From Deltaproteobacteria bacterium (GTDB taxonomy: Bacteria; SAR324; NAC60-12), in assembly GCA_038150265.1 (NCBI GenBank), contig JAYOTF010000035.1, positions 1 to 37,570 on the forward strand: a stretch of DNA of 37,570 nucleotides, written 5' to 3'. Below, piece after piece: positions 1-37,570 of this stretch. The translations under genes and the position numbers were made by a program. Each line of letters begins with the position of its first letter. Within the stretch, counting starts at the first letter, position 1. Below the pieces are notes generated by a model. That model was not told the DNA's origin. It ran no database searches and saw only the letters and a list, made by a program, of their open reading frames with translations.

Positions 1-158
1 GAGTCGAAGATCTGCAGAACACGACAAATGAGCGATTCATCTCCCTGGAAGCTCGAGTCGAAGATCTGCAGAACACGACAAATGAGCGATTCATCTCCCT
101 GGAAGCTCGGGTCGAAGACCTGCAGAACACGACGAATGAGCGATTCATCTCTCTGGAA
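1..158 (+). repeat. 54-bp coding tandem repeat (at least ~3 copies, truncated by window edge)
   Basis: Units 1-54 and 55-108 are identical (GAGTCGAAGATCTGCAGAACACGACAAATGAGCGATTCATCTCCCTGGAAGCTC). The third unit (109-158) differs only at third codon positions. There are no spacers. Confidence 0.95.
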
Positions 159-233
159 AACAAGATGGATTCTCACCTGAGTGAGCAGACGGAACTGCTC
201 AAGATCCTTGTGAAGAACACCAGCAAAGACTGA
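1..233 (+). CDS. 3' end of a coiled-coil protein with 18-aa tandem repeats (partial, starts upstream of window)
   Basis: Frame starting at base 3 reads VEDLQNTTNERFISLEAR-VEDLQNTTNERFISLEAR-VEDLQNTTNERFISLENKMDSHLSEQTELLKILVKNTSKD then TGA at 231-233. It is absent from the ORF track because it has no start in the window. Confidence 0.8.
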   Translation, partial: VEDLQNTTNERFISLEARVEDLQNTTNERFISLEARVEDLQNTTNERFISLENKMDSHLSEQTELLKILVKNTSKD

Positions 234-274
234 ACCCCCCGCCTTTCGCATTTTCCTCCACCCAAAGGGCCTGC

Positions 275-2059
275 ATGTTTACCACTCGTCCGGAACTCGT
301 TGGCACCTTTGGCATGGTGTCGTCCACGCACTGGCTGGCCTCTGCGGCTGCCATGGCAATGCTGGAGCAAGGCGGCAACGCCTTTGACGCGGCCACTGCC
401 GCCGGACTCGTTCTGCAGGTGGCCGAACCCCACCTCAATGGTCCCGGAGGAGACCTTCCCTTGCTGCTGGCACCTGCGTCCACCGGACAGGTGCAGGTCC
501 TCTGCGGACAGGGAGTAGCGCCTGCTCAGGCGACCCTGGCGCACTACCAGAGCCTGGGGCTCAAGCTGGTTCCTGGCACCGGACTGCTCGCCACTGTCGT
601 ACCCGGCGCCTTTGACGCGTGGATGTTGATGTTCCGGGACTTCGGGAGCCTTACCCCCCAGCAGGTGTTTGCCCCAGCGCTGCACTATGCCGAAACCGGG
701 GTCCCCGTCCTGCCTCGCATCCGGGCGACCATTGAGCAAGTCCAGGAACTCTTCCGGAACGAGTGGCACCACTCTGCCGTCATTTACCTTCCCGGCAACC
801 AGGTCCCCCCCGTCAACGCCCTCCTGCGCAACCCGCTGCTGGCTCAAACCTGGCAACGCCTCCTCCGGGAAGGAGCCGTGTTTCGCGACCGGTCGGAGCA
901 GGTGGAGGGAATCCGGAAGGCGTTTTACCAGGGATTTGTCGCAGAATCCATTGACCGCTACTGCCGCACAGCCGAGGTCATGGATTCCACCGGAAACCGG
1001 AACCGCGCCGTCCTCACAGGAGAGGACCTCGCCCGCTGGTCTGCAAGCTACGAAGCTCCCGTTACTTACACCCGAGGCGAGGTGACGGTTTGCAAATGCG
1101 GACCGTGGTCTCAGGGGCCCGTCCACCTTCAGGCGCTGGCTCTGCTTCAGGAAACCGACTTTGCCGAGCAGCCTCCGGAAAGCGACAGCTTTGTGCATAC
1201 CGTCACAGAAGCACTCAAGCTCGCGATGGCCGACCGGGAAGCCTATTACGGTGACCCGGATTTTACGGAAGTCCCGCTCGAGGCCCTCCTTTCAGAAGCC
1301 TACAACGCCGAGCGTCGCCAGCTGCTGGGTCCGGAAGCCTCTCATGAGCTGCGCCCCGGAACCCTGCCGGGCTTTTCCCGAGCCCTGCCTCAGTATGAGC
1401 TGGTGGACCCCAGTCAGCCGGACCCGTTTGACGCAATGGGAGTCGGGGAGCCGACGGTGAGCAAGTCTGGCGAATCACGAGGGGACACCTGTCACGTGGA
1501 CGTGGTCGATCGTTGGGGCAACATGGTCTCGGCCATGCCCAGCGGCGGGTGGCTGCAAAGCTCTCCGATCCTGCCAGACCTCGGCTTTGCGCTCAACTCC
1601 CGAGCGCAGATGTTCTGGCTGGAGGAAGGGCTTCCGGCCTCTCTGGCTCCCGGAAAGCGCCCCCGCACGACGCTCACGCCGTCTCTGGCACTGCGGAACG
1701 GGAAGCCGTGGCTGGCATTTGGCACCCCCGGAGGGGACCAACAGGACCAGTGGCAGCTGATCTTCCTCCTCCGGCACCTGCACCACAATCTCAACCTGCA
1801 GGAAGCCATCGACTGCCCGTCTTTCCACACGGAATCCTTTCCGGGGTCTTTTTTCCCACGACGCATGGCGCCTGGAAAGCTGGTGCTCGAAGATCGCTTT
1901 CCGGAACAAACCGTTGAGGCCCTCCGGGAGCGCGGGCATCAGGTGGTGGTGGAAGATGGCTGGTCGGAAGGGCGGCTGTGCGCCGTGTCACAGGAAGACG
2001 GGCTGTTGAAGGCGGGGGCCAATCCGCGCGGCATGCAGGGCTACGCGGTGGGACGCTAA
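275..2059 (+). CDS. ggt: gamma-glutamyltransferase family protein (Ntn hydrolase)
   Basis: 594 aa. GGNAFDAA, EPHLNGPGGD, KLAMADREAYYGDP, autoprocessing Thr in GDTCHVDVVDRWGN, PGKRPRTTLTP, FGTPGGDQQ. Confidence 0.93.
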   Translation: MFTTRPELVGTFGMVSSTHWLASAAAMAMLEQGGNAFDAATAAGLVLQVAEPHLNGPGGDLPLLLAPASTGQVQVLCGQGVAPAQATLAHYQSLGLKLVPGTGLLATVVPGAFDAWMLMFRDFGSLTPQQVFAPALHYAETGVPVLPRIRATIEQVQELFRNEWHHSAVIYLPGNQVPPVNALLRNPLLAQTWQRLLREGAVFRDRSEQVEGIRKAFYQGFVAESIDRYCRTAEVMDSTGNRNRAVLTGEDLARWSASYEAPVTYTRGEVTVCKCGPWSQGPVHLQALALLQETDFAEQPPESDSFVHTVTEALKLAMADREAYYGDPDFTEVPLEALLSEAYNAERRQLLGPEASHELRPGTLPGFSRALPQYELVDPSQPDPFDAMGVGEPTVSKSGESRGDTCHVDVVDRWGNMVSAMPSGGWLQSSPILPDLGFALNSRAQMFWLEEGLPASLAPGKRPRTTLTPSLALRNGKPWLAFGTPGGDQQDQWQLIFLLRHLHHNLNLQEAIDCPSFHTESFPGSFFPRRMAPGKLVLEDRFPEQTVEALRERGHQVVVEDGWSEGRLCAVSQEDGLLKAGANPRGMQGYAVGR

Positions 2060-2067
2060 AAGCAGGG

Positions 2068-2955
2068 TCAGGCCGATTCCGGAAGGTCAAGCGAGAGTGG
2101 CCCCAGGCGTCCGGCCCGGAAGTCGCTCAGCAGCAGTTCGGAAGCCCGGTAGAGGTCCAACTCGCCCCCTTCCTTGAGGCACTTCCGGAAGGTCGCAATG
2201 GCGGTCAGCAGCTCATGGGGCGTTCCCTGACAGTCTTCCCCTGAGAGGCCATAGCGGTCAAAGGCCTCCGGATGCCGCTCCTGCAGGCGCTGCAACAGAA
2301 AGGTGCCCAAGCGCTCCTGTCCCACAATGGCATCCTTGATCGCTCCGGTAATGGCCAGGCGCAGCCCGATTTCCTCGCTCTCAATCTTGGGCCAGAGGAT
2401 GCCGGGGGTATCGAGCAGTTCAGCATCACGATCCAGCTTCACCCACTCCTGACGCTTCGTGACCCCCGGACGCGGCCCCGTCTCCGTCGCCTTGCGCTTC
2501 ACCAGCCGATTGATGAGCGTGGATTTCCCCACATTGGGAATGCCGACCACCATCAGCCGCAGTTCCGGAGGACGGATGCCCCGGCGCTTGAACGTGGCCC
2601 AGCGGTCCTTCATCAGCGCCTTTGCGGCCGGGAGGATGCGTTTGAGGTTCCGGTTTTCCAACACATCCACCACCAGCAACGGCGGGGCGCCCTCTTGCTG
2701 ACTGAGCTGCTGCTCCCAACTCCGGAGCACCTGCGGCTCTGCAAGCCGGGACTTGTTCAGCACCACCACCCGGCGCTTGTTCCGGATCAACTCCTCAAAG
2801 TCGGGGATGATGGAGGTCTGGGGGATGCGCGCATCCCGGACTTCCAGGACGACATCCACCCGCTTGAGCTGACCGGCCAGTTCCTTGCGGGCCTTGAGCA
2901 TGTGCCCGGGGAACCAGTTGATCTCCGGGTGCACCCACCCTTCGGAAGAGGTCAT
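2068..2955 (-). CDS. rbgA: ribosome biogenesis GTPase RbgA/YlqF
   Basis: INWFPGHM N-terminal motif, EVRDARIP, circularly permuted G motifs LNKS / GIPNVGKST / LLDTPG, C-terminal DFRAGRLG. Confidence 0.95.
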   Translation of the reverse strand: MTSSEGWVHPEINWFPGHMLKARKELAGQLKRVDVVLEVRDARIPQTSIIPDFEELIRNKRRVVVLNKSRLAEPQVLRSWEQQLSQQEGAPPLLVVDVLENRNLKRILPAAKALMKDRWATFKRRGIRPPELRLMVVGIPNVGKSTLINRLVKRKATETGPRPGVTKRQEWVKLDRDAELLDTPGILWPKIESEEIGLRLAITGAIKDAIVGQERLGTFLLQRLQERHPEAFDRYGLSGEDCQGTPHELLTAIATFRKCLKEGGELDLYRASELLLSDFRAGRLGPLSLDLPESA

Positions 2956-2957
2956 GC

Positions 2958-3845
2958 TTACCAGTAGTAGGTGGTGGTGATGATCTGCTCATCCGGGGTT
3001 TCAAACTGAATTTGCCGCTGCCGCTGTTCCTGAGCCCGGGCCTGAGCCAACTCCGTCCCCTGAGCAATGACGTCCTCGATCACCTCGGCGCCTAAAACTT
3101 CACCCTCCTCATCTTCATACCCCAGGTCTGCCACCCGAAGTTGCTGCTGCGTCAGGCCCTCGAGGTCATTGAACAGCGTCCCCATGGCGAGGTTGAACTT
3201 CCAGTCCGGATCATCGAAGAAGACCTCGGAGGACAGCATGGACAGGAAGACCACCCGGTAGGGGTCAATGCCCTTGAACTCGGCCACGGCCACACGGAGG
3301 TCGCTCCAGCGGTCGCCCTCCAGGAGGTCGTTTTCCGGATCCGCAAAGACGCCTTCGTTGAGGTCCACAAACGCGTAGACGTCAAAGTGGGCAATGTACG
3401 ACTGCTGCTGCGTGAGCAGGTGCTGGTACACGTCTGTTCCCTTTTCCGTCACCTTGAAGTAGTCGTCCTCGCCAATCTCCAGCCACCCGCGGTGTTCCAT
3501 TTCCTTCACCAGCGGCTCCAGCCCGGATTCGTCACGCTCAGCCAGGGCCACATGGAGGCGGTTTCCGGCTTGCTGTTCCTGCTCACTCTCCACCTCAGTC
3601 AAGGCCTGTCGCGCCTGCCGGAGGTCTTCCTTGAGGGTTTCAATGGCATATTCCTCCTCATCGGAGTGAAAGAAGCCCTTCTTGCGGTCCTTGAGATCGG
3701 CCTCCATGGTGGCAATCGTTTTTTCCAACTCCTCCCGCTCACGGCGCAGAGACTCGTAACTCATCAAGCGATCCAGCAGGAGCAAACTGCCAAACTCCAG
3801 TTTGAGGGCGTCAGAAAGGGCAGGGATGGCCGACTCGTTCATCAA
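2958..3845 (-). CDS. hypothetical acidic protein with coiled coil and possible winged-helix segment
   Basis: 295-aa ORF ending 2 bp before the rbgA start. N-terminal coiled coil. LEPLVKEMEHRGWLEIGEDDYFKVTEKG resembles a wHTH wing. Confidence 0.75.
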   Translation of the reverse strand: MMNESAIPALSDALKLEFGSLLLLDRLMSYESLRREREELEKTIATMEADLKDRKKGFFHSDEEEYAIETLKEDLRQARQALTEVESEQEQQAGNRLHVALAERDESGLEPLVKEMEHRGWLEIGEDDYFKVTEKGTDVYQHLLTQQQSYIAHFDVYAFVDLNEGVFADPENDLLEGDRWSDLRVAVAEFKGIDPYRVVFLSMLSSEVFFDDPDWKFNLAMGTLFNDLEGLTQQQLRVADLGYEDEEGEVLGAEVIEDVIAQGTELAQARAQEQRQRQIQFETPDEQIITTTYYW

Positions 3846-4023
3846 TCAATCTCCAAAAAAGACAAGGATGCGAATGCGTTGCATTGACCGGAAAAACCTG
3901 ATAGAAGCTTAGCACTCTATGCGTGCTTTCACAATTGCGAAAGAATGCGCGGCACTTATCTTGAATGATGAGGGAAAGCCAACCTCAGAGTCGGCTGAAA
4001 CCTTGCCCAACAGTCCATAAGCC

Positions 4024-4323
4024 GTGTCCGAATCGGAACTGAAACAGTACCAGATCAGCATCCAAGGCAACCGTTTTGCCATTGCCAGTGCCTATGGCGA
4101 GGAACACGTGCGCGAGGTGGAGCAGATGCTGGAGCAGCAGATTGCCGAAATTCAGCAACAGGCCGGCCTGGCAGGAGGCACTCAGGCCCTCATTCTCGCC
4201 GCCCTGAACATCACGGATCAGCTGCTCAAACTCCGTCGGGCGCAGCAGAATCTGGATGAAGGCCTCCTGGCCCGTGTGGAGGCCGCCTGTGAAAAGTTGG
4301 AACGTGCCCTCAAGTCGTCCTGA
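4024..4323 (+). CDS. zapA: cell division protein ZapA
   Basis: 99 aa. YQISIQGNRFAI...EEHVREV...LILAALNITDQLLKL is the ZapA pattern. It is followed by a 6S RNA, a known synteny. Confidence 0.85.
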   Translation: MSESELKQYQISIQGNRFAIASAYGEEHVREVEQMLEQQIAEIQQQAGLAGGTQALILAALNITDQLLKLRRAQQNLDEGLLARVEAACEKLERALKSS

Positions 4324-4369
4324 TTTGCTTGCGACCTGAGCCTGGTTATGGCACCCTATTACTCAGTTT

Positions 4370-4550
4370 ATGAGTCATGCTGAGGTGTTCGGATCGATCA
4401 CTTCTGCTACCTTATTCGTGATGCACGGAGTGCGTCCCTGAAAGATGTTGCGCGAGCCCGGATGGGAGGCCTGATTCTTTCAAACAACACTCCACCTGGT
4501 GACTCCAGGTACCAGAAGCATCTTCGCTGCGGCACTGCGGTGTGACTCAT
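4370..4550 (+). ncRNA. ssrS: 6S RNA
   Basis: 181 nt just downstream of zapA. The 5' end ATGAGTCATGCTG pairs over 13 bp (with G-U pairs) with the 3' end CGGTGTGACTCAT, continued by GGTGTT/GGCACT. Rod-like closing stem and length are typical of 6S RNA. Confidence 0.82.
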
Positions 4551-4600
4551 TTTCTTCCTGCCTCAGTTCTCTACCCTTCTCCACTTACGTTTCCAAGCGG

Positions 4601-5515
4601 ATGGATTTAGTCGAGCCCTTCTTGCAGATGCTGATTGCTCGACGTTACGCCCCCAACAGCCTCCAGAGCCACCGGCTCGACACCCAGCGGTTTCTCAAGT
4701 GGCTGGCTCCTGAAGACACCAACCCCGTCCCCCTCCTGAAGGCACTTCAGGCCACCGACCTGGAGCGCTACCGGCAGGACCTCGAAGCCGTCTACCGGCC
4801 CCGGACGATTGCCCGGCACTTCTCTTCCCTCAAGCTCTTCCTCGACTTCTGGATGCAGCAGGGGCTGCTGCCGCGCAACCCCGTGCACCAGGTCCGCCTG
4901 CCTTCCATCACGCCCGAGGCGCCTCCGGAAATGCTGGAGCCTCACGAGGTGCAGGCCCTGCTTGCCGCTCCGTCGTTGGACCACTACCTCGGCCTGCGAG
5001 ACCGCACCATGCTGGAGCTGCTTTACTCCAGTGGCCTCAAGGTCACCGAGCTGCTGGGCCTCAATGTCGACGACCTCTTCCTCGACCTCCGGTTCATCAA
5101 GGTGCGGCGCAAGGCCGAGCGGATGGTGCCCATCACAGACCAGGCGGTCACCCTGCTGGAGCGCTACCTCCAGGACGCTCGGGACGCCCGCCTGCTGGCG
5201 CCATCGGACCCCTGCCTGTTTCCCGGCAGAAACGGCACCCGCATCAGCCGCATGGGCTTCTGGGCCATGGTCCGCAAGCATGCTCAGCGCGCCGGCATTC
5301 AGCGCCCGCTCAATCCGCGTCTGCTCCGACATTCCTTTGCCATGCACCTGCTTCAGAACGGCATGGACCTGACGGACCTCCGGGAGCTGTTTGGGTTTGT
5401 AAGTTTGGATGCAACCCTCCAGTATCAGTACGTCAATCGACCGGATTACACGGAAGAGTACCACCGGTTTCACCCGCGTGGCGATGAAGCCCTCAAGTCT
5501 CAGGATTCTGTTTGA
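4601..5515 (+). CDS. XerD-like tyrosine recombinase with degenerate catalytic motif
   Basis: 304 aa from ATG 4601; the track's GTG 4499 start lies inside the 6S RNA. N-terminal SAM-like region (PRTIARHFSSLKLF), GLRDRTMLELLYSSGLKVTEL, ERMVP, LRHSFAMHLLQNG, YHRFHPR. Confidence 0.88.
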   Translation: MDLVEPFLQMLIARRYAPNSLQSHRLDTQRFLKWLAPEDTNPVPLLKALQATDLERYRQDLEAVYRPRTIARHFSSLKLFLDFWMQQGLLPRNPVHQVRLPSITPEAPPEMLEPHEVQALLAAPSLDHYLGLRDRTMLELLYSSGLKVTELLGLNVDDLFLDLRFIKVRRKAERMVPITDQAVTLLERYLQDARDARLLAPSDPCLFPGRNGTRISRMGFWAMVRKHAQRAGIQRPLNPRLLRHSFAMHLLQNGMDLTDLRELFGFVSLDATLQYQYVNRPDYTEEYHRFHPRGDEALKSQDSV

Positions 5516-6771
5516 CCCCAACCTCCAACCCCATTGCCGCCCGGCGCGTCGTGGTCACCTCCATGGGCCTCGTCTCCCCCCTGGGCGCCTCCCCGCAGCT
5601 CTTTTGGGAGCACCTCTGTGCCGGAACCTCCGGGGTCCGGCGCATTGAGCACTTTGATGCCTCCGACGCCGCGTGTCAGCTTGCGGGCATGGTTCCCGAC
5701 TGGGACCCCGGGGAGGCGTTCAGCCGCCGGGAGTTGAAGAGCTACGACCGCTTTGCCCTGCTCGGACTTGCCGCTGCCGCCCAGGCCTGGGAAGGCTCCG
5801 GACTCGCAGACACCCTGGCCGCCCCTCACACCGCTGTGGTCATGGGAACCGGCATTGGGGGCATTGCCTCCTACACCGAACCCTACCATGCGCTCTACGG
5901 AACCCCGCCCCGTCCGCTGAACGCCTACACGATTCCGCGCATCATGAACAGTTCCCTCTCTGCGGCCATTGCCATCAAGTGGGGACTCCGTGGGCCCAAC
6001 CTGACCCTGAACACAGCCTGCTCCTCTGGGGCCAATGCCATTGGACTCGGGTTTCAGTGGATCCGCTCCGGGCAAGCCGAGCGCGTCCTCTGTGGCGGCG
6101 CTGAGGCTCCCATCACGTATGAGCTGCTGCGCACCTGGGAAGCCCTTGGGGTGCTGGTCCGGAACCGGAATGATGCTCCGGAAGCCGCCTGCCGTCCCTT
6201 TGATGAGCAACGGTCCGGATTCGTGCTGGCTGAAGGCGCAGCCGTGCTGCTGCTGGAATCCCTCGATACCGCTCAGCGACGCGGCGCCCCCATCCTCGCG
6301 GAGCTCGTTGGCTACGGCAGTAACTGCGACGCTAGGAGCCTGACCTCACCCGACCAGGAAAGTGTGGCTGAAGCCATGCGGCTGGCCCTCGAAGACTCCG
6401 GACTCTTTCCCGATGACATTGACGCCATCAATGCCCACGGCACCGGAACCCTCGTCAATGATCCGATCGAGGCGCAGGCCATCCGCTCCGTGTTTGGCCC
6501 CCGTTCGGAACGCCTGCCGGTTACGGCCAACAAGTCGATGCTCGGACACAGCATGGGCGCCTCTTCGGCCCTGGAAGCCGTCGCCAGCGTCTTCATGGTC
6601 CAGCACCAGCGCATTCCTCCAACCCGGAACTGCACCCAACGGGATCCGAAGTGCCCGATCGACCCGGTTGCCGACGGAGCCCGCGATGCTCGCCTGCGGG
6701 CGGTTCTCTCCAACTCATTTGCCTTTGGCGGCAGCAATGCCGTCCTGGCCTTTACGCCGGAACCTGCATGA
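5512..6771 (+). CDS. beta-ketoacyl-ACP synthase (FabF/NodE-like)
   Basis: RRVVVTSMG; catalytic Cys in TACSSG; His in NAHGTGT and KSMLGHSMGA; SNSFAFGG. The TTG start overlaps the upstream stop (TTGA). Confidence 0.92.
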   Translation: MTPTSNPIAARRVVVTSMGLVSPLGASPQLFWEHLCAGTSGVRRIEHFDASDAACQLAGMVPDWDPGEAFSRRELKSYDRFALLGLAAAAQAWEGSGLADTLAAPHTAVVMGTGIGGIASYTEPYHALYGTPPRPLNAYTIPRIMNSSLSAAIAIKWGLRGPNLTLNTACSSGANAIGLGFQWIRSGQAERVLCGGAEAPITYELLRTWEALGVLVRNRNDAPEAACRPFDEQRSGFVLAEGAAVLLLESLDTAQRRGAPILAELVGYGSNCDARSLTSPDQESVAEAMRLALEDSGLFPDDIDAINAHGTGTLVNDPIEAQAIRSVFGPRSERLPVTANKSMLGHSMGASSALEAVASVFMVQHQRIPPTRNCTQRDPKCPIDPVADGARDARLRAVLSNSFAFGGSNAVLAFTPEPA

Positions 6772-7016
6772 CGCGACTGGAACTGGAAGCCCTGCTGCGC
6801 ACCGCGCTTGCCAAGGAAATGGACCTCGACCCAGCCTCCATCCACCCGGAGGACCACCTCAAGGACCTTGATGTCGGCTCGCTGGATGCGGTCAACCTGT
6901 TGATGACCCTTGAAGACGAACTGGGCATTGAGGTGGACCTCGAGGACTTTCTGGAGCTTCAGACCGTTGCTCAGTTGCTCGACTTTCTGGAGCAGAAGCT
7001 CCCGTCGGCGTCCTGA
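6768..7016 (+). CDS. acyl carrier protein
   Basis: 82-aa acidic protein from ATG 6768 (ATGA overlap). DLDVGSLDAVNLLMTLEDELGI contains the phosphopantetheine Ser; TVAQLLD helix. Confidence 0.9.
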   Translation: MTRLELEALLRTALAKEMDLDPASIHPEDHLKDLDVGSLDAVNLLMTLEDELGIEVDLEDFLELQTVAQLLDFLEQKLPSAS

Positions 7017-8062
7017 TGCCGCGCATCCTCGCCGTCGCCAGCGGCTTTCCGGAACACTACTACACGCAGCAGCAACTCAGCGCCGCCTTGCGGGAGGTCT
7101 GGCAGCAGCAGCAGCTTGATGTCGCCGTCTTTGACCGGGTCCAAAAGAGTGTCACGGTGTCCGGACGGCACCTGGCGCTGCCCATGGACCGCTACCGGGC
7201 CCTCGACTTTGAGGCAGCCAACCAGGCGTGGCTCGAGACGGCTCTGAGCCTCGGCGAGCAGGTGCTTGGGCGGCTGTTTGCCCAGTCCGGAATGGCGCCA
7301 GACGAGGTGTCGCTGTTTGCCTCGACCACCGTCACGGGCATTGCCGTTCCGTCGCTGGAGGCCCGCCTGATGAACCGCCTGGCCTTCCGTCCGGACACCA
7401 AGCGGATGCCGCTGTTTGGACTCGGGTGCCTTGCCGGAACCGCTGGGGTTGCGCGGCTGCACGACTACCTCCTTGGGCACCCGCGAGACGCCGCCATTTT
7501 GCTGTCCGTGGAGCTCTGCTCCCTCACCCTCCAGCTGGGAGACCTCTCGGTCGCGAACCTCATTTCCAGCGGCTTGTTTGGCGATGGCGCGGCGGCCGTG
7601 CTGATGGTGGGAGACGAGCACCCGCTGGCTGCCGGTCCGGAAACCGTTGCCAGCCGCTCCTGGTTCTTCCCCGATTCCGAAGGCGTGATGGGCTGGGACA
7701 TCACCAACCGGGGCCTCAAGATTGTCCTCAGCCCAGGGGTTCCCGAGTACGCCCGGCAGGTCCGGCCCATTGCCGATCAGCTGCTCAGCGAGCAGGGGCT
7801 GACCCTGGCAGACATCGGAGCCTGGGTCACGCATCCGGGGGGGCCGAAAGTGATTGATGCCCTCGAAGACGCCTTTGCTCTGCCATCCGGAACACTGGAC
7901 CACGTCCGCCAGAACCTCCAGCAAAACGGCAACCTGTCTTCATCGTCTGTTCTTTTGCTGCTGGAGCAGGCCCTGCAGACGCCGCCTTCCACGCCTCACG
8001 GCCTGATGCTGTCGATGGGCCCGGCGTTTTCGGCAGAACTCCTCTTGCTCCGGTGGCCATGA
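7016..8062 (+). CDS. type III polyketide synthase (chalcone synthase-like, BpsA/SrsA type)
   Basis: Cys-His-Asn triad in GLGCLAG, THPGGPKVI and GNLSSSSV. Also VELCSL, LFGDGAAA and MGPAF. Confidence 0.93.
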   Translation: MPRILAVASGFPEHYYTQQQLSAALREVWQQQQLDVAVFDRVQKSVTVSGRHLALPMDRYRALDFEAANQAWLETALSLGEQVLGRLFAQSGMAPDEVSLFASTTVTGIAVPSLEARLMNRLAFRPDTKRMPLFGLGCLAGTAGVARLHDYLLGHPRDAAILLSVELCSLTLQLGDLSVANLISSGLFGDGAAAVLMVGDEHPLAAGPETVASRSWFFPDSEGVMGWDITNRGLKIVLSPGVPEYARQVRPIADQLLSEQGLTLADIGAWVTHPGGPKVIDALEDAFALPSGTLDHVRQNLQQNGNLSSSSVLLLLEQALQTPPSTPHGLMLSMGPAFSAELLLLRWP

Positions 8063-8607
8063 ATCTGGAACTGCTCGGCTTCACCATCCTCGTCGGAGCC
8101 ATTGGCATCCAGCGCGTCAACGAGCTGGTTCAAAGTCGCAGCAACGAAGCGCGGATGCGCGAGCGTGGTGGCTACGAAGTCGCCCCGGAGCACTACCCCA
8201 TCATGGTCGGCCTGCATGCCTCGTGGTTTGCCGCCATGCTGCTGGAAGCGTGGCTCCTGCGGAAGCAGGCGCCGGACAGCACCATTTACTACCCGGCCCT
8301 GGCTGGACTGGCCATTGGGTTGGCGCTGCGCCGTTACGCCATGCGGACCCTGGGAGACCGCTGGAGTACCCGCATCTTCATTGTCCCCAAAGAGGCCCCC
8401 ATCCGGACCGGCCTCTATGGAACGCTCCGGCACCCGAATTACCTCGGGGTCGTGATTGAGCTGGCCAGCGTCCCTCTGCTTTACAACGCCTGGATCACGT
8501 CGGTTGTCTGGTCGGTTGCGAATTTGTTCCTCTTGCGGCATCGTATCCGTTTGGAAGAAGCTGCTCTGCAGCAATCCCTGGCACCCTCACCGCGCTCGCC
8601 GTCATGA
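8059..8607 (+). CDS. isoprenylcysteine carboxyl methyltransferase family membrane protein (BpsB/SrsB-like polyketide methyltransferase)
   Basis: 182-aa hydrophobic protein. QRVNEL..SRSNE, GGYE..PEHYP, LGDRWSTRI, GLYGTLRHPNY, RIRLEE. Coupled to the type III PKS by an ATGA overlap. Confidence 0.9.
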   Translation: MNLELLGFTILVGAIGIQRVNELVQSRSNEARMRERGGYEVAPEHYPIMVGLHASWFAAMLLEAWLLRKQAPDSTIYYPALAGLAIGLALRRYAMRTLGDRWSTRIFIVPKEAPIRTGLYGTLRHPNYLGVVIELASVPLLYNAWITSVVWSVANLFLLRHRIRLEEAALQQSLAPSPRSPS

Positions 8608-9281
8608 CTGCTCGATCTGCCATTCTGGGCCGGCTCCGTTCTGGCCAGACTTCGTCTCCCGCGTTGCCCCTCGATGACCAGGTCATCCGGGCCCGACAGT
8701 GGTCTCCCCCCGAACGCGTCACGCGCCTCCGGGAAGCAATGGAGGCGGTGCACACGGAGCTGGTAGAGTGCAAACCCCGCGGATTCGGAGCCCTGTTTCG
8801 GCAGGTCTGCGCCCGGAAGCAGATCCGCCGCCTGCTGGTCGGCCCGGGAACCGACCTGATGCAGCAGGTCCGTGGCTTCAGGAAACGAACGCCCGAAACG
8901 GTTCCGGAACTGGTTCCGTATGCCGAGCCGGTTGAGTCCACCAAGGACTTGCTCTTCACCATTGACGCGTCCCTGACGAGCGTTCGCTCTGCCATTGCCG
9001 ACACCGGCTCACTCATCCTCTGGCCCACGCCCCAGGAACCCCGGCTGATGTCCCTGGTGCCTCCCATTCACCTCGCCGTCCTCCGGGCCTCAACGATTCA
9101 CAACACCTTCCTGGAAGCCATGGAAGCCGAACAGTGGAGCGAAGGCTTGCCCACCAACGCCCTGCTCATCTCCGGGCCCTCCAAAACCGCTGACATTGAG
9201 CAGATGCTGGTCTATGGCATCCATGGTCCCAAGGAGCTGGTGGTGTTTGTCGTGAACGACCTGGCAGAGGCTGGGCTGTAG
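8604..9281 (+). CDS. lutC: LUD-domain lactate utilization protein C family
   Basis: AIADTGSL, RLMSLVPPIH, LISGPSKTADIEQMLVYGIHGPKEL. Confidence 0.88.
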   Translation: MTARSAILGRLRSGQTSSPALPLDDQVIRARQWSPPERVTRLREAMEAVHTELVECKPRGFGALFRQVCARKQIRRLLVGPGTDLMQQVRGFRKRTPETVPELVPYAEPVESTKDLLFTIDASLTSVRSAIADTGSLILWPTPQEPRLMSLVPPIHLAVLRASTIHNTFLEAMEAEQWSEGLPTNALLISGPSKTADIEQMLVYGIHGPKELVVFVVNDLAEAGL

Positions 9282-9388
9282 CGATCCGTTACAACAATTT
9301 CTGTCTCGGGTTGTTAGGATTTCAAGAAACCGCCCCTGTTTCCAGAACCCCAGAGGGGCTGGGTTACTGATTTCGAAAGAGAAAAGAG

Positions 9389-9859
9389 ATGGGACAAGAC
9401 ACCAATTGGCAAGACGAGTTTACTCCGGGTGAGTGGAAAACCCTCCAGCTCGCTCCCTTTTGGATCTCCACCGCAGTGGCAGGAGCCGACCAGTTCATTG
9501 ACGATGCCGAAGGCCGGGCCCTCAGCGAACAGCTGGCCCACTGGAAGAAGGTCCAGGACCCCCTTGCCCGTGAGTTGCTGGGGTCCATCTTTACAGACCT
9601 GAAAGCCGTCTCCACGCGCTTCCGGGCCGCAACCCACACCGAAAAAGCCATGGCGCAGCTCCGGGAGGTGGCGTCCCTGCTGGACCAGAAGGTTTCGGCC
9701 GAACAGGCCCGGGCCGTGAAGCAGGAGTTCCTCAAGGTGGGAAAGGCGACTGCCGAGGCGTCCGGAGGGGGCTTCCTGGGACTCGGGGACAAGGTCAGTC
9801 CAGAAGAACGGAGCATGCTCAGCCAGATCGAAACCGTCCTTGGCCTCAGTACGCTCTGA
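9389..9859 (+). CDS. conserved hypothetical protein (possibly TerB-like helical fold)
   Basis: 156 aa with a purine-rich RBS. AVAGADQFIDDAE and C-terminal AEASGGGFLGLGDKVSPEE pattern. The fold call is inference. Confidence 0.7.
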   Translation: MGQDTNWQDEFTPGEWKTLQLAPFWISTAVAGADQFIDDAEGRALSEQLAHWKKVQDPLARELLGSIFTDLKAVSTRFRAATHTEKAMAQLREVASLLDQKVSAEQARAVKQEFLKVGKATAEASGGGFLGLGDKVSPEERSMLSQIETVLGLSTL

Positions 9860-9941
9860 ACGCCGTGAGGCGGGCCTTGTTCTTGCTGGGCATGAAGGGG
9901 TGCCCCGCCTCGGGCACGAGGACCCGAACCAGAGCGATTGC

Positions 9942-10346
9942 TTGACACGTCACACAACACACCGTTCCACACAACCCCTTTGGTGGGGACTCGCCCTGCT
10001 CCTGGGAGCCTGCAGCGCCCCGGCACCGCCTCCGACTGCAGCGTACCCGACTGAGCAGGCCCTGCGGGTCCGGGAAGTCTGCTCCACGCTGTTCACCGGA
10101 GAGTGGTGGGGCTACTTCTCTCCCTCACGGAAATCCGCCCTCCGGAGCTTTCAACCGATTCCGGGAGGACTGGTTGCTCGCTTTGCTGATGGACGCCGCT
10201 ATGAGGTTCCCTTTCAGACAGGCCTGCCTCCGGAAACCTACACCTGCCACACCTCGGAAACCGTCACCCCCTGCGCCTCGCGACGAGACTGGGATCAGCG
10301 GTGCGAGTTCGACCCCAACCGGCAGATCCCTCGCATGCGCTACTGA
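9942..10346 (+). CDS. hypothetical Cys-containing lipoprotein
   Basis: In-frame TTG 9942 gives MTRHTTHRSTQPLWWGLALLLGAC, a lipobox LGA-C followed by a Pro/Ala linker. Start is uncertain; the ORF track starts at 9840, overlapping the upstream gene. Confidence 0.6.
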   Translation: MTRHTTHRSTQPLWWGLALLLGACSAPAPPPTAAYPTEQALRVREVCSTLFTGEWWGYFSPSRKSALRSFQPIPGGLVARFADGRRYEVPFQTGLPPETYTCHTSETVTPCASRRDWDQRCEFDPNRQIPRMRY

Positions 10347-10364
10347 GCAGGAGGTCCCGTGGAG

Positions 10365-10877
10365 ATGAAGCACCTCAGTGACCGGGCTCGGCGACTGATT
10401 CAGCTCCGTCCGGAAACCATGCGGGCCATTGACGAGGCGCTGGAACGTGGAACCGTCCCCTGCGTCAAGTGCCGCGAAGAGATCCCGCTGGGCGTCCGGG
10501 TCTGTCCCCAGTGTGGGCACGAGTTCCGTCCCCCTTGGTGGAAACAACGCTGGTTGCTGTACTGCGCCCTCACCTTTCCTACCCTCCTCGTGGTGGCCTT
10601 CGGCGCCCTCTGGTGGCTCAACCGCCTCCCCACCTGCAGCTCTCCGGATGCTCAGCTCAAGCTTGCCGAGGCCTTCCGTTTTTCTGACTTTCCAGACCAG
10701 CTTGGGGGGCTTCCCCGAGACATGCTCTACATCCGGGAGCATCCCGATGAGGCGCCTCCGGAAACCCGCCTGTGCTACGGCGTCATGCTCCTTTCCAATG
10801 ACCAGGAGATCGACCTCGACTACCAACTCGTCCGGGACGAATCGGGGTTCCTCCAGGTGACGTTTTCCCTCAAGTAA
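10365..10877 (+). CDS. zinc-ribbon membrane protein
   Basis: CVKC...CPQCG zinc ribbon, one TM helix, C-terminal domain with two Cys. AGGAGG RBS at ~10349-10354. Alternative start GTG 10359. Confidence 0.75.
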   Translation: MKHLSDRARRLIQLRPETMRAIDEALERGTVPCVKCREEIPLGVRVCPQCGHEFRPPWWKQRWLLYCALTFPTLLVVAFGALWWLNRLPTCSSPDAQLKLAEAFRFSDFPDQLGGLPRDMLYIREHPDEAPPETRLCYGVMLLSNDQEIDLDYQLVRDESGFLQVTFSLK

Positions 10878-10943
10878 GCACCCAGCTGCGGCTTTCGTTT
10901 TCAGGCCCTTCGCCCACACGCTCCTCTCGGTGGGCCGGGCCTT

Positions 10944-10964
10944 AAGCGACGAATTTTGTCGCTT
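10944..10964. promoter_or_regulatory. putative WYL-regulator operator, box 1
   Basis: Perfect inverted repeat AAGCGAC-GAATTTT-GTCGCTT in intergenic DNA. Two further copies lie at 11156 and 17887. Confidence 0.6.
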
Positions 10965-11155
10965 TTACGGAGGCATTGCCTCTCACCAGCAGATCACTTC
11001 CCATCCACTTCCCCCTCCAGGAGCCCTCCTCTTTCACGAAACGGTTCGGCTCCTAAAAATCTGAAATCAAATTTTTTATCTCCCCTTTTTCACTCTCAAG
11101 CGCCTCAAAATCCAGAAGGCTCCGGAGGGTCCGTCAAAAACGAGTCATCTCTCAA

Positions 11156-11190
11156 AAGCGACGCAATTTGTCGCATCAATGGGCGATACT
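11156..11190 (+). promoter_or_regulatory. putative WYL-regulator operator, box 2, with -10-like element for the AAA operon
   Basis: AAGCGAC-GCAATTT-GTCGCAT, then TGTCGC-N10-GATACT (11185-11190), about 150 bp upstream of the AAA gene. Confidence 0.68.
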
Positions 11191-11336
11191 AGAGGCTGTT
11201 CTGGTTACGGTTTCGAGCAACTCAGAGCCCCTTGCCGGCGTCCTCAACGGTTCCCTTGCCGGGGTTCCGGAGACACCGGTTTCGGCAGTTCCGTGTGCTC
11301 GGGAGCCCAGCTTTCCTCCTCAAACGAGATCGAGTG

Positions 11337-12338
11337 ATGACCCCCAAGAAGTTAAGCCGCGCCTTGAGCCAGTTGGCTCGCCACCGGGAATCCAGCAGTC
11401 TGATGATCTGGGGACCTCCCGGGGTCGGAAAATCCAGCCTCGTTGCTCAGGTGGCGGAAGAGCAGGAACTCGAACTGGTCGATGTCCGCCTCAGCCAGCT
11501 GGCACCGACGGATCTGCGTGGGTTGCCCGTCGCTGAGCAGGGAGTTTCCACGTGGTACCCACCGGAGTTCCTGCCTCGGTGCGGGAGGGGCATTTTGTTT
11601 CTCGATGAATTGAACATGGCGACTCCAGCCGTGCAGGGCGTTGCCCAGCAGTTGGTTTTGGACCGCAAGGTTGGGAACTATACGGTGCCGGAGGGTTGGA
11701 TGATCTGGGCGGCGGGGAACCGCCGGGAAGATCAGGCCTCGGTGTTTCAGATGCCCGCGCCCCTGGCCAACCGCTTCCTGCACTTTACGGTGGAACCGAG
11801 CCTGAAGGATTTTCGGGAGTATGGCCGGAAGGTCGGCCTGCATGAGCGGCTGTTGGCGTTCCTGGCCTTCCGCCCGGAGTTGCTGCACCGCCTGGATGCA
11901 CAGCAGCCCGCCTGGCCGTCTCCACGAACCTGGGAGTTGGCCCACCGCCTCTTGCAGGCAGACCTTCCGGTTCATGCTGCTGTGGGAGATGCCGCTGCAG
12001 GTGAGTTTGAGGCGTTTGTTCAGGTGTACGCCTCGCTTCCCAACTGGCAAAAGATCCTTGCCGGGATTCCGGGCGAAGCGTTTCCGGAAAATCCCGGCGC
12101 TCGCTTTGCGCTCATCACCAGCTTGGCCCACCACTGCCAAACCGTGGAGCAAGCCGTGAACACGGCCGTGTGGCTGACGGAAAACGCGCCCCATGAGTGG
12201 GGTCAGCTCTTCTTCAAGGAGCTGATGCCCGCCTTGCGTCAGCAGCAGCTGACGGCAGCGTTCAGTCGGAAATTCCTCGCCACTCCCGAGCTGCGCGGCT
12301 TTCTCAAGGAGTTCAAGAACCTGATGGAGGCGGCATGA
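11337..12338 (+). CDS. MoxR-like AAA+ ATPase
   Basis: 333 aa from ATG 11337. Walker A WGPPGVGKS, DVRLSQ..PTDLRGLP, Walker B LFLDELN, sensor AAGN, PLANRF, WPSPRTW. Confidence 0.9.
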   Translation: MTPKKLSRALSQLARHRESSSLMIWGPPGVGKSSLVAQVAEEQELELVDVRLSQLAPTDLRGLPVAEQGVSTWYPPEFLPRCGRGILFLDELNMATPAVQGVAQQLVLDRKVGNYTVPEGWMIWAAGNRREDQASVFQMPAPLANRFLHFTVEPSLKDFREYGRKVGLHERLLAFLAFRPELLHRLDAQQPAWPSPRTWELAHRLLQADLPVHAAVGDAAAGEFEAFVQVYASLPNWQKILAGIPGEAFPENPGARFALITSLAHHCQTVEQAVNTAVWLTENAPHEWGQLFFKELMPALRQQQLTAAFSRKFLATPELRGFLKEFKNLMEAA

Positions 12339-13486
12339 CCCCGGAAGCGAACGCAAGCTCCTCTGAAGCAGCAGAGGCCCCCCTGCGTCGGCGCATTCAG
12401 GCAGCCCAACTGCGGATCCGGACAGCCATGCCCTTTTTTGGCACGCTCCTGCTGTTTGCACGCTGGGAGATCACCCGGAGCCTTTCCACAGCCGCCACGG
12501 ATGGCCAGACCATTCAGATCAATCCGGACTTTGCCGCAGGGCTGAAGGCTCCCGAACTGGACGCCGTGCTGCTCCACGAAGTCCTGCATGCGGCCCTGCA
12601 GCACCCCTCACGTCGCAAGCGCCGAGACCCCGTCCGCTGGAATTTCGCTGCCGATGTTGTGGTCAATGGCATGATCCAGTCCCTCCCCGAGTTCAAGCTG
12701 CCCTCCAACGCGATCCGGAAACGAGACCTGGAGCACCTGTCTGTGGAGGAGGTTTACGAAAAATTGGAGCTTCCTCCGGACTGGAAACAGCAGCTGGCAG
12801 ACTGGGGAGACTTGCTGGACGCCGGCGACAGGCAAGACGAGATGGAAGAGCCGGAAACCGCCCACTACTGGAAAATGGCCCTCCAGCAGGCAGAAGTTTT
12901 GGCACTCTCTCATCCGCAGAAAAAATGGCCGGCGGGCCTCACACGCGAGCTGGGGGCTCTCCGTCCGGGGACCCTCGACTGGCGCAGCTACCTGCGACGC
13001 TTTCTTGTGCAGACGCCCGTGGATTTCCAGGGGTTCGACCGACGCTTCATCGGGCGTCAGCTTTACCTGGACGCACTGGAAGGAGAATCGCTCACCGTGT
13101 CCATCTGCATCGATACCAGCGGTTCCATCACCTCAGACGAGCAAGCCCGACTGCTGGGGGAAGTGCAGAACCTGATGCAGCAGTACCCTCATCTTTCAGC
13201 CGAGTTGTTTTATGCCGATGACCATCTGTATGGGCCATGGTCGCTGAATGCAGAGAGCCCGCTTCGCAAACCGATTGGCGGAGGCGGAACGTCCTTTCGT
13301 CCCTTTTTTCAGCACCTGAACCGGAATGCAGCGGTCCGGAGCCCCCAGGTGGCCATTTACCTGACCGACGGATGGGGAAGTTTTCCACAAAAGCCTCCGG
13401 AGGTTCCCACTCTGTGGGTGGTGTCTTCCGGAGGCCTCAACGAGAAAGGCTTCCCGTTTGGAGAAGTCGTGAGAATGGGGGCCTAA
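12335..13486 (+). CDS. HExxH metallopeptidase-like domain plus VWA-like domain protein (DUF2201 type)
   Basis: 383 aa from ATG 12335 (ATGA overlap, GGAGG RBS). TAATDG, LLHEVLH, WNFAAD; MIDAS-type DTSGS, GGGGTSF, YLTDGWG. Confidence 0.88.
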   Translation: MTPEANASSSEAAEAPLRRRIQAAQLRIRTAMPFFGTLLLFARWEITRSLSTAATDGQTIQINPDFAAGLKAPELDAVLLHEVLHAALQHPSRRKRRDPVRWNFAADVVVNGMIQSLPEFKLPSNAIRKRDLEHLSVEEVYEKLELPPDWKQQLADWGDLLDAGDRQDEMEEPETAHYWKMALQQAEVLALSHPQKKWPAGLTRELGALRPGTLDWRSYLRRFLVQTPVDFQGFDRRFIGRQLYLDALEGESLTVSICIDTSGSITSDEQARLLGEVQNLMQQYPHLSAELFYADDHLYGPWSLNAESPLRKPIGGGGTSFRPFFQHLNRNAAVRSPQVAIYLTDGWGSFPQKPPEVPTLWVVSSGGLNEKGFPFGEVVRMGA

Positions 13487-13646
13487 CCCATTTCCAGATG
13501 TTCCCCCCTTCTCCTCCTCCATGAGGTCGGTAAGGGGGCCTTGGCACACGCCGTCAGGTCACTCACGTGACACCAGCGACCGTGTGCTTCCTTCATCAGG
13601 CGGTCGTTGCGCCTGTTTTCTTTTTCGCTCACTCAAGGAGATTCCC

Positions 13647-13967
13647 ATGTCAATCCGCAGTTCCATCAAGAGGCTTTCAGAAGTGCTCCAGATCCTTCAG
13701 CAGTATGAAAATCACACGCCTCCGCCTGTGGAGATCGGTTTTTACCGGACCTTCAACAACAGCATCGTCTACATCTCCGAGATCGACCACGATCACGATG
13801 GACGGGCCGTGATTCTTTCCGGGGGAATCGATAACCATACCCCGGGAGACAGCTACTGGATCGTAGATGGGTACCACCGGGAGACCGACATCGGATCGCA
13901 CCTGGTGCTGGGGGTTGCCGAAAAACTGGACCTCACCCTCCCGGAATTCCCCACCCCAAGCACCTGA
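13647..13967 (+). CDS. small hypothetical protein, paralogue A
   Basis: 106 aa, AAGGAG RBS before ATG 13647. Clearly homologous to the next ORF. Confidence 0.8.
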   Translation: MSIRSSIKRLSEVLQILQQYENHTPPPVEIGFYRTFNNSIVYISEIDHDHDGRAVILSGGIDNHTPGDSYWIVDGYHRETDIGSHLVLGVAEKLDLTLPEFPTPST

Positions 13968-14004
13968 GCCAGACCATGCAAGTGACGTTAGCCGAGAGGG
14001 AAAG

Positions 14005-14358
14005 ATGAGCCCTCAACAGGAAAGAGCGGCTCGCTTCCGGAGCAATCTGGCAGAGATGAAGCGGCTCGTTGCACGCCTGGAGCCCTTTGCCCACCACACG
14101 CCTCCGTTGCCTCAGGTCGGGGGGCTCTACCGGACTCTGAATGACAGTACCGTTTACGTTTCCCGGCACATCAAGAAGGCGTTCTCACAGAACCAGGTTG
14201 AGGTGGTCCTTCTGGTGGGGGAGGGGCCCGGACTCGAGCCGGGAGACCCATACGTTCTCAACGATGATGGGACGCACCCGGACCGAGAGCCCGGCGAGCA
14301 CCTGCTTTTGGGGTTGGCGGAGCTGCTGGACGTGGACACCGATCCGGAGCCTCCCTAA
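14005..14358 (+). CDS. small hypothetical protein, paralogue B
   Basis: 117 aa, GAGGG RBS before ATG 14005. Shares HTPP, YRT.N.S.VY.S, PGD.Y, DG.H and G.HL.LG.AE.LD with paralogue A. Confidence 0.8.
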   Translation: MSPQQERAARFRSNLAEMKRLVARLEPFAHHTPPLPQVGGLYRTLNDSTVYVSRHIKKAFSQNQVEVVLLVGEGPGLEPGDPYVLNDDGTHPDREPGEHLLLGLAELLDVDTDPEPP

Positions 14359-14362
14359 GCGC

Positions 14363-15370
14363 TCAGGGAAACTCGGGCTGGTAGAGTGCCAGCACTCGCC
14401 TCGCTTCCTGCCGCAACTCTTCTCTCAAAAACTCAGGCTCCAGCACCTCTACGCTGGAGCCATACCCACGCAGCCACCAGCGCAGTTGCTGGAGGTCTCG
14501 CACTTCCGCTTCCACGAGCCAGGAGTTGCCTTCGGAATGGATCACCTGTTGTTCGCTCAGCCGCACTTCCTGCAGGTGCGCCGCCGTATCAGCATCCGTC
14601 CGCAGCTTCAGTTTCAGGGTGCGGTCACTGCTGCGGTAGTTGAACACGCCACTGTCGAGGTAGTCCTGGAGCCCCGTATAAGGCTCCGGCCACTCGAGCG
14701 GCTGTTCCGTCAGCTCTGCTGTTGAAATCCGATTGACCGGAAGCCGAACCACGTAGTCTCTTCCGGGAAACGCGCCCACCAGGTAGTTGAGATGCCCGAA
14801 CCAGACCAGTCCCAATGGGCTGATCTGGTAGGACTGAGGCTCGGTCGCGCCCCGTTTGAGGTAGGAGATTTTCACCTGCTGCTCCTGCAGAAGCCCTTCG
14901 GAGAGGATGCCCATGACCTCAGGATCCAGTTTGGGCGCCAGCAGAGGCAGTCCGGGTGGCACCACCGCCACCTTGTCCATCCATGAGTTCATCCCGTTGT
15001 GACTCGCCTGCCGCAAAATCTCTCGAGCTCGATCAAAGTGCTGCTGCAGCGAGTCGTAGGTGCTTCTGGGGAGCAAATTGGCCAGAAAGCGCTCAATCAT
15101 CCCAAAGGTCAGGGCCGTCCGGACATCCATTGCCGGCAGCTCCAGAGCCTTTGCCTCCGACGTCCAGCACCACCCCCGAGGCTTGTGTTCGTCACCCACC
15201 AGGGGAAAGATTCTTGACAGCTGCAGAATGTCGCGTTCCAGAGTCCGGCGGGTGCTCGTGAACCCCCGCTCGTGCAGACGCTGCTCCAGCTCCGCCAGGG
15301 TCGTCTTGCGTGGCGTCCGTGGCACCAGCTCCAGCATCTTCAGTTGTCGTAAAAGCGTGTCAGACATCAT
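14363..15370 (-). CDS. HTH-WYL-WCX transcriptional regulator
   Basis: N-terminal wHTH (LAELEQRL...TRRTLERDILQL), WYL core (ISYLKRG...ISPLGLV...NYLVG...RLPVNRI), C-terminal WCX (LRWWLRGYGSSVEVLEPEFLREEL). Confidence 0.92.
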   Translation of the reverse strand: MMSDTLLRQLKMLELVPRTPRKTTLAELEQRLHERGFTSTRRTLERDILQLSRIFPLVGDEHKPRGWCWTSEAKALELPAMDVRTALTFGMIERFLANLLPRSTYDSLQQHFDRAREILRQASHNGMNSWMDKVAVVPPGLPLLAPKLDPEVMGILSEGLLQEQQVKISYLKRGATEPQSYQISPLGLVWFGHLNYLVGAFPGRDYVVRLPVNRISTAELTEQPLEWPEPYTGLQDYLDSGVFNYRSSDRTLKLKLRTDADTAAHLQEVRLSEQQVIHSEGNSWLVEAEVRDLQQLRWWLRGYGSSVEVLEPEFLREELRQEARRVLALYQPEFP

Positions 15371-15408
15371 CTTGAGGGAAGGCAGGGTGAAAGGAACTCC
15401 GGGGCAGG

Positions 15409-16359
15409 CTAGGATGACGGCTCACACCGATCCACCCAGACAAACGCCTGATCCGTTAAGGACGCCTCACTTGACCAGCGGTAGGCGACCAGCTTTCCGT
15501 TTGCCCGAGCCACGCTGTAGTCGACACAGGCGACGTTCCGGGCCAGCAGCCGCGGAGGGCCCGTCATCCAGTAGTGTCCGAGGAAGACCGGAGGTTGGTC
15601 TGAACCGTAGCCCAGCTGATGACGGGACTGCATCGGCCTCTCCGGAAGCTGCGCCCGCTCCTGTTCCGGCCCCATGAAGGCGGCTCGGTACGTCGTCGCA
15701 GCTTCATCCCACCAGCGCACCCGGATGTGATCTCGCGCGTGGCCATACGGATCCGTAAAGGTGACCCCTTCAGGCAAAGCAACCTCCTTGCCCTTCAGGA
15801 GCACCTCCAGGGCCTCAAACTCCGGACGGCCTGCCGTGAACACGGGCGTGAGCAGAGCCTCCGAAAGCCGGTTTCCCGGTGCCAGGGCGTGATGGCTCTG
15901 CAGCTGAGCCTGACATGCTTCATCCCAGCACGCATGAATCAGGCGGAAGCCTTCCAACTCGAGCCAGAGCGGCAACGTCTTGAACCACTCGAGCGCGCGC
16001 TGATGCTCCTCGGAGCCCAGGGGGAACTCGTTGAGAAAACGCTGATGCTGCCTGGTATTTTTGTCCAGATGCGGCCGGAGGTACTGCCCTTCGGGACCTG
16101 GAGTACCGTAGCCAATGGCATTGAGTTCGTGATTGCCCATCACGGCAACCGCCGCCCCTTGCTCCACCATCGGCTGAACCAGCTCCAGCACCTCCCGCTG
16201 CCCGGGGCCGTCTCCGTCAATGAAGTCTCCCAGAAAGGCCGCTGTTCGGCTCGCATGCCGAAGCACCCCCTGAGCATCGGGCTGGTAGCCCAGCTGGTCC
16301 AAAAGCGCTTTCAGGCTCTGCGCGCAGCCATGAATGTCTCCAATGATGTCGTAGGGCAT
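15409..16359 (-). CDS. calcineurin-like metallophosphoesterase
   Basis: 316 aa from ATG 16359. IIGDIHG, FLGDFID, MGNHE, LIHACW, FLGHYW, CVDYS. Confidence 0.9.
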   Translation of the reverse strand: MPYDIIGDIHGCAQSLKALLDQLGYQPDAQGVLRHASRTAAFLGDFIDGDGPGQREVLELVQPMVEQGAAVAVMGNHELNAIGYGTPGPEGQYLRPHLDKNTRQHQRFLNEFPLGSEEHQRALEWFKTLPLWLELEGFRLIHACWDEACQAQLQSHHALAPGNRLSEALLTPVFTAGRPEFEALEVLLKGKEVALPEGVTFTDPYGHARDHIRVRWWDEAATTYRAAFMGPEQERAQLPERPMQSRHQLGYGSDQPPVFLGHYWMTGPPRLLARNVACVDYSVARANGKLVAYRWSSEASLTDQAFVWVDRCEPSS

Positions 16360-16494
16360 GCGGGTTTTCGTTGAGGAAGATGGAGGAAGCCACAAGGAGG
16401 TGAACCCACCGGAAGCCCCCTGGCTGACGGCCTTGGGGGGTGGTTTCAGCAGGAACCGATTCAGTTGTGTGGGCGAATCAGACCACAGTTTTCT

Positions 16495-17739
16495 TCAGTC
16501 GCGCAAGCCAAATCCCCCAAGCTGCCGCAACGTGCCATAGGCTCGGCTCAGGCGTCCGGCATCGGAGTCGGTTGTTCGCTCGCTGAGCGAGGCACGCCAG
16601 GAGTGGGGAAAGGCCGAGGCTCCATGGAGGGCTCCGAGCACCATCCCAACCAGGGCCGCAATGGTGTCATTGTCCCAGGTGTCGGTCACCGCTCGGACCA
16701 TCGCCTCCTCCGGGTCATCAAAGTGACACTCCAGGAGGTGCAGCACGGTGGGAACCGTTTCCAGAAGGTAGGCGCCCGAGTACCAGTGCTCCCCAGCACT
16801 TCGGATCGATTTTCCCTGCCTCAACGCCTGAGGCACCTGCTGTTCCACGAGGTCACACAGGGACCCCTGAAACGCATTCCCCGGGACGCGAGAACGAAGC
16901 TGAGGGGCGCCTTCCAACGGGCGAGCCGTCTCAACAAACGTCTCCCAGAAAAACCCGGGTCGAGCAAAATCAGGATTCTGGAGGAGGAGCCCCAGGATGC
17001 GGGCAAAGGCCACACACGAGGCCGTCGAAGTCGGATCGTCATGCGTGAGGGCGCTCGCAACCGCAACCGCCTCCAGGGCGTGCGCGTCCAGGGTCCAGGC
17101 ATGAGGAAGCAACGCTCCCGCGACCCTCATCAGCGCGCCATTGCCAGCGCTGAACTGCCGGGCCTCCCAGGGATCTGCTCCAGGTCCCAGTTGATCCAGC
17201 TTCCGGAAGAAACCCCGCAGGGTTCCCCCTATCCCATACAGCCGATGCTGGCGAAACGCCTGCGCCAGGGCCCCAGGATCGGGCCACCCGTGCTCCAGCA
17301 AGGTTTCCAGAGTCCAGACCGTGAGTTGCGTGTCATCACTGGGCAGCCCCAGGCGCTCACCGTGGGCATGGCGGTTGGGCAGGTAGCCACGGATTTCACC
17401 ATAACGAGAGCGGCGCTCGGAGGGACGCAACGACTCTGATGTGTTGCCCAGCGCATCTCCAATGGCGACTCCCCAAAGCGCCCCCTTCACCCGGTCGGCT
17501 GGCAAGGGGCCGCCCCCTAAGCGCCCTCCGGGAAGCAAGGCAGGCGGCAGAGCCTCCAGACGAATCCTTCCGGACGCCAGCAAGCCTTCCAGCTGCTCAT
17601 GAACACGTTGCTGCATCTCGGCCAGGGAACCCGCATAAACAGGATCCTGATAACGAAAGGGGCGACGGGCAATCCAACCTCCCACGCCGGCGGATAACCC
17701 TGTCTCTGTGAAACGAGGATGAGTTGAGGCATCAGGCAT
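16495..17739 (-). CDS. ADP-ribosylglycohydrolase (ARH/DraG family)
   Basis: 414 aa from ATG 17739 with AAGGAG RBS. GALWGVAIGDALG, PSDDTQLT, SAGNGALMR, SALTH, WDNDTIAALVG. Confidence 0.9.
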   Translation of the reverse strand: MPDASTHPRFTETGLSAGVGGWIARRPFRYQDPVYAGSLAEMQQRVHEQLEGLLASGRIRLEALPPALLPGGRLGGGPLPADRVKGALWGVAIGDALGNTSESLRPSERRSRYGEIRGYLPNRHAHGERLGLPSDDTQLTVWTLETLLEHGWPDPGALAQAFRQHRLYGIGGTLRGFFRKLDQLGPGADPWEARQFSAGNGALMRVAGALLPHAWTLDAHALEAVAVASALTHDDPTSTASCVAFARILGLLLQNPDFARPGFFWETFVETARPLEGAPQLRSRVPGNAFQGSLCDLVEQQVPQALRQGKSIRSAGEHWYSGAYLLETVPTVLHLLECHFDDPEEAMVRAVTDTWDNDTIAALVGMVLGALHGASAFPHSWRASLSERTTDSDAGRLSRAYGTLRQLGGFGLRD

Positions 17740-17872
17740 CAAGGATCTCCTTGCTTGATTGTGAAGAAAGAGTTCTTGCGGCAGAATGAGTGGACCGCGA
17801 GCCGGTCGCTGCAAGCACGGTTGGGGGCTCCGGGGCGAAGCTCCAACAGAAGCCTCTCCCACCATGGATTCC

Positions 17873-17907
17873 AGTCTACCTGCGTCAAACGACAAGTAAT
17901 GTCGCAT
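17873..17907 (-). promoter_or_regulatory. putative WYL-regulator operator, box 3, with -10 element for the ARH arm
   Basis: Minus strand reads ATGCGAC-ATTACTT-GTCGTTT, then TGTCGT-N10-TAGACT (17878-17873). Same spacing as box 2; about 135 bp upstream of the ARH start. Confidence 0.7.
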
Positions 17908-18025
17908 CAAAAACGTTCGTGTCTTCCACCTTCATTGGGTGATCGTCTGCTCCCCTCTTCAGGAGCGACGGCGCTGCGTGTTTGCGGGCGGGCAGCACGG
18001 CACGGCCTCCTGAACCGGCCGCTTC

Positions 18026-18048
18026 TACAAACTGATACAAGCTGTTAC
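18026..18048. promoter_or_regulatory. 10-bp direct repeat, candidate OmpR/CpxR-family binding site
   Basis: TACAAACTGA-TACAAGCTGT-TAC; reverse strand GTAAC-N5-GTATC-N5-GTA. About 85 bp upstream of the response regulator. Confidence 0.5.
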
Positions 18049-18131
18049 TCGCCGGAGAGGCACCCTGGCCTCCGATCTCCTAAGCTGGTTTCATCGGCAC
18101 CATGCCTGCTTTCCACTCCAACAAGCTCTCC

Positions 18132-18827
18132 ATGAACACGCGAATCCTGATCATTGATGATGATGAGAAGCTCAACCAGCTTCTGCACACCTACCTGGGG
18201 AACAAGGGCTACGAGGTCTTTTCCCGGACCGACCCTCAGGAGGGCATCGCAGCCATTGCCCGAGAGCAGCCCCACCTCATCATTCTGGATGTGATGCTTC
18301 CGAAGATGGATGGGTTTGAAACCTGCCGGAAGATCCGGCAGCAGCACAACACCCCCGTCATCATGCTGACGGCCCGGGGAGAAACCATGGACCGGGTGGT
18401 CGGCTTGGAAACCGGCGCAGACGATTACATGCCGAAGCCCTTTGATCCGAGTGAATTGGTGGCTCGCATTGAGGCCGTGCTGCGGCGTGGACAGCACCGG
18501 GCGGTGCAGATGCGCAAGGAATTCGGAGGCCTCGCTGTGGACTTCCAGAAGCATCAGGCCATCCTGGATGGCGAACCCATCAACCTGACCACCATGGAGT
18601 TTGCCTGCCTGTCGCTGCTCATCCGACACGCCGGCGAAGTGCTCAACCGCGATCAGATCCTTGAGGAACTCCGGGGCATTGAGTGGGACGCCTTCAACCG
18701 CTCCGTGGACATCACCATGAGCCGGCTGCGGCAAAAGCTGAAGGATGACCCGAAGACCCCTCGGTTCATCAAGACTATCTGGGGCACAGGCTACATGTTC
18801 ATTGGCGTTGAAGGAGATGGGGCTTAA
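18132..18827 (+). CDS. OmpR/CpxR-family response regulator
   Basis: ILIIDDD, LDVMLP (phospho-Asp), MLTARG, GADDYMPKPF, wHTH RSVDITMSRLRQKL...IKTIWGTGY. Confidence 0.95.
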   Translation: MNTRILIIDDDEKLNQLLHTYLGNKGYEVFSRTDPQEGIAAIAREQPHLIILDVMLPKMDGFETCRKIRQQHNTPVIMLTARGETMDRVVGLETGADDYMPKPFDPSELVARIEAVLRRGQHRAVQMRKEFGGLAVDFQKHQAILDGEPINLTTMEFACLSLLIRHAGEVLNRDQILEELRGIEWDAFNRSVDITMSRLRQKLKDDPKTPRFIKTIWGTGYMFIGVEGDGA

Positions 18828-20163
18828 GAAACTCGGGCGCCCCCTGCGGTCGGTCTTCACCAAGCTCCTGCTGGTGATGGGGAGCATGGGCCTGCTGCTT
18901 TACATGGGCATTGGCGGAGTCTACTGGCACGTGATTGGCGAATCGCGGCTGCAGGTGTACCAGGAGAACGCGGTCAAGTACACCGACTACCTCATCCGCG
19001 AACTCGGCTCGCCCCCCAGTCACAAACGCGCCCAGGACATCACTCAAGAGACCGGACTCGGCATCCGCTTCATTGAAAACGGCCCAGGCTGGACCACCAG
19101 CGAACTCGTCCCGCTTCCGGAGTCGCTTCACTCGTGGCGCTGGCGAGAAAACAATGGCGTCCAGTTTGCCCGTCGCTACAACAAGATGATCGTGGTCCGG
19201 GACACGCCGGAGGGAAAGTTCCTCTTCAGCGCCTTTCCGGATGAGACGATGATGATGGGCTGGCTGGTCACCCTCATGGTGGTGGTCGGACTGGTCCTCT
19301 TTGGCGCCTTTGTCACCATTCGCTGGATCCTGCGTCCGCTCCGCGACCTTGCCCGGGGGGTCCGGGCCATCAGCGCCGGAGACCTGACTTACCGGGTGCC
19401 TGAATACCGGACCGACGAGTTGGGACGCCTGACCCGGGCCTTCAACCACATGTCGGGCCGGATCCAGATGATGCTCGCGGCCCGGGAGCGCCTGCTGCTT
19501 GATGTCAGCCACGAGTTGCGGTCTCCGCTCACCCGCATCAAGGTGGCCCTGGAGTTTTTACCACCGGACGACACCCGTTCCCTGCTGCGCAACGACGTGG
19601 AGGAAATGGAGCGGATGATCACTGAAATTCTGGAAAATGCCCGCCTGCACAGTCGCTTCGGACGCCTGAACAAGACCCACTTTGACCTCCGGGAGTTGCT
19701 GGAGGAGATGCTTCCGGAATACGACGGCCGGGCTCCGGGCGTGCGTCTGGCTCACTTCCCGGATCAGGTACCGCTCTTCGCGGACCCGGAACAGGTCAGC
19801 ACCGTGATGCGCAACCTCATCACCAACGCCCTCAAGTACACGCCGGCGGACTCGGCTCCTGTTGAAATCAGTGTCGAGTCTCAGCCACTGCAGACGGTCA
19901 TTCATGTCCGGGACTTTGGGCAGGGCATTGCCAAGGATGAGCTGGAGCTGATCTTTGAGCCGTTCTACCGCACCGACCGGTCCCGCAACAAGAACACCGG
20001 CGGTTACGGCCTGGGCCTCAGCCTCTGCAAGGCGATCATGGAGGCTCATGAGGGCTCCATTGCCGTCAACAGCGTGGTCAATGCCGGAACCATTTTCACC
20101 CTGAACTTCCCGCAGCATCCTGAGGATAAACTGGAAAAGAATCTTCCTGCTCCGGCCGCCTGA
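18817..20163 (+). CDS. HAMP-containing sensor histidine kinase
   Basis: AAGGAG RBS and ATG 18817. Two TM helices, HAMP (DELGRLTRAFNHM), H-box VSHELRSPL, N box NALKY, DFGQG, GGYGLGL. Confidence 0.95.
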   Translation: MGLKKLGRPLRSVFTKLLLVMGSMGLLLYMGIGGVYWHVIGESRLQVYQENAVKYTDYLIRELGSPPSHKRAQDITQETGLGIRFIENGPGWTTSELVPLPESLHSWRWRENNGVQFARRYNKMIVVRDTPEGKFLFSAFPDETMMMGWLVTLMVVVGLVLFGAFVTIRWILRPLRDLARGVRAISAGDLTYRVPEYRTDELGRLTRAFNHMSGRIQMMLAARERLLLDVSHELRSPLTRIKVALEFLPPDDTRSLLRNDVEEMERMITEILENARLHSRFGRLNKTHFDLRELLEEMLPEYDGRAPGVRLAHFPDQVPLFADPEQVSTVMRNLITNALKYTPADSAPVEISVESQPLQTVIHVRDFGQGIAKDELELIFEPFYRTDRSRNKNTGGYGLGLSLCKAIMEAHEGSIAVNSVVNAGTIFTLNFPQHPEDKLEKNLPAPAA

Positions 20164-20191
20164 TCTGTTTCCGAAGCCCTGAGCGACTCTT

Positions 20192-21187
20192 ATGAAATCT
20201 CTGCTTTCTCTCCGCCTCTGGTCCCCGCTTCTGCTCCTGGCTGTAGGGGGTGCGCTGACGTTCTGGTTGATGCAAACGCCTCCCATGGCGGAAAAGAAGG
20301 CGACTCCCTTCAAGGGGGTCCTCGTCTCAACGCTCACCGCCGAACCCACCTCCACTCGCATCCTGCTGGAAACCTCCGGACAGGTCCGGGCGGCTCAGCG
20401 GGTCCAGCTGACCAGTCGCATGGCCGGGAACATCTCGGCGCTCGGGCCTCACTTTGAAGAAGGCCGCTACTTCCAGAAGAACGAGACCCTGGTCCGGATT
20501 GACCCACTCACCGGAAATGCTCGGGACCAGATCCTCCTCAAGGCGCCGTTTGATGGGGTGGTCCAGAGCCGTGCCGCCGACCTGGGGCAATACGTCACCC
20601 CGGGAACGCAGCTGGCGGTGCTGGTTGGAACCGACCAGGTGGAAGTTCTTGTCGACCTTCCCCTCAGCCGCCTGGATGACCTCGTGCTGGATCAGCCGGG
20701 GCCGCCTGCCGAGGTGCGCCTGCAGATTGGGGAGCGTGAGGTGCGCTGGACCGCACAGGTCAAGCACCTGCTTCCGGAACTCACGCCACAGGGACGCATG
20801 GCCCGCATGGTCCTCGCGGTAGATGACCCCTTCCGGCGCCAGAACCCCGGCGGGCCTCCGCTTTTCGTCGGCGCCTTTGTACAGGTCACCCTTCCGGGGC
20901 GGATGCTCGAGCAGGTCATCCGCATTCCGGCCCAGGCGCTCCGGGACTTCAACACCGTCTGGATCGCTTCGTCAGCATCAGAGCTGGAACGTCGAGAGGT
21001 CACCATTGCCCACCAGGACCGCGACTCCGTGTACCTTTCCCAAGGGGTGGAAGCCGGAGAGCGCATCATCCTCTCTCCGCTCAAGGGGGCAGCCGATGGC
21101 CTGAAGCTCCGGATTGAAGGCGAGGGCGAGGCCCCTTCAGAGACCTCAAAGCTTCCGGAAGCGCCTGTTGTTGAGGAGCGCTCATGA
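20192..21187 (+). CDS. RND periplasmic adaptor (membrane fusion protein), alpha-hairpin apparently missing
   Basis: N-terminal TM anchor. Lipoyl halves SRMAGNI...LVRIDP and LKAPFDGVV...LGQYV are separated by only ~10 aa. LFVGAFV, IPAQAL, GVEAGERII. Confidence 0.88.
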   Translation: MKSLLSLRLWSPLLLLAVGGALTFWLMQTPPMAEKKATPFKGVLVSTLTAEPTSTRILLETSGQVRAAQRVQLTSRMAGNISALGPHFEEGRYFQKNETLVRIDPLTGNARDQILLKAPFDGVVQSRAADLGQYVTPGTQLAVLVGTDQVEVLVDLPLSRLDDLVLDQPGPPAEVRLQIGEREVRWTAQVKHLLPELTPQGRMARMVLAVDDPFRRQNPGGPPLFVGAFVQVTLPGRMLEQVIRIPAQALRDFNTVWIASSASELERREVTIAHQDRDSVYLSQGVEAGERIILSPLKGAADGLKLRIEGEGEAPSETSKLPEAPVVEERS

Positions 21188-24100
21188 TCCGCTGGATGGC
21201 AGGGCACCGAGTCGCCTCCAACCTGCTGATGATCCTCATCCTGGTGGCTGGGCTGCAGAGCGCCCTCCACCTGAAGCAGGAGGTCTTTCCCGAATTTACC
21301 CTCGACTTCGTCTCCGTCTCCTACAGCTACCCGGGAGCGACTCCGGATGACCTCGAAGAATCCGTCATTGTTCCTGCAGAGAATGCCATCCGTGGCATTG
21401 ATGGCGTCAAGCGCTACACCTCCCGCGTCAGCGAAGGCGGGGGCAGCATCAACGTGGAACTCCTGGAAGGAAATGACCCGCAGCGCATCCGGGATGAGAT
21501 TGAGCAAGCCCTGAGTCGCCTCTCCACGCTCCCGGAAGAAGTGGATGCCCCGCGAGTCACCACCGCCAAGATTCAGCGCGAGGTCCTCAATGTCGCCGTC
21601 TATGGCGATGCCCCGGCGAAGGCGCTGCTCGAGATTTCCCAGACCCTCCGGGATGAGTTGCTCAACCACCCGGATGTCTCTCAGGTTGAGGTGGAGACGG
21701 TCCAGCCGTATGAGCTGACCATCGTCATCCCCCAGGCTCGCCTGCAGCAGCTGGGCCTCACGCTCTCTCAGGTTGCGTCAAAGATTCGGGCCAGCTCACT
21801 GGACCAACCCGGAGGACGCCTGCAGACGTCTGGAGGCGACCTGCTCATCCGGACCAAGGAGCGACGGTACACCATTGACGAGTACGCCCGCATTCCCCTC
21901 ATCACCACCCCCTCCGGAGTCGTCACCCTCGGAGAGGTCGCCACCCTCCGCGATGGCTTTGAGGAATCCGACCAACGGGTCCGCTTCAACGGCAAAAACG
22001 CCCAGTTCATCAACATCAACCGGGTGGGCAACGAAACCCCCACCGACGTCTCCGATGGCGTCAAGGCGGTCCTGAACGAGTTCCGCACGCGCCTGCCCTC
22101 AAGCATCGACGTGGCGGTGCTGGCTGACCGTTCGGTGATCCTCCAGGACCGCATTGACCTGCTGACCCGGAACATGTGGATGGGACTGGCCCTCGTCTTC
22201 CTCGTCCTTGCCCTCTTCCTGGAGACCGGCCTCTCCTTCTGGATCATGCTCGGCATCCCCATCAGCTTTGCCGGAGCCTTCATGGTGATGCCGCAGATTG
22301 ATGTCAGCATCAACATGCTCTCCCTCTTTGCCTTCATCATGGTGCTGGGAATCGTGGTGGACGATGCCATTGTGGTGGGAGAGAACATTCAGGCGCACCG
22401 GGAAATGGGGAAGACCGGGCTTCAGGCAGCAATCGACGGGGTGATGGAAATTTCGGCCCCCGTGCTGATCACCATCCTGACCACGGCTGCCGCGTTCATG
22501 GCCATGTACTTCATTGGAGGCACCACCGGAAAGTTCTTCCGTCAGATCCCGGATGTGGTCATCGGCGTCCTTGTCTTTTCCCTCATTGAGGCCCTCTTCA
22601 TCCTGCCGGCCCACCTCAGCCACGGAGTGGGGTCGTGGGCCAAGGCCTTGCTCTGGCCCATTGATGCCCTCTTCTACCCCCTGCGTCGCTGGTTCAGTGA
22701 CGGGCTCCGCTGGCTCGTTCAGGGGCCGTACCGCGCCACCCTCCGAGGGGCCCTGCATTACCGCTACGCCACCTTTGCGCTCGCCATCGTGTCGGTCATG
22801 GTCAGCGCTGGCGTCATGATGGGAGGGCACCTGCGCTTCACCTTCTTCCCCCGCATTGACAGCGACTTCATCTTTGTCACCGCCCGGATGCCCTTTGGCA
22901 CTCCTGTGGAGCAGACGGCACGGGTTGAAGAGCGACTGGTTGCCGAAGCCCAGGCCCTCATTGCCGAGTACGACGCGCAGCAAGGCGTCTCCGTGTCAGA
23001 AGGCCTCTACAGCTCCGTGGGCCAGGGCGGAAGCCACCAGGCTCGGGTCCGGGTCTTCTTCAAGCCGCTGGACGTTCGAGGCTTTCCGGCTCAGGAGTTT
23101 GCCCGCAAGTGGGAGAAGCGCGTGGGCGAAATTCCAGGGCTGGAGTCCATTAACTTCCGGGCCAGCACCGGCTTTGGATCAGGCTCTGACGTTGAGCTGC
23201 GCCTCAGCCACCCGAACACGCAGATGCTGGACTGGGCCATTGCCCGGACGAAGGACGAACTCCGGAAGTTCCCGGGGGTGAGCAACATTGAAGACAACTC
23301 GGACTCGGGCAAACAGGAGGTGCGCCTTCAGGTCAATGCTGCAGGAACGGCACTCGGCTTCACGGCACTGGAGCTGACCCAACAGGTCCGGGCGGCCTTC
23401 CAGGGCGTGGAGGCACTCAAACTGGTCCGGGACGGCGATGAGGTCAACGTCACGCTCCGGCTTCCGGAAGAAGAGCGGCGCTACCTGCCGAACCTGGCGG
23501 GACTCGTGGTGCAGGCTCCGAATGGGCAACGGGCGCTGCTCGGAGAGGTCGCAACCCTCGGCTTTGGACGCACCTTCAGCAGCATCAACCGCGAAGAGGG
23601 ACGGCGCCTCCTGAGCGTTGTGGCCGATGTCGATACCGCGGTTTCCAACACCAACGAGGTCATGAAGTCGCTGCAGCAGGAGTTTGTCCCACGCCTCAAG
23701 GAAGACTTCCCTGGCCTGACGGTGTCGTATGGCGGCAGCCGGCGGGACCAAAGCGAGACCTTTGCAGGGGTCCGGGAAGGAGCGATCTTTGCGCTGATCC
23801 TCATCTACAGCCTCCTGGCCCTGCAGTTCCGGAGCTACTTCCAGCCAATGATCATCATGACCGCGATTCCGTTTGGAATGGTCGGGGCGGTTGCTGGACA
23901 CTGGTTGCTCGACTACCAACTCAGCATCGTCAGCGTGCTCGGCATTGTGGCCCTCACCGGAGTGGTGGTCAACGACTCGCTCATCCTGGTCGACTTTGTC
24001 AACCAGAACAAACGCGAAGGCCTGCACCCCTTTGAGGCGGCCATTGAAGCCGGGGTCCGGCGCTTCCGACCCATTCTCCTCACCACGCTCACCACCTTCT

Positions 24101-24327
24101 TCGGGCTTTTGCCCATGATCTTCGAGCAGTCCCTGCAAGCCCGGTTCATTGTCCCCATGGCCATCAGCCTCGCCTTCGGGGTGCTCTTCTCCACCTTCAT
24201 CATCCTGGTGCTGATTCCGGTGCTTTACCTCATTCTTGAAGACCTCGGCGCCCTCTTTCAGCGCCGCGCCGCCTCCGCTCCTTCCGTGTCAGCCGTTCCG
24301 GACTCTTCCGAGCCGATTTCCTCCTGA
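21184..24327 (+). CDS. RND family efflux permease (AcrB/AcrD/AcrF-like)
   Basis: 1047 aa. YPGATP, GIVVDDAIVVGENI, GVVVNDSLILVD, RFRPILLTTLTT, PMAISLAFG. Confidence 0.95.
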   Translation: MIRWMAGHRVASNLLMILILVAGLQSALHLKQEVFPEFTLDFVSVSYSYPGATPDDLEESVIVPAENAIRGIDGVKRYTSRVSEGGGSINVELLEGNDPQRIRDEIEQALSRLSTLPEEVDAPRVTTAKIQREVLNVAVYGDAPAKALLEISQTLRDELLNHPDVSQVEVETVQPYELTIVIPQARLQQLGLTLSQVASKIRASSLDQPGGRLQTSGGDLLIRTKERRYTIDEYARIPLITTPSGVVTLGEVATLRDGFEESDQRVRFNGKNAQFININRVGNETPTDVSDGVKAVLNEFRTRLPSSIDVAVLADRSVILQDRIDLLTRNMWMGLALVFLVLALFLETGLSFWIMLGIPISFAGAFMVMPQIDVSINMLSLFAFIMVLGIVVDDAIVVGENIQAHREMGKTGLQAAIDGVMEISAPVLITILTTAAAFMAMYFIGGTTGKFFRQIPDVVIGVLVFSLIEALFILPAHLSHGVGSWAKALLWPIDALFYPLRRWFSDGLRWLVQGPYRATLRGALHYRYATFALAIVSVMVSAGVMMGGHLRFTFFPRIDSDFIFVTARMPFGTPVEQTARVEERLVAEAQALIAEYDAQQGVSVSEGLYSSVGQGGSHQARVRVFFKPLDVRGFPAQEFARKWEKRVGEIPGLESINFRASTGFGSGSDVELRLSHPNTQMLDWAIARTKDELRKFPGVSNIEDNSDSGKQEVRLQVNAAGTALGFTALELTQQVRAAFQGVEALKLVRDGDEVNVTLRLPEEERRYLPNLAGLVVQAPNGQRALLGEVATLGFGRTFSSINREEGRRLLSVVADVDTAVSNTNEVMKSLQQEFVPRLKEDFPGLTVSYGGSRRDQSETFAGVREGAIFALILIYSLLALQFRSYFQPMIIMTAIPFGMVGAVAGHWLLDYQLSIVSVLGIVALTGVVVNDSLILVDFVNQNKREGLHPFEAAIEAGVRRFRPILLTTLTTFFGLLPMIFEQSLQARFIVPMAISLAFGVLFSTFIILVLIPVLYLILEDLGALFQRRAASAPSVSAVPDSSEPISS

Positions 24328-24330
24328 GCC

Positions 24331-25806
24331 GTGCCCATGCCTCCTTCTGTGCTGCTGAACCTGCAGCAGGTGTCTGTGCGGCTGGGGGCCACTCTGGCGC
24401 TCGATCAAGTGAGCTGGCAGTGGCAGCGCGGACAGAGCTGGGCCCTGCTGGGTCCCAACGGCGCCGGAAAGTCCACCCTGATTGGGCTGCTCAAGCAGCA
24501 AAAGCCCTACTGTGCCGGAACCATCCAGCGGGCTCCGGAATGGACGGCAGCCCGGCTGGCGCTGGTCTCTTTTGATCAGCAACGGCGCCTGATGGAACGT
24601 GAGGAGCGCAAGGACCGCTGGGAGGAATACAGTGGCCGCGAACAGGAGGTCCTCACCCCTCGTGTGCTGCTCGATCCAGATGGCACTCAGCAGGACGTGC
24701 TGGAGAGTTGGGCCCGCCCGCTGCACTTTGACGCGCTCCTCGACCGCTCCATCCGCCCCTTCTCCAACGGGGAGATGCGCAAGCTCCTGCTCCTCCGCGC
24801 CCTGCTCACCGACCCGGCGTTGCTGATTCTGGATGAGCCGTTTGATGGGCTGGATGCCGAATCCACAGAGTGGCTCAAGCGCTCGCTTTCCGCTGTGATC
24901 GACACCGGGTTGCCGGTCCTGCTGGTCACGCATCGGGTGACGGAGCTGGTTCCGGAAATCACGCACGCCCTCTGCCTGAAGTCCGGACGCGTCGTGAAGA
25001 GCGGCCCCCGCGCCGAGGTCCTGCGCCCAGCGTTCCTTCAGGAGTTGTATGCGCCTCCGGAACGTCCCGCCTTCCCAACCGCCTCCCGGTCCCTTCCGGA
25101 AGCCTCCCCGGATTCCCGGAATTCGACCCCACTGATTCAGATCCGGGACCTCCACATCCGCTACGGCGAGCGGGTCCTCTTTGATCGGTTTTCCTGGAAC
25201 GTGTTTCCCCACGAACACTGGCAGATCGTCGGCCCCAATGGCTCCGGAAAGTCCACCCTCGTCAAGCTCCTCTCTGGCGATCACCCTCAGGTGTATGCCA
25301 ATGACGTCTCCCTCTTTGGAATCCGCCGAGGCTCGGGTGAGAGCATCTGGGACCTCAAGCAGCAGATCGGACTCCTCTCCTCCGAGCTTCAGGTGGGGTA
25401 CCGTCAGTCGGCAACCGGGCGGCAGGTGATCCTTTCCGGCTTCTTTGACTCCATCGGCCTCTACCGCAAACCCACTCCGGAACAGGAAGCCGAAGCCGCA
25501 GACTGGGTCCAGCAACTGGGGCTCTCCGCCCTGACCGAGTCCGCCTTCCTGCGCCTGTCCTACGGCCAGCAGCGCCTCCTCCTTCTGGCCCGGGCCATGG
25601 TCAAGCGTCCGCGCCTGCTCATTCTTGATGAACCCTGTCAGGGGCTGGACCCCTTTCACCGTGATCAATTGCTCAGCATGGTTGACCATATTGGAAATCA
25701 AAAAGCGACGACCCTCCTCTATGTGACGCACCTCCCGGAAGACGCGCTGTCGTGCATTCATCACACCCTGCGCCTTCCGGAGGCGGCCACACCAACTTCC
25801 GGCTAA
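24331..25806 (+). CDS. modF: ModF-like dual-domain ABC ATPase
   Basis: Two ABC domains: GPNGAGKST / FSNGE / LDEPFDGLD and GPNGSGKST / LSYGQQR / LDEPCQGLD. GDHPQVYAND and RRGSGESIWD are ModF-type motifs. Confidence 0.85.
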   Translation: MPMPPSVLLNLQQVSVRLGATLALDQVSWQWQRGQSWALLGPNGAGKSTLIGLLKQQKPYCAGTIQRAPEWTAARLALVSFDQQRRLMEREERKDRWEEYSGREQEVLTPRVLLDPDGTQQDVLESWARPLHFDALLDRSIRPFSNGEMRKLLLLRALLTDPALLILDEPFDGLDAESTEWLKRSLSAVIDTGLPVLLVTHRVTELVPEITHALCLKSGRVVKSGPRAEVLRPAFLQELYAPPERPAFPTASRSLPEASPDSRNSTPLIQIRDLHIRYGERVLFDRFSWNVFPHEHWQIVGPNGSGKSTLVKLLSGDHPQVYANDVSLFGIRRGSGESIWDLKQQIGLLSSELQVGYRQSATGRQVILSGFFDSIGLYRKPTPEQEAEAADWVQQLGLSALTESAFLRLSYGQQRLLLLARAMVKRPRLLILDEPCQGLDPFHRDQLLSMVDHIGNQKATTLLYVTHLPEDALSCIHHTLRLPEAATPTSG

Positions 25807-25877
25807 GAGGCATTGACTGTTGCTCTCAGCCTTGGTGTGCTGAGGGACCTCCCGCGTCTCTTTACCGGAACCCACTC

Positions 25878-26252
25878 ATGCTCGAATCACTCTTTGTTCT
25901 GCTCGCCTTTCAGCTGATGGGCACCACGGTTGGCCTGGCGCTGAAGCTCCCCATCCCGGGCCCGGTGCTCGGTTTTGCCCTGCTGGCTTCCTGGATGCTG
26001 CTGAAGTTCCCCCTTCCGGAGGCCATGGGGACGACCGCGTCCACCCTGCTGCAGCACCTCTCGTTGCTGTTTGTGCCGGCCGCCACAGGAATGATCCAGC
26101 ACCTGGAGCGGTTGCTTGTGGAAGGCTGGGCCTTGCTGCTTTCAGTGGTTCTCAGCACCACGCTGGCCTTGATTGTGGGCGCCCTGACCTTTGTGCTCAT
26201 GGTCCGCTGGACGCGTGCCTACCCCACTTCCGAGGAGGTCCGCCATGACTGA
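25878..26252 (+). CDS. CidA/LrgA family membrane protein
   Basis: 124 aa. LPIPGPVLG, LLQHLSLLFVPAATG. Confidence 0.88.
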   Translation: MLESLFVLLAFQLMGTTVGLALKLPIPGPVLGFALLASWMLLKFPLPEAMGTTASTLLQHLSLLFVPAATGMIQHLERLLVEGWALLLSVVLSTTLALIVGALTFVLMVRWTRAYPTSEEVRHD

Positions 26253-26967
26253 AGTCAGCACCGATCCGGACATCTGGGTGTACCTCAGCACGCGCCCGCT
26301 CTTCTGGTTGGCCCTGACGCTTGCGGCGTACCTGGTGGGGCTGCGGCTGTTTCAGGCTTCCGGCAACCACCCTGTGGTCAATCCGGTGGCCATTGCGGCG
26401 TTGCTGCTGGGGTCGCTGCTCCTCGGCACCCACACCCCCTATGAGCGCTACTTTGAAGGCGCGCAGTTTGTGCACTTCCTCCTGGGTCCGGCCACGGTGG
26501 CGTTGGCGCTTCCACTCAGCACGCACTTTCAACGCATCCGGAAGGCTCTGGTTCCCATGGTCGTGGCGCTGTTTGCGGGCTCGGCAACAGCCGTTTTCAG
26601 CGCCATTGTCATCGCTCGGATGCTGGGCGCAACCGAAGAATCGGTCCGGTCCCTGATTCCAAAATCCGTCACCACGCCCATTGCCATGGGCATTGCCGAG
26701 AAAATCGGAGGCCTGCCCTCCCTCACCGCAGGGCTGGTGATTGCCACGGGCATCGTGGGAGCCATTGTGGTCACGCCTCTGCTCAACCGCCTGGGCTTCC
26801 GAGACTGGCGAGCCCGTGGATTTGCCCTCGGTGTGGCTTCTCATGGCATTGGCACCGCCCGTGCGTTTCAGGTTCATGAGGTAGCCGGCGTCTTTGCGGC
26901 GGTTGCCATGGCCCTGAATGGACTCGTCACAGCGGTCGCGGTGGCTCTGCTGGCCGGGTGGCTTTAG
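26245..26967 (+). CDS. LrgB/CidB family membrane protein
   Basis: GGAGG RBS. LLGPATVALALPL, PKSVTTPIAM, GVASHGIGTARA. Confidence 0.92.
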   Translation: MTEVSTDPDIWVYLSTRPLFWLALTLAAYLVGLRLFQASGNHPVVNPVAIAALLLGSLLLGTHTPYERYFEGAQFVHFLLGPATVALALPLSTHFQRIRKALVPMVVALFAGSATAVFSAIVIARMLGATEESVRSLIPKSVTTPIAMGIAEKIGGLPSLTAGLVIATGIVGAIVVTPLLNRLGFRDWRARGFALGVASHGIGTARAFQVHEVAGVFAAVAMALNGLVTAVAVALLAGWL

Positions 26968-26992
26968 CGTTTCCTCTTTCTGAAAGACCGAC

Positions 26993-28021
26993 ATGCGTGT
27001 TGTTTACAGTGAGTCTCACCTCCTTCATGTTCCGGAAACGGAGCTGCACCGCGGGGAAATTGTCCCGTGCTTTGAGAACCCCACGCGGGTGGAGTACATC
27101 CTCCAGCGCCTGCAGGAGGTGGGCTTCTCGGACGTTGTGGAGCCGCCAGCGTGTGACCGGACGTCCCTGCAGCAGGTGCATGCCCCGGACTACCTGGAGT
27201 TTCTGGAAACGGCGTGGGATCAGTGGCAGGCCGCGGGCCTGAAGGGGTCGGTGGTTCCGGGGAACATCCCGGCGCGACGCATGTCCACGCGGCGGCCGCG
27301 TTACATTGATGGACAGGTGGGCTACTACGCCCTTGCGAATGAGACGACCCTCACCTCCGGAACCTGGGCGGCTGCGCTCAGTTCCTGCGCATCGGCTCAG
27401 GAAGCCCAACGCCTCGTGGAACAAGGGGAGCGGGCGGCCTTCGCCCTGTGCCGTCCTCCCGGACACCATGCGGCCCTTGACCTGTTTGGGGGGTACTGCT
27501 TCCTCAACAATGCTGCGGTGGCGGCCCAGCAGTTCCGGAATGCCGGTGCCGAGCGGGTCGCGGTGCTCGACATTGACTTTCACCATGGCAATGGCACGCA
27601 GGACATCTTCTATGAGCGCGCCGACGTCCTGGTGGCGTCTCTGCATGGACAGCCCGAGGAGGCCTTCCCGTACTTCTCCGGATATGCCGATGAGCTGGGA
27701 AAGGGGCCGGGTTTGGGCACCACGGCCAACTTCCCGCTGCCGCGGGGAACCACGTTTGAGCGCTGGATGCATGCGCTGGAAGCAGCCCTGGAGCAGCTGG
27801 TCGCCTTTGGCCCAGAAGCCCTGGTGGTGTCACTTGGAGTGGACACCTTTCAGGAGGACCCGATCAGCTTCTTCCGGTTGGCGTCTGAGGACTACATCCG
27901 GTGTGGCGAGCGGCTGGGCCAGCTGAAGTGGCCCACGGTATTTGTGCTGGAAGGGGGCTATGCGGTGGACGCGATCGGCGTCAATGTCGTCAACGTCCTG
28001 CAGGGCTTTGAGGAAGCCTAA
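26993..28021 (+). CDS. acetylpolyamine amidohydrolase (histone deacetylase family)
   Basis: CRPPGHHA, GGYCFLNN, LDIDFHHGNGTQ, SLGVDTF..DP, LEGGY. Confidence 0.92.
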   Translation: MRVVYSESHLLHVPETELHRGEIVPCFENPTRVEYILQRLQEVGFSDVVEPPACDRTSLQQVHAPDYLEFLETAWDQWQAAGLKGSVVPGNIPARRMSTRRPRYIDGQVGYYALANETTLTSGTWAAALSSCASAQEAQRLVEQGERAAFALCRPPGHHAALDLFGGYCFLNNAAVAAQQFRNAGAERVAVLDIDFHHGNGTQDIFYERADVLVASLHGQPEEAFPYFSGYADELGKGPGLGTTANFPLPRGTTFERWMHALEAALEQLVAFGPEALVVSLGVDTFQEDPISFFRLASEDYIRCGERLGQLKWPTVFVLEGGYAVDAIGVNVVNVLQGFEEA

Positions 28022-28027
28022 AGGCCG

Positions 28028-28582
28028 TTATTCCCAGCTGGGGACCTCGTCCTTGGGAGGAAGGTTGAGTCCGGGAGGCAGCAGGCGCTGGATCTGTGTC
28101 GCCGAAGGAGCGGGGGCCGCATTGGGGTTCGGAGCCGCCGCAGGCGCGGCAGCCGGGTTGGGCTTCGGTTTGGGCGCCTTCGGCTGACTGGAGAGGGACT
28201 GGTAGCGGTTGTAATGTGCCTCTGCGAGGTCGCTCCGATACAGTTTGTGGTACACCAGTGCCATGTTATAATGCACATCCGGCTGCTGAGGATTTTGCGC
28301 CTCTGCCGTCTTGAAGGCCTCCAGGGCCTGTTGAAAGTCACCCAGCTGGTAGTAGGCCAGCCCCAGGTTGTAGTGAAAACTGGTGGTTGCGTCATCCAGC
28401 TCAATCGCCTTTTGGTAATTCCAGATGGCGGCTGAGTACTCATGCCGGTTGTACGACTGGTTGCCCTCATGGAAGAAGCTCAGCGCAGACCGGCGCTGCA
28501 GCTCCGCCTCATTGGAGGAGCAGGCTCCAAGGAACAGGAGGAGAATCCCCAGGATTTGAATCAGTTTGCTTACGCCTTGCAT
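28028..28582 (-). CDS. TPR-repeat lipoprotein
   Basis: Lipobox FLGA-C, about three TPR repeats (YQKAIELD, HYNLGLAY, HYNMALVY), Pro/Ala-rich tail. Confidence 0.85.
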   Translation of the reverse strand: MQGVSKLIQILGILLLFLGACSSNEAELQRRSALSFFHEGNQSYNRHEYSAAIWNYQKAIELDDATTSFHYNLGLAYYQLGDFQQALEAFKTAEAQNPQQPDVHYNMALVYHKLYRSDLAEAHYNRYQSLSSQPKAPKPKPNPAAAPAAAPNPNAAPAPSATQIQRLLPPGLNLPPKDEVPSWE

Positions 28583-28642
28583 GGCCTCAGAGGAAGAGTG
28601 AAGTCGTTATCAAGTAACCGAGTGACAATTTCGATAGAAGCC

Positions 28643-29101
28643 ATGCATTTTCCATACTCATTGCGACACCCCGCCCGGCATTGGGCTCCTGCGCTGCTGT
28701 TCCTGACGATGGGACTGGTGGCTGCACCCGCCTCCGGATGGGCTCAAACCGCCAACCAGGCTTACCAGGCCTACCTGGAAGAGAAGGAGCTGAAGGCGGA
28801 AAAGGAACGCCAGCAGTTCATTCAGGAACTTCAGCAGCTGGTGGACGCGGCGCAGAACTCCGGATTTACCGAAGAAGAAATCCGCGACATCTCCGTGGAC
28901 CGAGACGGCAAGACCATTCTGGTGTGGGAATTTCTGGAGCAGGAGAAGCTCCGGGCGGAACGGATGGCCAGCCAGCGCTTTGAGCCCAAGGACCGCTACC
29001 TGACCGTGACCGACATCACCGAGGAGCTGGAGATGCGGGAGCCTTCCCGCCTCGACAAGCTGCGCGAGGACACGACGTTCACCGGAGCCGAGCAGCAATG
29101 A
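28643..29101 (+). CDS. hypothetical exported protein
   Basis: 152 aa from ATG 28643. Signal peptide-like N-terminus (..ALLFLTMGLVAAPASGWA-Q). Stop overlaps the next ATG. Confidence 0.7.
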   Translation: MHFPYSLRHPARHWAPALLFLTMGLVAAPASGWAQTANQAYQAYLEEKELKAEKERQQFIQELQQLVDAAQNSGFTEEEIRDISVDRDGKTILVWEFLEQEKLRAERMASQRFEPKDRYLTVTDITEELEMREPSRLDKLREDTTFTGAEQQ

Positions 29102-29805
29102 GCCGCAGCTTCTGTCTGATGGGACCCGGGTCCGGATGCGGCAAGACCTGGGTCCTGCTCGGACTCCTCCGCTGGTTTCAGCAGCAGCAGCGCTCGGCAG
29201 GCGCCTTCAAGCCGCTCGACGTGGGAGCCGTTGCCGCTCAGGCGGCCGACCAGCCAACTGATGGCGAACGCTTTCAGGCACTGGGGCTTCCGGAGCACAT
29301 TTCTCTGCTGAACCCCTTCCTCTTTCAGGAATCCTTCCCTGTTGCCCTGGCGGCCAGGCGAGATGGCATTCGTCTGGATCTCCAGGTGGTCCAGCAGCGC
29401 TGGCAGTTGCTGGGCACCCGGTATGAGCGCCTCCTGGTGGAAGGCCCCCGGAGCCTCCGGACCCCGCTGACGGAAACGCACTCGTGGCTGACGCTTTTGC
29501 AAGAGCAGCAACCGCTGGTGCTCTGGGTGATGCCGTTTGGCGAGCCCGAGCTGGAGCTGAGCCTCTTGCAGATCGAGGCCCTTCAGGCGGCGGGGCTGTC
29601 TGTGCGGATTGTGCTCAACAACCGAGATTTTTTGCGAGACGGCTGGCAATTGCAGCATTACTGGCTCACGCTGGAAGAAGCGCTGGGGCAGGAAGTCCAG
29701 GGACTGTTGCCGCACCTGGCTTCAGGACAGGAGCATCCGGATGCCATTGCAGAGGCGCTGGAGGAGCACCTGAGCGCTGAACTCAAGGAAGAACTGCTCG
29801 CATGA
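29098..29805 (+). CDS. dethiobiotin synthase-like P-loop protein (divergent)
   Basis: GPGSGCGKT, AFKP, TDGE, NPFLF...P.ALAA, LLVEG, IVLN: BioD-like layout with altered motifs. Confidence 0.7.
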   Translation: MSRSFCLMGPGSGCGKTWVLLGLLRWFQQQQRSAGAFKPLDVGAVAAQAADQPTDGERFQALGLPEHISLLNPFLFQESFPVALAARRDGIRLDLQVVQQRWQLLGTRYERLLVEGPRSLRTPLTETHSWLTLLQEQQPLVLWVMPFGEPELELSLLQIEALQAAGLSVRIVLNNRDFLRDGWQLQHYWLTLEEALGQEVQGLLPHLASGQEHPDAIAEALEEHLSAELKEELLA

Positions 29806-30425
29806 TCGACGCCCGGACCCCTCCTCCTGATCCCCGCATCATTGCCATTGCAGGAGGATCAGGATGCGGGAAGACCCTGTTCACCCAACTGCTGGCCCAG
29901 CGGCTTCCGAAGGCCGTCGTCCTCCCCCTGGATGCCTACTACCTCGACAAGCCCGAGCACGTCCCGGCCGAGCAGTACAACTTCGACGTTCCCGGAGCCT
30001 TCGACTTCAAGCTCTACCACCAGCACATCACGGAGCTGCGGTCCGGACGGGCCATCCGCATGCCGCACTATGGCTGGGTGGAGGGCAAACGCACCCGTGA
30101 GACCACGCGGGTGAATCCCGGAAGCTACCTCCTGCTCGAAGGCATGTACGTCCTCATGCCGCCGAGTTTGCGCTCTCAGCTGTCTTATTCCTTCTTTCTG
30201 GAAAGCCCTCCGGACATCTCGCTCGGACGACGCGTGCTCCGGGACATCCGAGAGCATGACGTCACCGCCGAGTACAGCGTCAATCAGTACCTGACCTTTG
30301 TCCGTCCAGCTTACCTTCAACACATCCTCCCGACCAAGCAGTTTGCGCACTATGTGGTGGCCAATGACCTGCACAGCCGGTTGGATCGATTCCTTGATGA
30401 CTTTCTCAGCAAATACAGGCTATAG
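29802..30425 (+). CDS. udk: uridine kinase family protein
   Basis: IAIAGGSGCGKT, DAYY, YNFDVPGAFD, LLEG, RRVLRDI, QYLTFVRP...ILPTKQFA. Confidence 0.88.
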   Translation: MIDARTPPPDPRIIAIAGGSGCGKTLFTQLLAQRLPKAVVLPLDAYYLDKPEHVPAEQYNFDVPGAFDFKLYHQHITELRSGRAIRMPHYGWVEGKRTRETTRVNPGSYLLLEGMYVLMPPSLRSQLSYSFFLESPPDISLGRRVLRDIREHDVTAEYSVNQYLTFVRPAYLQHILPTKQFAHYVVANDLHSRLDRFLDDFLSKYRL

Positions 30426-30427
30426 CC

Positions 30428-30853
30428 ATGAGCATGAACATGCGGTACCTCATGATCTTCCTCTTCACGACCATCGTGCTGTGGGGGTTCAGCTTCTGGT
30501 ACGTGGGACAGCTCCCGAACACCAATGCCATTGTGGAACACAATGTCACCGACAAGAGTGAAGAGAGCCTGGCCGTCAACCTGCCGCCTCAGAACTTTTA
30601 TGAGCGGTGCCGTCAGCTCAACCGGCTGGAAGTGATCAACTACAACTTCACCTCCAGTGTTCCGGTGCAGTTCAACATCCACTACCACGAAGGGGGAGAG
30701 GACTACTACCCGGCGGAAAAGCCCGATGCCCTCTCCGGTCAGGGCTCCTATGAGCCACCTGCGGCACGCATCTACTGCCTGATGTGGGGAAACAACGGCG
30801 ATGCTCCCAGTCGCCTGGAATACACCTTCCGCGTCACCCCCAAGGCGCCCTGA
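30428..30853 (+). CDS. hypothetical membrane-anchored protein, beta-sandwich (GOLD-like) domain possible
   Basis: N-terminal TM helix; VQFNIHYHEG and IYCLMWGN motifs. The fold call is inference. Confidence 0.7.
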   Translation: MSMNMRYLMIFLFTTIVLWGFSFWYVGQLPNTNAIVEHNVTDKSEESLAVNLPPQNFYERCRQLNRLEVINYNFTSSVPVQFNIHYHEGGEDYYPAEKPDALSGQGSYEPPAARIYCLMWGNNGDAPSRLEYTFRVTPKAP

Positions 30854-30859
30854 AGCTCA

Positions 30860-30888
30860 TTGAAACTTGGGGCAAAACCCGATACGGT
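30860..30888 (+). promoter_or_regulatory. sigma70-type promoter for tRNA-Leu
   Basis: TTGAAA (30860-30865), 17-nt spacer, TACGGT (30883-30888), 21 nt before the tRNA. Confidence 0.6.
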
Positions 30889-30909
30889 AACGGGCTCGGT
30901 GTTGCTTGT

Positions 30910-30994
<85 letters not shown>

Positions 30995-31210
30995 AAGCCC
31001 TTCCCCGTCAGCGTCCTGCCGTTTTCCTCGTCCCCTTCCCCTGCTGCGTGGAAGGCCCTCGGCTTTCCTGCCCCTGAAATCCATTGAGGCCACCATCCTG
31101 CTCTGGGCCTCCATGCGACCTTTTCCTTGATTGCCGCCCCGGACTCTTCGTACACTAGCGGGCTCAAACGTTCCCCTCCGGAACAGTCAACCGGTTCAGA
31201 TCCGTCACCC

Positions 31211-32023
31211 ATGCCACTGATTTCTGACAAAAACAGCCGCCTGAGGCTCCCCTTCCGCAGGTACCAGACGCGGGCCCTGAAAGTCCTGCTGGGGGTGGCC
31301 CTGCTGGGGGTCACAGCGCCACCAGTGCCGGCTCAGCAGTCGTGGTTGGAGATCACAGATGCCATCTTCCAGGACTGCCTCTCGCAGTGGGGTCGAGACT
31401 TTGAGAAGGTGGTGGCGTGCAAGCGCAACCGGGAGCGCTCCTACGTCAAGCTCCATGGTGGCCCAGCGTCTTTTTCAACCGTGGACAATTCGGAGCCTGA
31501 ATACGCGTACCTCGAGGAGATCCTCAAGTGCAAGCAGCAGTACGTCTACGACGAAGCACAGGTGCTCGCCTTCGAAATGGGCTTCCGGAGCATCGTGCTG
31601 CGCAAGGACGCCCCGCAGCAGGACCTGAAGGATGAGGTGGACGAAACCCTGAAGGTGGGCTTGATGATCGGGGTGGAATCTCGGGAGTATCAGGAAGCCG
31701 AAGGCAAGCAGGCGGCGTATCAGATCATCTTTGAAGACAGCCCCGTGGAGCGTGACTTCCGCATCCACACCCTCTGTGGACGCACCTCCCTCACCGACAT
31801 CCCGGTGGCAGAAGGCACCCTCCACATCGCCTACCTCAAGAAAGACGCCCAGGCCATTTTGTCTCAGAAGGCGCTCATTGCCGAGCAGGTGGATTTCCGG
31901 AAGCGTCCGGCACAGGGGCCCACCGATGAGCTGGAAGAAGCCGATCGCGTGTGGGTCCGTCAGACCGAGCAGGCCATCCGGGACGCCCTCGGCATCCCCT
32001 ACCTGCGCATCTTCATCAACTGA
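31211..32023 (+). CDS. hypothetical exported protein
   Basis: 270 aa from ATG 31211 (start uncertain). Basic N-region then VLLGVALLGVTAPPVPA-Q signal peptide; four Cys; strong GC3 bias. Confidence 0.7.
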   Translation: MPLISDKNSRLRLPFRRYQTRALKVLLGVALLGVTAPPVPAQQSWLEITDAIFQDCLSQWGRDFEKVVACKRNRERSYVKLHGGPASFSTVDNSEPEYAYLEEILKCKQQYVYDEAQVLAFEMGFRSIVLRKDAPQQDLKDEVDETLKVGLMIGVESREYQEAEGKQAAYQIIFEDSPVERDFRIHTLCGRTSLTDIPVAEGTLHIAYLKKDAQAILSQKALIAEQVDFRKRPAQGPTDELEEADRVWVRQTEQAIRDALGIPYLRIFIN

Positions 32024-32125
32024 CCTCCGCCAGACGACTCTTCGCTGAAGCGAGCCAAGCGTTCCCGGCAAGGAGCGGTTGTTGCTGCGGAAATGGACGG
32101 GGAAGGAGAGGAACTTGGGAAGGAC

Positions 32126-32202
32126 TGGCGCGCCTGGAGTGATTCGAACACCCGACCCTTGGGATCGAAACCCAATGCTCTATCCAGCTGAGCTACAGGC
32201 GC
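32126..32202 (-). tRNA. tRNA-Arg (anticodon UCG)
   Basis: Minus strand GCGCCTGTAGCTCAGCTGGATAGAGCA-TTGGG-TTTCGAT-CCCAA-GGGTC-GGGTG-TTCGAAT-CACTC-CAGGCGC-GCCA, 77 nt. Confidence 0.96.
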
Positions 32203-32236
32203 GTGAGGCATGTGAAGGAAATCACATTAGCCCGTA

Positions 32237-32269
32237 AGTATTGATGAGCTTGAGCGACAGTTCAAGCTC
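32237..32269 (-). promoter_or_regulatory. candidate tRNA-Arg promoter overlapped by an 8-bp inverted repeat
   Basis: Minus strand TTGAAC-N17-AATACT. Plus strand GAGCTTGA-N8-TCAAGCTC at 32246-32269. Confidence 0.45.
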
Positions 32270-32422
32270 TTTTCCACAAAACGCTCGGCGGCCCGTCCCC
32301 CTCCGGAAAGCAAGCCCTGCCGGCCCATCAGGCTTGACGCTGCAGGCGGTTTCCGGAACGCTACTGGGACGCGAAACCGAATTTTCCGGGCTCTGGCCCT
32401 TTCCCCTCTGCACCGAAGGCAC

Positions 32423-32950
32423 ATGGACCTTGAAGCGCTGATCCGAACCATTCCCGACTACCCCAAGCCCGGCATCCTCTTCCGGGACATCACCACCTTG
32501 CTCCAGCACCCGGAAGGCTTCCGGCGCGCGGTGGACCAACTCGTTCAGCCGTTTGCCGGATCAGGAGTGAACCAGGTTGCCGGCATTGAGGCCCGGGGGT
32601 TCATCCTCGGCGGCGCCGTCGCTCACCAGCTTTCCACCGGGTTTGTTGCCATCCGCAAGAAGGGCAAGCTGCCGTGGCAAACACGGTCCGTTCAGTATCA
32701 GCTCGAGTACGGCACCGACGAGGTGGAGATCCACATCGACAGCTTCCGGGCCGGAGACAAGGTGCTGCTGATTGATGACCTGATTGCCACCGGAGGCACC
32801 GCCTGTGCGGCGGTGAAGCTGATCCGCGAGGCCGGAGGCGAGGTCGTCGGCGCCAGTTTTGTCATCGACCTTCCGGAGTTGGGAGGGCGGCAACAGCTCG
32901 AAGCCATGGGCGTTCAGGTCCGGACCCTGATCGACTTCCCCGGACACTGA
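32423..32950 (+). CDS. apt: adenine phosphoribosyltransferase
   Basis: [47 protein letters not shown]. Confidence 0.97.
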
Positions 32951-32952
32951 AC

Positions 32953-33804
32953 TCACTCCGCAAAGATCGGGCGATCCCAGTGGGCGCGGCCCCACGCCTG
33001 AATGGCACGATAGAGGTCGGTGTCCTGCAAAAACCGCAGCTCAAAACTCGTCCGGAGCATCGCCTCAATCGCATCCTGTGACGTGGGCGACGAAAAGGCC
33101 CGGAGCTTCGGCTGCCCATTCAGCAGCACGCTGAGCAAGCGCGTCAGGTCATGCCCCCGGACGACCCGCCAGGGGTCGTGTCCTTCCCGGCGCAACCCCT
33201 TGAGGTCCTTCCGGAGTTGGGAAAACGGCGGCAAGCGAGGCGGGTTCAGCTTCTGCAGGGTGTGGTAAAGCTGCCGCAGGTCGATCTCCAGCTCTTCGGG
33301 GGTCACAAAGCGAGAGAAGTCCACATGCTGCATGGGGAGGTTGTAGCGAAACCGCTGGCTGGCCATCCGGACGTATCCCAGCGTCTGCCCGGCATCCAGC
33401 AGCAGCCCCCGCAGGGTGTCCTGACGCTGCGGCTCCAGGAAGCGCTCCAGCTTGCGCTGGTCAAAGAAGTGCCGGAGGAATTTCTCAAACGCGGGCGAGC
33501 GGATGATCAGGGTTTCATGATCATGCGTGTCCGTCACAAAGACCGGAAGCCCCTCCGGAATCTGCTCTCCAAAATCCGCATCCACAATCCCGATCACATC
33601 CGGACGGTCCTCCAGCAGCAGCAGGGCCTCAAAGACGTTGTACTTTCCTCCTGCCGGAATGAAACGGGTCCAGTCGGCACTGAAGAAGCTCTGGTAAAAC
33701 CGGTCGTCTGACAGCCCTTCCACCAGAATGAAGAGCCCCTCAAAGCGCCGGCTCATCATCCGGACGACGTTGGCAGCGTCGGTGTGTCGTAGCGCGCTCC
33801 GCAC
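32953..33804 (-). CDS. DUF4435 / TOPRIM-like putative nuclease (AriB-like)
   Basis: ILVEGLSD (TOPRIM Glu), GGKYNV, GIVDADF (DxD), TDTHDHET, RGHDL. The GTG start abuts the ATPase stop; later ATG starts are possible. Confidence 0.8.
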   Translation of the reverse strand: MRSALRHTDAANVVRMMSRRFEGLFILVEGLSDDRFYQSFFSADWTRFIPAGGKYNVFEALLLLEDRPDVIGIVDADFGEQIPEGLPVFVTDTHDHETLIIRSPAFEKFLRHFFDQRKLERFLEPQRQDTLRGLLLDAGQTLGYVRMASQRFRYNLPMQHVDFSRFVTPEELEIDLRQLYHTLQKLNPPRLPPFSQLRKDLKGLRREGHDPWRVVRGHDLTRLLSVLLNGQPKLRAFSSPTSQDAIEAMLRTSFELRFLQDTDLYRAIQAWGRAHWDRPIFAE

Positions 33805-34926
33805 TCAGACCGTAATTTCCAGGGTGCGGTCCCAGTGGTTCCCCACGATCTGTGGAGAATGGGTCGCAATGAGAAACTGCCCACCCGTCAGCTCTGCCAG
33901 CCGCAGGAGGTCATCCATGAAGGAGTACTGCCACTCCACGTGCCACGAAAGCTCCGGCTCATCCAGCAGCACCAGCGTCTGGGGAGTCGTCTCAAAGAGA
34001 AGGCGGTGCAGGAGCACAATGAGGTGCTGCTCTCCAGAAGAGAGGCGGTCGAGCGGAAGCAGCTGCCCCGACGCCAGCAGCACGGCGTACCCGAGGCGCC
34101 GGTCAATGCGGACCTGCTTGAGCCGGAGGCGCCGGTGCAGCAGGCGCAGCAGCTGCCGAATCTGGTCCCGGAGCGTCTGGAGGCTTTCGAGCTTGGCCAA
34201 CTGCTGCTCGACATAGACCAGCACCAGCGGCCGCTGCTCCGGAGGCAGCCGAGGCAGCTCCGGAGGCAGGTCCATCGGATCAATCAACCCCAGCCGCGCC
34301 AGCTCCTCCAGCAGGTCCCGCAGTTCATCCAGCCGTTGCTGCAGCCGCTCGGGATCCACCTCTTCCGGAAGCGCATCCAGGGTACTCAGGAAGCGGAAGT
34401 CCTGTGCCAGGCTCTCATTGAGCAGCTGGTCCAGAATGGCGGTCAAGCGCTGGCGCATCTCCGTGGCACACTGCTGCACTGCGCTTCCCGGCGGACCGCT
34501 GAGGCGGTTGCTTCCCAGGAGCAAAACGGGATGCTGCTCGCAGAACTGGTTCAGCCACCCGGCTTCCGGAAGGGGGCCTTCGGAGTCTGTGTGACTCCAG
34601 AGCGGCCCCAGGGGCAGCTCCAGCTCCCGGACTTCCTCCCCCTGCGTGAGGGTCAGCGCCAGGGTTCCCTCCAGGGGTTTGGACCGGACCGGAATCCGGC
34701 GCTCCACGCGCAACTCAGCCTCCTCCCACTGCAGAGTCAGGCGGTCAAAGGGCAAGCGAGCCAGACCCGGCCAGTTCTGGTTCAATGTGAAGGAGATGGA
34801 CTCCAGCAGAGTGGACTTGCCCACCCCGTTTTCGCCGTGAAGCAGCAGCACCGGCTCTTCAGCATGGAGGGCTAACTCATGAGTGTGGGCCTCAAAGAGG
34901 CCTTCGATGTAGATTCGTTGCAGCAT
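33805..34926 (-). CDS. ABC-type ATPase with coiled-coil insert (AAA_21-like, AriA-like)
   Basis: IYIEGLF, Walker A HGENGVGKST, signature LSSGEQH, Walker B LLDEPELSWH, H-loop IATHSP. Confidence 0.88.
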   Translation of the reverse strand: MLQRIYIEGLFEAHTHELALHAEEPVLLLHGENGVGKSTLLESISFTLNQNWPGLARLPFDRLTLQWEEAELRVERRIPVRSKPLEGTLALTLTQGEEVRELELPLGPLWSHTDSEGPLPEAGWLNQFCEQHPVLLLGSNRLSGPPGSAVQQCATEMRQRLTAILDQLLNESLAQDFRFLSTLDALPEEVDPERLQQRLDELRDLLEELARLGLIDPMDLPPELPRLPPEQRPLVLVYVEQQLAKLESLQTLRDQIRQLLRLLHRRLRLKQVRIDRRLGYAVLLASGQLLPLDRLSSGEQHLIVLLHRLLFETTPQTLVLLDEPELSWHVEWQYSFMDDLLRLAELTGGQFLIATHSPQIVGNHWDRTLEITV

Positions 34927-35762
34927 CAGGTTGCCAGAAAATCGAGGACAGGGCGTTGCTGGGCGAGGGTCGTCAGGGTGGGGGCGTGACCACAGTCCGG
35001 AAATTCCACCAGCTGCGGACGCGGCCCCCGCTGGGTCATGGCCTCTGCCACCGCCTGTGGAAGGACATCGGAGTGGGCCCCCCGTAACAGCAGGGTCGGA
35101 ACCGTGATGGTGTCATACGGTTCCCACAGGCTCAGGTCTTCCGGGTGAGCGGTGAACTGACTGACGATGCGAGGGTCGTAATGCACGGTCAGGGCACCGG
35201 AGTCGGTACGGCGAGCCGAGGTTGCCGCCATGCGCTTCCAGAAAGCGGGAGCATTGGCGCCAAAGGGCTGATACACCGTCTCCAACCAGGCCTGCAGCTC
35301 CGTGTAGGTGGCAAAGCTCGGCGGGTTCCCGACATAGGCAACAATGCGTGCCACGGCGCTTTCCGGAACTTCTGGACCAATGTCATTGAGGACCAGATGC
35401 GAGAGGCGGTTCCGGAAGGCCCCGGCCGCAAGCGTCAGGCCAATGAGCCCTCCCATGGAGGTCCCGACCCAGCGGACGGTTTCCAGCTCCAGCCCGTCAC
35501 AAAAGGCCTCGGCCAGAGCCGCGTACTCCCGGAAGCAGTACCCCTGCTCGCGGTCTGGCGCCCACTGGCTCAGCCCACGCCCCGGTGTGTCTGGACAGAA
35601 GACCCGATACCGAGTTGCCAGTTGCTCCGCGAGCTCGTCAAAGTCCCGACCCGTCCGGGCCAGTCCATGCCAGCAGATCACCGCAGGCGCCCCCGGAGGG
35701 CCCCACTCCATGAAGTGTACTTCCTGCCCACGGCACGTGATGAAACGCGATTGACCGACCAT
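34926..35762 (-). CDS. alpha/beta fold hydrolase
   Basis: CWHGLAR, PDTPGRG, nucleophile GTSMGG, RGAHSD, CGHAP. Confidence 0.93.
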   Translation of the reverse strand: MVGQSRFITCRGQEVHFMEWGPPGAPAVICWHGLARTGRDFDELAEQLATRYRVFCPDTPGRGLSQWAPDREQGYCFREYAALAEAFCDGLELETVRWVGTSMGGLIGLTLAAGAFRNRLSHLVLNDIGPEVPESAVARIVAYVGNPPSFATYTELQAWLETVYQPFGANAPAFWKRMAATSARRTDSGALTVHYDPRIVSQFTAHPEDLSLWEPYDTITVPTLLLRGAHSDVLPQAVAEAMTQRGPRPQLVEFPDCGHAPTLTTLAQQRPVLDFLAT

Positions 35763-36094
35763 CTCTTAACCTCCGGAACCCTTCACTCACAGGGAAGCCG
35801 ACGCCTCCCTTACTTCAGGCCCCAAGCATACGTGGGCCGTGGCAGCAGAGCAAGCAAAGAGGAGTTGCCTTCACCATTGCCCCGGGCAACCTCTGCCGAC
35901 TCTCACTTCTGAGAGCCTCTTCCTACCTACCTCAAGCCCGGATGCTTTTCGGACAAAAAAATCGCACAGGCCCCAATAAATTTTCCGACGCTCGCAGTGG
36001 TGAGGCTTTCAGGAAAAGCTGGCCGGTAATGATTTCAAGGGATTACACACCGCCATGAGCGGTCTCAGGACAAACTCACAGCCATTCATTTTTT

Positions 36095-36140
36095 CCGAGC
36101 TTAATCATAAATTAAATCAATAATTACAGTGGTATAAGCA
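36095..36140 (+). promoter_or_regulatory. AT-rich tract with extended -10-like element
   Basis: TTAATCATAAATTAAATCAATAATTACAG-TG-G-TATAAG, about 80 bp upstream of ATG 36216. Confidence 0.4.
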
Positions 36141-36215
36141 TTGCTCGTTTGTCAGGCAAACCACACGCCGAATCCCGAAGGCGCTCTTCTTCATGCTTAC
36201 AAGAGGCTCAGGTAG

Positions 36216-36905
36216 ATGATGCTCAAATCACTGACGAGACCGCTCTGCTGCACCCTGCTCGCGCTGGGGCTCATGCTGAGCGGAAGAGAAACGAAGGCCG
36301 AATGGCGGCTCAACTTCAATTTCACGGGAGCCTCTGCTCCACAGGCCAGTTTGGTCAGCCAATCCGATCAGCGAGAGATCAACTTAACGGACCAGTTCCC
36401 CATCGGCATGTCCGTCGACTGGCTTCCCTGGAAGAGCCAGTTTCTCTTTCTACAAGCCGCTTGGGATTACAATGATCTGGTCGCTGAGGAAACTCAAAAC
36501 AACATCGTCATTACCCATCACCTGAAACAGACTCAGTACACGGCGCGTCTTTTCTTCAACCTTCCCCTGAGCCTGGCAGCAACCACTGGCATTCGCTCCA
36601 GCCGAGGAAGTGCTCTGGAGATCTTTGGGAGCCTCTATGGCCTGCCACTGTCTTCCACTACTGAGTACTATTACGAGTCCCAAGGACTCATCAATCGCAC
36701 CTCCGACACGTACAAAGGCAGCCGCAATGAAGAAGTCGGCTCTCTGAAGTTAATCGGAGTTCGCTATGCGACTGTGAACTACACGTTCGGGGTCTACCAA
36801 GACAGTCGGAGCAGTGACCTGGAGGTCCAGTTTCAGGACGGGAACACTTACCAGTTTAATCGCAATAACATGACGGTACTCAGCTTTGGGATGAGGTTCA
36901 AATGA
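36216..36905 (+). CDS. hypothetical exported protein, probable outer-membrane beta-barrel
   Basis: Signal peptide-like N-terminus, alternating aromatic beta strands, C-terminal VLSFGMRFK resembling a beta-signal. Confidence 0.65.
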   Translation: MMLKSLTRPLCCTLLALGLMLSGRETKAEWRLNFNFTGASAPQASLVSQSDQREINLTDQFPIGMSVDWLPWKSQFLFLQAAWDYNDLVAEETQNNIVITHHLKQTQYTARLFFNLPLSLAATTGIRSSRGSALEIFGSLYGLPLSSTTEYYYESQGLINRTSDTYKGSRNEEVGSLKLIGVRYATVNYTFGVYQDSRSSDLEVQFQDGNTYQFNRNNMTVLSFGMRFK

Positions 36906-37570
36906 GAAAGAAAATTATTCAATTCATGCTCATCGGGGGGTGCCTCACCAGTTTGGCGGCCTGTGGAGACGAATCGATGATTGAGTCAGCGGAGCCCGAT
37001 CCGGTCACGGCTCCCCGACTCACCGCCACCATTGATCAAGACACAGACACGACTGGCACAACGGCCACTCTAAGCATTGGCTTGACTACGCCTGGAGGGG
37101 GCGATGTGCCCATCAGCATCACCAGCAGCGACACCGGTGTTGGAGCCGTGAGCGCTGCCTCAGTGACCATTAGCGATGCCGATTGGCGGCAGGCGACGGA
37201 CCTCAGTGCCATCAAAACCGTGACCCTGACGGGGCAGTGCGACACCGTCGCAGGAGATGCCACCTACGATGTTCAGGTGACCCCTGACTCGGCCAACTAT
37301 CCGAGCACACTGGCCCAAACGATCACCGTTACCAATCAGGACTTGCCCAGTATTTGGGTCAGCAGCACTACAGGAACGACCGCTGAAACCGGGACAGCCG
37401 TTGAGTACACGGTCCGTCTTTGCAGTCAGGATAACGCGACCGTTGATATCGTTTCTTCCAACACAGCGGAGGGAGTCGTCAGTACGGCCTCACTTGCCTT
37501 TACAGATGCGAATTGGACCACGGCGCAAACCTTCACGGTCACCGGGCAAGACGATGCCATTGCCGACAAC
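36902..37570 (+). CDS. surface lipoprotein with tandem Ig/Calx-beta-like repeats (partial, runs off window)
   Basis: ATG 36902 (ATGA overlap): MRKKIIQFMLIGGCLTSLAA-CGD lipobox, open to the window end. Repeats SSDTGVGAVSAASVTISDADW...TVTLTGQCD and SSNTAEGVVSTASLAFTDANWTTAQTFTVTGQDD. Confidence 0.85.
   Translation, partial: MRKKIIQFMLIGGCLTSLAACGDESMIESAEPDPVTAPRLTATIDQDTDTTGTTATLSIGLTTPGGGDVPISITSSDTGVGAVSAASVTISDADWRQATDLSAIKTVTLTGQCDTVAGDATYDVQVTPDSANYPSTLAQTITVTNQDLPSIWVSSTTGTTAETGTAVEYTVRLCSQDNATVDIVSSNTAEGVVSTASLAFTDANWTTAQTFTVTGQDDAIADN

Follow-up and report, generated by a model that had tools for sequence, protein, structure and literature searches.

The seven-gene island described here is probably a horizontally acquired, self-contained regulon of a WYL transcription activator of the DriD/DdaA type, and its novelty lies in a new mosaic of cargo genes under a known type of regulation. 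Both of its arms are most likely switched on by the island's own regulator through two promoters. The DNA itself shows which genes are present, that the block is an indel, where the boxes lie and how the promoters are laid out. The window, meaning the whole 37.6-kb stretch that was analysed, contains the island with the following genes:

10877..18013, no strand assigned: accessory island of about 7.1 kb, carrying all seven genes and three boxes
11337..12338, + strand: AAA_5 (MoxR/midasin-like) ATPase, 333 aa (Pfam AAA_5; Walker A GPPGVGKS and Walker B DELN intact)
12335..13486, + strand: zincin-like metallopeptidase (HEVLH) fused to a vWA domain (MIDAS motif DTSGS), 383 aa (Pfam DUF2201_N, 1.7e-31; DUF2201, 2.2e-16)
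13597..13625, + strand: terminator-like hairpin and T tract downstream of the peptidase-vWA gene, ahead of the first small gene
13647..13967, + strand: small paralogue A, 106 aa, of a rare family without a Pfam model (paralogue comparison, alignment)
14005..14358, + strand: small paralogue B, 117 aa, modelled as an N-terminal helix and an SH3/Tudor-like barrel
14363..15370, - strand: WYL-WCX regulator of the DriD/DdaA type, 335 aa, with an N-terminal DNA-binding region (Pfam WYL and WCX; clade alignment)
15409..16359, - strand: PPP-type calcineurin-like metallophosphoesterase, 316 aa (motifs DIHG, GDFIDG and GNHE)
16495..17739, - strand: ADP-ribosylglycohydrolase (ARH; DraG/ARH3/Tri1-like), 414 aa, with an 80-aa N-terminal extension (Pfam E 1.7e-54)

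A sequence-only reading had described seven genes in two convergent arms 4 bp apart. All seven were confirmed by Pfam and NCBIfam searches, several start codons needing correction, and the stop codons (TAA at 14356-14358 and TCA at 14363-14365) leave the 4 bp between them. The + arm runs from the ATPase through the metallopeptidase-vWA gene to the two small paralogues; the - arm is transcribed in the order ARH, phosphoesterase, WYL regulator. Catalytic motifs are intact in all four enzymes. In a congeneric genome (G002) the island is missing, and a single contig joins its two flanks (window 5000-10876 and 18014-24000) with about 50 bp between them; the seven-gene block is one discrete indel relative to this sister species. 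Both borders are spanned by contigs from other metagenome runs, and runs from three coded studies yield contigs in which the island is unbroken. Its distribution is accessory and patchy.

The same palindrome had also been proposed to head each arm, and it does. CGAC-N7-GTCG, which matches the published DriD/DdaA box (CGAC-N7-GTCG for DriD and CGWCA-N5-TGWCG for DdaA, as given in PMC12392091), occurs exactly three times in the window (10947, 11159 and 17890), always in intergenic DNA at the head of an arm:

10946..10962, no strand assigned: box 1, GCGACGAATTTTGTCGC, a distal DriD/DdaA-type box with a -10-like hexamer on neither side
11158..11174, + strand: box 2, GCGACGCAATTTGTCGC, through which the + arm promoter is predicted to be activated
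11185..11190, + strand: -10-like hexamer GATACT, 10 nt downstream of box 2
17889..17905, - strand: box 3, ACGACAAGTAATGTCGC, through which the - arm promoter is predicted to be activated
17873..17878, - strand: -10-like hexamer TAGACT (read on the - strand), 10 nt downstream of box 3

Two boxes, spaced 212 bp from each other, precede the + arm, and a single one the - arm. A hexamer at the clade-typical distance accompanies just box 2, the inner one on the + side, and box 3, and each of these hexamers points into its own arm. The + arm promoter has no -35 consensus because box 2 fills that position. Genome-wide, 52 core sites were found in 3.39 Mb. Of 22 sites resembling the 17-mer, four have a hexamer at offset 10, and -10-like hexamers with AT-rich spacers are found only at the island's two. 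These are the only convincing box-promoters in the genome, which gives the island the appearance of a self-contained regulon.

A mere juxtaposition of two or three unrelated gene sets, with the palindromes regulating the - arm at most and the + boxes present by chance or as remnants, is very unlikely. The gene sets of the two arms were never found together elsewhere (80 nearest DUF2201 and 80 nearest WYL loci), the core is expected 0.83 times in the window and reached at least three matches anywhere in it in 5 of 100 shuffles, and box 1 lacks a promoter partner. However, the roughly 500 bp of intergenic DNA at the arm heads contain all three boxes, an extended consensus and an exact 10-nt spacing to the hexamer are common to boxes 2 and 3, and the whole block is one indel.

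The boxes were compared with those of 80 metagenomic loci (675 kb) carrying the regulator's nearest relatives. These contain 113 box sites in 63 loci, against about 13 in Markov-1 simulations (maximum 22 in 20 runs), an approximately 9-fold enrichment, with the consensus TGCGACA-N5-TGTCGCA. A NANNNT hexamer stands exactly 10 nt from the 17-mer at 71 of 93 boxes; counted by flank, offset 10 is occupied in 78 of 186 cases and every other offset in roughly 12. The hexamer consensus is [T/C]ATA[A/C]T. Promoters of this clade systematically lack a -35 and hold the box at a constant distance from the -10. The box match, the enrichment and the 10-nt spacing together give good support to the earlier suggestion that both arms would be under common WYL control.

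A PDB sequence search with the regulator returned DriD entries as the sole matches (E 4e-10 to 2e-9; cut-off E <= 0.001), all confined to the WYL-WCX region (E about 1e-9 to 1e-10). An activator mode and a single-stranded DNA (ssDNA) signal are inferred from this homology. The regulator retains the NYL motif and, in the alignment, the arginine that corresponds to DriD Arg204. In a pairwise alignment, three of the seven ssDNA-contact residues listed for DriD in PMC9186387 are identical and four differ, so the ligand of the regulator could be a different one. A damage-type (ssDNA) signal, in keeping with the induction proposed earlier, is plausible from the homology to DriD. The closest WYL relative among 5.8 billion proteins shares 40% identity, and tblastn (E <= 1e-4) found no second homologue in the genome.

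In the regulon model, the product of the last - arm gene would bind both promoter-proximal CGAC-N7-GTCG boxes as a dimer, each bound box taking the place of a -35 element 10 nt upstream of the -10-like hexamer. With the signal bound to its WYL domain, by homology ssDNA from DNA damage or from phage or plasmid replication, the regulator would recruit RNA polymerase; both arms would then come on together, the regulator included, giving positive feedback. None of the RNA runs contained the stretch. The model assigns no role to box 1, which has no -10 partner. The hairpin parts the small genes from the ATPase/peptidase pair and may place them outside that transcript, and the 135-bp gap from ARH to phosphoesterase could hold an internal promoter.

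A box over the -35 position could serve a repressor too and could occlude RNA polymerase, and the island might be read as an anti-phage defence locus in which a BrxR/CapW-like WYL repressor silences a toxic ATPase/peptidase effector until infection. Defence islands are known to be regulated by the WYL proteins BrxR and CapW, the island itself has an accessory and patchy distribution, and MoxR-vWA-peptidase themes are described in conflict systems (PMC7159879). DdaA-type regulators are reported to control RM, CRISPR-Cas and Zorya systems (PMC12392091), and one 40%-identical relative of the regulator (G008) adjoins an AddAB-like helicase-nuclease with GmrSD genes nearby. This reading is nevertheless unlikely. 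PADLOC identified no defence system, its models matching the WYL protein only, apart from weak, P-loop-only IetA matches; the one PDB match by sequence (E <= 0.001), DriD, is an activator; the clade's promoters, with no -35 and a fixed box to -10 distance, resemble activator-dependent DriD promoters; and the ATPase/peptidase pair is common in lytic phages (198 phage records, strong PHROG matches).

Homologues and an ATG at 11337 favour that start for the ATPase over the long ORF from 11232. The protein matches phrog_1297 over its full length (E 2.7e-82), and its sole PDB match is midasin. The peptidase-vWA start overlaps the ATPase stop, and this second protein matches phrog_1314 over its full length (E 1.8e-67). 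Its vWA domain has a vWA fold (Z 13.6 and rmsd 2.4 over 131 aligned residues), fold searches with the N-terminal part did not resolve a fold, a SprT-like Pfam match over the HExxH region was weak and below cut-off (E 0.0015), and no DNA-binding domain was detected. The pair, a widespread two-gene unit, would remodel and probably cleave a protein target. Of the 80 nearest DUF2201 loci, 70 keep it together, alone, with a protein of roughly 480 aa made of repeats (53/80) or with a pentapeptide-repeat protein (23/80). A DriD-type box or the island's WYL clade adjoins it in none of the 80. Its presence in the island may be a recent accident, functionally uncoupled.

The phage matches raise the further reading that the island is a remnant of a phage or mobile element, with the pair as a virion-assembly or host-takeover chaperone and the ARH and phosphoesterase as counter-defence enzymes degrading ADP-ribose or nucleotide signals. 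Homologues of the pair occur in N4-like phages, cyanophages, a Thermus phage and Bacillus phage G, a MoxR and peptidase-vWA pair with a proposed chaperone role is described in jumbo phages (PMC7824862), and homologues of the phosphoesterase and ARH were found on conjugative plasmids and megaplasmids. Such an origin is distinctly improbable. The island contains no integrase, capsid, terminase or replication gene, a search for repeats at its borders found none, and a scan of viral contigs found no member of the small-protein family. The closest homologues of the pair are chromosomal (50-56% identity; cyanobacteria, Ktedonobacteria and Armatimonadota), whereas those in phages share 27-33%.

The two small paralogues belong to a new, rare protein family and share 36% identity across 113 aa (E 2e-11; 40% in a MAFFT alignment). 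The model of paralogue B has a pLDDT of 94.6 and best fold matches of only Z 5.3; the Tudor/SH3-like proteins are possibly adaptors. On the - arm, the ARH begins at an in-frame ATG with GGAG upstream, matches DraG in the PDB (E 5.9e-19) and has intact acidic motifs (GDALG, SDDT, DNDT). Relatives of the phosphoesterase include the Pnkp phosphatase domain, PrpE and ApaH. Going by family chemistry only, the ARH would remove ADP-ribose and the Pnkp/PrpE-like phosphoesterase would strip terminal phosphate or nucleotide groups.

The combination does not recur as the seven-gene system that had been anticipated: WYL, ARH and small-protein genes are absent from all 80 nearest DUF2201 loci, and ATPase, DUF2201 and small-protein genes from all 80 nearest WYL loci. 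The cargo is a one-off mosaic, not a conserved seven-gene system, and in the regulon model its units (ATPase/peptidase-vWA, small proteins, ARH, phosphoesterase) would not form one machine. Relatives of the regulator control Cdc48-like ATPases, nucleases, NADAR, SIR2 and occasionally ARH or the island's phosphoesterase family; other first genes behind their box-promoters encode AAA ATPases (5/40), NADAR, SIR2, RNase T, DnaB and a PD-(D/E)XK protein. On a Marinobacter plasmid, a same-clade regulator (37% identity) accompanies a 44%-identical phosphoesterase that has a box immediately upstream of it, one locus (L128) has a 50%-identical phosphoesterase divergent from the WYL gene with a box in between, and in another (L161) ARH is the first gene behind the box-promoter. 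Such links are rare (ARH 1/80 loci, phosphoesterase 2/80). That relatives also drive NADAR, ARH, SIR2 and phosphoesterase genes lends some colour to the suggestion of a modification-reversing kit, and the cargo may serve damage- or infection-induced adduct removal and protein remodelling.

DriD of Caulobacter crescentus is among the closest known systems: it shares the WYL-WCX architecture with an N-terminal DNA-binding region, its structures are the regulator's sole solved relatives by sequence, and the CGAC-N7-GTCG core (PMC12392091) is common to both. As in the island, the promoters under DriD control are described as lacking a good -35, with the box lying close to that position and its distance from the -10 held constant (PMC13004042). 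Unlike DriD, which that paper reports as not self-regulating, the island regulator sits inside an operon that is probably its own target. DriD's cargo is didA, bapE, recJ and dnaG in a chromosomal network, whereas the island regulon is a 7-kb mobile unit carrying the ATPase/peptidase-vWA pair, ARH and phosphoesterase.

DdaA of Acinetobacter and other Moraxellaceae was likened by motif and description; its CGWCA-N5-TGWCG fits the clade consensus. It is reported to activate damage-response and also defence genes, with a regulon that differs by lineage, and to be a global regulator that replaced LexA (PMC12392091), whereas the island regulon apparently comprises two promoters and its box is centred nearer -31. 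BrxR and CapW likewise pair a WYL-WCX regulator with accessory cargo and an inverted-repeat operator at the cargo promoter, and CapW is reported to sense ssDNA, as DriD does; in contrast, the island adjoins no known defence system in PADLOC, its regulator does not match their structures by sequence (E <= 0.001), and its promoter layout is of the activator-dependent type.

The jumbo-phage MoxR/metallopeptidase-vWA pair (PMC7824862) and MoxR-vWA systems (PMC7159879) likewise have an AAA_5 ATPase followed by an overlapping zincin-vWA gene, but in the island, unlike in the 80 nearest loci, the pair stands behind a DriD-type box and ahead of two small Tudor-like genes. By analogy only, an AAA+ unfoldase with a zincin-type peptidase, in the island apparently wired to a DNA-damage-type sensor, recalls p97/Cdc48 and SPRTN/Wss1 in eukaryotic DNA-protein crosslink repair; the island's ATPase is of MoxR and not Cdc48 type and its peptidase has no detected DNA-binding domain.

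The island, at about 10877–18013, holds seven genes in two convergent arms, as determined from ORF calls and from Pfam and NCBIfam matches. The sequence-only reading had described seven genes in two convergent arms with a palindrome heading each arm, and this observation stands: CGAC-N7-GTCG occurs in the window at 10947, 11159 and 17890 only, and the stop codons of the convergent arms have 4 bp between them. The Walker A, Walker B, HExxH, MIDAS, phosphoesterase and acidic ADP-ribosylglycohydrolase (ARH) motifs are intact. In order along the window, the features are:

10946–10962: box 1, head of the + arm
11158–11174: box 2, head of the + arm, 212 bp from box 1
from 11337, +: AAA_5/MoxR-like ATPase
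next, +: peptidase-vWA protein, 383 aa, with an N-terminal zincin-like DUF2201_N domain (HEVLH) and a C-terminal vWA domain, DUF2201 (MIDAS DTSGS)
next, +: 160-nt gap with a terminator-like hairpin (13597–13625)
after the gap, +: two small paralogues, 106 and 117 aa
third in transcription order, -: WYL-WCX regulator, 335 aa
second in transcription order, -: PPP-type metallophosphoesterase, 316 aa
16495–17739, -: ARH, 414 aa, first in transcription order
17889–17905: box 3, head of the - arm

Homodimeric WYL activators of the DriD/DdaA type have an N-terminal winged-HTH DNA-binding domain, a three-helix-bundle linker, and a WYL domain with a WCX dimerisation domain after it. The regulator passed the Pfam cut-offs for both WYL (E 6.7e-10, residues 152–219) and WCX (E 5.9e-17, residues 251–327), and no Pfam HTH was found in it; the PADLOC model PDLC01457 aligns to its residues 6–314, and conservation in the clade alignment is highest over the first 70 residues. 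Its only solved relatives by sequence, limited to the WYL-WCX part, were 7tzv, 7u02, 9cu3, 9pfq and 8tp8 (E 4e-10 to 2e-9), which the available part of PMC13004042 gives as DriD. DriD binds ssDNA through Tyr168, Ser172, Arg178, Tyr192, Lys202, Arg204 and Trp206, as given in the available part of PMC9186387, and pairwise alignment placed identical residues in the regulator at three of these seven positions (Y170, Y196 and R209). The closest relatives of the regulator anywhere are only about 40% identical.

By sequence, the palindromes in the window are predicted DriD/DdaA-type sites. The published boxes are CGAC-N7-GTCG for DriD and CGWCA-N5-TGWCG for DdaA (PMC12392091, available part), and the three occurrences of the former in the 37.6-kb window compare with an expectation of 0.83; the 3.39-Mb genome holds 52. 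No further box with two or fewer mismatches was found in the internal intergenic gaps of the island. Elsewhere in the window, 13 kb off at 30798–30814, a near-match to the 17-mer with one mismatch (GCGATGCTCCCAGTCGC) has a GC-rich spacer and forms no box-plus-hexamer site; it is probably due to chance.

Relatives of the regulator were taken as the best 80 of 474 confirmed metagenome loci, amounting to 675 kb. The box core matched 113 times around them, in 63 of the 80 loci, a roughly 9-fold enrichment over the approximately 13 matches expected from Markov-1 simulations (maximum 22 in 20 runs). The consensus of these boxes is TGCGACA-N5-TGTCGCA, and among the 73 loci with enough upstream sequence, 34 have a box no more than 300 bp from where the WYL gene begins. 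Judged by sequence, the enriched box amounts to a phylogenetic footprint left by the operator of this clade, a pattern that the three boxes of the window fit. The pattern NANNNT was found exactly 10 nt past the 17-mer in 78 of 186 flanks of the relatives' boxes, against roughly 12 at other offsets, and a hexamer at this distance, with the consensus [T/C]ATA[A/C]T, accompanies 71 of 93 boxes, flanking 64 of them on a single side and 7 on both. Because a -10-like hexamer lies exactly 10 nt away, the box stands where a -35 element would be, and these promoters lack one of their own.

Both arms of the island carry this arrangement. GATACT stands 10 nt beyond box 2 and is directed into the + arm, and TAGACT, on the - strand, stands 10 nt beyond box 3 and is directed into the - arm; box 1 has no hexamer partner at that offset on either side. 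Transcription is predicted to start near 11197 (+) and 17866 (-), and a look through RNA runs gave none that contains the island. Genome-wide, 22 17-mer-like sites were found, four of which have any hexamer at the 10-nt offset, and a -10-like hexamer together with an AT-rich spacer was seen at boxes 2 and 3 only. The stretch between boxes 1 and 2 (10963–11157, 195 bp) is partly AT-rich and overlaps a doubtful 78-codon TTG ORF (10956–11192) with no family match; strain variants from other runs lie in it at 11094, 11114 and 11148. The layout of boxes 2 and 3 agrees with that of DriD promoters seen by cryo-EM, which the available part of PMC13004042 describes as keeping a fixed spacing between the box and the -10 element and as having no consensus -35. 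The regulator is therefore read, by sequence likeness, as a putative activator. As the third gene of the - arm, behind gaps of 135 and 38 bp, it probably activates its own expression, and in the relatives 19 of 76 box-promoters are aimed at the WYL gene itself, consistent with self-activation. Box enrichment, promoter layout and homology thus give good support to the regulatory half of the earlier interpretation, and the set of genes can be named as a DriD/DdaA-type regulon: the island is shown with its own predicted DriD/DdaA-type regulator and two predicted box-dependent promoters.

A rival explanation is that the locus is an anti-phage island under a WYL repressor like BrxR or CapW. DdaA drives defence genes too according to the available part of PMC12392091. 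As DdaA-type activators can do so, infection may also induce the island. Against the defence reading, the promoter layout is of the activator type, and the PADLOC-DB models, which made up the defence search, returned only the WYL protein, by WYL models alone, and weak matches of the ATPase to IetA that cover the P-loop only (24.6 bits at most). A check for a known defence system gave no system, with zero PADLOC matches for five of the seven island proteins, and by the same models the recognised defence system that stands adjacent to BrxR and CapW regulators was not found beside this one.

The island forms one block. In G002, one of two congeneric genomes compared by DNA search, a single contig carries the left flank (to 10876) with the right flank (from 18014) about 50 bp away from it, so the seven genes and three boxes (about 10877–18013) are a single indel. 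Contigs of metagenome run X3 cross both island borders (10343–10941 and 15195–18155), and the convergent junction is crossed by contigs of runs X1, X3 and X5, which belong to three coded studies. Faulty assembly is therefore dismissed as the cause of the arrangement, with the qualification that X1 may be the source sample of the window. In four metagenome runs no joint across the island was found that would mark an island-less allele, which does not imply its absence. No integrase and no RNA family was found in the island, and no border repeats were detected (best direct match of the island ends 13, against a shuffle mean of 14.8); its GC content of 0.57–0.63 per kb does not deviate from the 0.612 of the genome. 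Outside the island, RNA-family matches at E of about 0.5 lie at 10645–10767 and 18246–18322. The right flank encodes an OmpR-type response regulator and a HAMP histidine kinase (18102–20163), followed by long ORFs that look efflux-like (20192–24327); these genes are common to the sister species and seem unrelated to the island.

All seven island proteins are single-copy in the genome of the window. The two congeneric genomes contain no homologue of the regulator, which was found in 8 of the 41 relatives searched, the window's own genome counted, and a regulator scan of genome contigs for near copies of the island returned no relative. The sequence-only reading had proposed a conserved undescribed seven-gene system. 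This was not supported, since the arms were never found together, either in 80 DUF2201 loci or in 80 WYL loci. The island is a one-off mosaic, and a literature search, which was not exhaustive, found no description of this gene combination.

The ATPase and the peptidase-vWA protein form a pair that is widespread elsewhere. The ATPase start was placed at the ATG at 11337 and not at the TTG at 11232, because homologues start at the matching Met and show nothing equivalent to the first 35 codons of the long form; the ATG of the peptidase-vWA gene overlaps the ATPase stop. The ATPase scored 33.2 bits against Pfam AAA_5 (cut-off 22), with GPPGVGKS and DELN present, and its sole PDB match was midasin. 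The vWA fold of the DUF2201 protein was recovered with a Z of 13.6; vWA matches occupied both fold-search lists, and no fold for the N-terminal peptidase domain was among them. Among 8000 scored proteins, 2989 peptidase-vWA homologues were found at E <= 1e-10. Neighbourhoods were compared in the best 80 of 483 confirmed genome loci, mostly from cyanobacteria, Ktedonobacteria and Armatimonadota. Within this set, the ATPase lies directly upstream of the DUF2201 gene in 70, a roughly 480-aa repeat protein, HEAT/LRV-like by eye, precedes the ATPase in 53, and a pentapeptide-repeat or similar protein follows the vWA gene in 23, which suggests that the two repeat proteins are lineage-specific third components of the pair. 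None of these 80 loci has the small proteins, the island's WYL clade or an ARH, and one has a weak phosphoesterase match; the 10 matches to the DriD-type core in their 1.31 Mb are not placed upstream of the pair in any of them.

Lytic phages commonly carry the pair as well (198 phage records; phrog_1297 at E 2.7e-82 and phrog_1314 at E 1.8e-67), and the available part of PMC7824862 notes it in jumbo phages as a MoxR-vWA chaperone and co-chaperone with a fused metallopeptidase. DUF2201 is present in 6 of 88 species genomes of the phylum. A divergent ATPase/DUF2201 pair was seen in both congeneric genomes (G001:C55, L203:7128-9325; G002:C69, L204:501-2665), with ATPases 40–42% and DUF2201 proteins 28–30% identical to those of the island and no DriD-type box at either; at E <= 1e-5, the genome of the window has the island copy alone. 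The MoxR/peptidase-vWA pair is a new recruit to this kind of regulator. By title and abstract, no account of the function of DUF2201/COG3864 was found in the literature.

The two small paralogues are 36% identical (E 2e-11) and belong to a rare family without a Pfam model. An exhaustive profile search of 1.84 billion proteins gave 47 representatives at E <= 0.001, some of them being tandem duplications, whereas a word-index search with the small protein returned only itself; the viral contigs scanned contained no member, and among 88 species genomes of the phylum the family was found in that of the window alone. In P0160 (1146 aa) and P0169 (1108 aa), the small-protein domain was observed at the C-terminus of HerA/TraD-like ATPases (DUF87, TrwB_AAD_bind), a hint that the domain works with NTPases. 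The predicted model of the small protein (pLDDT 94.6) comprises an N-terminal helix and an SH3/Tudor-like barrel. Its best fold matches, the CarD N-terminal domain and a Tudor domain, reached a Z of 5.3 at most, and Foldseek gave nothing at E <= 0.001, so that the modelled fold is a generic small-barrel likeness only. SGNH/GDSL fragments from the ESM Atlas, with low feature overlap (143/256), were dropped in view of the confident model, with its helix and SH3/Tudor-like barrel. Many members of the family end in acidic tails, and one may speculate that these could serve as MIDAS ligands; a complex prediction for the peptidase-vWA protein with small paralogue B scored 0.00, which counts neither for nor against contact.

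On the - arm, the ARH matched Pfam PF03747 with 185.9 bits (cut-off 26.2) and has the motifs GDALG, SDDT and DNDT. Its nearest solved relatives are DraG (E 5.9e-19), ARH3 and Tri1, and it fell under the equivalog cut-offs for both DraG (96.6 against 337) and Tri1 (49.6 against 490). An N-terminal extension of about 80 residues (1–80) lies beyond the Pfam domain and is partly common to a homologue on a Rhodothermus plasmid, where the alignment begins at residue 35. The phosphoesterase, whose family occurs in 4 of 88 species genomes of the phylum, matched the Pnkp phosphatase domain, PrpE and ApaH only in part, with scores far under equivalog cut-offs, and its sole PDB match was the metallophosphoesterase chain 4j6o. 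The full Pnkp kinase-phosphatase-ligase architecture was not found: TIGR04075 scored 77.4 bits (cut-off 750) and, on the longer ORF form of 328 aa (15409–16395), spans only residues 10–91, a portion of the phosphatase domain.

Around the best 80 of 474 relatives of the regulator, an ARH was found in one locus and a phosphoesterase in two, and the ATPase, DUF2201 and small-family genes in none. Neighbourhood clustering of the same loci gave two-ring AAA ATPases in 15, DUF2779 in 13, a 5'-nucleotidase family in 6 and UvrD-PD-(D/E)XK helicase-nucleases in 4, with DnaB, RNase T, SIR2, PIN and FtsZ/FtsA-like proteins also beside relatives. The first ORF behind each directional box-promoter was then taken, giving 76 pairs, and the 40 that remained after leaving out 19 WYL genes and 17 duplicates or short ORFs were scanned with Pfam. 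A family was assigned to 16 and none to 24. AAA ATPases account for five, and DUF2779, RNase T, DarT1-associated NADAR, a YAcAr SLOG domain, WapI-like, DnaB, SIR2, PD-(D/E)XK, a DnaA-like ATPase, the phosphoesterase family of the island (locus L128) and ADP-ribosylglycohydrolase (locus L161) for one each. The NADAR antitoxin-like gene (L122:1027-1701, -, E 1.1e-88; boxes at 1756 and 1804) comes first after a box-promoter oriented divergently to the WYL gene.

Plasmids show similar associations. On a Marinobacter plasmid, a regulator of the same clade (37% identity) is accompanied by a 44%-identical phosphoesterase gene immediately preceded by a box, near an SOS-response-associated peptidase gene; a Rhodothermus plasmid carries a 47–49%-identical ARH convergent with a WYL gene from another clade; and a Burkholderia plasmid has a phosphoesterase (49%), a Nudix gene and an ARH inside 5 kb. 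Four other phosphoesterase contexts contained neither a WYL gene nor an ARH. From the relatives' loci and the plasmids, ARH and phosphoesterase are occasional but genuine cargo, and AAA+ remodelling enzymes frequent cargo. In G008, a genome of the same family, a 40%-identical WYL relative heads an operon with AddB-like PD-(D/E)XK and AddA-like UvrD-nuclease genes (L017 on C225, 765–7868, -), with two GmrSD-type restriction genes nearby (10544–13872); the DNA of this region is AT-rich, and the 117-bp upstream gap contains no CGAC-N7-GTCG.

Homology suggests that ssDNA, produced by damage or when an invader replicates, would load the WYL domain, and the loaded regulator dimer would recruit RNA polymerase to both promoters. 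Going by family chemistry only, the ATPase/peptidase-vWA unit may remodel or cleave a protein target, the ARH may remove ADP-ribose and the phosphoesterase may remove terminal phosphate or nucleotide groups. A more specific reading, which we consider improbable, takes the island for a portable 'adduct-removal kit' for nucleic acids, triggered by ssDNA and acting on crosslinked proteins, ADP-ribose and blocked ends. The ATPase and the SprT-like peptidase-vWA protein, guided by the Tudor-like small proteins, would extract and cleave proteins that are stuck on DNA or crosslinked to it, as a bacterial analogue of p97-SPRTN so far as the available part of the literature describes it; the ARH would strip ADP-ribose put on DNA by DarT-type or phage enzymes, and the 3' or 5' ends left behind would be cleaned by the Pnkp-like phosphoesterase. 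This reading takes its cue from the p97-SPRTN analogy and from the relatives' cargo of NADAR, ARH and SIR2. If true, it would make the DriD/DdaA clade a general switch of mobile cassettes for repair and for ADP-ribose reversal (NADAR, ARH, SIR2, Cdc48-like ATPase).

What makes the island of interest is chiefly its portable, self-contained circuit, together with a promoter layout common to the clade and the association of an ssDNA-type sensor with AAA+ remodelling enzymes and enzymes of ADP-ribose removal. The layout TGCGACA-N5-TGTCGCA, 10 nt and -10 makes the regulons of the clade readable from sequence, also in uncultured bacteria, and these regulons repeatedly hold AAA+ unfoldases and NAD/ADP-ribose enzymes. 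The island also offers a testable setting for the DUF2201 ATPase/peptidase-vWA pair of bacteria and lytic phages and for the rare Tudor-like small family. To our knowledge, DriD/DdaA-type WYL activators have so far been known as chromosomal damage-response regulators; here the whole circuit of sensor, two promoters and cargo lies on a 7-kb island, which suggests that damage-inducible modules can be exchanged ready-wired.

Follow-up and report, generated by a model that had tools for sequence, protein, structure and literature searches.

Gene content of the locus

The window, by which we mean the whole 37,570-bp stretch of DNA that was analyzed, contains two convergent operons whose ends lie 4 nt apart, as judged from the list of open reading frames and Pfam searches. 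The plus-strand arm begins with a gene for an AAA_5/MoxR-like ATPase (11337-12338), whose start is backed by the N-terminus of a homologue in one related locus (L070, described below). The stop codon of this gene is overlapped (ATGA) by the start of the second gene (12335-13486), which encodes a putative DUF2201_N metallopeptidase (HEVLH) with a VWA-like DUF2201 domain. Two small genes complete the arm, for proteins of 106 aa (small protein 1, 13647-13967) and 117 aa (small protein 2, 14005-14358), neither of which was assigned to a family; the two are paralogs of one another (36% identity, E 6e-12). A relationship of small protein 2 to SGNH/GDSL-like proteins was considered and rejected, as it was made up of fragments only and its 143 shared features fall under the reliability level of the atlas search. 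The minus-strand arm begins with an ADP-ribosylglycohydrolase gene (ARH, DraG/Tri1-like; 16495-17739) that has an AAGGAG ribosome-binding site 5 nt before its ATG at 17739, and continues with a calcineurin-like metallophosphoesterase gene of the PrpE/ApaH/Pnkp-phosphatase-like kind (15409-16359; likely start ATG at 16359, in an open frame that reaches 16395). The last gene of this arm encodes a wHTH-WYL-WCX regulator of 335 aa (14363-15370). Pfam matches to AAA_5, ADP_ribosyl_GH and WYL plus WCX agreed with the gene identities proposed from the sequence-only reading of this DNA that preceded our analysis.

A PADLOC search of the cluster gave no match for the cargo genes apart from a weak P-loop match to IetA, and the cluster is therefore not filed as a known defence system. 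The AAA-DUF2201 pair is widespread, with at least 2,531 homologues at an E value of 1e-10 or better. In a taxonomic comparison, a KAS query matched a record labeled only as a bacterium at 76% identity and a SAR324 MAG at 57%. Among publications judged by their title or the start of their abstract, none dealt with the function of DUF2201, and none described an operon joining a WYL protein to an ADP-ribosylglycohydrolase.

The CGAC-N7-GTCG boxes and their -10 hexamers

Three intergenic CGAC-N7-GTCG boxes had been reported in the sequence-only reading; all three were located exactly where reported, and the window has no others. Box 1 (10944-10964, core 10947-10961; AAGCGAC-GAATTTT-GTCGCTT) is a perfect 7+7 palindrome to which no strand was assigned. 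Box 2 (11156-11176, plus strand, core 11159-11173; AAGCGAC-GCAATTT-GTCGCAT) lies upstream of the AAA arm, and box 3 (17887-17907, minus strand, core 17890-17904) upstream of the ARH arm; box 3 reads AAACGAC-AAGTAAT-GTCGCAT on the plus strand and ATGCGAC-ATTACTT-GTCGTTT on the minus strand. The spacers of the window boxes are AT-rich, with 5-6 A/T of 7. Each of boxes 2 and 3 is a predicted binding site for a dimer of the WYL protein, placed over the -35 position of a promoter for the arm that it faces. The -10-like hexamer of the AAA-arm promoter is GATACT (11185-11190, plus strand), with a predicted transcription start near 11197, and that of the ARH-arm promoter is TAGACT (17873-17878, minus strand), with a predicted start near 17866. 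The sequences can thus be written TGTCGC-N10-GATACT for box 2 and TGTCGT-N10-TAGACT for box 3 on its minus strand, the fixed 10-nt spacing that had been claimed for both; in each case 11 nt separate the hexamer from the last G of GTCG. GATACT departs from the TAnnnT pattern that is described below.

The suggestion that these promoters have no normal -35 element held up. At the -35 position of the box 2 promoter (11162-11167, CGCAAT) one of six bases matches TTGACA, and at that of the box 3 promoter (CATTAC) none does; a consensus scan of the window found no sigma-70-type promoter for either arm, and neither hexamer is preceded by TG. The predicted leaders are long (~140 nt in the AAA arm and ~127 nt in the ARH arm), and comparison of the two with each other found nothing common except the box and hexamer. 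An Rfam scan of both leaders gave no match; across the window, the Rfam matches are two tRNAs and a 6S RNA, and nothing else.

Recurrence of box and hexamer beside WYL homologues

Relatives of the WYL protein were collected by scanning a genome collection with a 10-row alignment, which yielded 117 pattern matches, 93 of them encoding a relative, and the best 80 loci were used. The homologues in these loci are 28-43% identical to the window protein over the best aligned segment, and the labels of their records include Nitrosomonadales, Desulfuromonadales, Spiribacter, SAR86, Competibacteraceae, Planctomycetaceae and Acidimicrobiales, among others. The 80 loci (897,688 bp) hold 100 exact cores. 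A TAnnnT hexamer stands exactly 11 nt past GTCG on 43 of the 200 box sides, versus 0-5 sides at each other offset (0-10 and 12-34); the offset of 11 had been set beforehand by the window, and therefore no search over offsets was involved. These 43 sides belong to 41 boxes and comprise 39 distinct sequences. With the looser pattern NAnnnT, 64 of the 100 boxes have a hexamer at offset 11 to one side or both, compared to 2-22 at other offsets, and the remaining 36 have no hexamer with A2 and T6 there. The loci are related by descent, and counts across them overstate their independence; the 11-nt gaps and the spacers of these promoters are unconserved and carry no information, which argues for selection on the box and the hexamer despite the shared descent.

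Further properties of the family boxes resemble those in the window. Their spacers are 61% AT against a background of 45%. In the 39 family promoters the best match to TTGACA, with spacers of 16-18 allowed, is 1-2 of 6 bases in 36 and 3 of 6 in three, which is below random windows, and the TG of an extended -10 element is present in five. A relaxed matrix with heavier pseudocounts found 112 sites of at least 16 bits in 60 of the 80 loci, versus two in one shuffle, and 44 of the 112 carry core variants of the CGTC/GACG type; DriD and DdaA, two characterized WYL activators discussed below, are reported to tolerate such variants likewise (PMC10853764, PMC13010146).

The boxes are concentrated at the regulator genes themselves. 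Twenty-five of the 100 lie within the 250 nt upstream of a WYL gene, a region that makes up 2% of the sequence (~12-fold enrichment). Ten of the 43 promoter sides lead into a WYL gene, either directly or behind one small gene (11 if L070 is counted), and ten more loci have a promoter with a CGTC variant, ~110 nt upstream of the WYL gene and aimed at it. Positive autoregulation is therefore predicted to be common in this clade, as it is in the window.

The association with the clade's own genes also bears on whether the boxes, even if they are genuine sites of the DriD type, are served by a WYL paralog encoded elsewhere, such as a master damage regulator, with the local WYL gene merely one of its targets. 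Cross-recognition is conceivable because CGAC-N7-GTCG is common to DriD (Alphaproteobacteria), DdaA (Acinetobacter) and the window clade; moreover, the visible part of the source genome amounts to 37.6 kb, and two of the relatives' loci (L058 and L062) each carry two WYL homologues. We nevertheless regard control by a paralog as improbable, given that the boxes are enriched directly upstream of the clade's own WYL genes, that box promoters turned up in three-quarters of a set of loci chosen solely for holding a homologue, and that the local protein has the residues to read the box, as described below.

Genes downstream of the boxes in relatives

In order to see what the boxes drive in relatives, chains of up to three ORFs were followed from each of the 43 promoter sides, 90 ORFs in all. 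Forty-three of these were run through Pfam, after WYL genes, ORFs of very small size and duplicates from near-identical loci had been set aside, and a family was found for 26. These included the following: double-AAA Cdc48-like ATPases (five), DUF2779 proteins (four), PDDEXK_4 nucleases (three), UDG-superfamily proteins (two), PP2C proteins (two), an MmeI restriction-modification enzyme followed by a Schlafen/AlbA_2 protein, and a metallophosphoesterase homologous to that of the window. The first ORF in relatives usually begins 20-70 nt past the hexamer, so that the leaders are shorter than those in the window. Six loci have back-to-back pairs of boxes on facing strands, 49-87 bp apart; in four of the six both boxes have TAnnnT at the fixed spacing, and in the other two (L021 and L039) one box has only NAnnnT.

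When the seven neighbours in the window were compared with the best 80 loci by tblastn, ARH and both small proteins were found in none of the 80, AAA and DUF2201 in one locus, and the phosphoesterase in three (L015, L022 and L031), where homologues of 44-46% identity adjoin the WYL homologues. The single AAA/DUF2201 copy, in L070, looks partial, as tblastn matched parts of both genes, and there is no box upstream of it. As judged by these comparisons, the cargo in the window is not conserved with the regulator.

Chance expectation and the status of box 1

The core CGACN7GTCG occurs three times in the 37,570 bp compared to an expectation of 0.83, and because four of 100 shuffled sequences also reach three, the count alone is marginal and constitutes weak evidence. 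What makes the boxes notable is not their count but their placement in gaps bounding one gene cluster: all three cores lie inside the two intergenic gaps on either side of the WYL cluster (10878-11336 and 17740-18101), which make up ~2% of the window. An extended pattern with up to two mismatches gave seven strand-matches against 0.65 expected, a number reached by none of 100 shuffles, although this test is circular because the pattern was written from these same window sites. A non-circular test was obtained by applying to the window a 42-nt matrix made solely from the relatives' promoters. Box 3 on the minus strand scored 30.2 bits and box 2 on the plus strand 26.0 bits, both within the range of the training sites (18.0-42.1 bits), and the next-highest site in the window (14.6 bits) was box 2 on its opposite strand. 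No score in 20 shuffled windows exceeded 15.3 bits. That the three palindromes and their hexamers are a coincidence would be in keeping with the marginal core count, yet this is scarcely credible in the face of the two matrix scores, the confinement of the boxes to so small a part of the window and the recurrence of the same spacing between box and hexamer across the family.

Box 1 was more difficult to assign. It is the best palindrome of the three, and, in agreement with the sequence-only reading, it has no -10 element at the fixed spacing: the hexamers there are GCATTG and GCCCAC, without A2 and T6 on either side, and as a promoter it scored 9.1 and 4.1 bits on the relatives-only matrix. 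The stop codon of a zinc-ribbon gene (10359-10877) lies 67 nt before it, and box 2 lies 212 bp downstream. In the plus-strand RNA, box 1 would fold into a hairpin of 9 bp with UUUU behind it, and a GC-rich hairpin immediately precedes it; the 108-nt region has a z-score of -3.6. Together with the lack of a flanking -10, this fold makes it possible, and in our estimate somewhat less than an even bet, that box 1 is an RNA hairpin at the 3' end of the zinc-ribbon gene, acting as a weak intrinsic terminator or stabiliser, rather than a protein site. Against this, any palindrome folds, the terminator scan of the window did not flag box 1, its half-sites match the family consensus GCGAC/GTCGC perfectly, and it is the sole core in the window besides the two promoter boxes; a second site would also have a parallel in the bapE promoter of DriD, for which two putative sites are reported (PMC13004042). 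As such, box 1 may be an auxiliary or decoy site of the WYL protein, a weak terminator, or both.

The WYL regulator

Pfam places the WYL domain of the regulator at residues 152-219 and the WCX domain at 251-327. A sequence search of the PDB returned five matches, all of them DriD constructs (E 4e-10 to 2e-9) that aligned with the WYL-WCX part, and a profile of 34 homologues compared to known structures ranked DriD first (2.6e-19) and PafBC next (9e-15). The AF2 model (pLDDT 86.8) has an N-terminal unit of three helices and a wing. In a Foldseek search this model matched DriD (E 1.6e-15) ahead of PafBC (1.4e-11), CapW (5e-8) and BrxR (6e-7), and the match to DriD spans the full length (345 columns). 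The TM-scores were low (~0.35), as is expected for a multi-domain protein with swinging domains. By both sequence and modeled fold, the nearest characterized relative of the protein is thus the activator DriD.

In the structure of DriD bound to DNA, the two guanines of the half-site are read by R37 and R41, E40 contacts C1, and R36 and T38 touch phosphates (PMC10853764). The recognition helix of the window protein (residues 41-54) begins R41-R42-T43-L44-E45-R46 (RRTLER). When the N-terminal 80 residues, which contain the wHTH, were compared with the PDB by sequence, the only match was ArgR (E 0.087), and no alignment to DriD was obtained; since the wHTH is unalignable in this way, an equivalence of R42 and R46 to the DriD arginines rests on residue type, on spacing and on the full-length Foldseek match. 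We infer from these that the pair corresponds to the CGAC-reading arginines of DriD. R42 and R46, together with two tyrosines, Y170 and Y196, show no variation in the 34-row alignment (34/34), and the homologues in the loci retain R42 in 66/68, R46 in 68/71, Y170 in 77/77 and Y196 in 75/77.

The tyrosines Y170 and Y196 align with the FRY and NYL of DriD. The WYL motif of the window protein is NYL (HLNYLVG), as in DriD, and the family consensus is VTYLV(AT) in 34/34 rows; the signature RWHVR, which takes the place of WYL in repressors (PMC11662680), is absent from both the window protein and the consensus of the 34-row alignment. Several of the residues by which DriD contacts ssDNA are changed in the window protein (R189 to H, W206 to L, R207 to P and R178 to Y).

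The protein may form a homodimer through its WCX domains. The homodimer model scored 0.69 versus 0.00 for the best of three controls, its runs agree in at least 91% of contacts, and the pLDDT of the partner is at least 83. Of 30 proteins whose solved structures are pairs of one chain, 20 came up to the mark that it passed, as did one of 23 solved as a single chain. Because a similar complex, that of DriD, has already been solved, the model may have passed through likeness alone.

Comparison with characterized WYL regulators

DriD is a homodimeric wHTH-WYL-WCX activator of Caulobacter crescentus (PDB 8tp8, 9pfq) and the best match of the window protein in both sequence and fold. Its consensus is reported as ATACGAC(X)7GTCGTAT with an AT-rich centre (PMC10853764), so that the palindrome named in the sequence-only reading matches the published one. 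DriD sites overlap the -35 position at a single fixed distance from the -10; the promoters of didA and bapE have no -35 (PMC13004042). In the didA probe with an optimised -35 described in the same report, core positions 4-9 are replaced by TTGACA; given a 17-bp spacer, this puts the -10 of DriD promoters 11 nt after the core, as read from the printed probe sequence. Boxes 2 and 3 of the window are alike in each of these respects, namely the CGAC-N7-GTCG core, the AT-rich centre, the position over the -35, the -10 at 11 nt after the core and the lack of a -35, as well as in there being a site that drives the regulator's own operon. The proteins share an Arg-x3-Arg in the recognition helix, an xYL motif and two tyrosines (Y168 and Y192 in DriD). 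They differ in that their identity is ~19-24%, with a wHTH that could not be aligned, and in several of the ssDNA-contact residues. The flanks of the boxes are GCGAC/GTCGC in the window and family and TACGAC/GTCGTA in DriD; the window regulator, unlike DriD, is the last gene of a three-gene operon; and the candidate targets in the window are ARH, the phosphoesterase and AAA with the DUF2201 peptidase, compared to didA, recA, bapE and recJ for DriD.

DdaA, an activator of the DNA damage response in Acinetobacter baylyi, is described as requiring CGAC-N7-GTCG for both binding (by EMSA) and activation, with R47/R51 as the equivalent DNA-reading residues and Y173/Y200 sensing ssDNA (PMC13010146). 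The window has the same box, and the equivalents of all four residues are retained. However, no Acinetobacter protein is among the homologues or the best 80 loci of the window clade, the DdaA site for aciT is reported ~160 bp upstream of the gene, and the reported regulon of DdaA differs from that of the window.

The PafBC regulator of mycobacteria, which acts by sigma adaptation, has the motif tGTCgg(N10)tA(N3)T, a -26 element without a -35 (PMC8635444), in agreement with the TGTCGG-N10-TA named in the sequence-only reading. The promoter-proximal half of this motif (tGTCgg-N10-tAnnnT) resembles that of the window promoters (TGTCGC/T-N10-(T/G)AnnCT), and both lack a -35. PafBC is an activator that senses ssDNA, a property shared with the window protein only insofar as it is proposed for the latter. 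In other respects the two diverge: PafBC consists of two WYL proteins, joined as a heterodimer or a fusion, and reads a non-palindromic element, whereas the cluster in the window has a single WYL gene, for one protein of 335 aa predicted to be a homodimer, and its boxes are palindromes.

CapW and BrxR, repressors of CBASS and BREX, have the same domain order as the window protein and, like it, adjoin variable, horizontally moving cargo. WYL regulators beside such island-like cargo are typically repressors (PMC9122601, PMC11662680), and the cargo of the relatives includes the MmeI restriction-modification enzyme, the Schlafen/AlbA_2 protein and PD-(D/E)XK nucleases. Since boxes that cover the -35 position could also keep polymerase away, the window protein might be a repressor of the CapW/BrxR type, with the boxes as operators that occlude the promoters until a ligand brings about release. 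We consider this unlikely. Promoters without a -35, and in the family mostly without an extended -10, leave little to repress. The operators of BrxR are 10-11-bp inverted repeats with a 5-bp spacer, located at or downstream of the -10 (PMC9122601), compared to boxes with a 7-bp spacer upstream of the -10 in the window, and the CapW site as printed has no CGAC (PMC11662680). In addition, the window protein has LNYLV, and its family VTYLV, rather than RWHVR, and both the Foldseek and the profile searches place DriD and PafBC ahead of CapW and BrxR.

Every feature that marks the DriD/DdaA type at the sequence level was found in the window: the domain order, the arginine pair, a palindrome near the regulator's own gene, overlap with the -35 position in promoters without a -35, and the two tyrosines. 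The homodimer was recovered in the model, possibly through likeness to the solved DriD. The paired WYL subunits and non-palindromic site of PafBC and the operator layout and RWHVR of CapW/BrxR were not found, and on this basis the window was assigned to the DriD/DdaA type.

Proposed mechanism

We favour the interpretation that the WYL regulator has its cognate sites in boxes 2 and 3, between which its gene lies, and that each of these boxes forms with its -10 hexamer a hybrid promoter without a -35 of the DriD/DdaA/PafBC type, and we put its probability at about three in four. A homodimer of the wHTH-WYL-WCX protein would read the two CGAC half-sites of a box by Arg42 and Arg46, with Glu45, of each recognition helix. 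Bound where a -35 would lie, and with the centre of the box at about -31, the dimer would recruit or stabilise RNA polymerase with the housekeeping sigma factor. Binding at box 2 would induce the operon of AAA, DUF2201, small protein 1 and small protein 2 rightwards, and binding at box 3 that of ARH, the metallophosphoesterase and WYL leftwards, the latter constituting positive autoregulation. By analogy with the characterized activators, the trigger would be a ligand in the WYL domain, most likely ssDNA arising from DNA damage or the invasion of foreign DNA.

The sequence-only reading had proposed that the local WYL protein activates both arms, including its own gene, and our in silico results support this proposal. 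The nearest solved relatives, by sequence and modeled fold, are DriD and then PafBC, both activators; the residues predicted to read CGAC and the tyrosines predicted to sense ssDNA are retained; and the box with its -10 spacing recurs beside distant homologues. The family promoters lack a -35, mostly lack an extended -10, and in close to a quarter of cases lead into the WYL gene. From such comparisons we infer that the protein binds the boxes and that it acts by activation rather than repression; the ligand, both start sites and what the cargo does in the cell are likewise predictions.

Implications

Our analysis supports, in silico, the description of this locus as a WYL activator of the DriD/DdaA type together with its boxes, controlling a regulon that was undescribed before. 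It provides two precise predictions of transcription start sites (near 11197 on the plus strand and near 17866 on the minus strand) and a candidate regulator for seven genes, five of which (the DUF2201 peptidase, its AAA partner, the two small paralogs and ARH) have no assigned role. As far as comparison of sequences can tell, a known promoter rule, a box with a -10 at a fixed distance, is conserved across a scattered WYL clade, whose records are labeled Proteobacteria, Desulfobacterota, Bacteroidota, Planctomycetota and Actinomycetota. In the published reports, a CGAC-type half-site is read by DriD, DdaA and PafBC, and the fixed distance to the -10 and the lack of a -35 are described for DriD and PafBC. 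As a half-site followed 11 nt on by a -10 also holds in this distant clade, WYL regulons could be read from sequence.

More tentatively, we speculate that a transferable promoter cassette, GCGAC-N7-GTCGC-N10-TAnnnT, travels with one clade of WYL activators and wires whatever cargo adjoins it to a single ssDNA alarm, with the window as a two-armed module induced by damage or phage. If so, the cargo of the alarm would include Cdc48-like ATPases, PD-(D/E)XK and DUF2779 nucleases, UDG-family enzymes and restriction enzymes. In the window, the alarm would induce an ADP-ribosylglycohydrolase and a Pnkp-like phosphoesterase from one arm, and a MoxR-type ATPase, a SprT-like/VWA metallopeptidase and two small paralogs from the other, a module that would reverse ADP-ribosylation, heal nucleic-acid ends and remove protein adducts. 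Should the cargo indeed be induced by ssDNA, this would be the first functional lead for the widespread AAA-DUF2201 pair.

Box promoters beside WYL homologues in relatives

Two box promoters, each consisting of a CGAC-N7-GTCG palindrome followed by a -10 hexamer, flank the WYL homologue at three of the relatives' loci: L015 (6885-12242), L022 and L031. At each of these loci, one of the two promoters faces away from the WYL gene and towards an ORF of 147-166 aa and a phosphoesterase, the latter having 44-46% identity to the phosphoesterase of the window. The second box of L015 lies within the final 35 nt of the WYL gene and faces an MmeI-type enzyme and a Schlafen/AlbA_2 protein. At L068, L071, L073 and L077, all of which belong to the group L066-L080 (Competibacteraceae and similar), two box promoters are arranged back to back, separated by 49-69 bp. 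One promoter of the pair leads into a double-AAA ATPase of ~730 aa at L068 and L071, and in the pairs of this group the other promoter leads into an ORF of 138-161 aa without an assigned family and then the WYL gene.

Proteins of the plus arm

At least 2,531 homologues of the DUF2201 protein encoded in the plus arm (12335-13486) reach an E-value of 1e-10 or better, and the nearest of these among the matches listed, at about 50% identity, are from Cyanobacteria, Ktedonobacteria and Capsulimonas. A weak SprT-like match (E 0.0013) was also obtained for this protein, and no functional study of DUF2201 was apparent from the titles and abstract openings returned by a literature search. Homologues of the window AAA (66%) and DUF2201 (49%) proteins adjoin a WYL homologue at L070 (4524-5842), each being matched in part only by tblastn, and among the best 80 of 93 loci this was the sole case of such an arrangement. 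No box was present in the 1.3 kb upstream of the L070 genes.

The plus arm ends with two tandem small paralogs (13647-14358, + strand) of 106 and 117 aa, which are 36% identical and have an HTPP motif in common. Neither had a family match in Pfam, NCBIfam or PADLOC, and the Atlas search returned only weak SGNH-like leads.

Ends of the convergent arms and start of the ARH gene

The stop codons of the two convergent arms are 4 nt apart (14358-14363), and the terminator scan found no terminator between them. The sole strong terminator-like hairpin (14436-14461, minus strand, 11 pairs) falls inside the WYL gene, at its 3' end. Read-through between the arms, or antisense effects, are possible.

On the minus strand, an ATG (17863-17865) is positioned exactly 7 nt past the TAGACT hexamer and in the reading frame of the ADP-ribosylglycohydrolase (ARH) gene, to which it would add 42 residues. 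This ATG could possibly serve as a leaderless alternative start; the ATG at 17739, which has AAGGAG ahead of it, looks the more likely ARH start.

Other features of the window

A 6S RNA gene (4374-4547; Rfam, 48.6 bits) directly precedes a tyrosine recombinase (Phage_integrase) ORF (4499-5515) and overlaps its called start. A gene pair (32953-34926, minus strand) adjoining a tRNA gene (32129-32202) encodes a DUF4435 protein along with an AAA_15/AAA_21 ATPase, and looks like a small defence-type module. Genes for a beta-ketoacyl synthase, a type III polyketide synthase-like enzyme and an ICMT-family methyltransferase stand in a row (5512-8607), and their adjacency suggests a small lipid or polyketide cluster.
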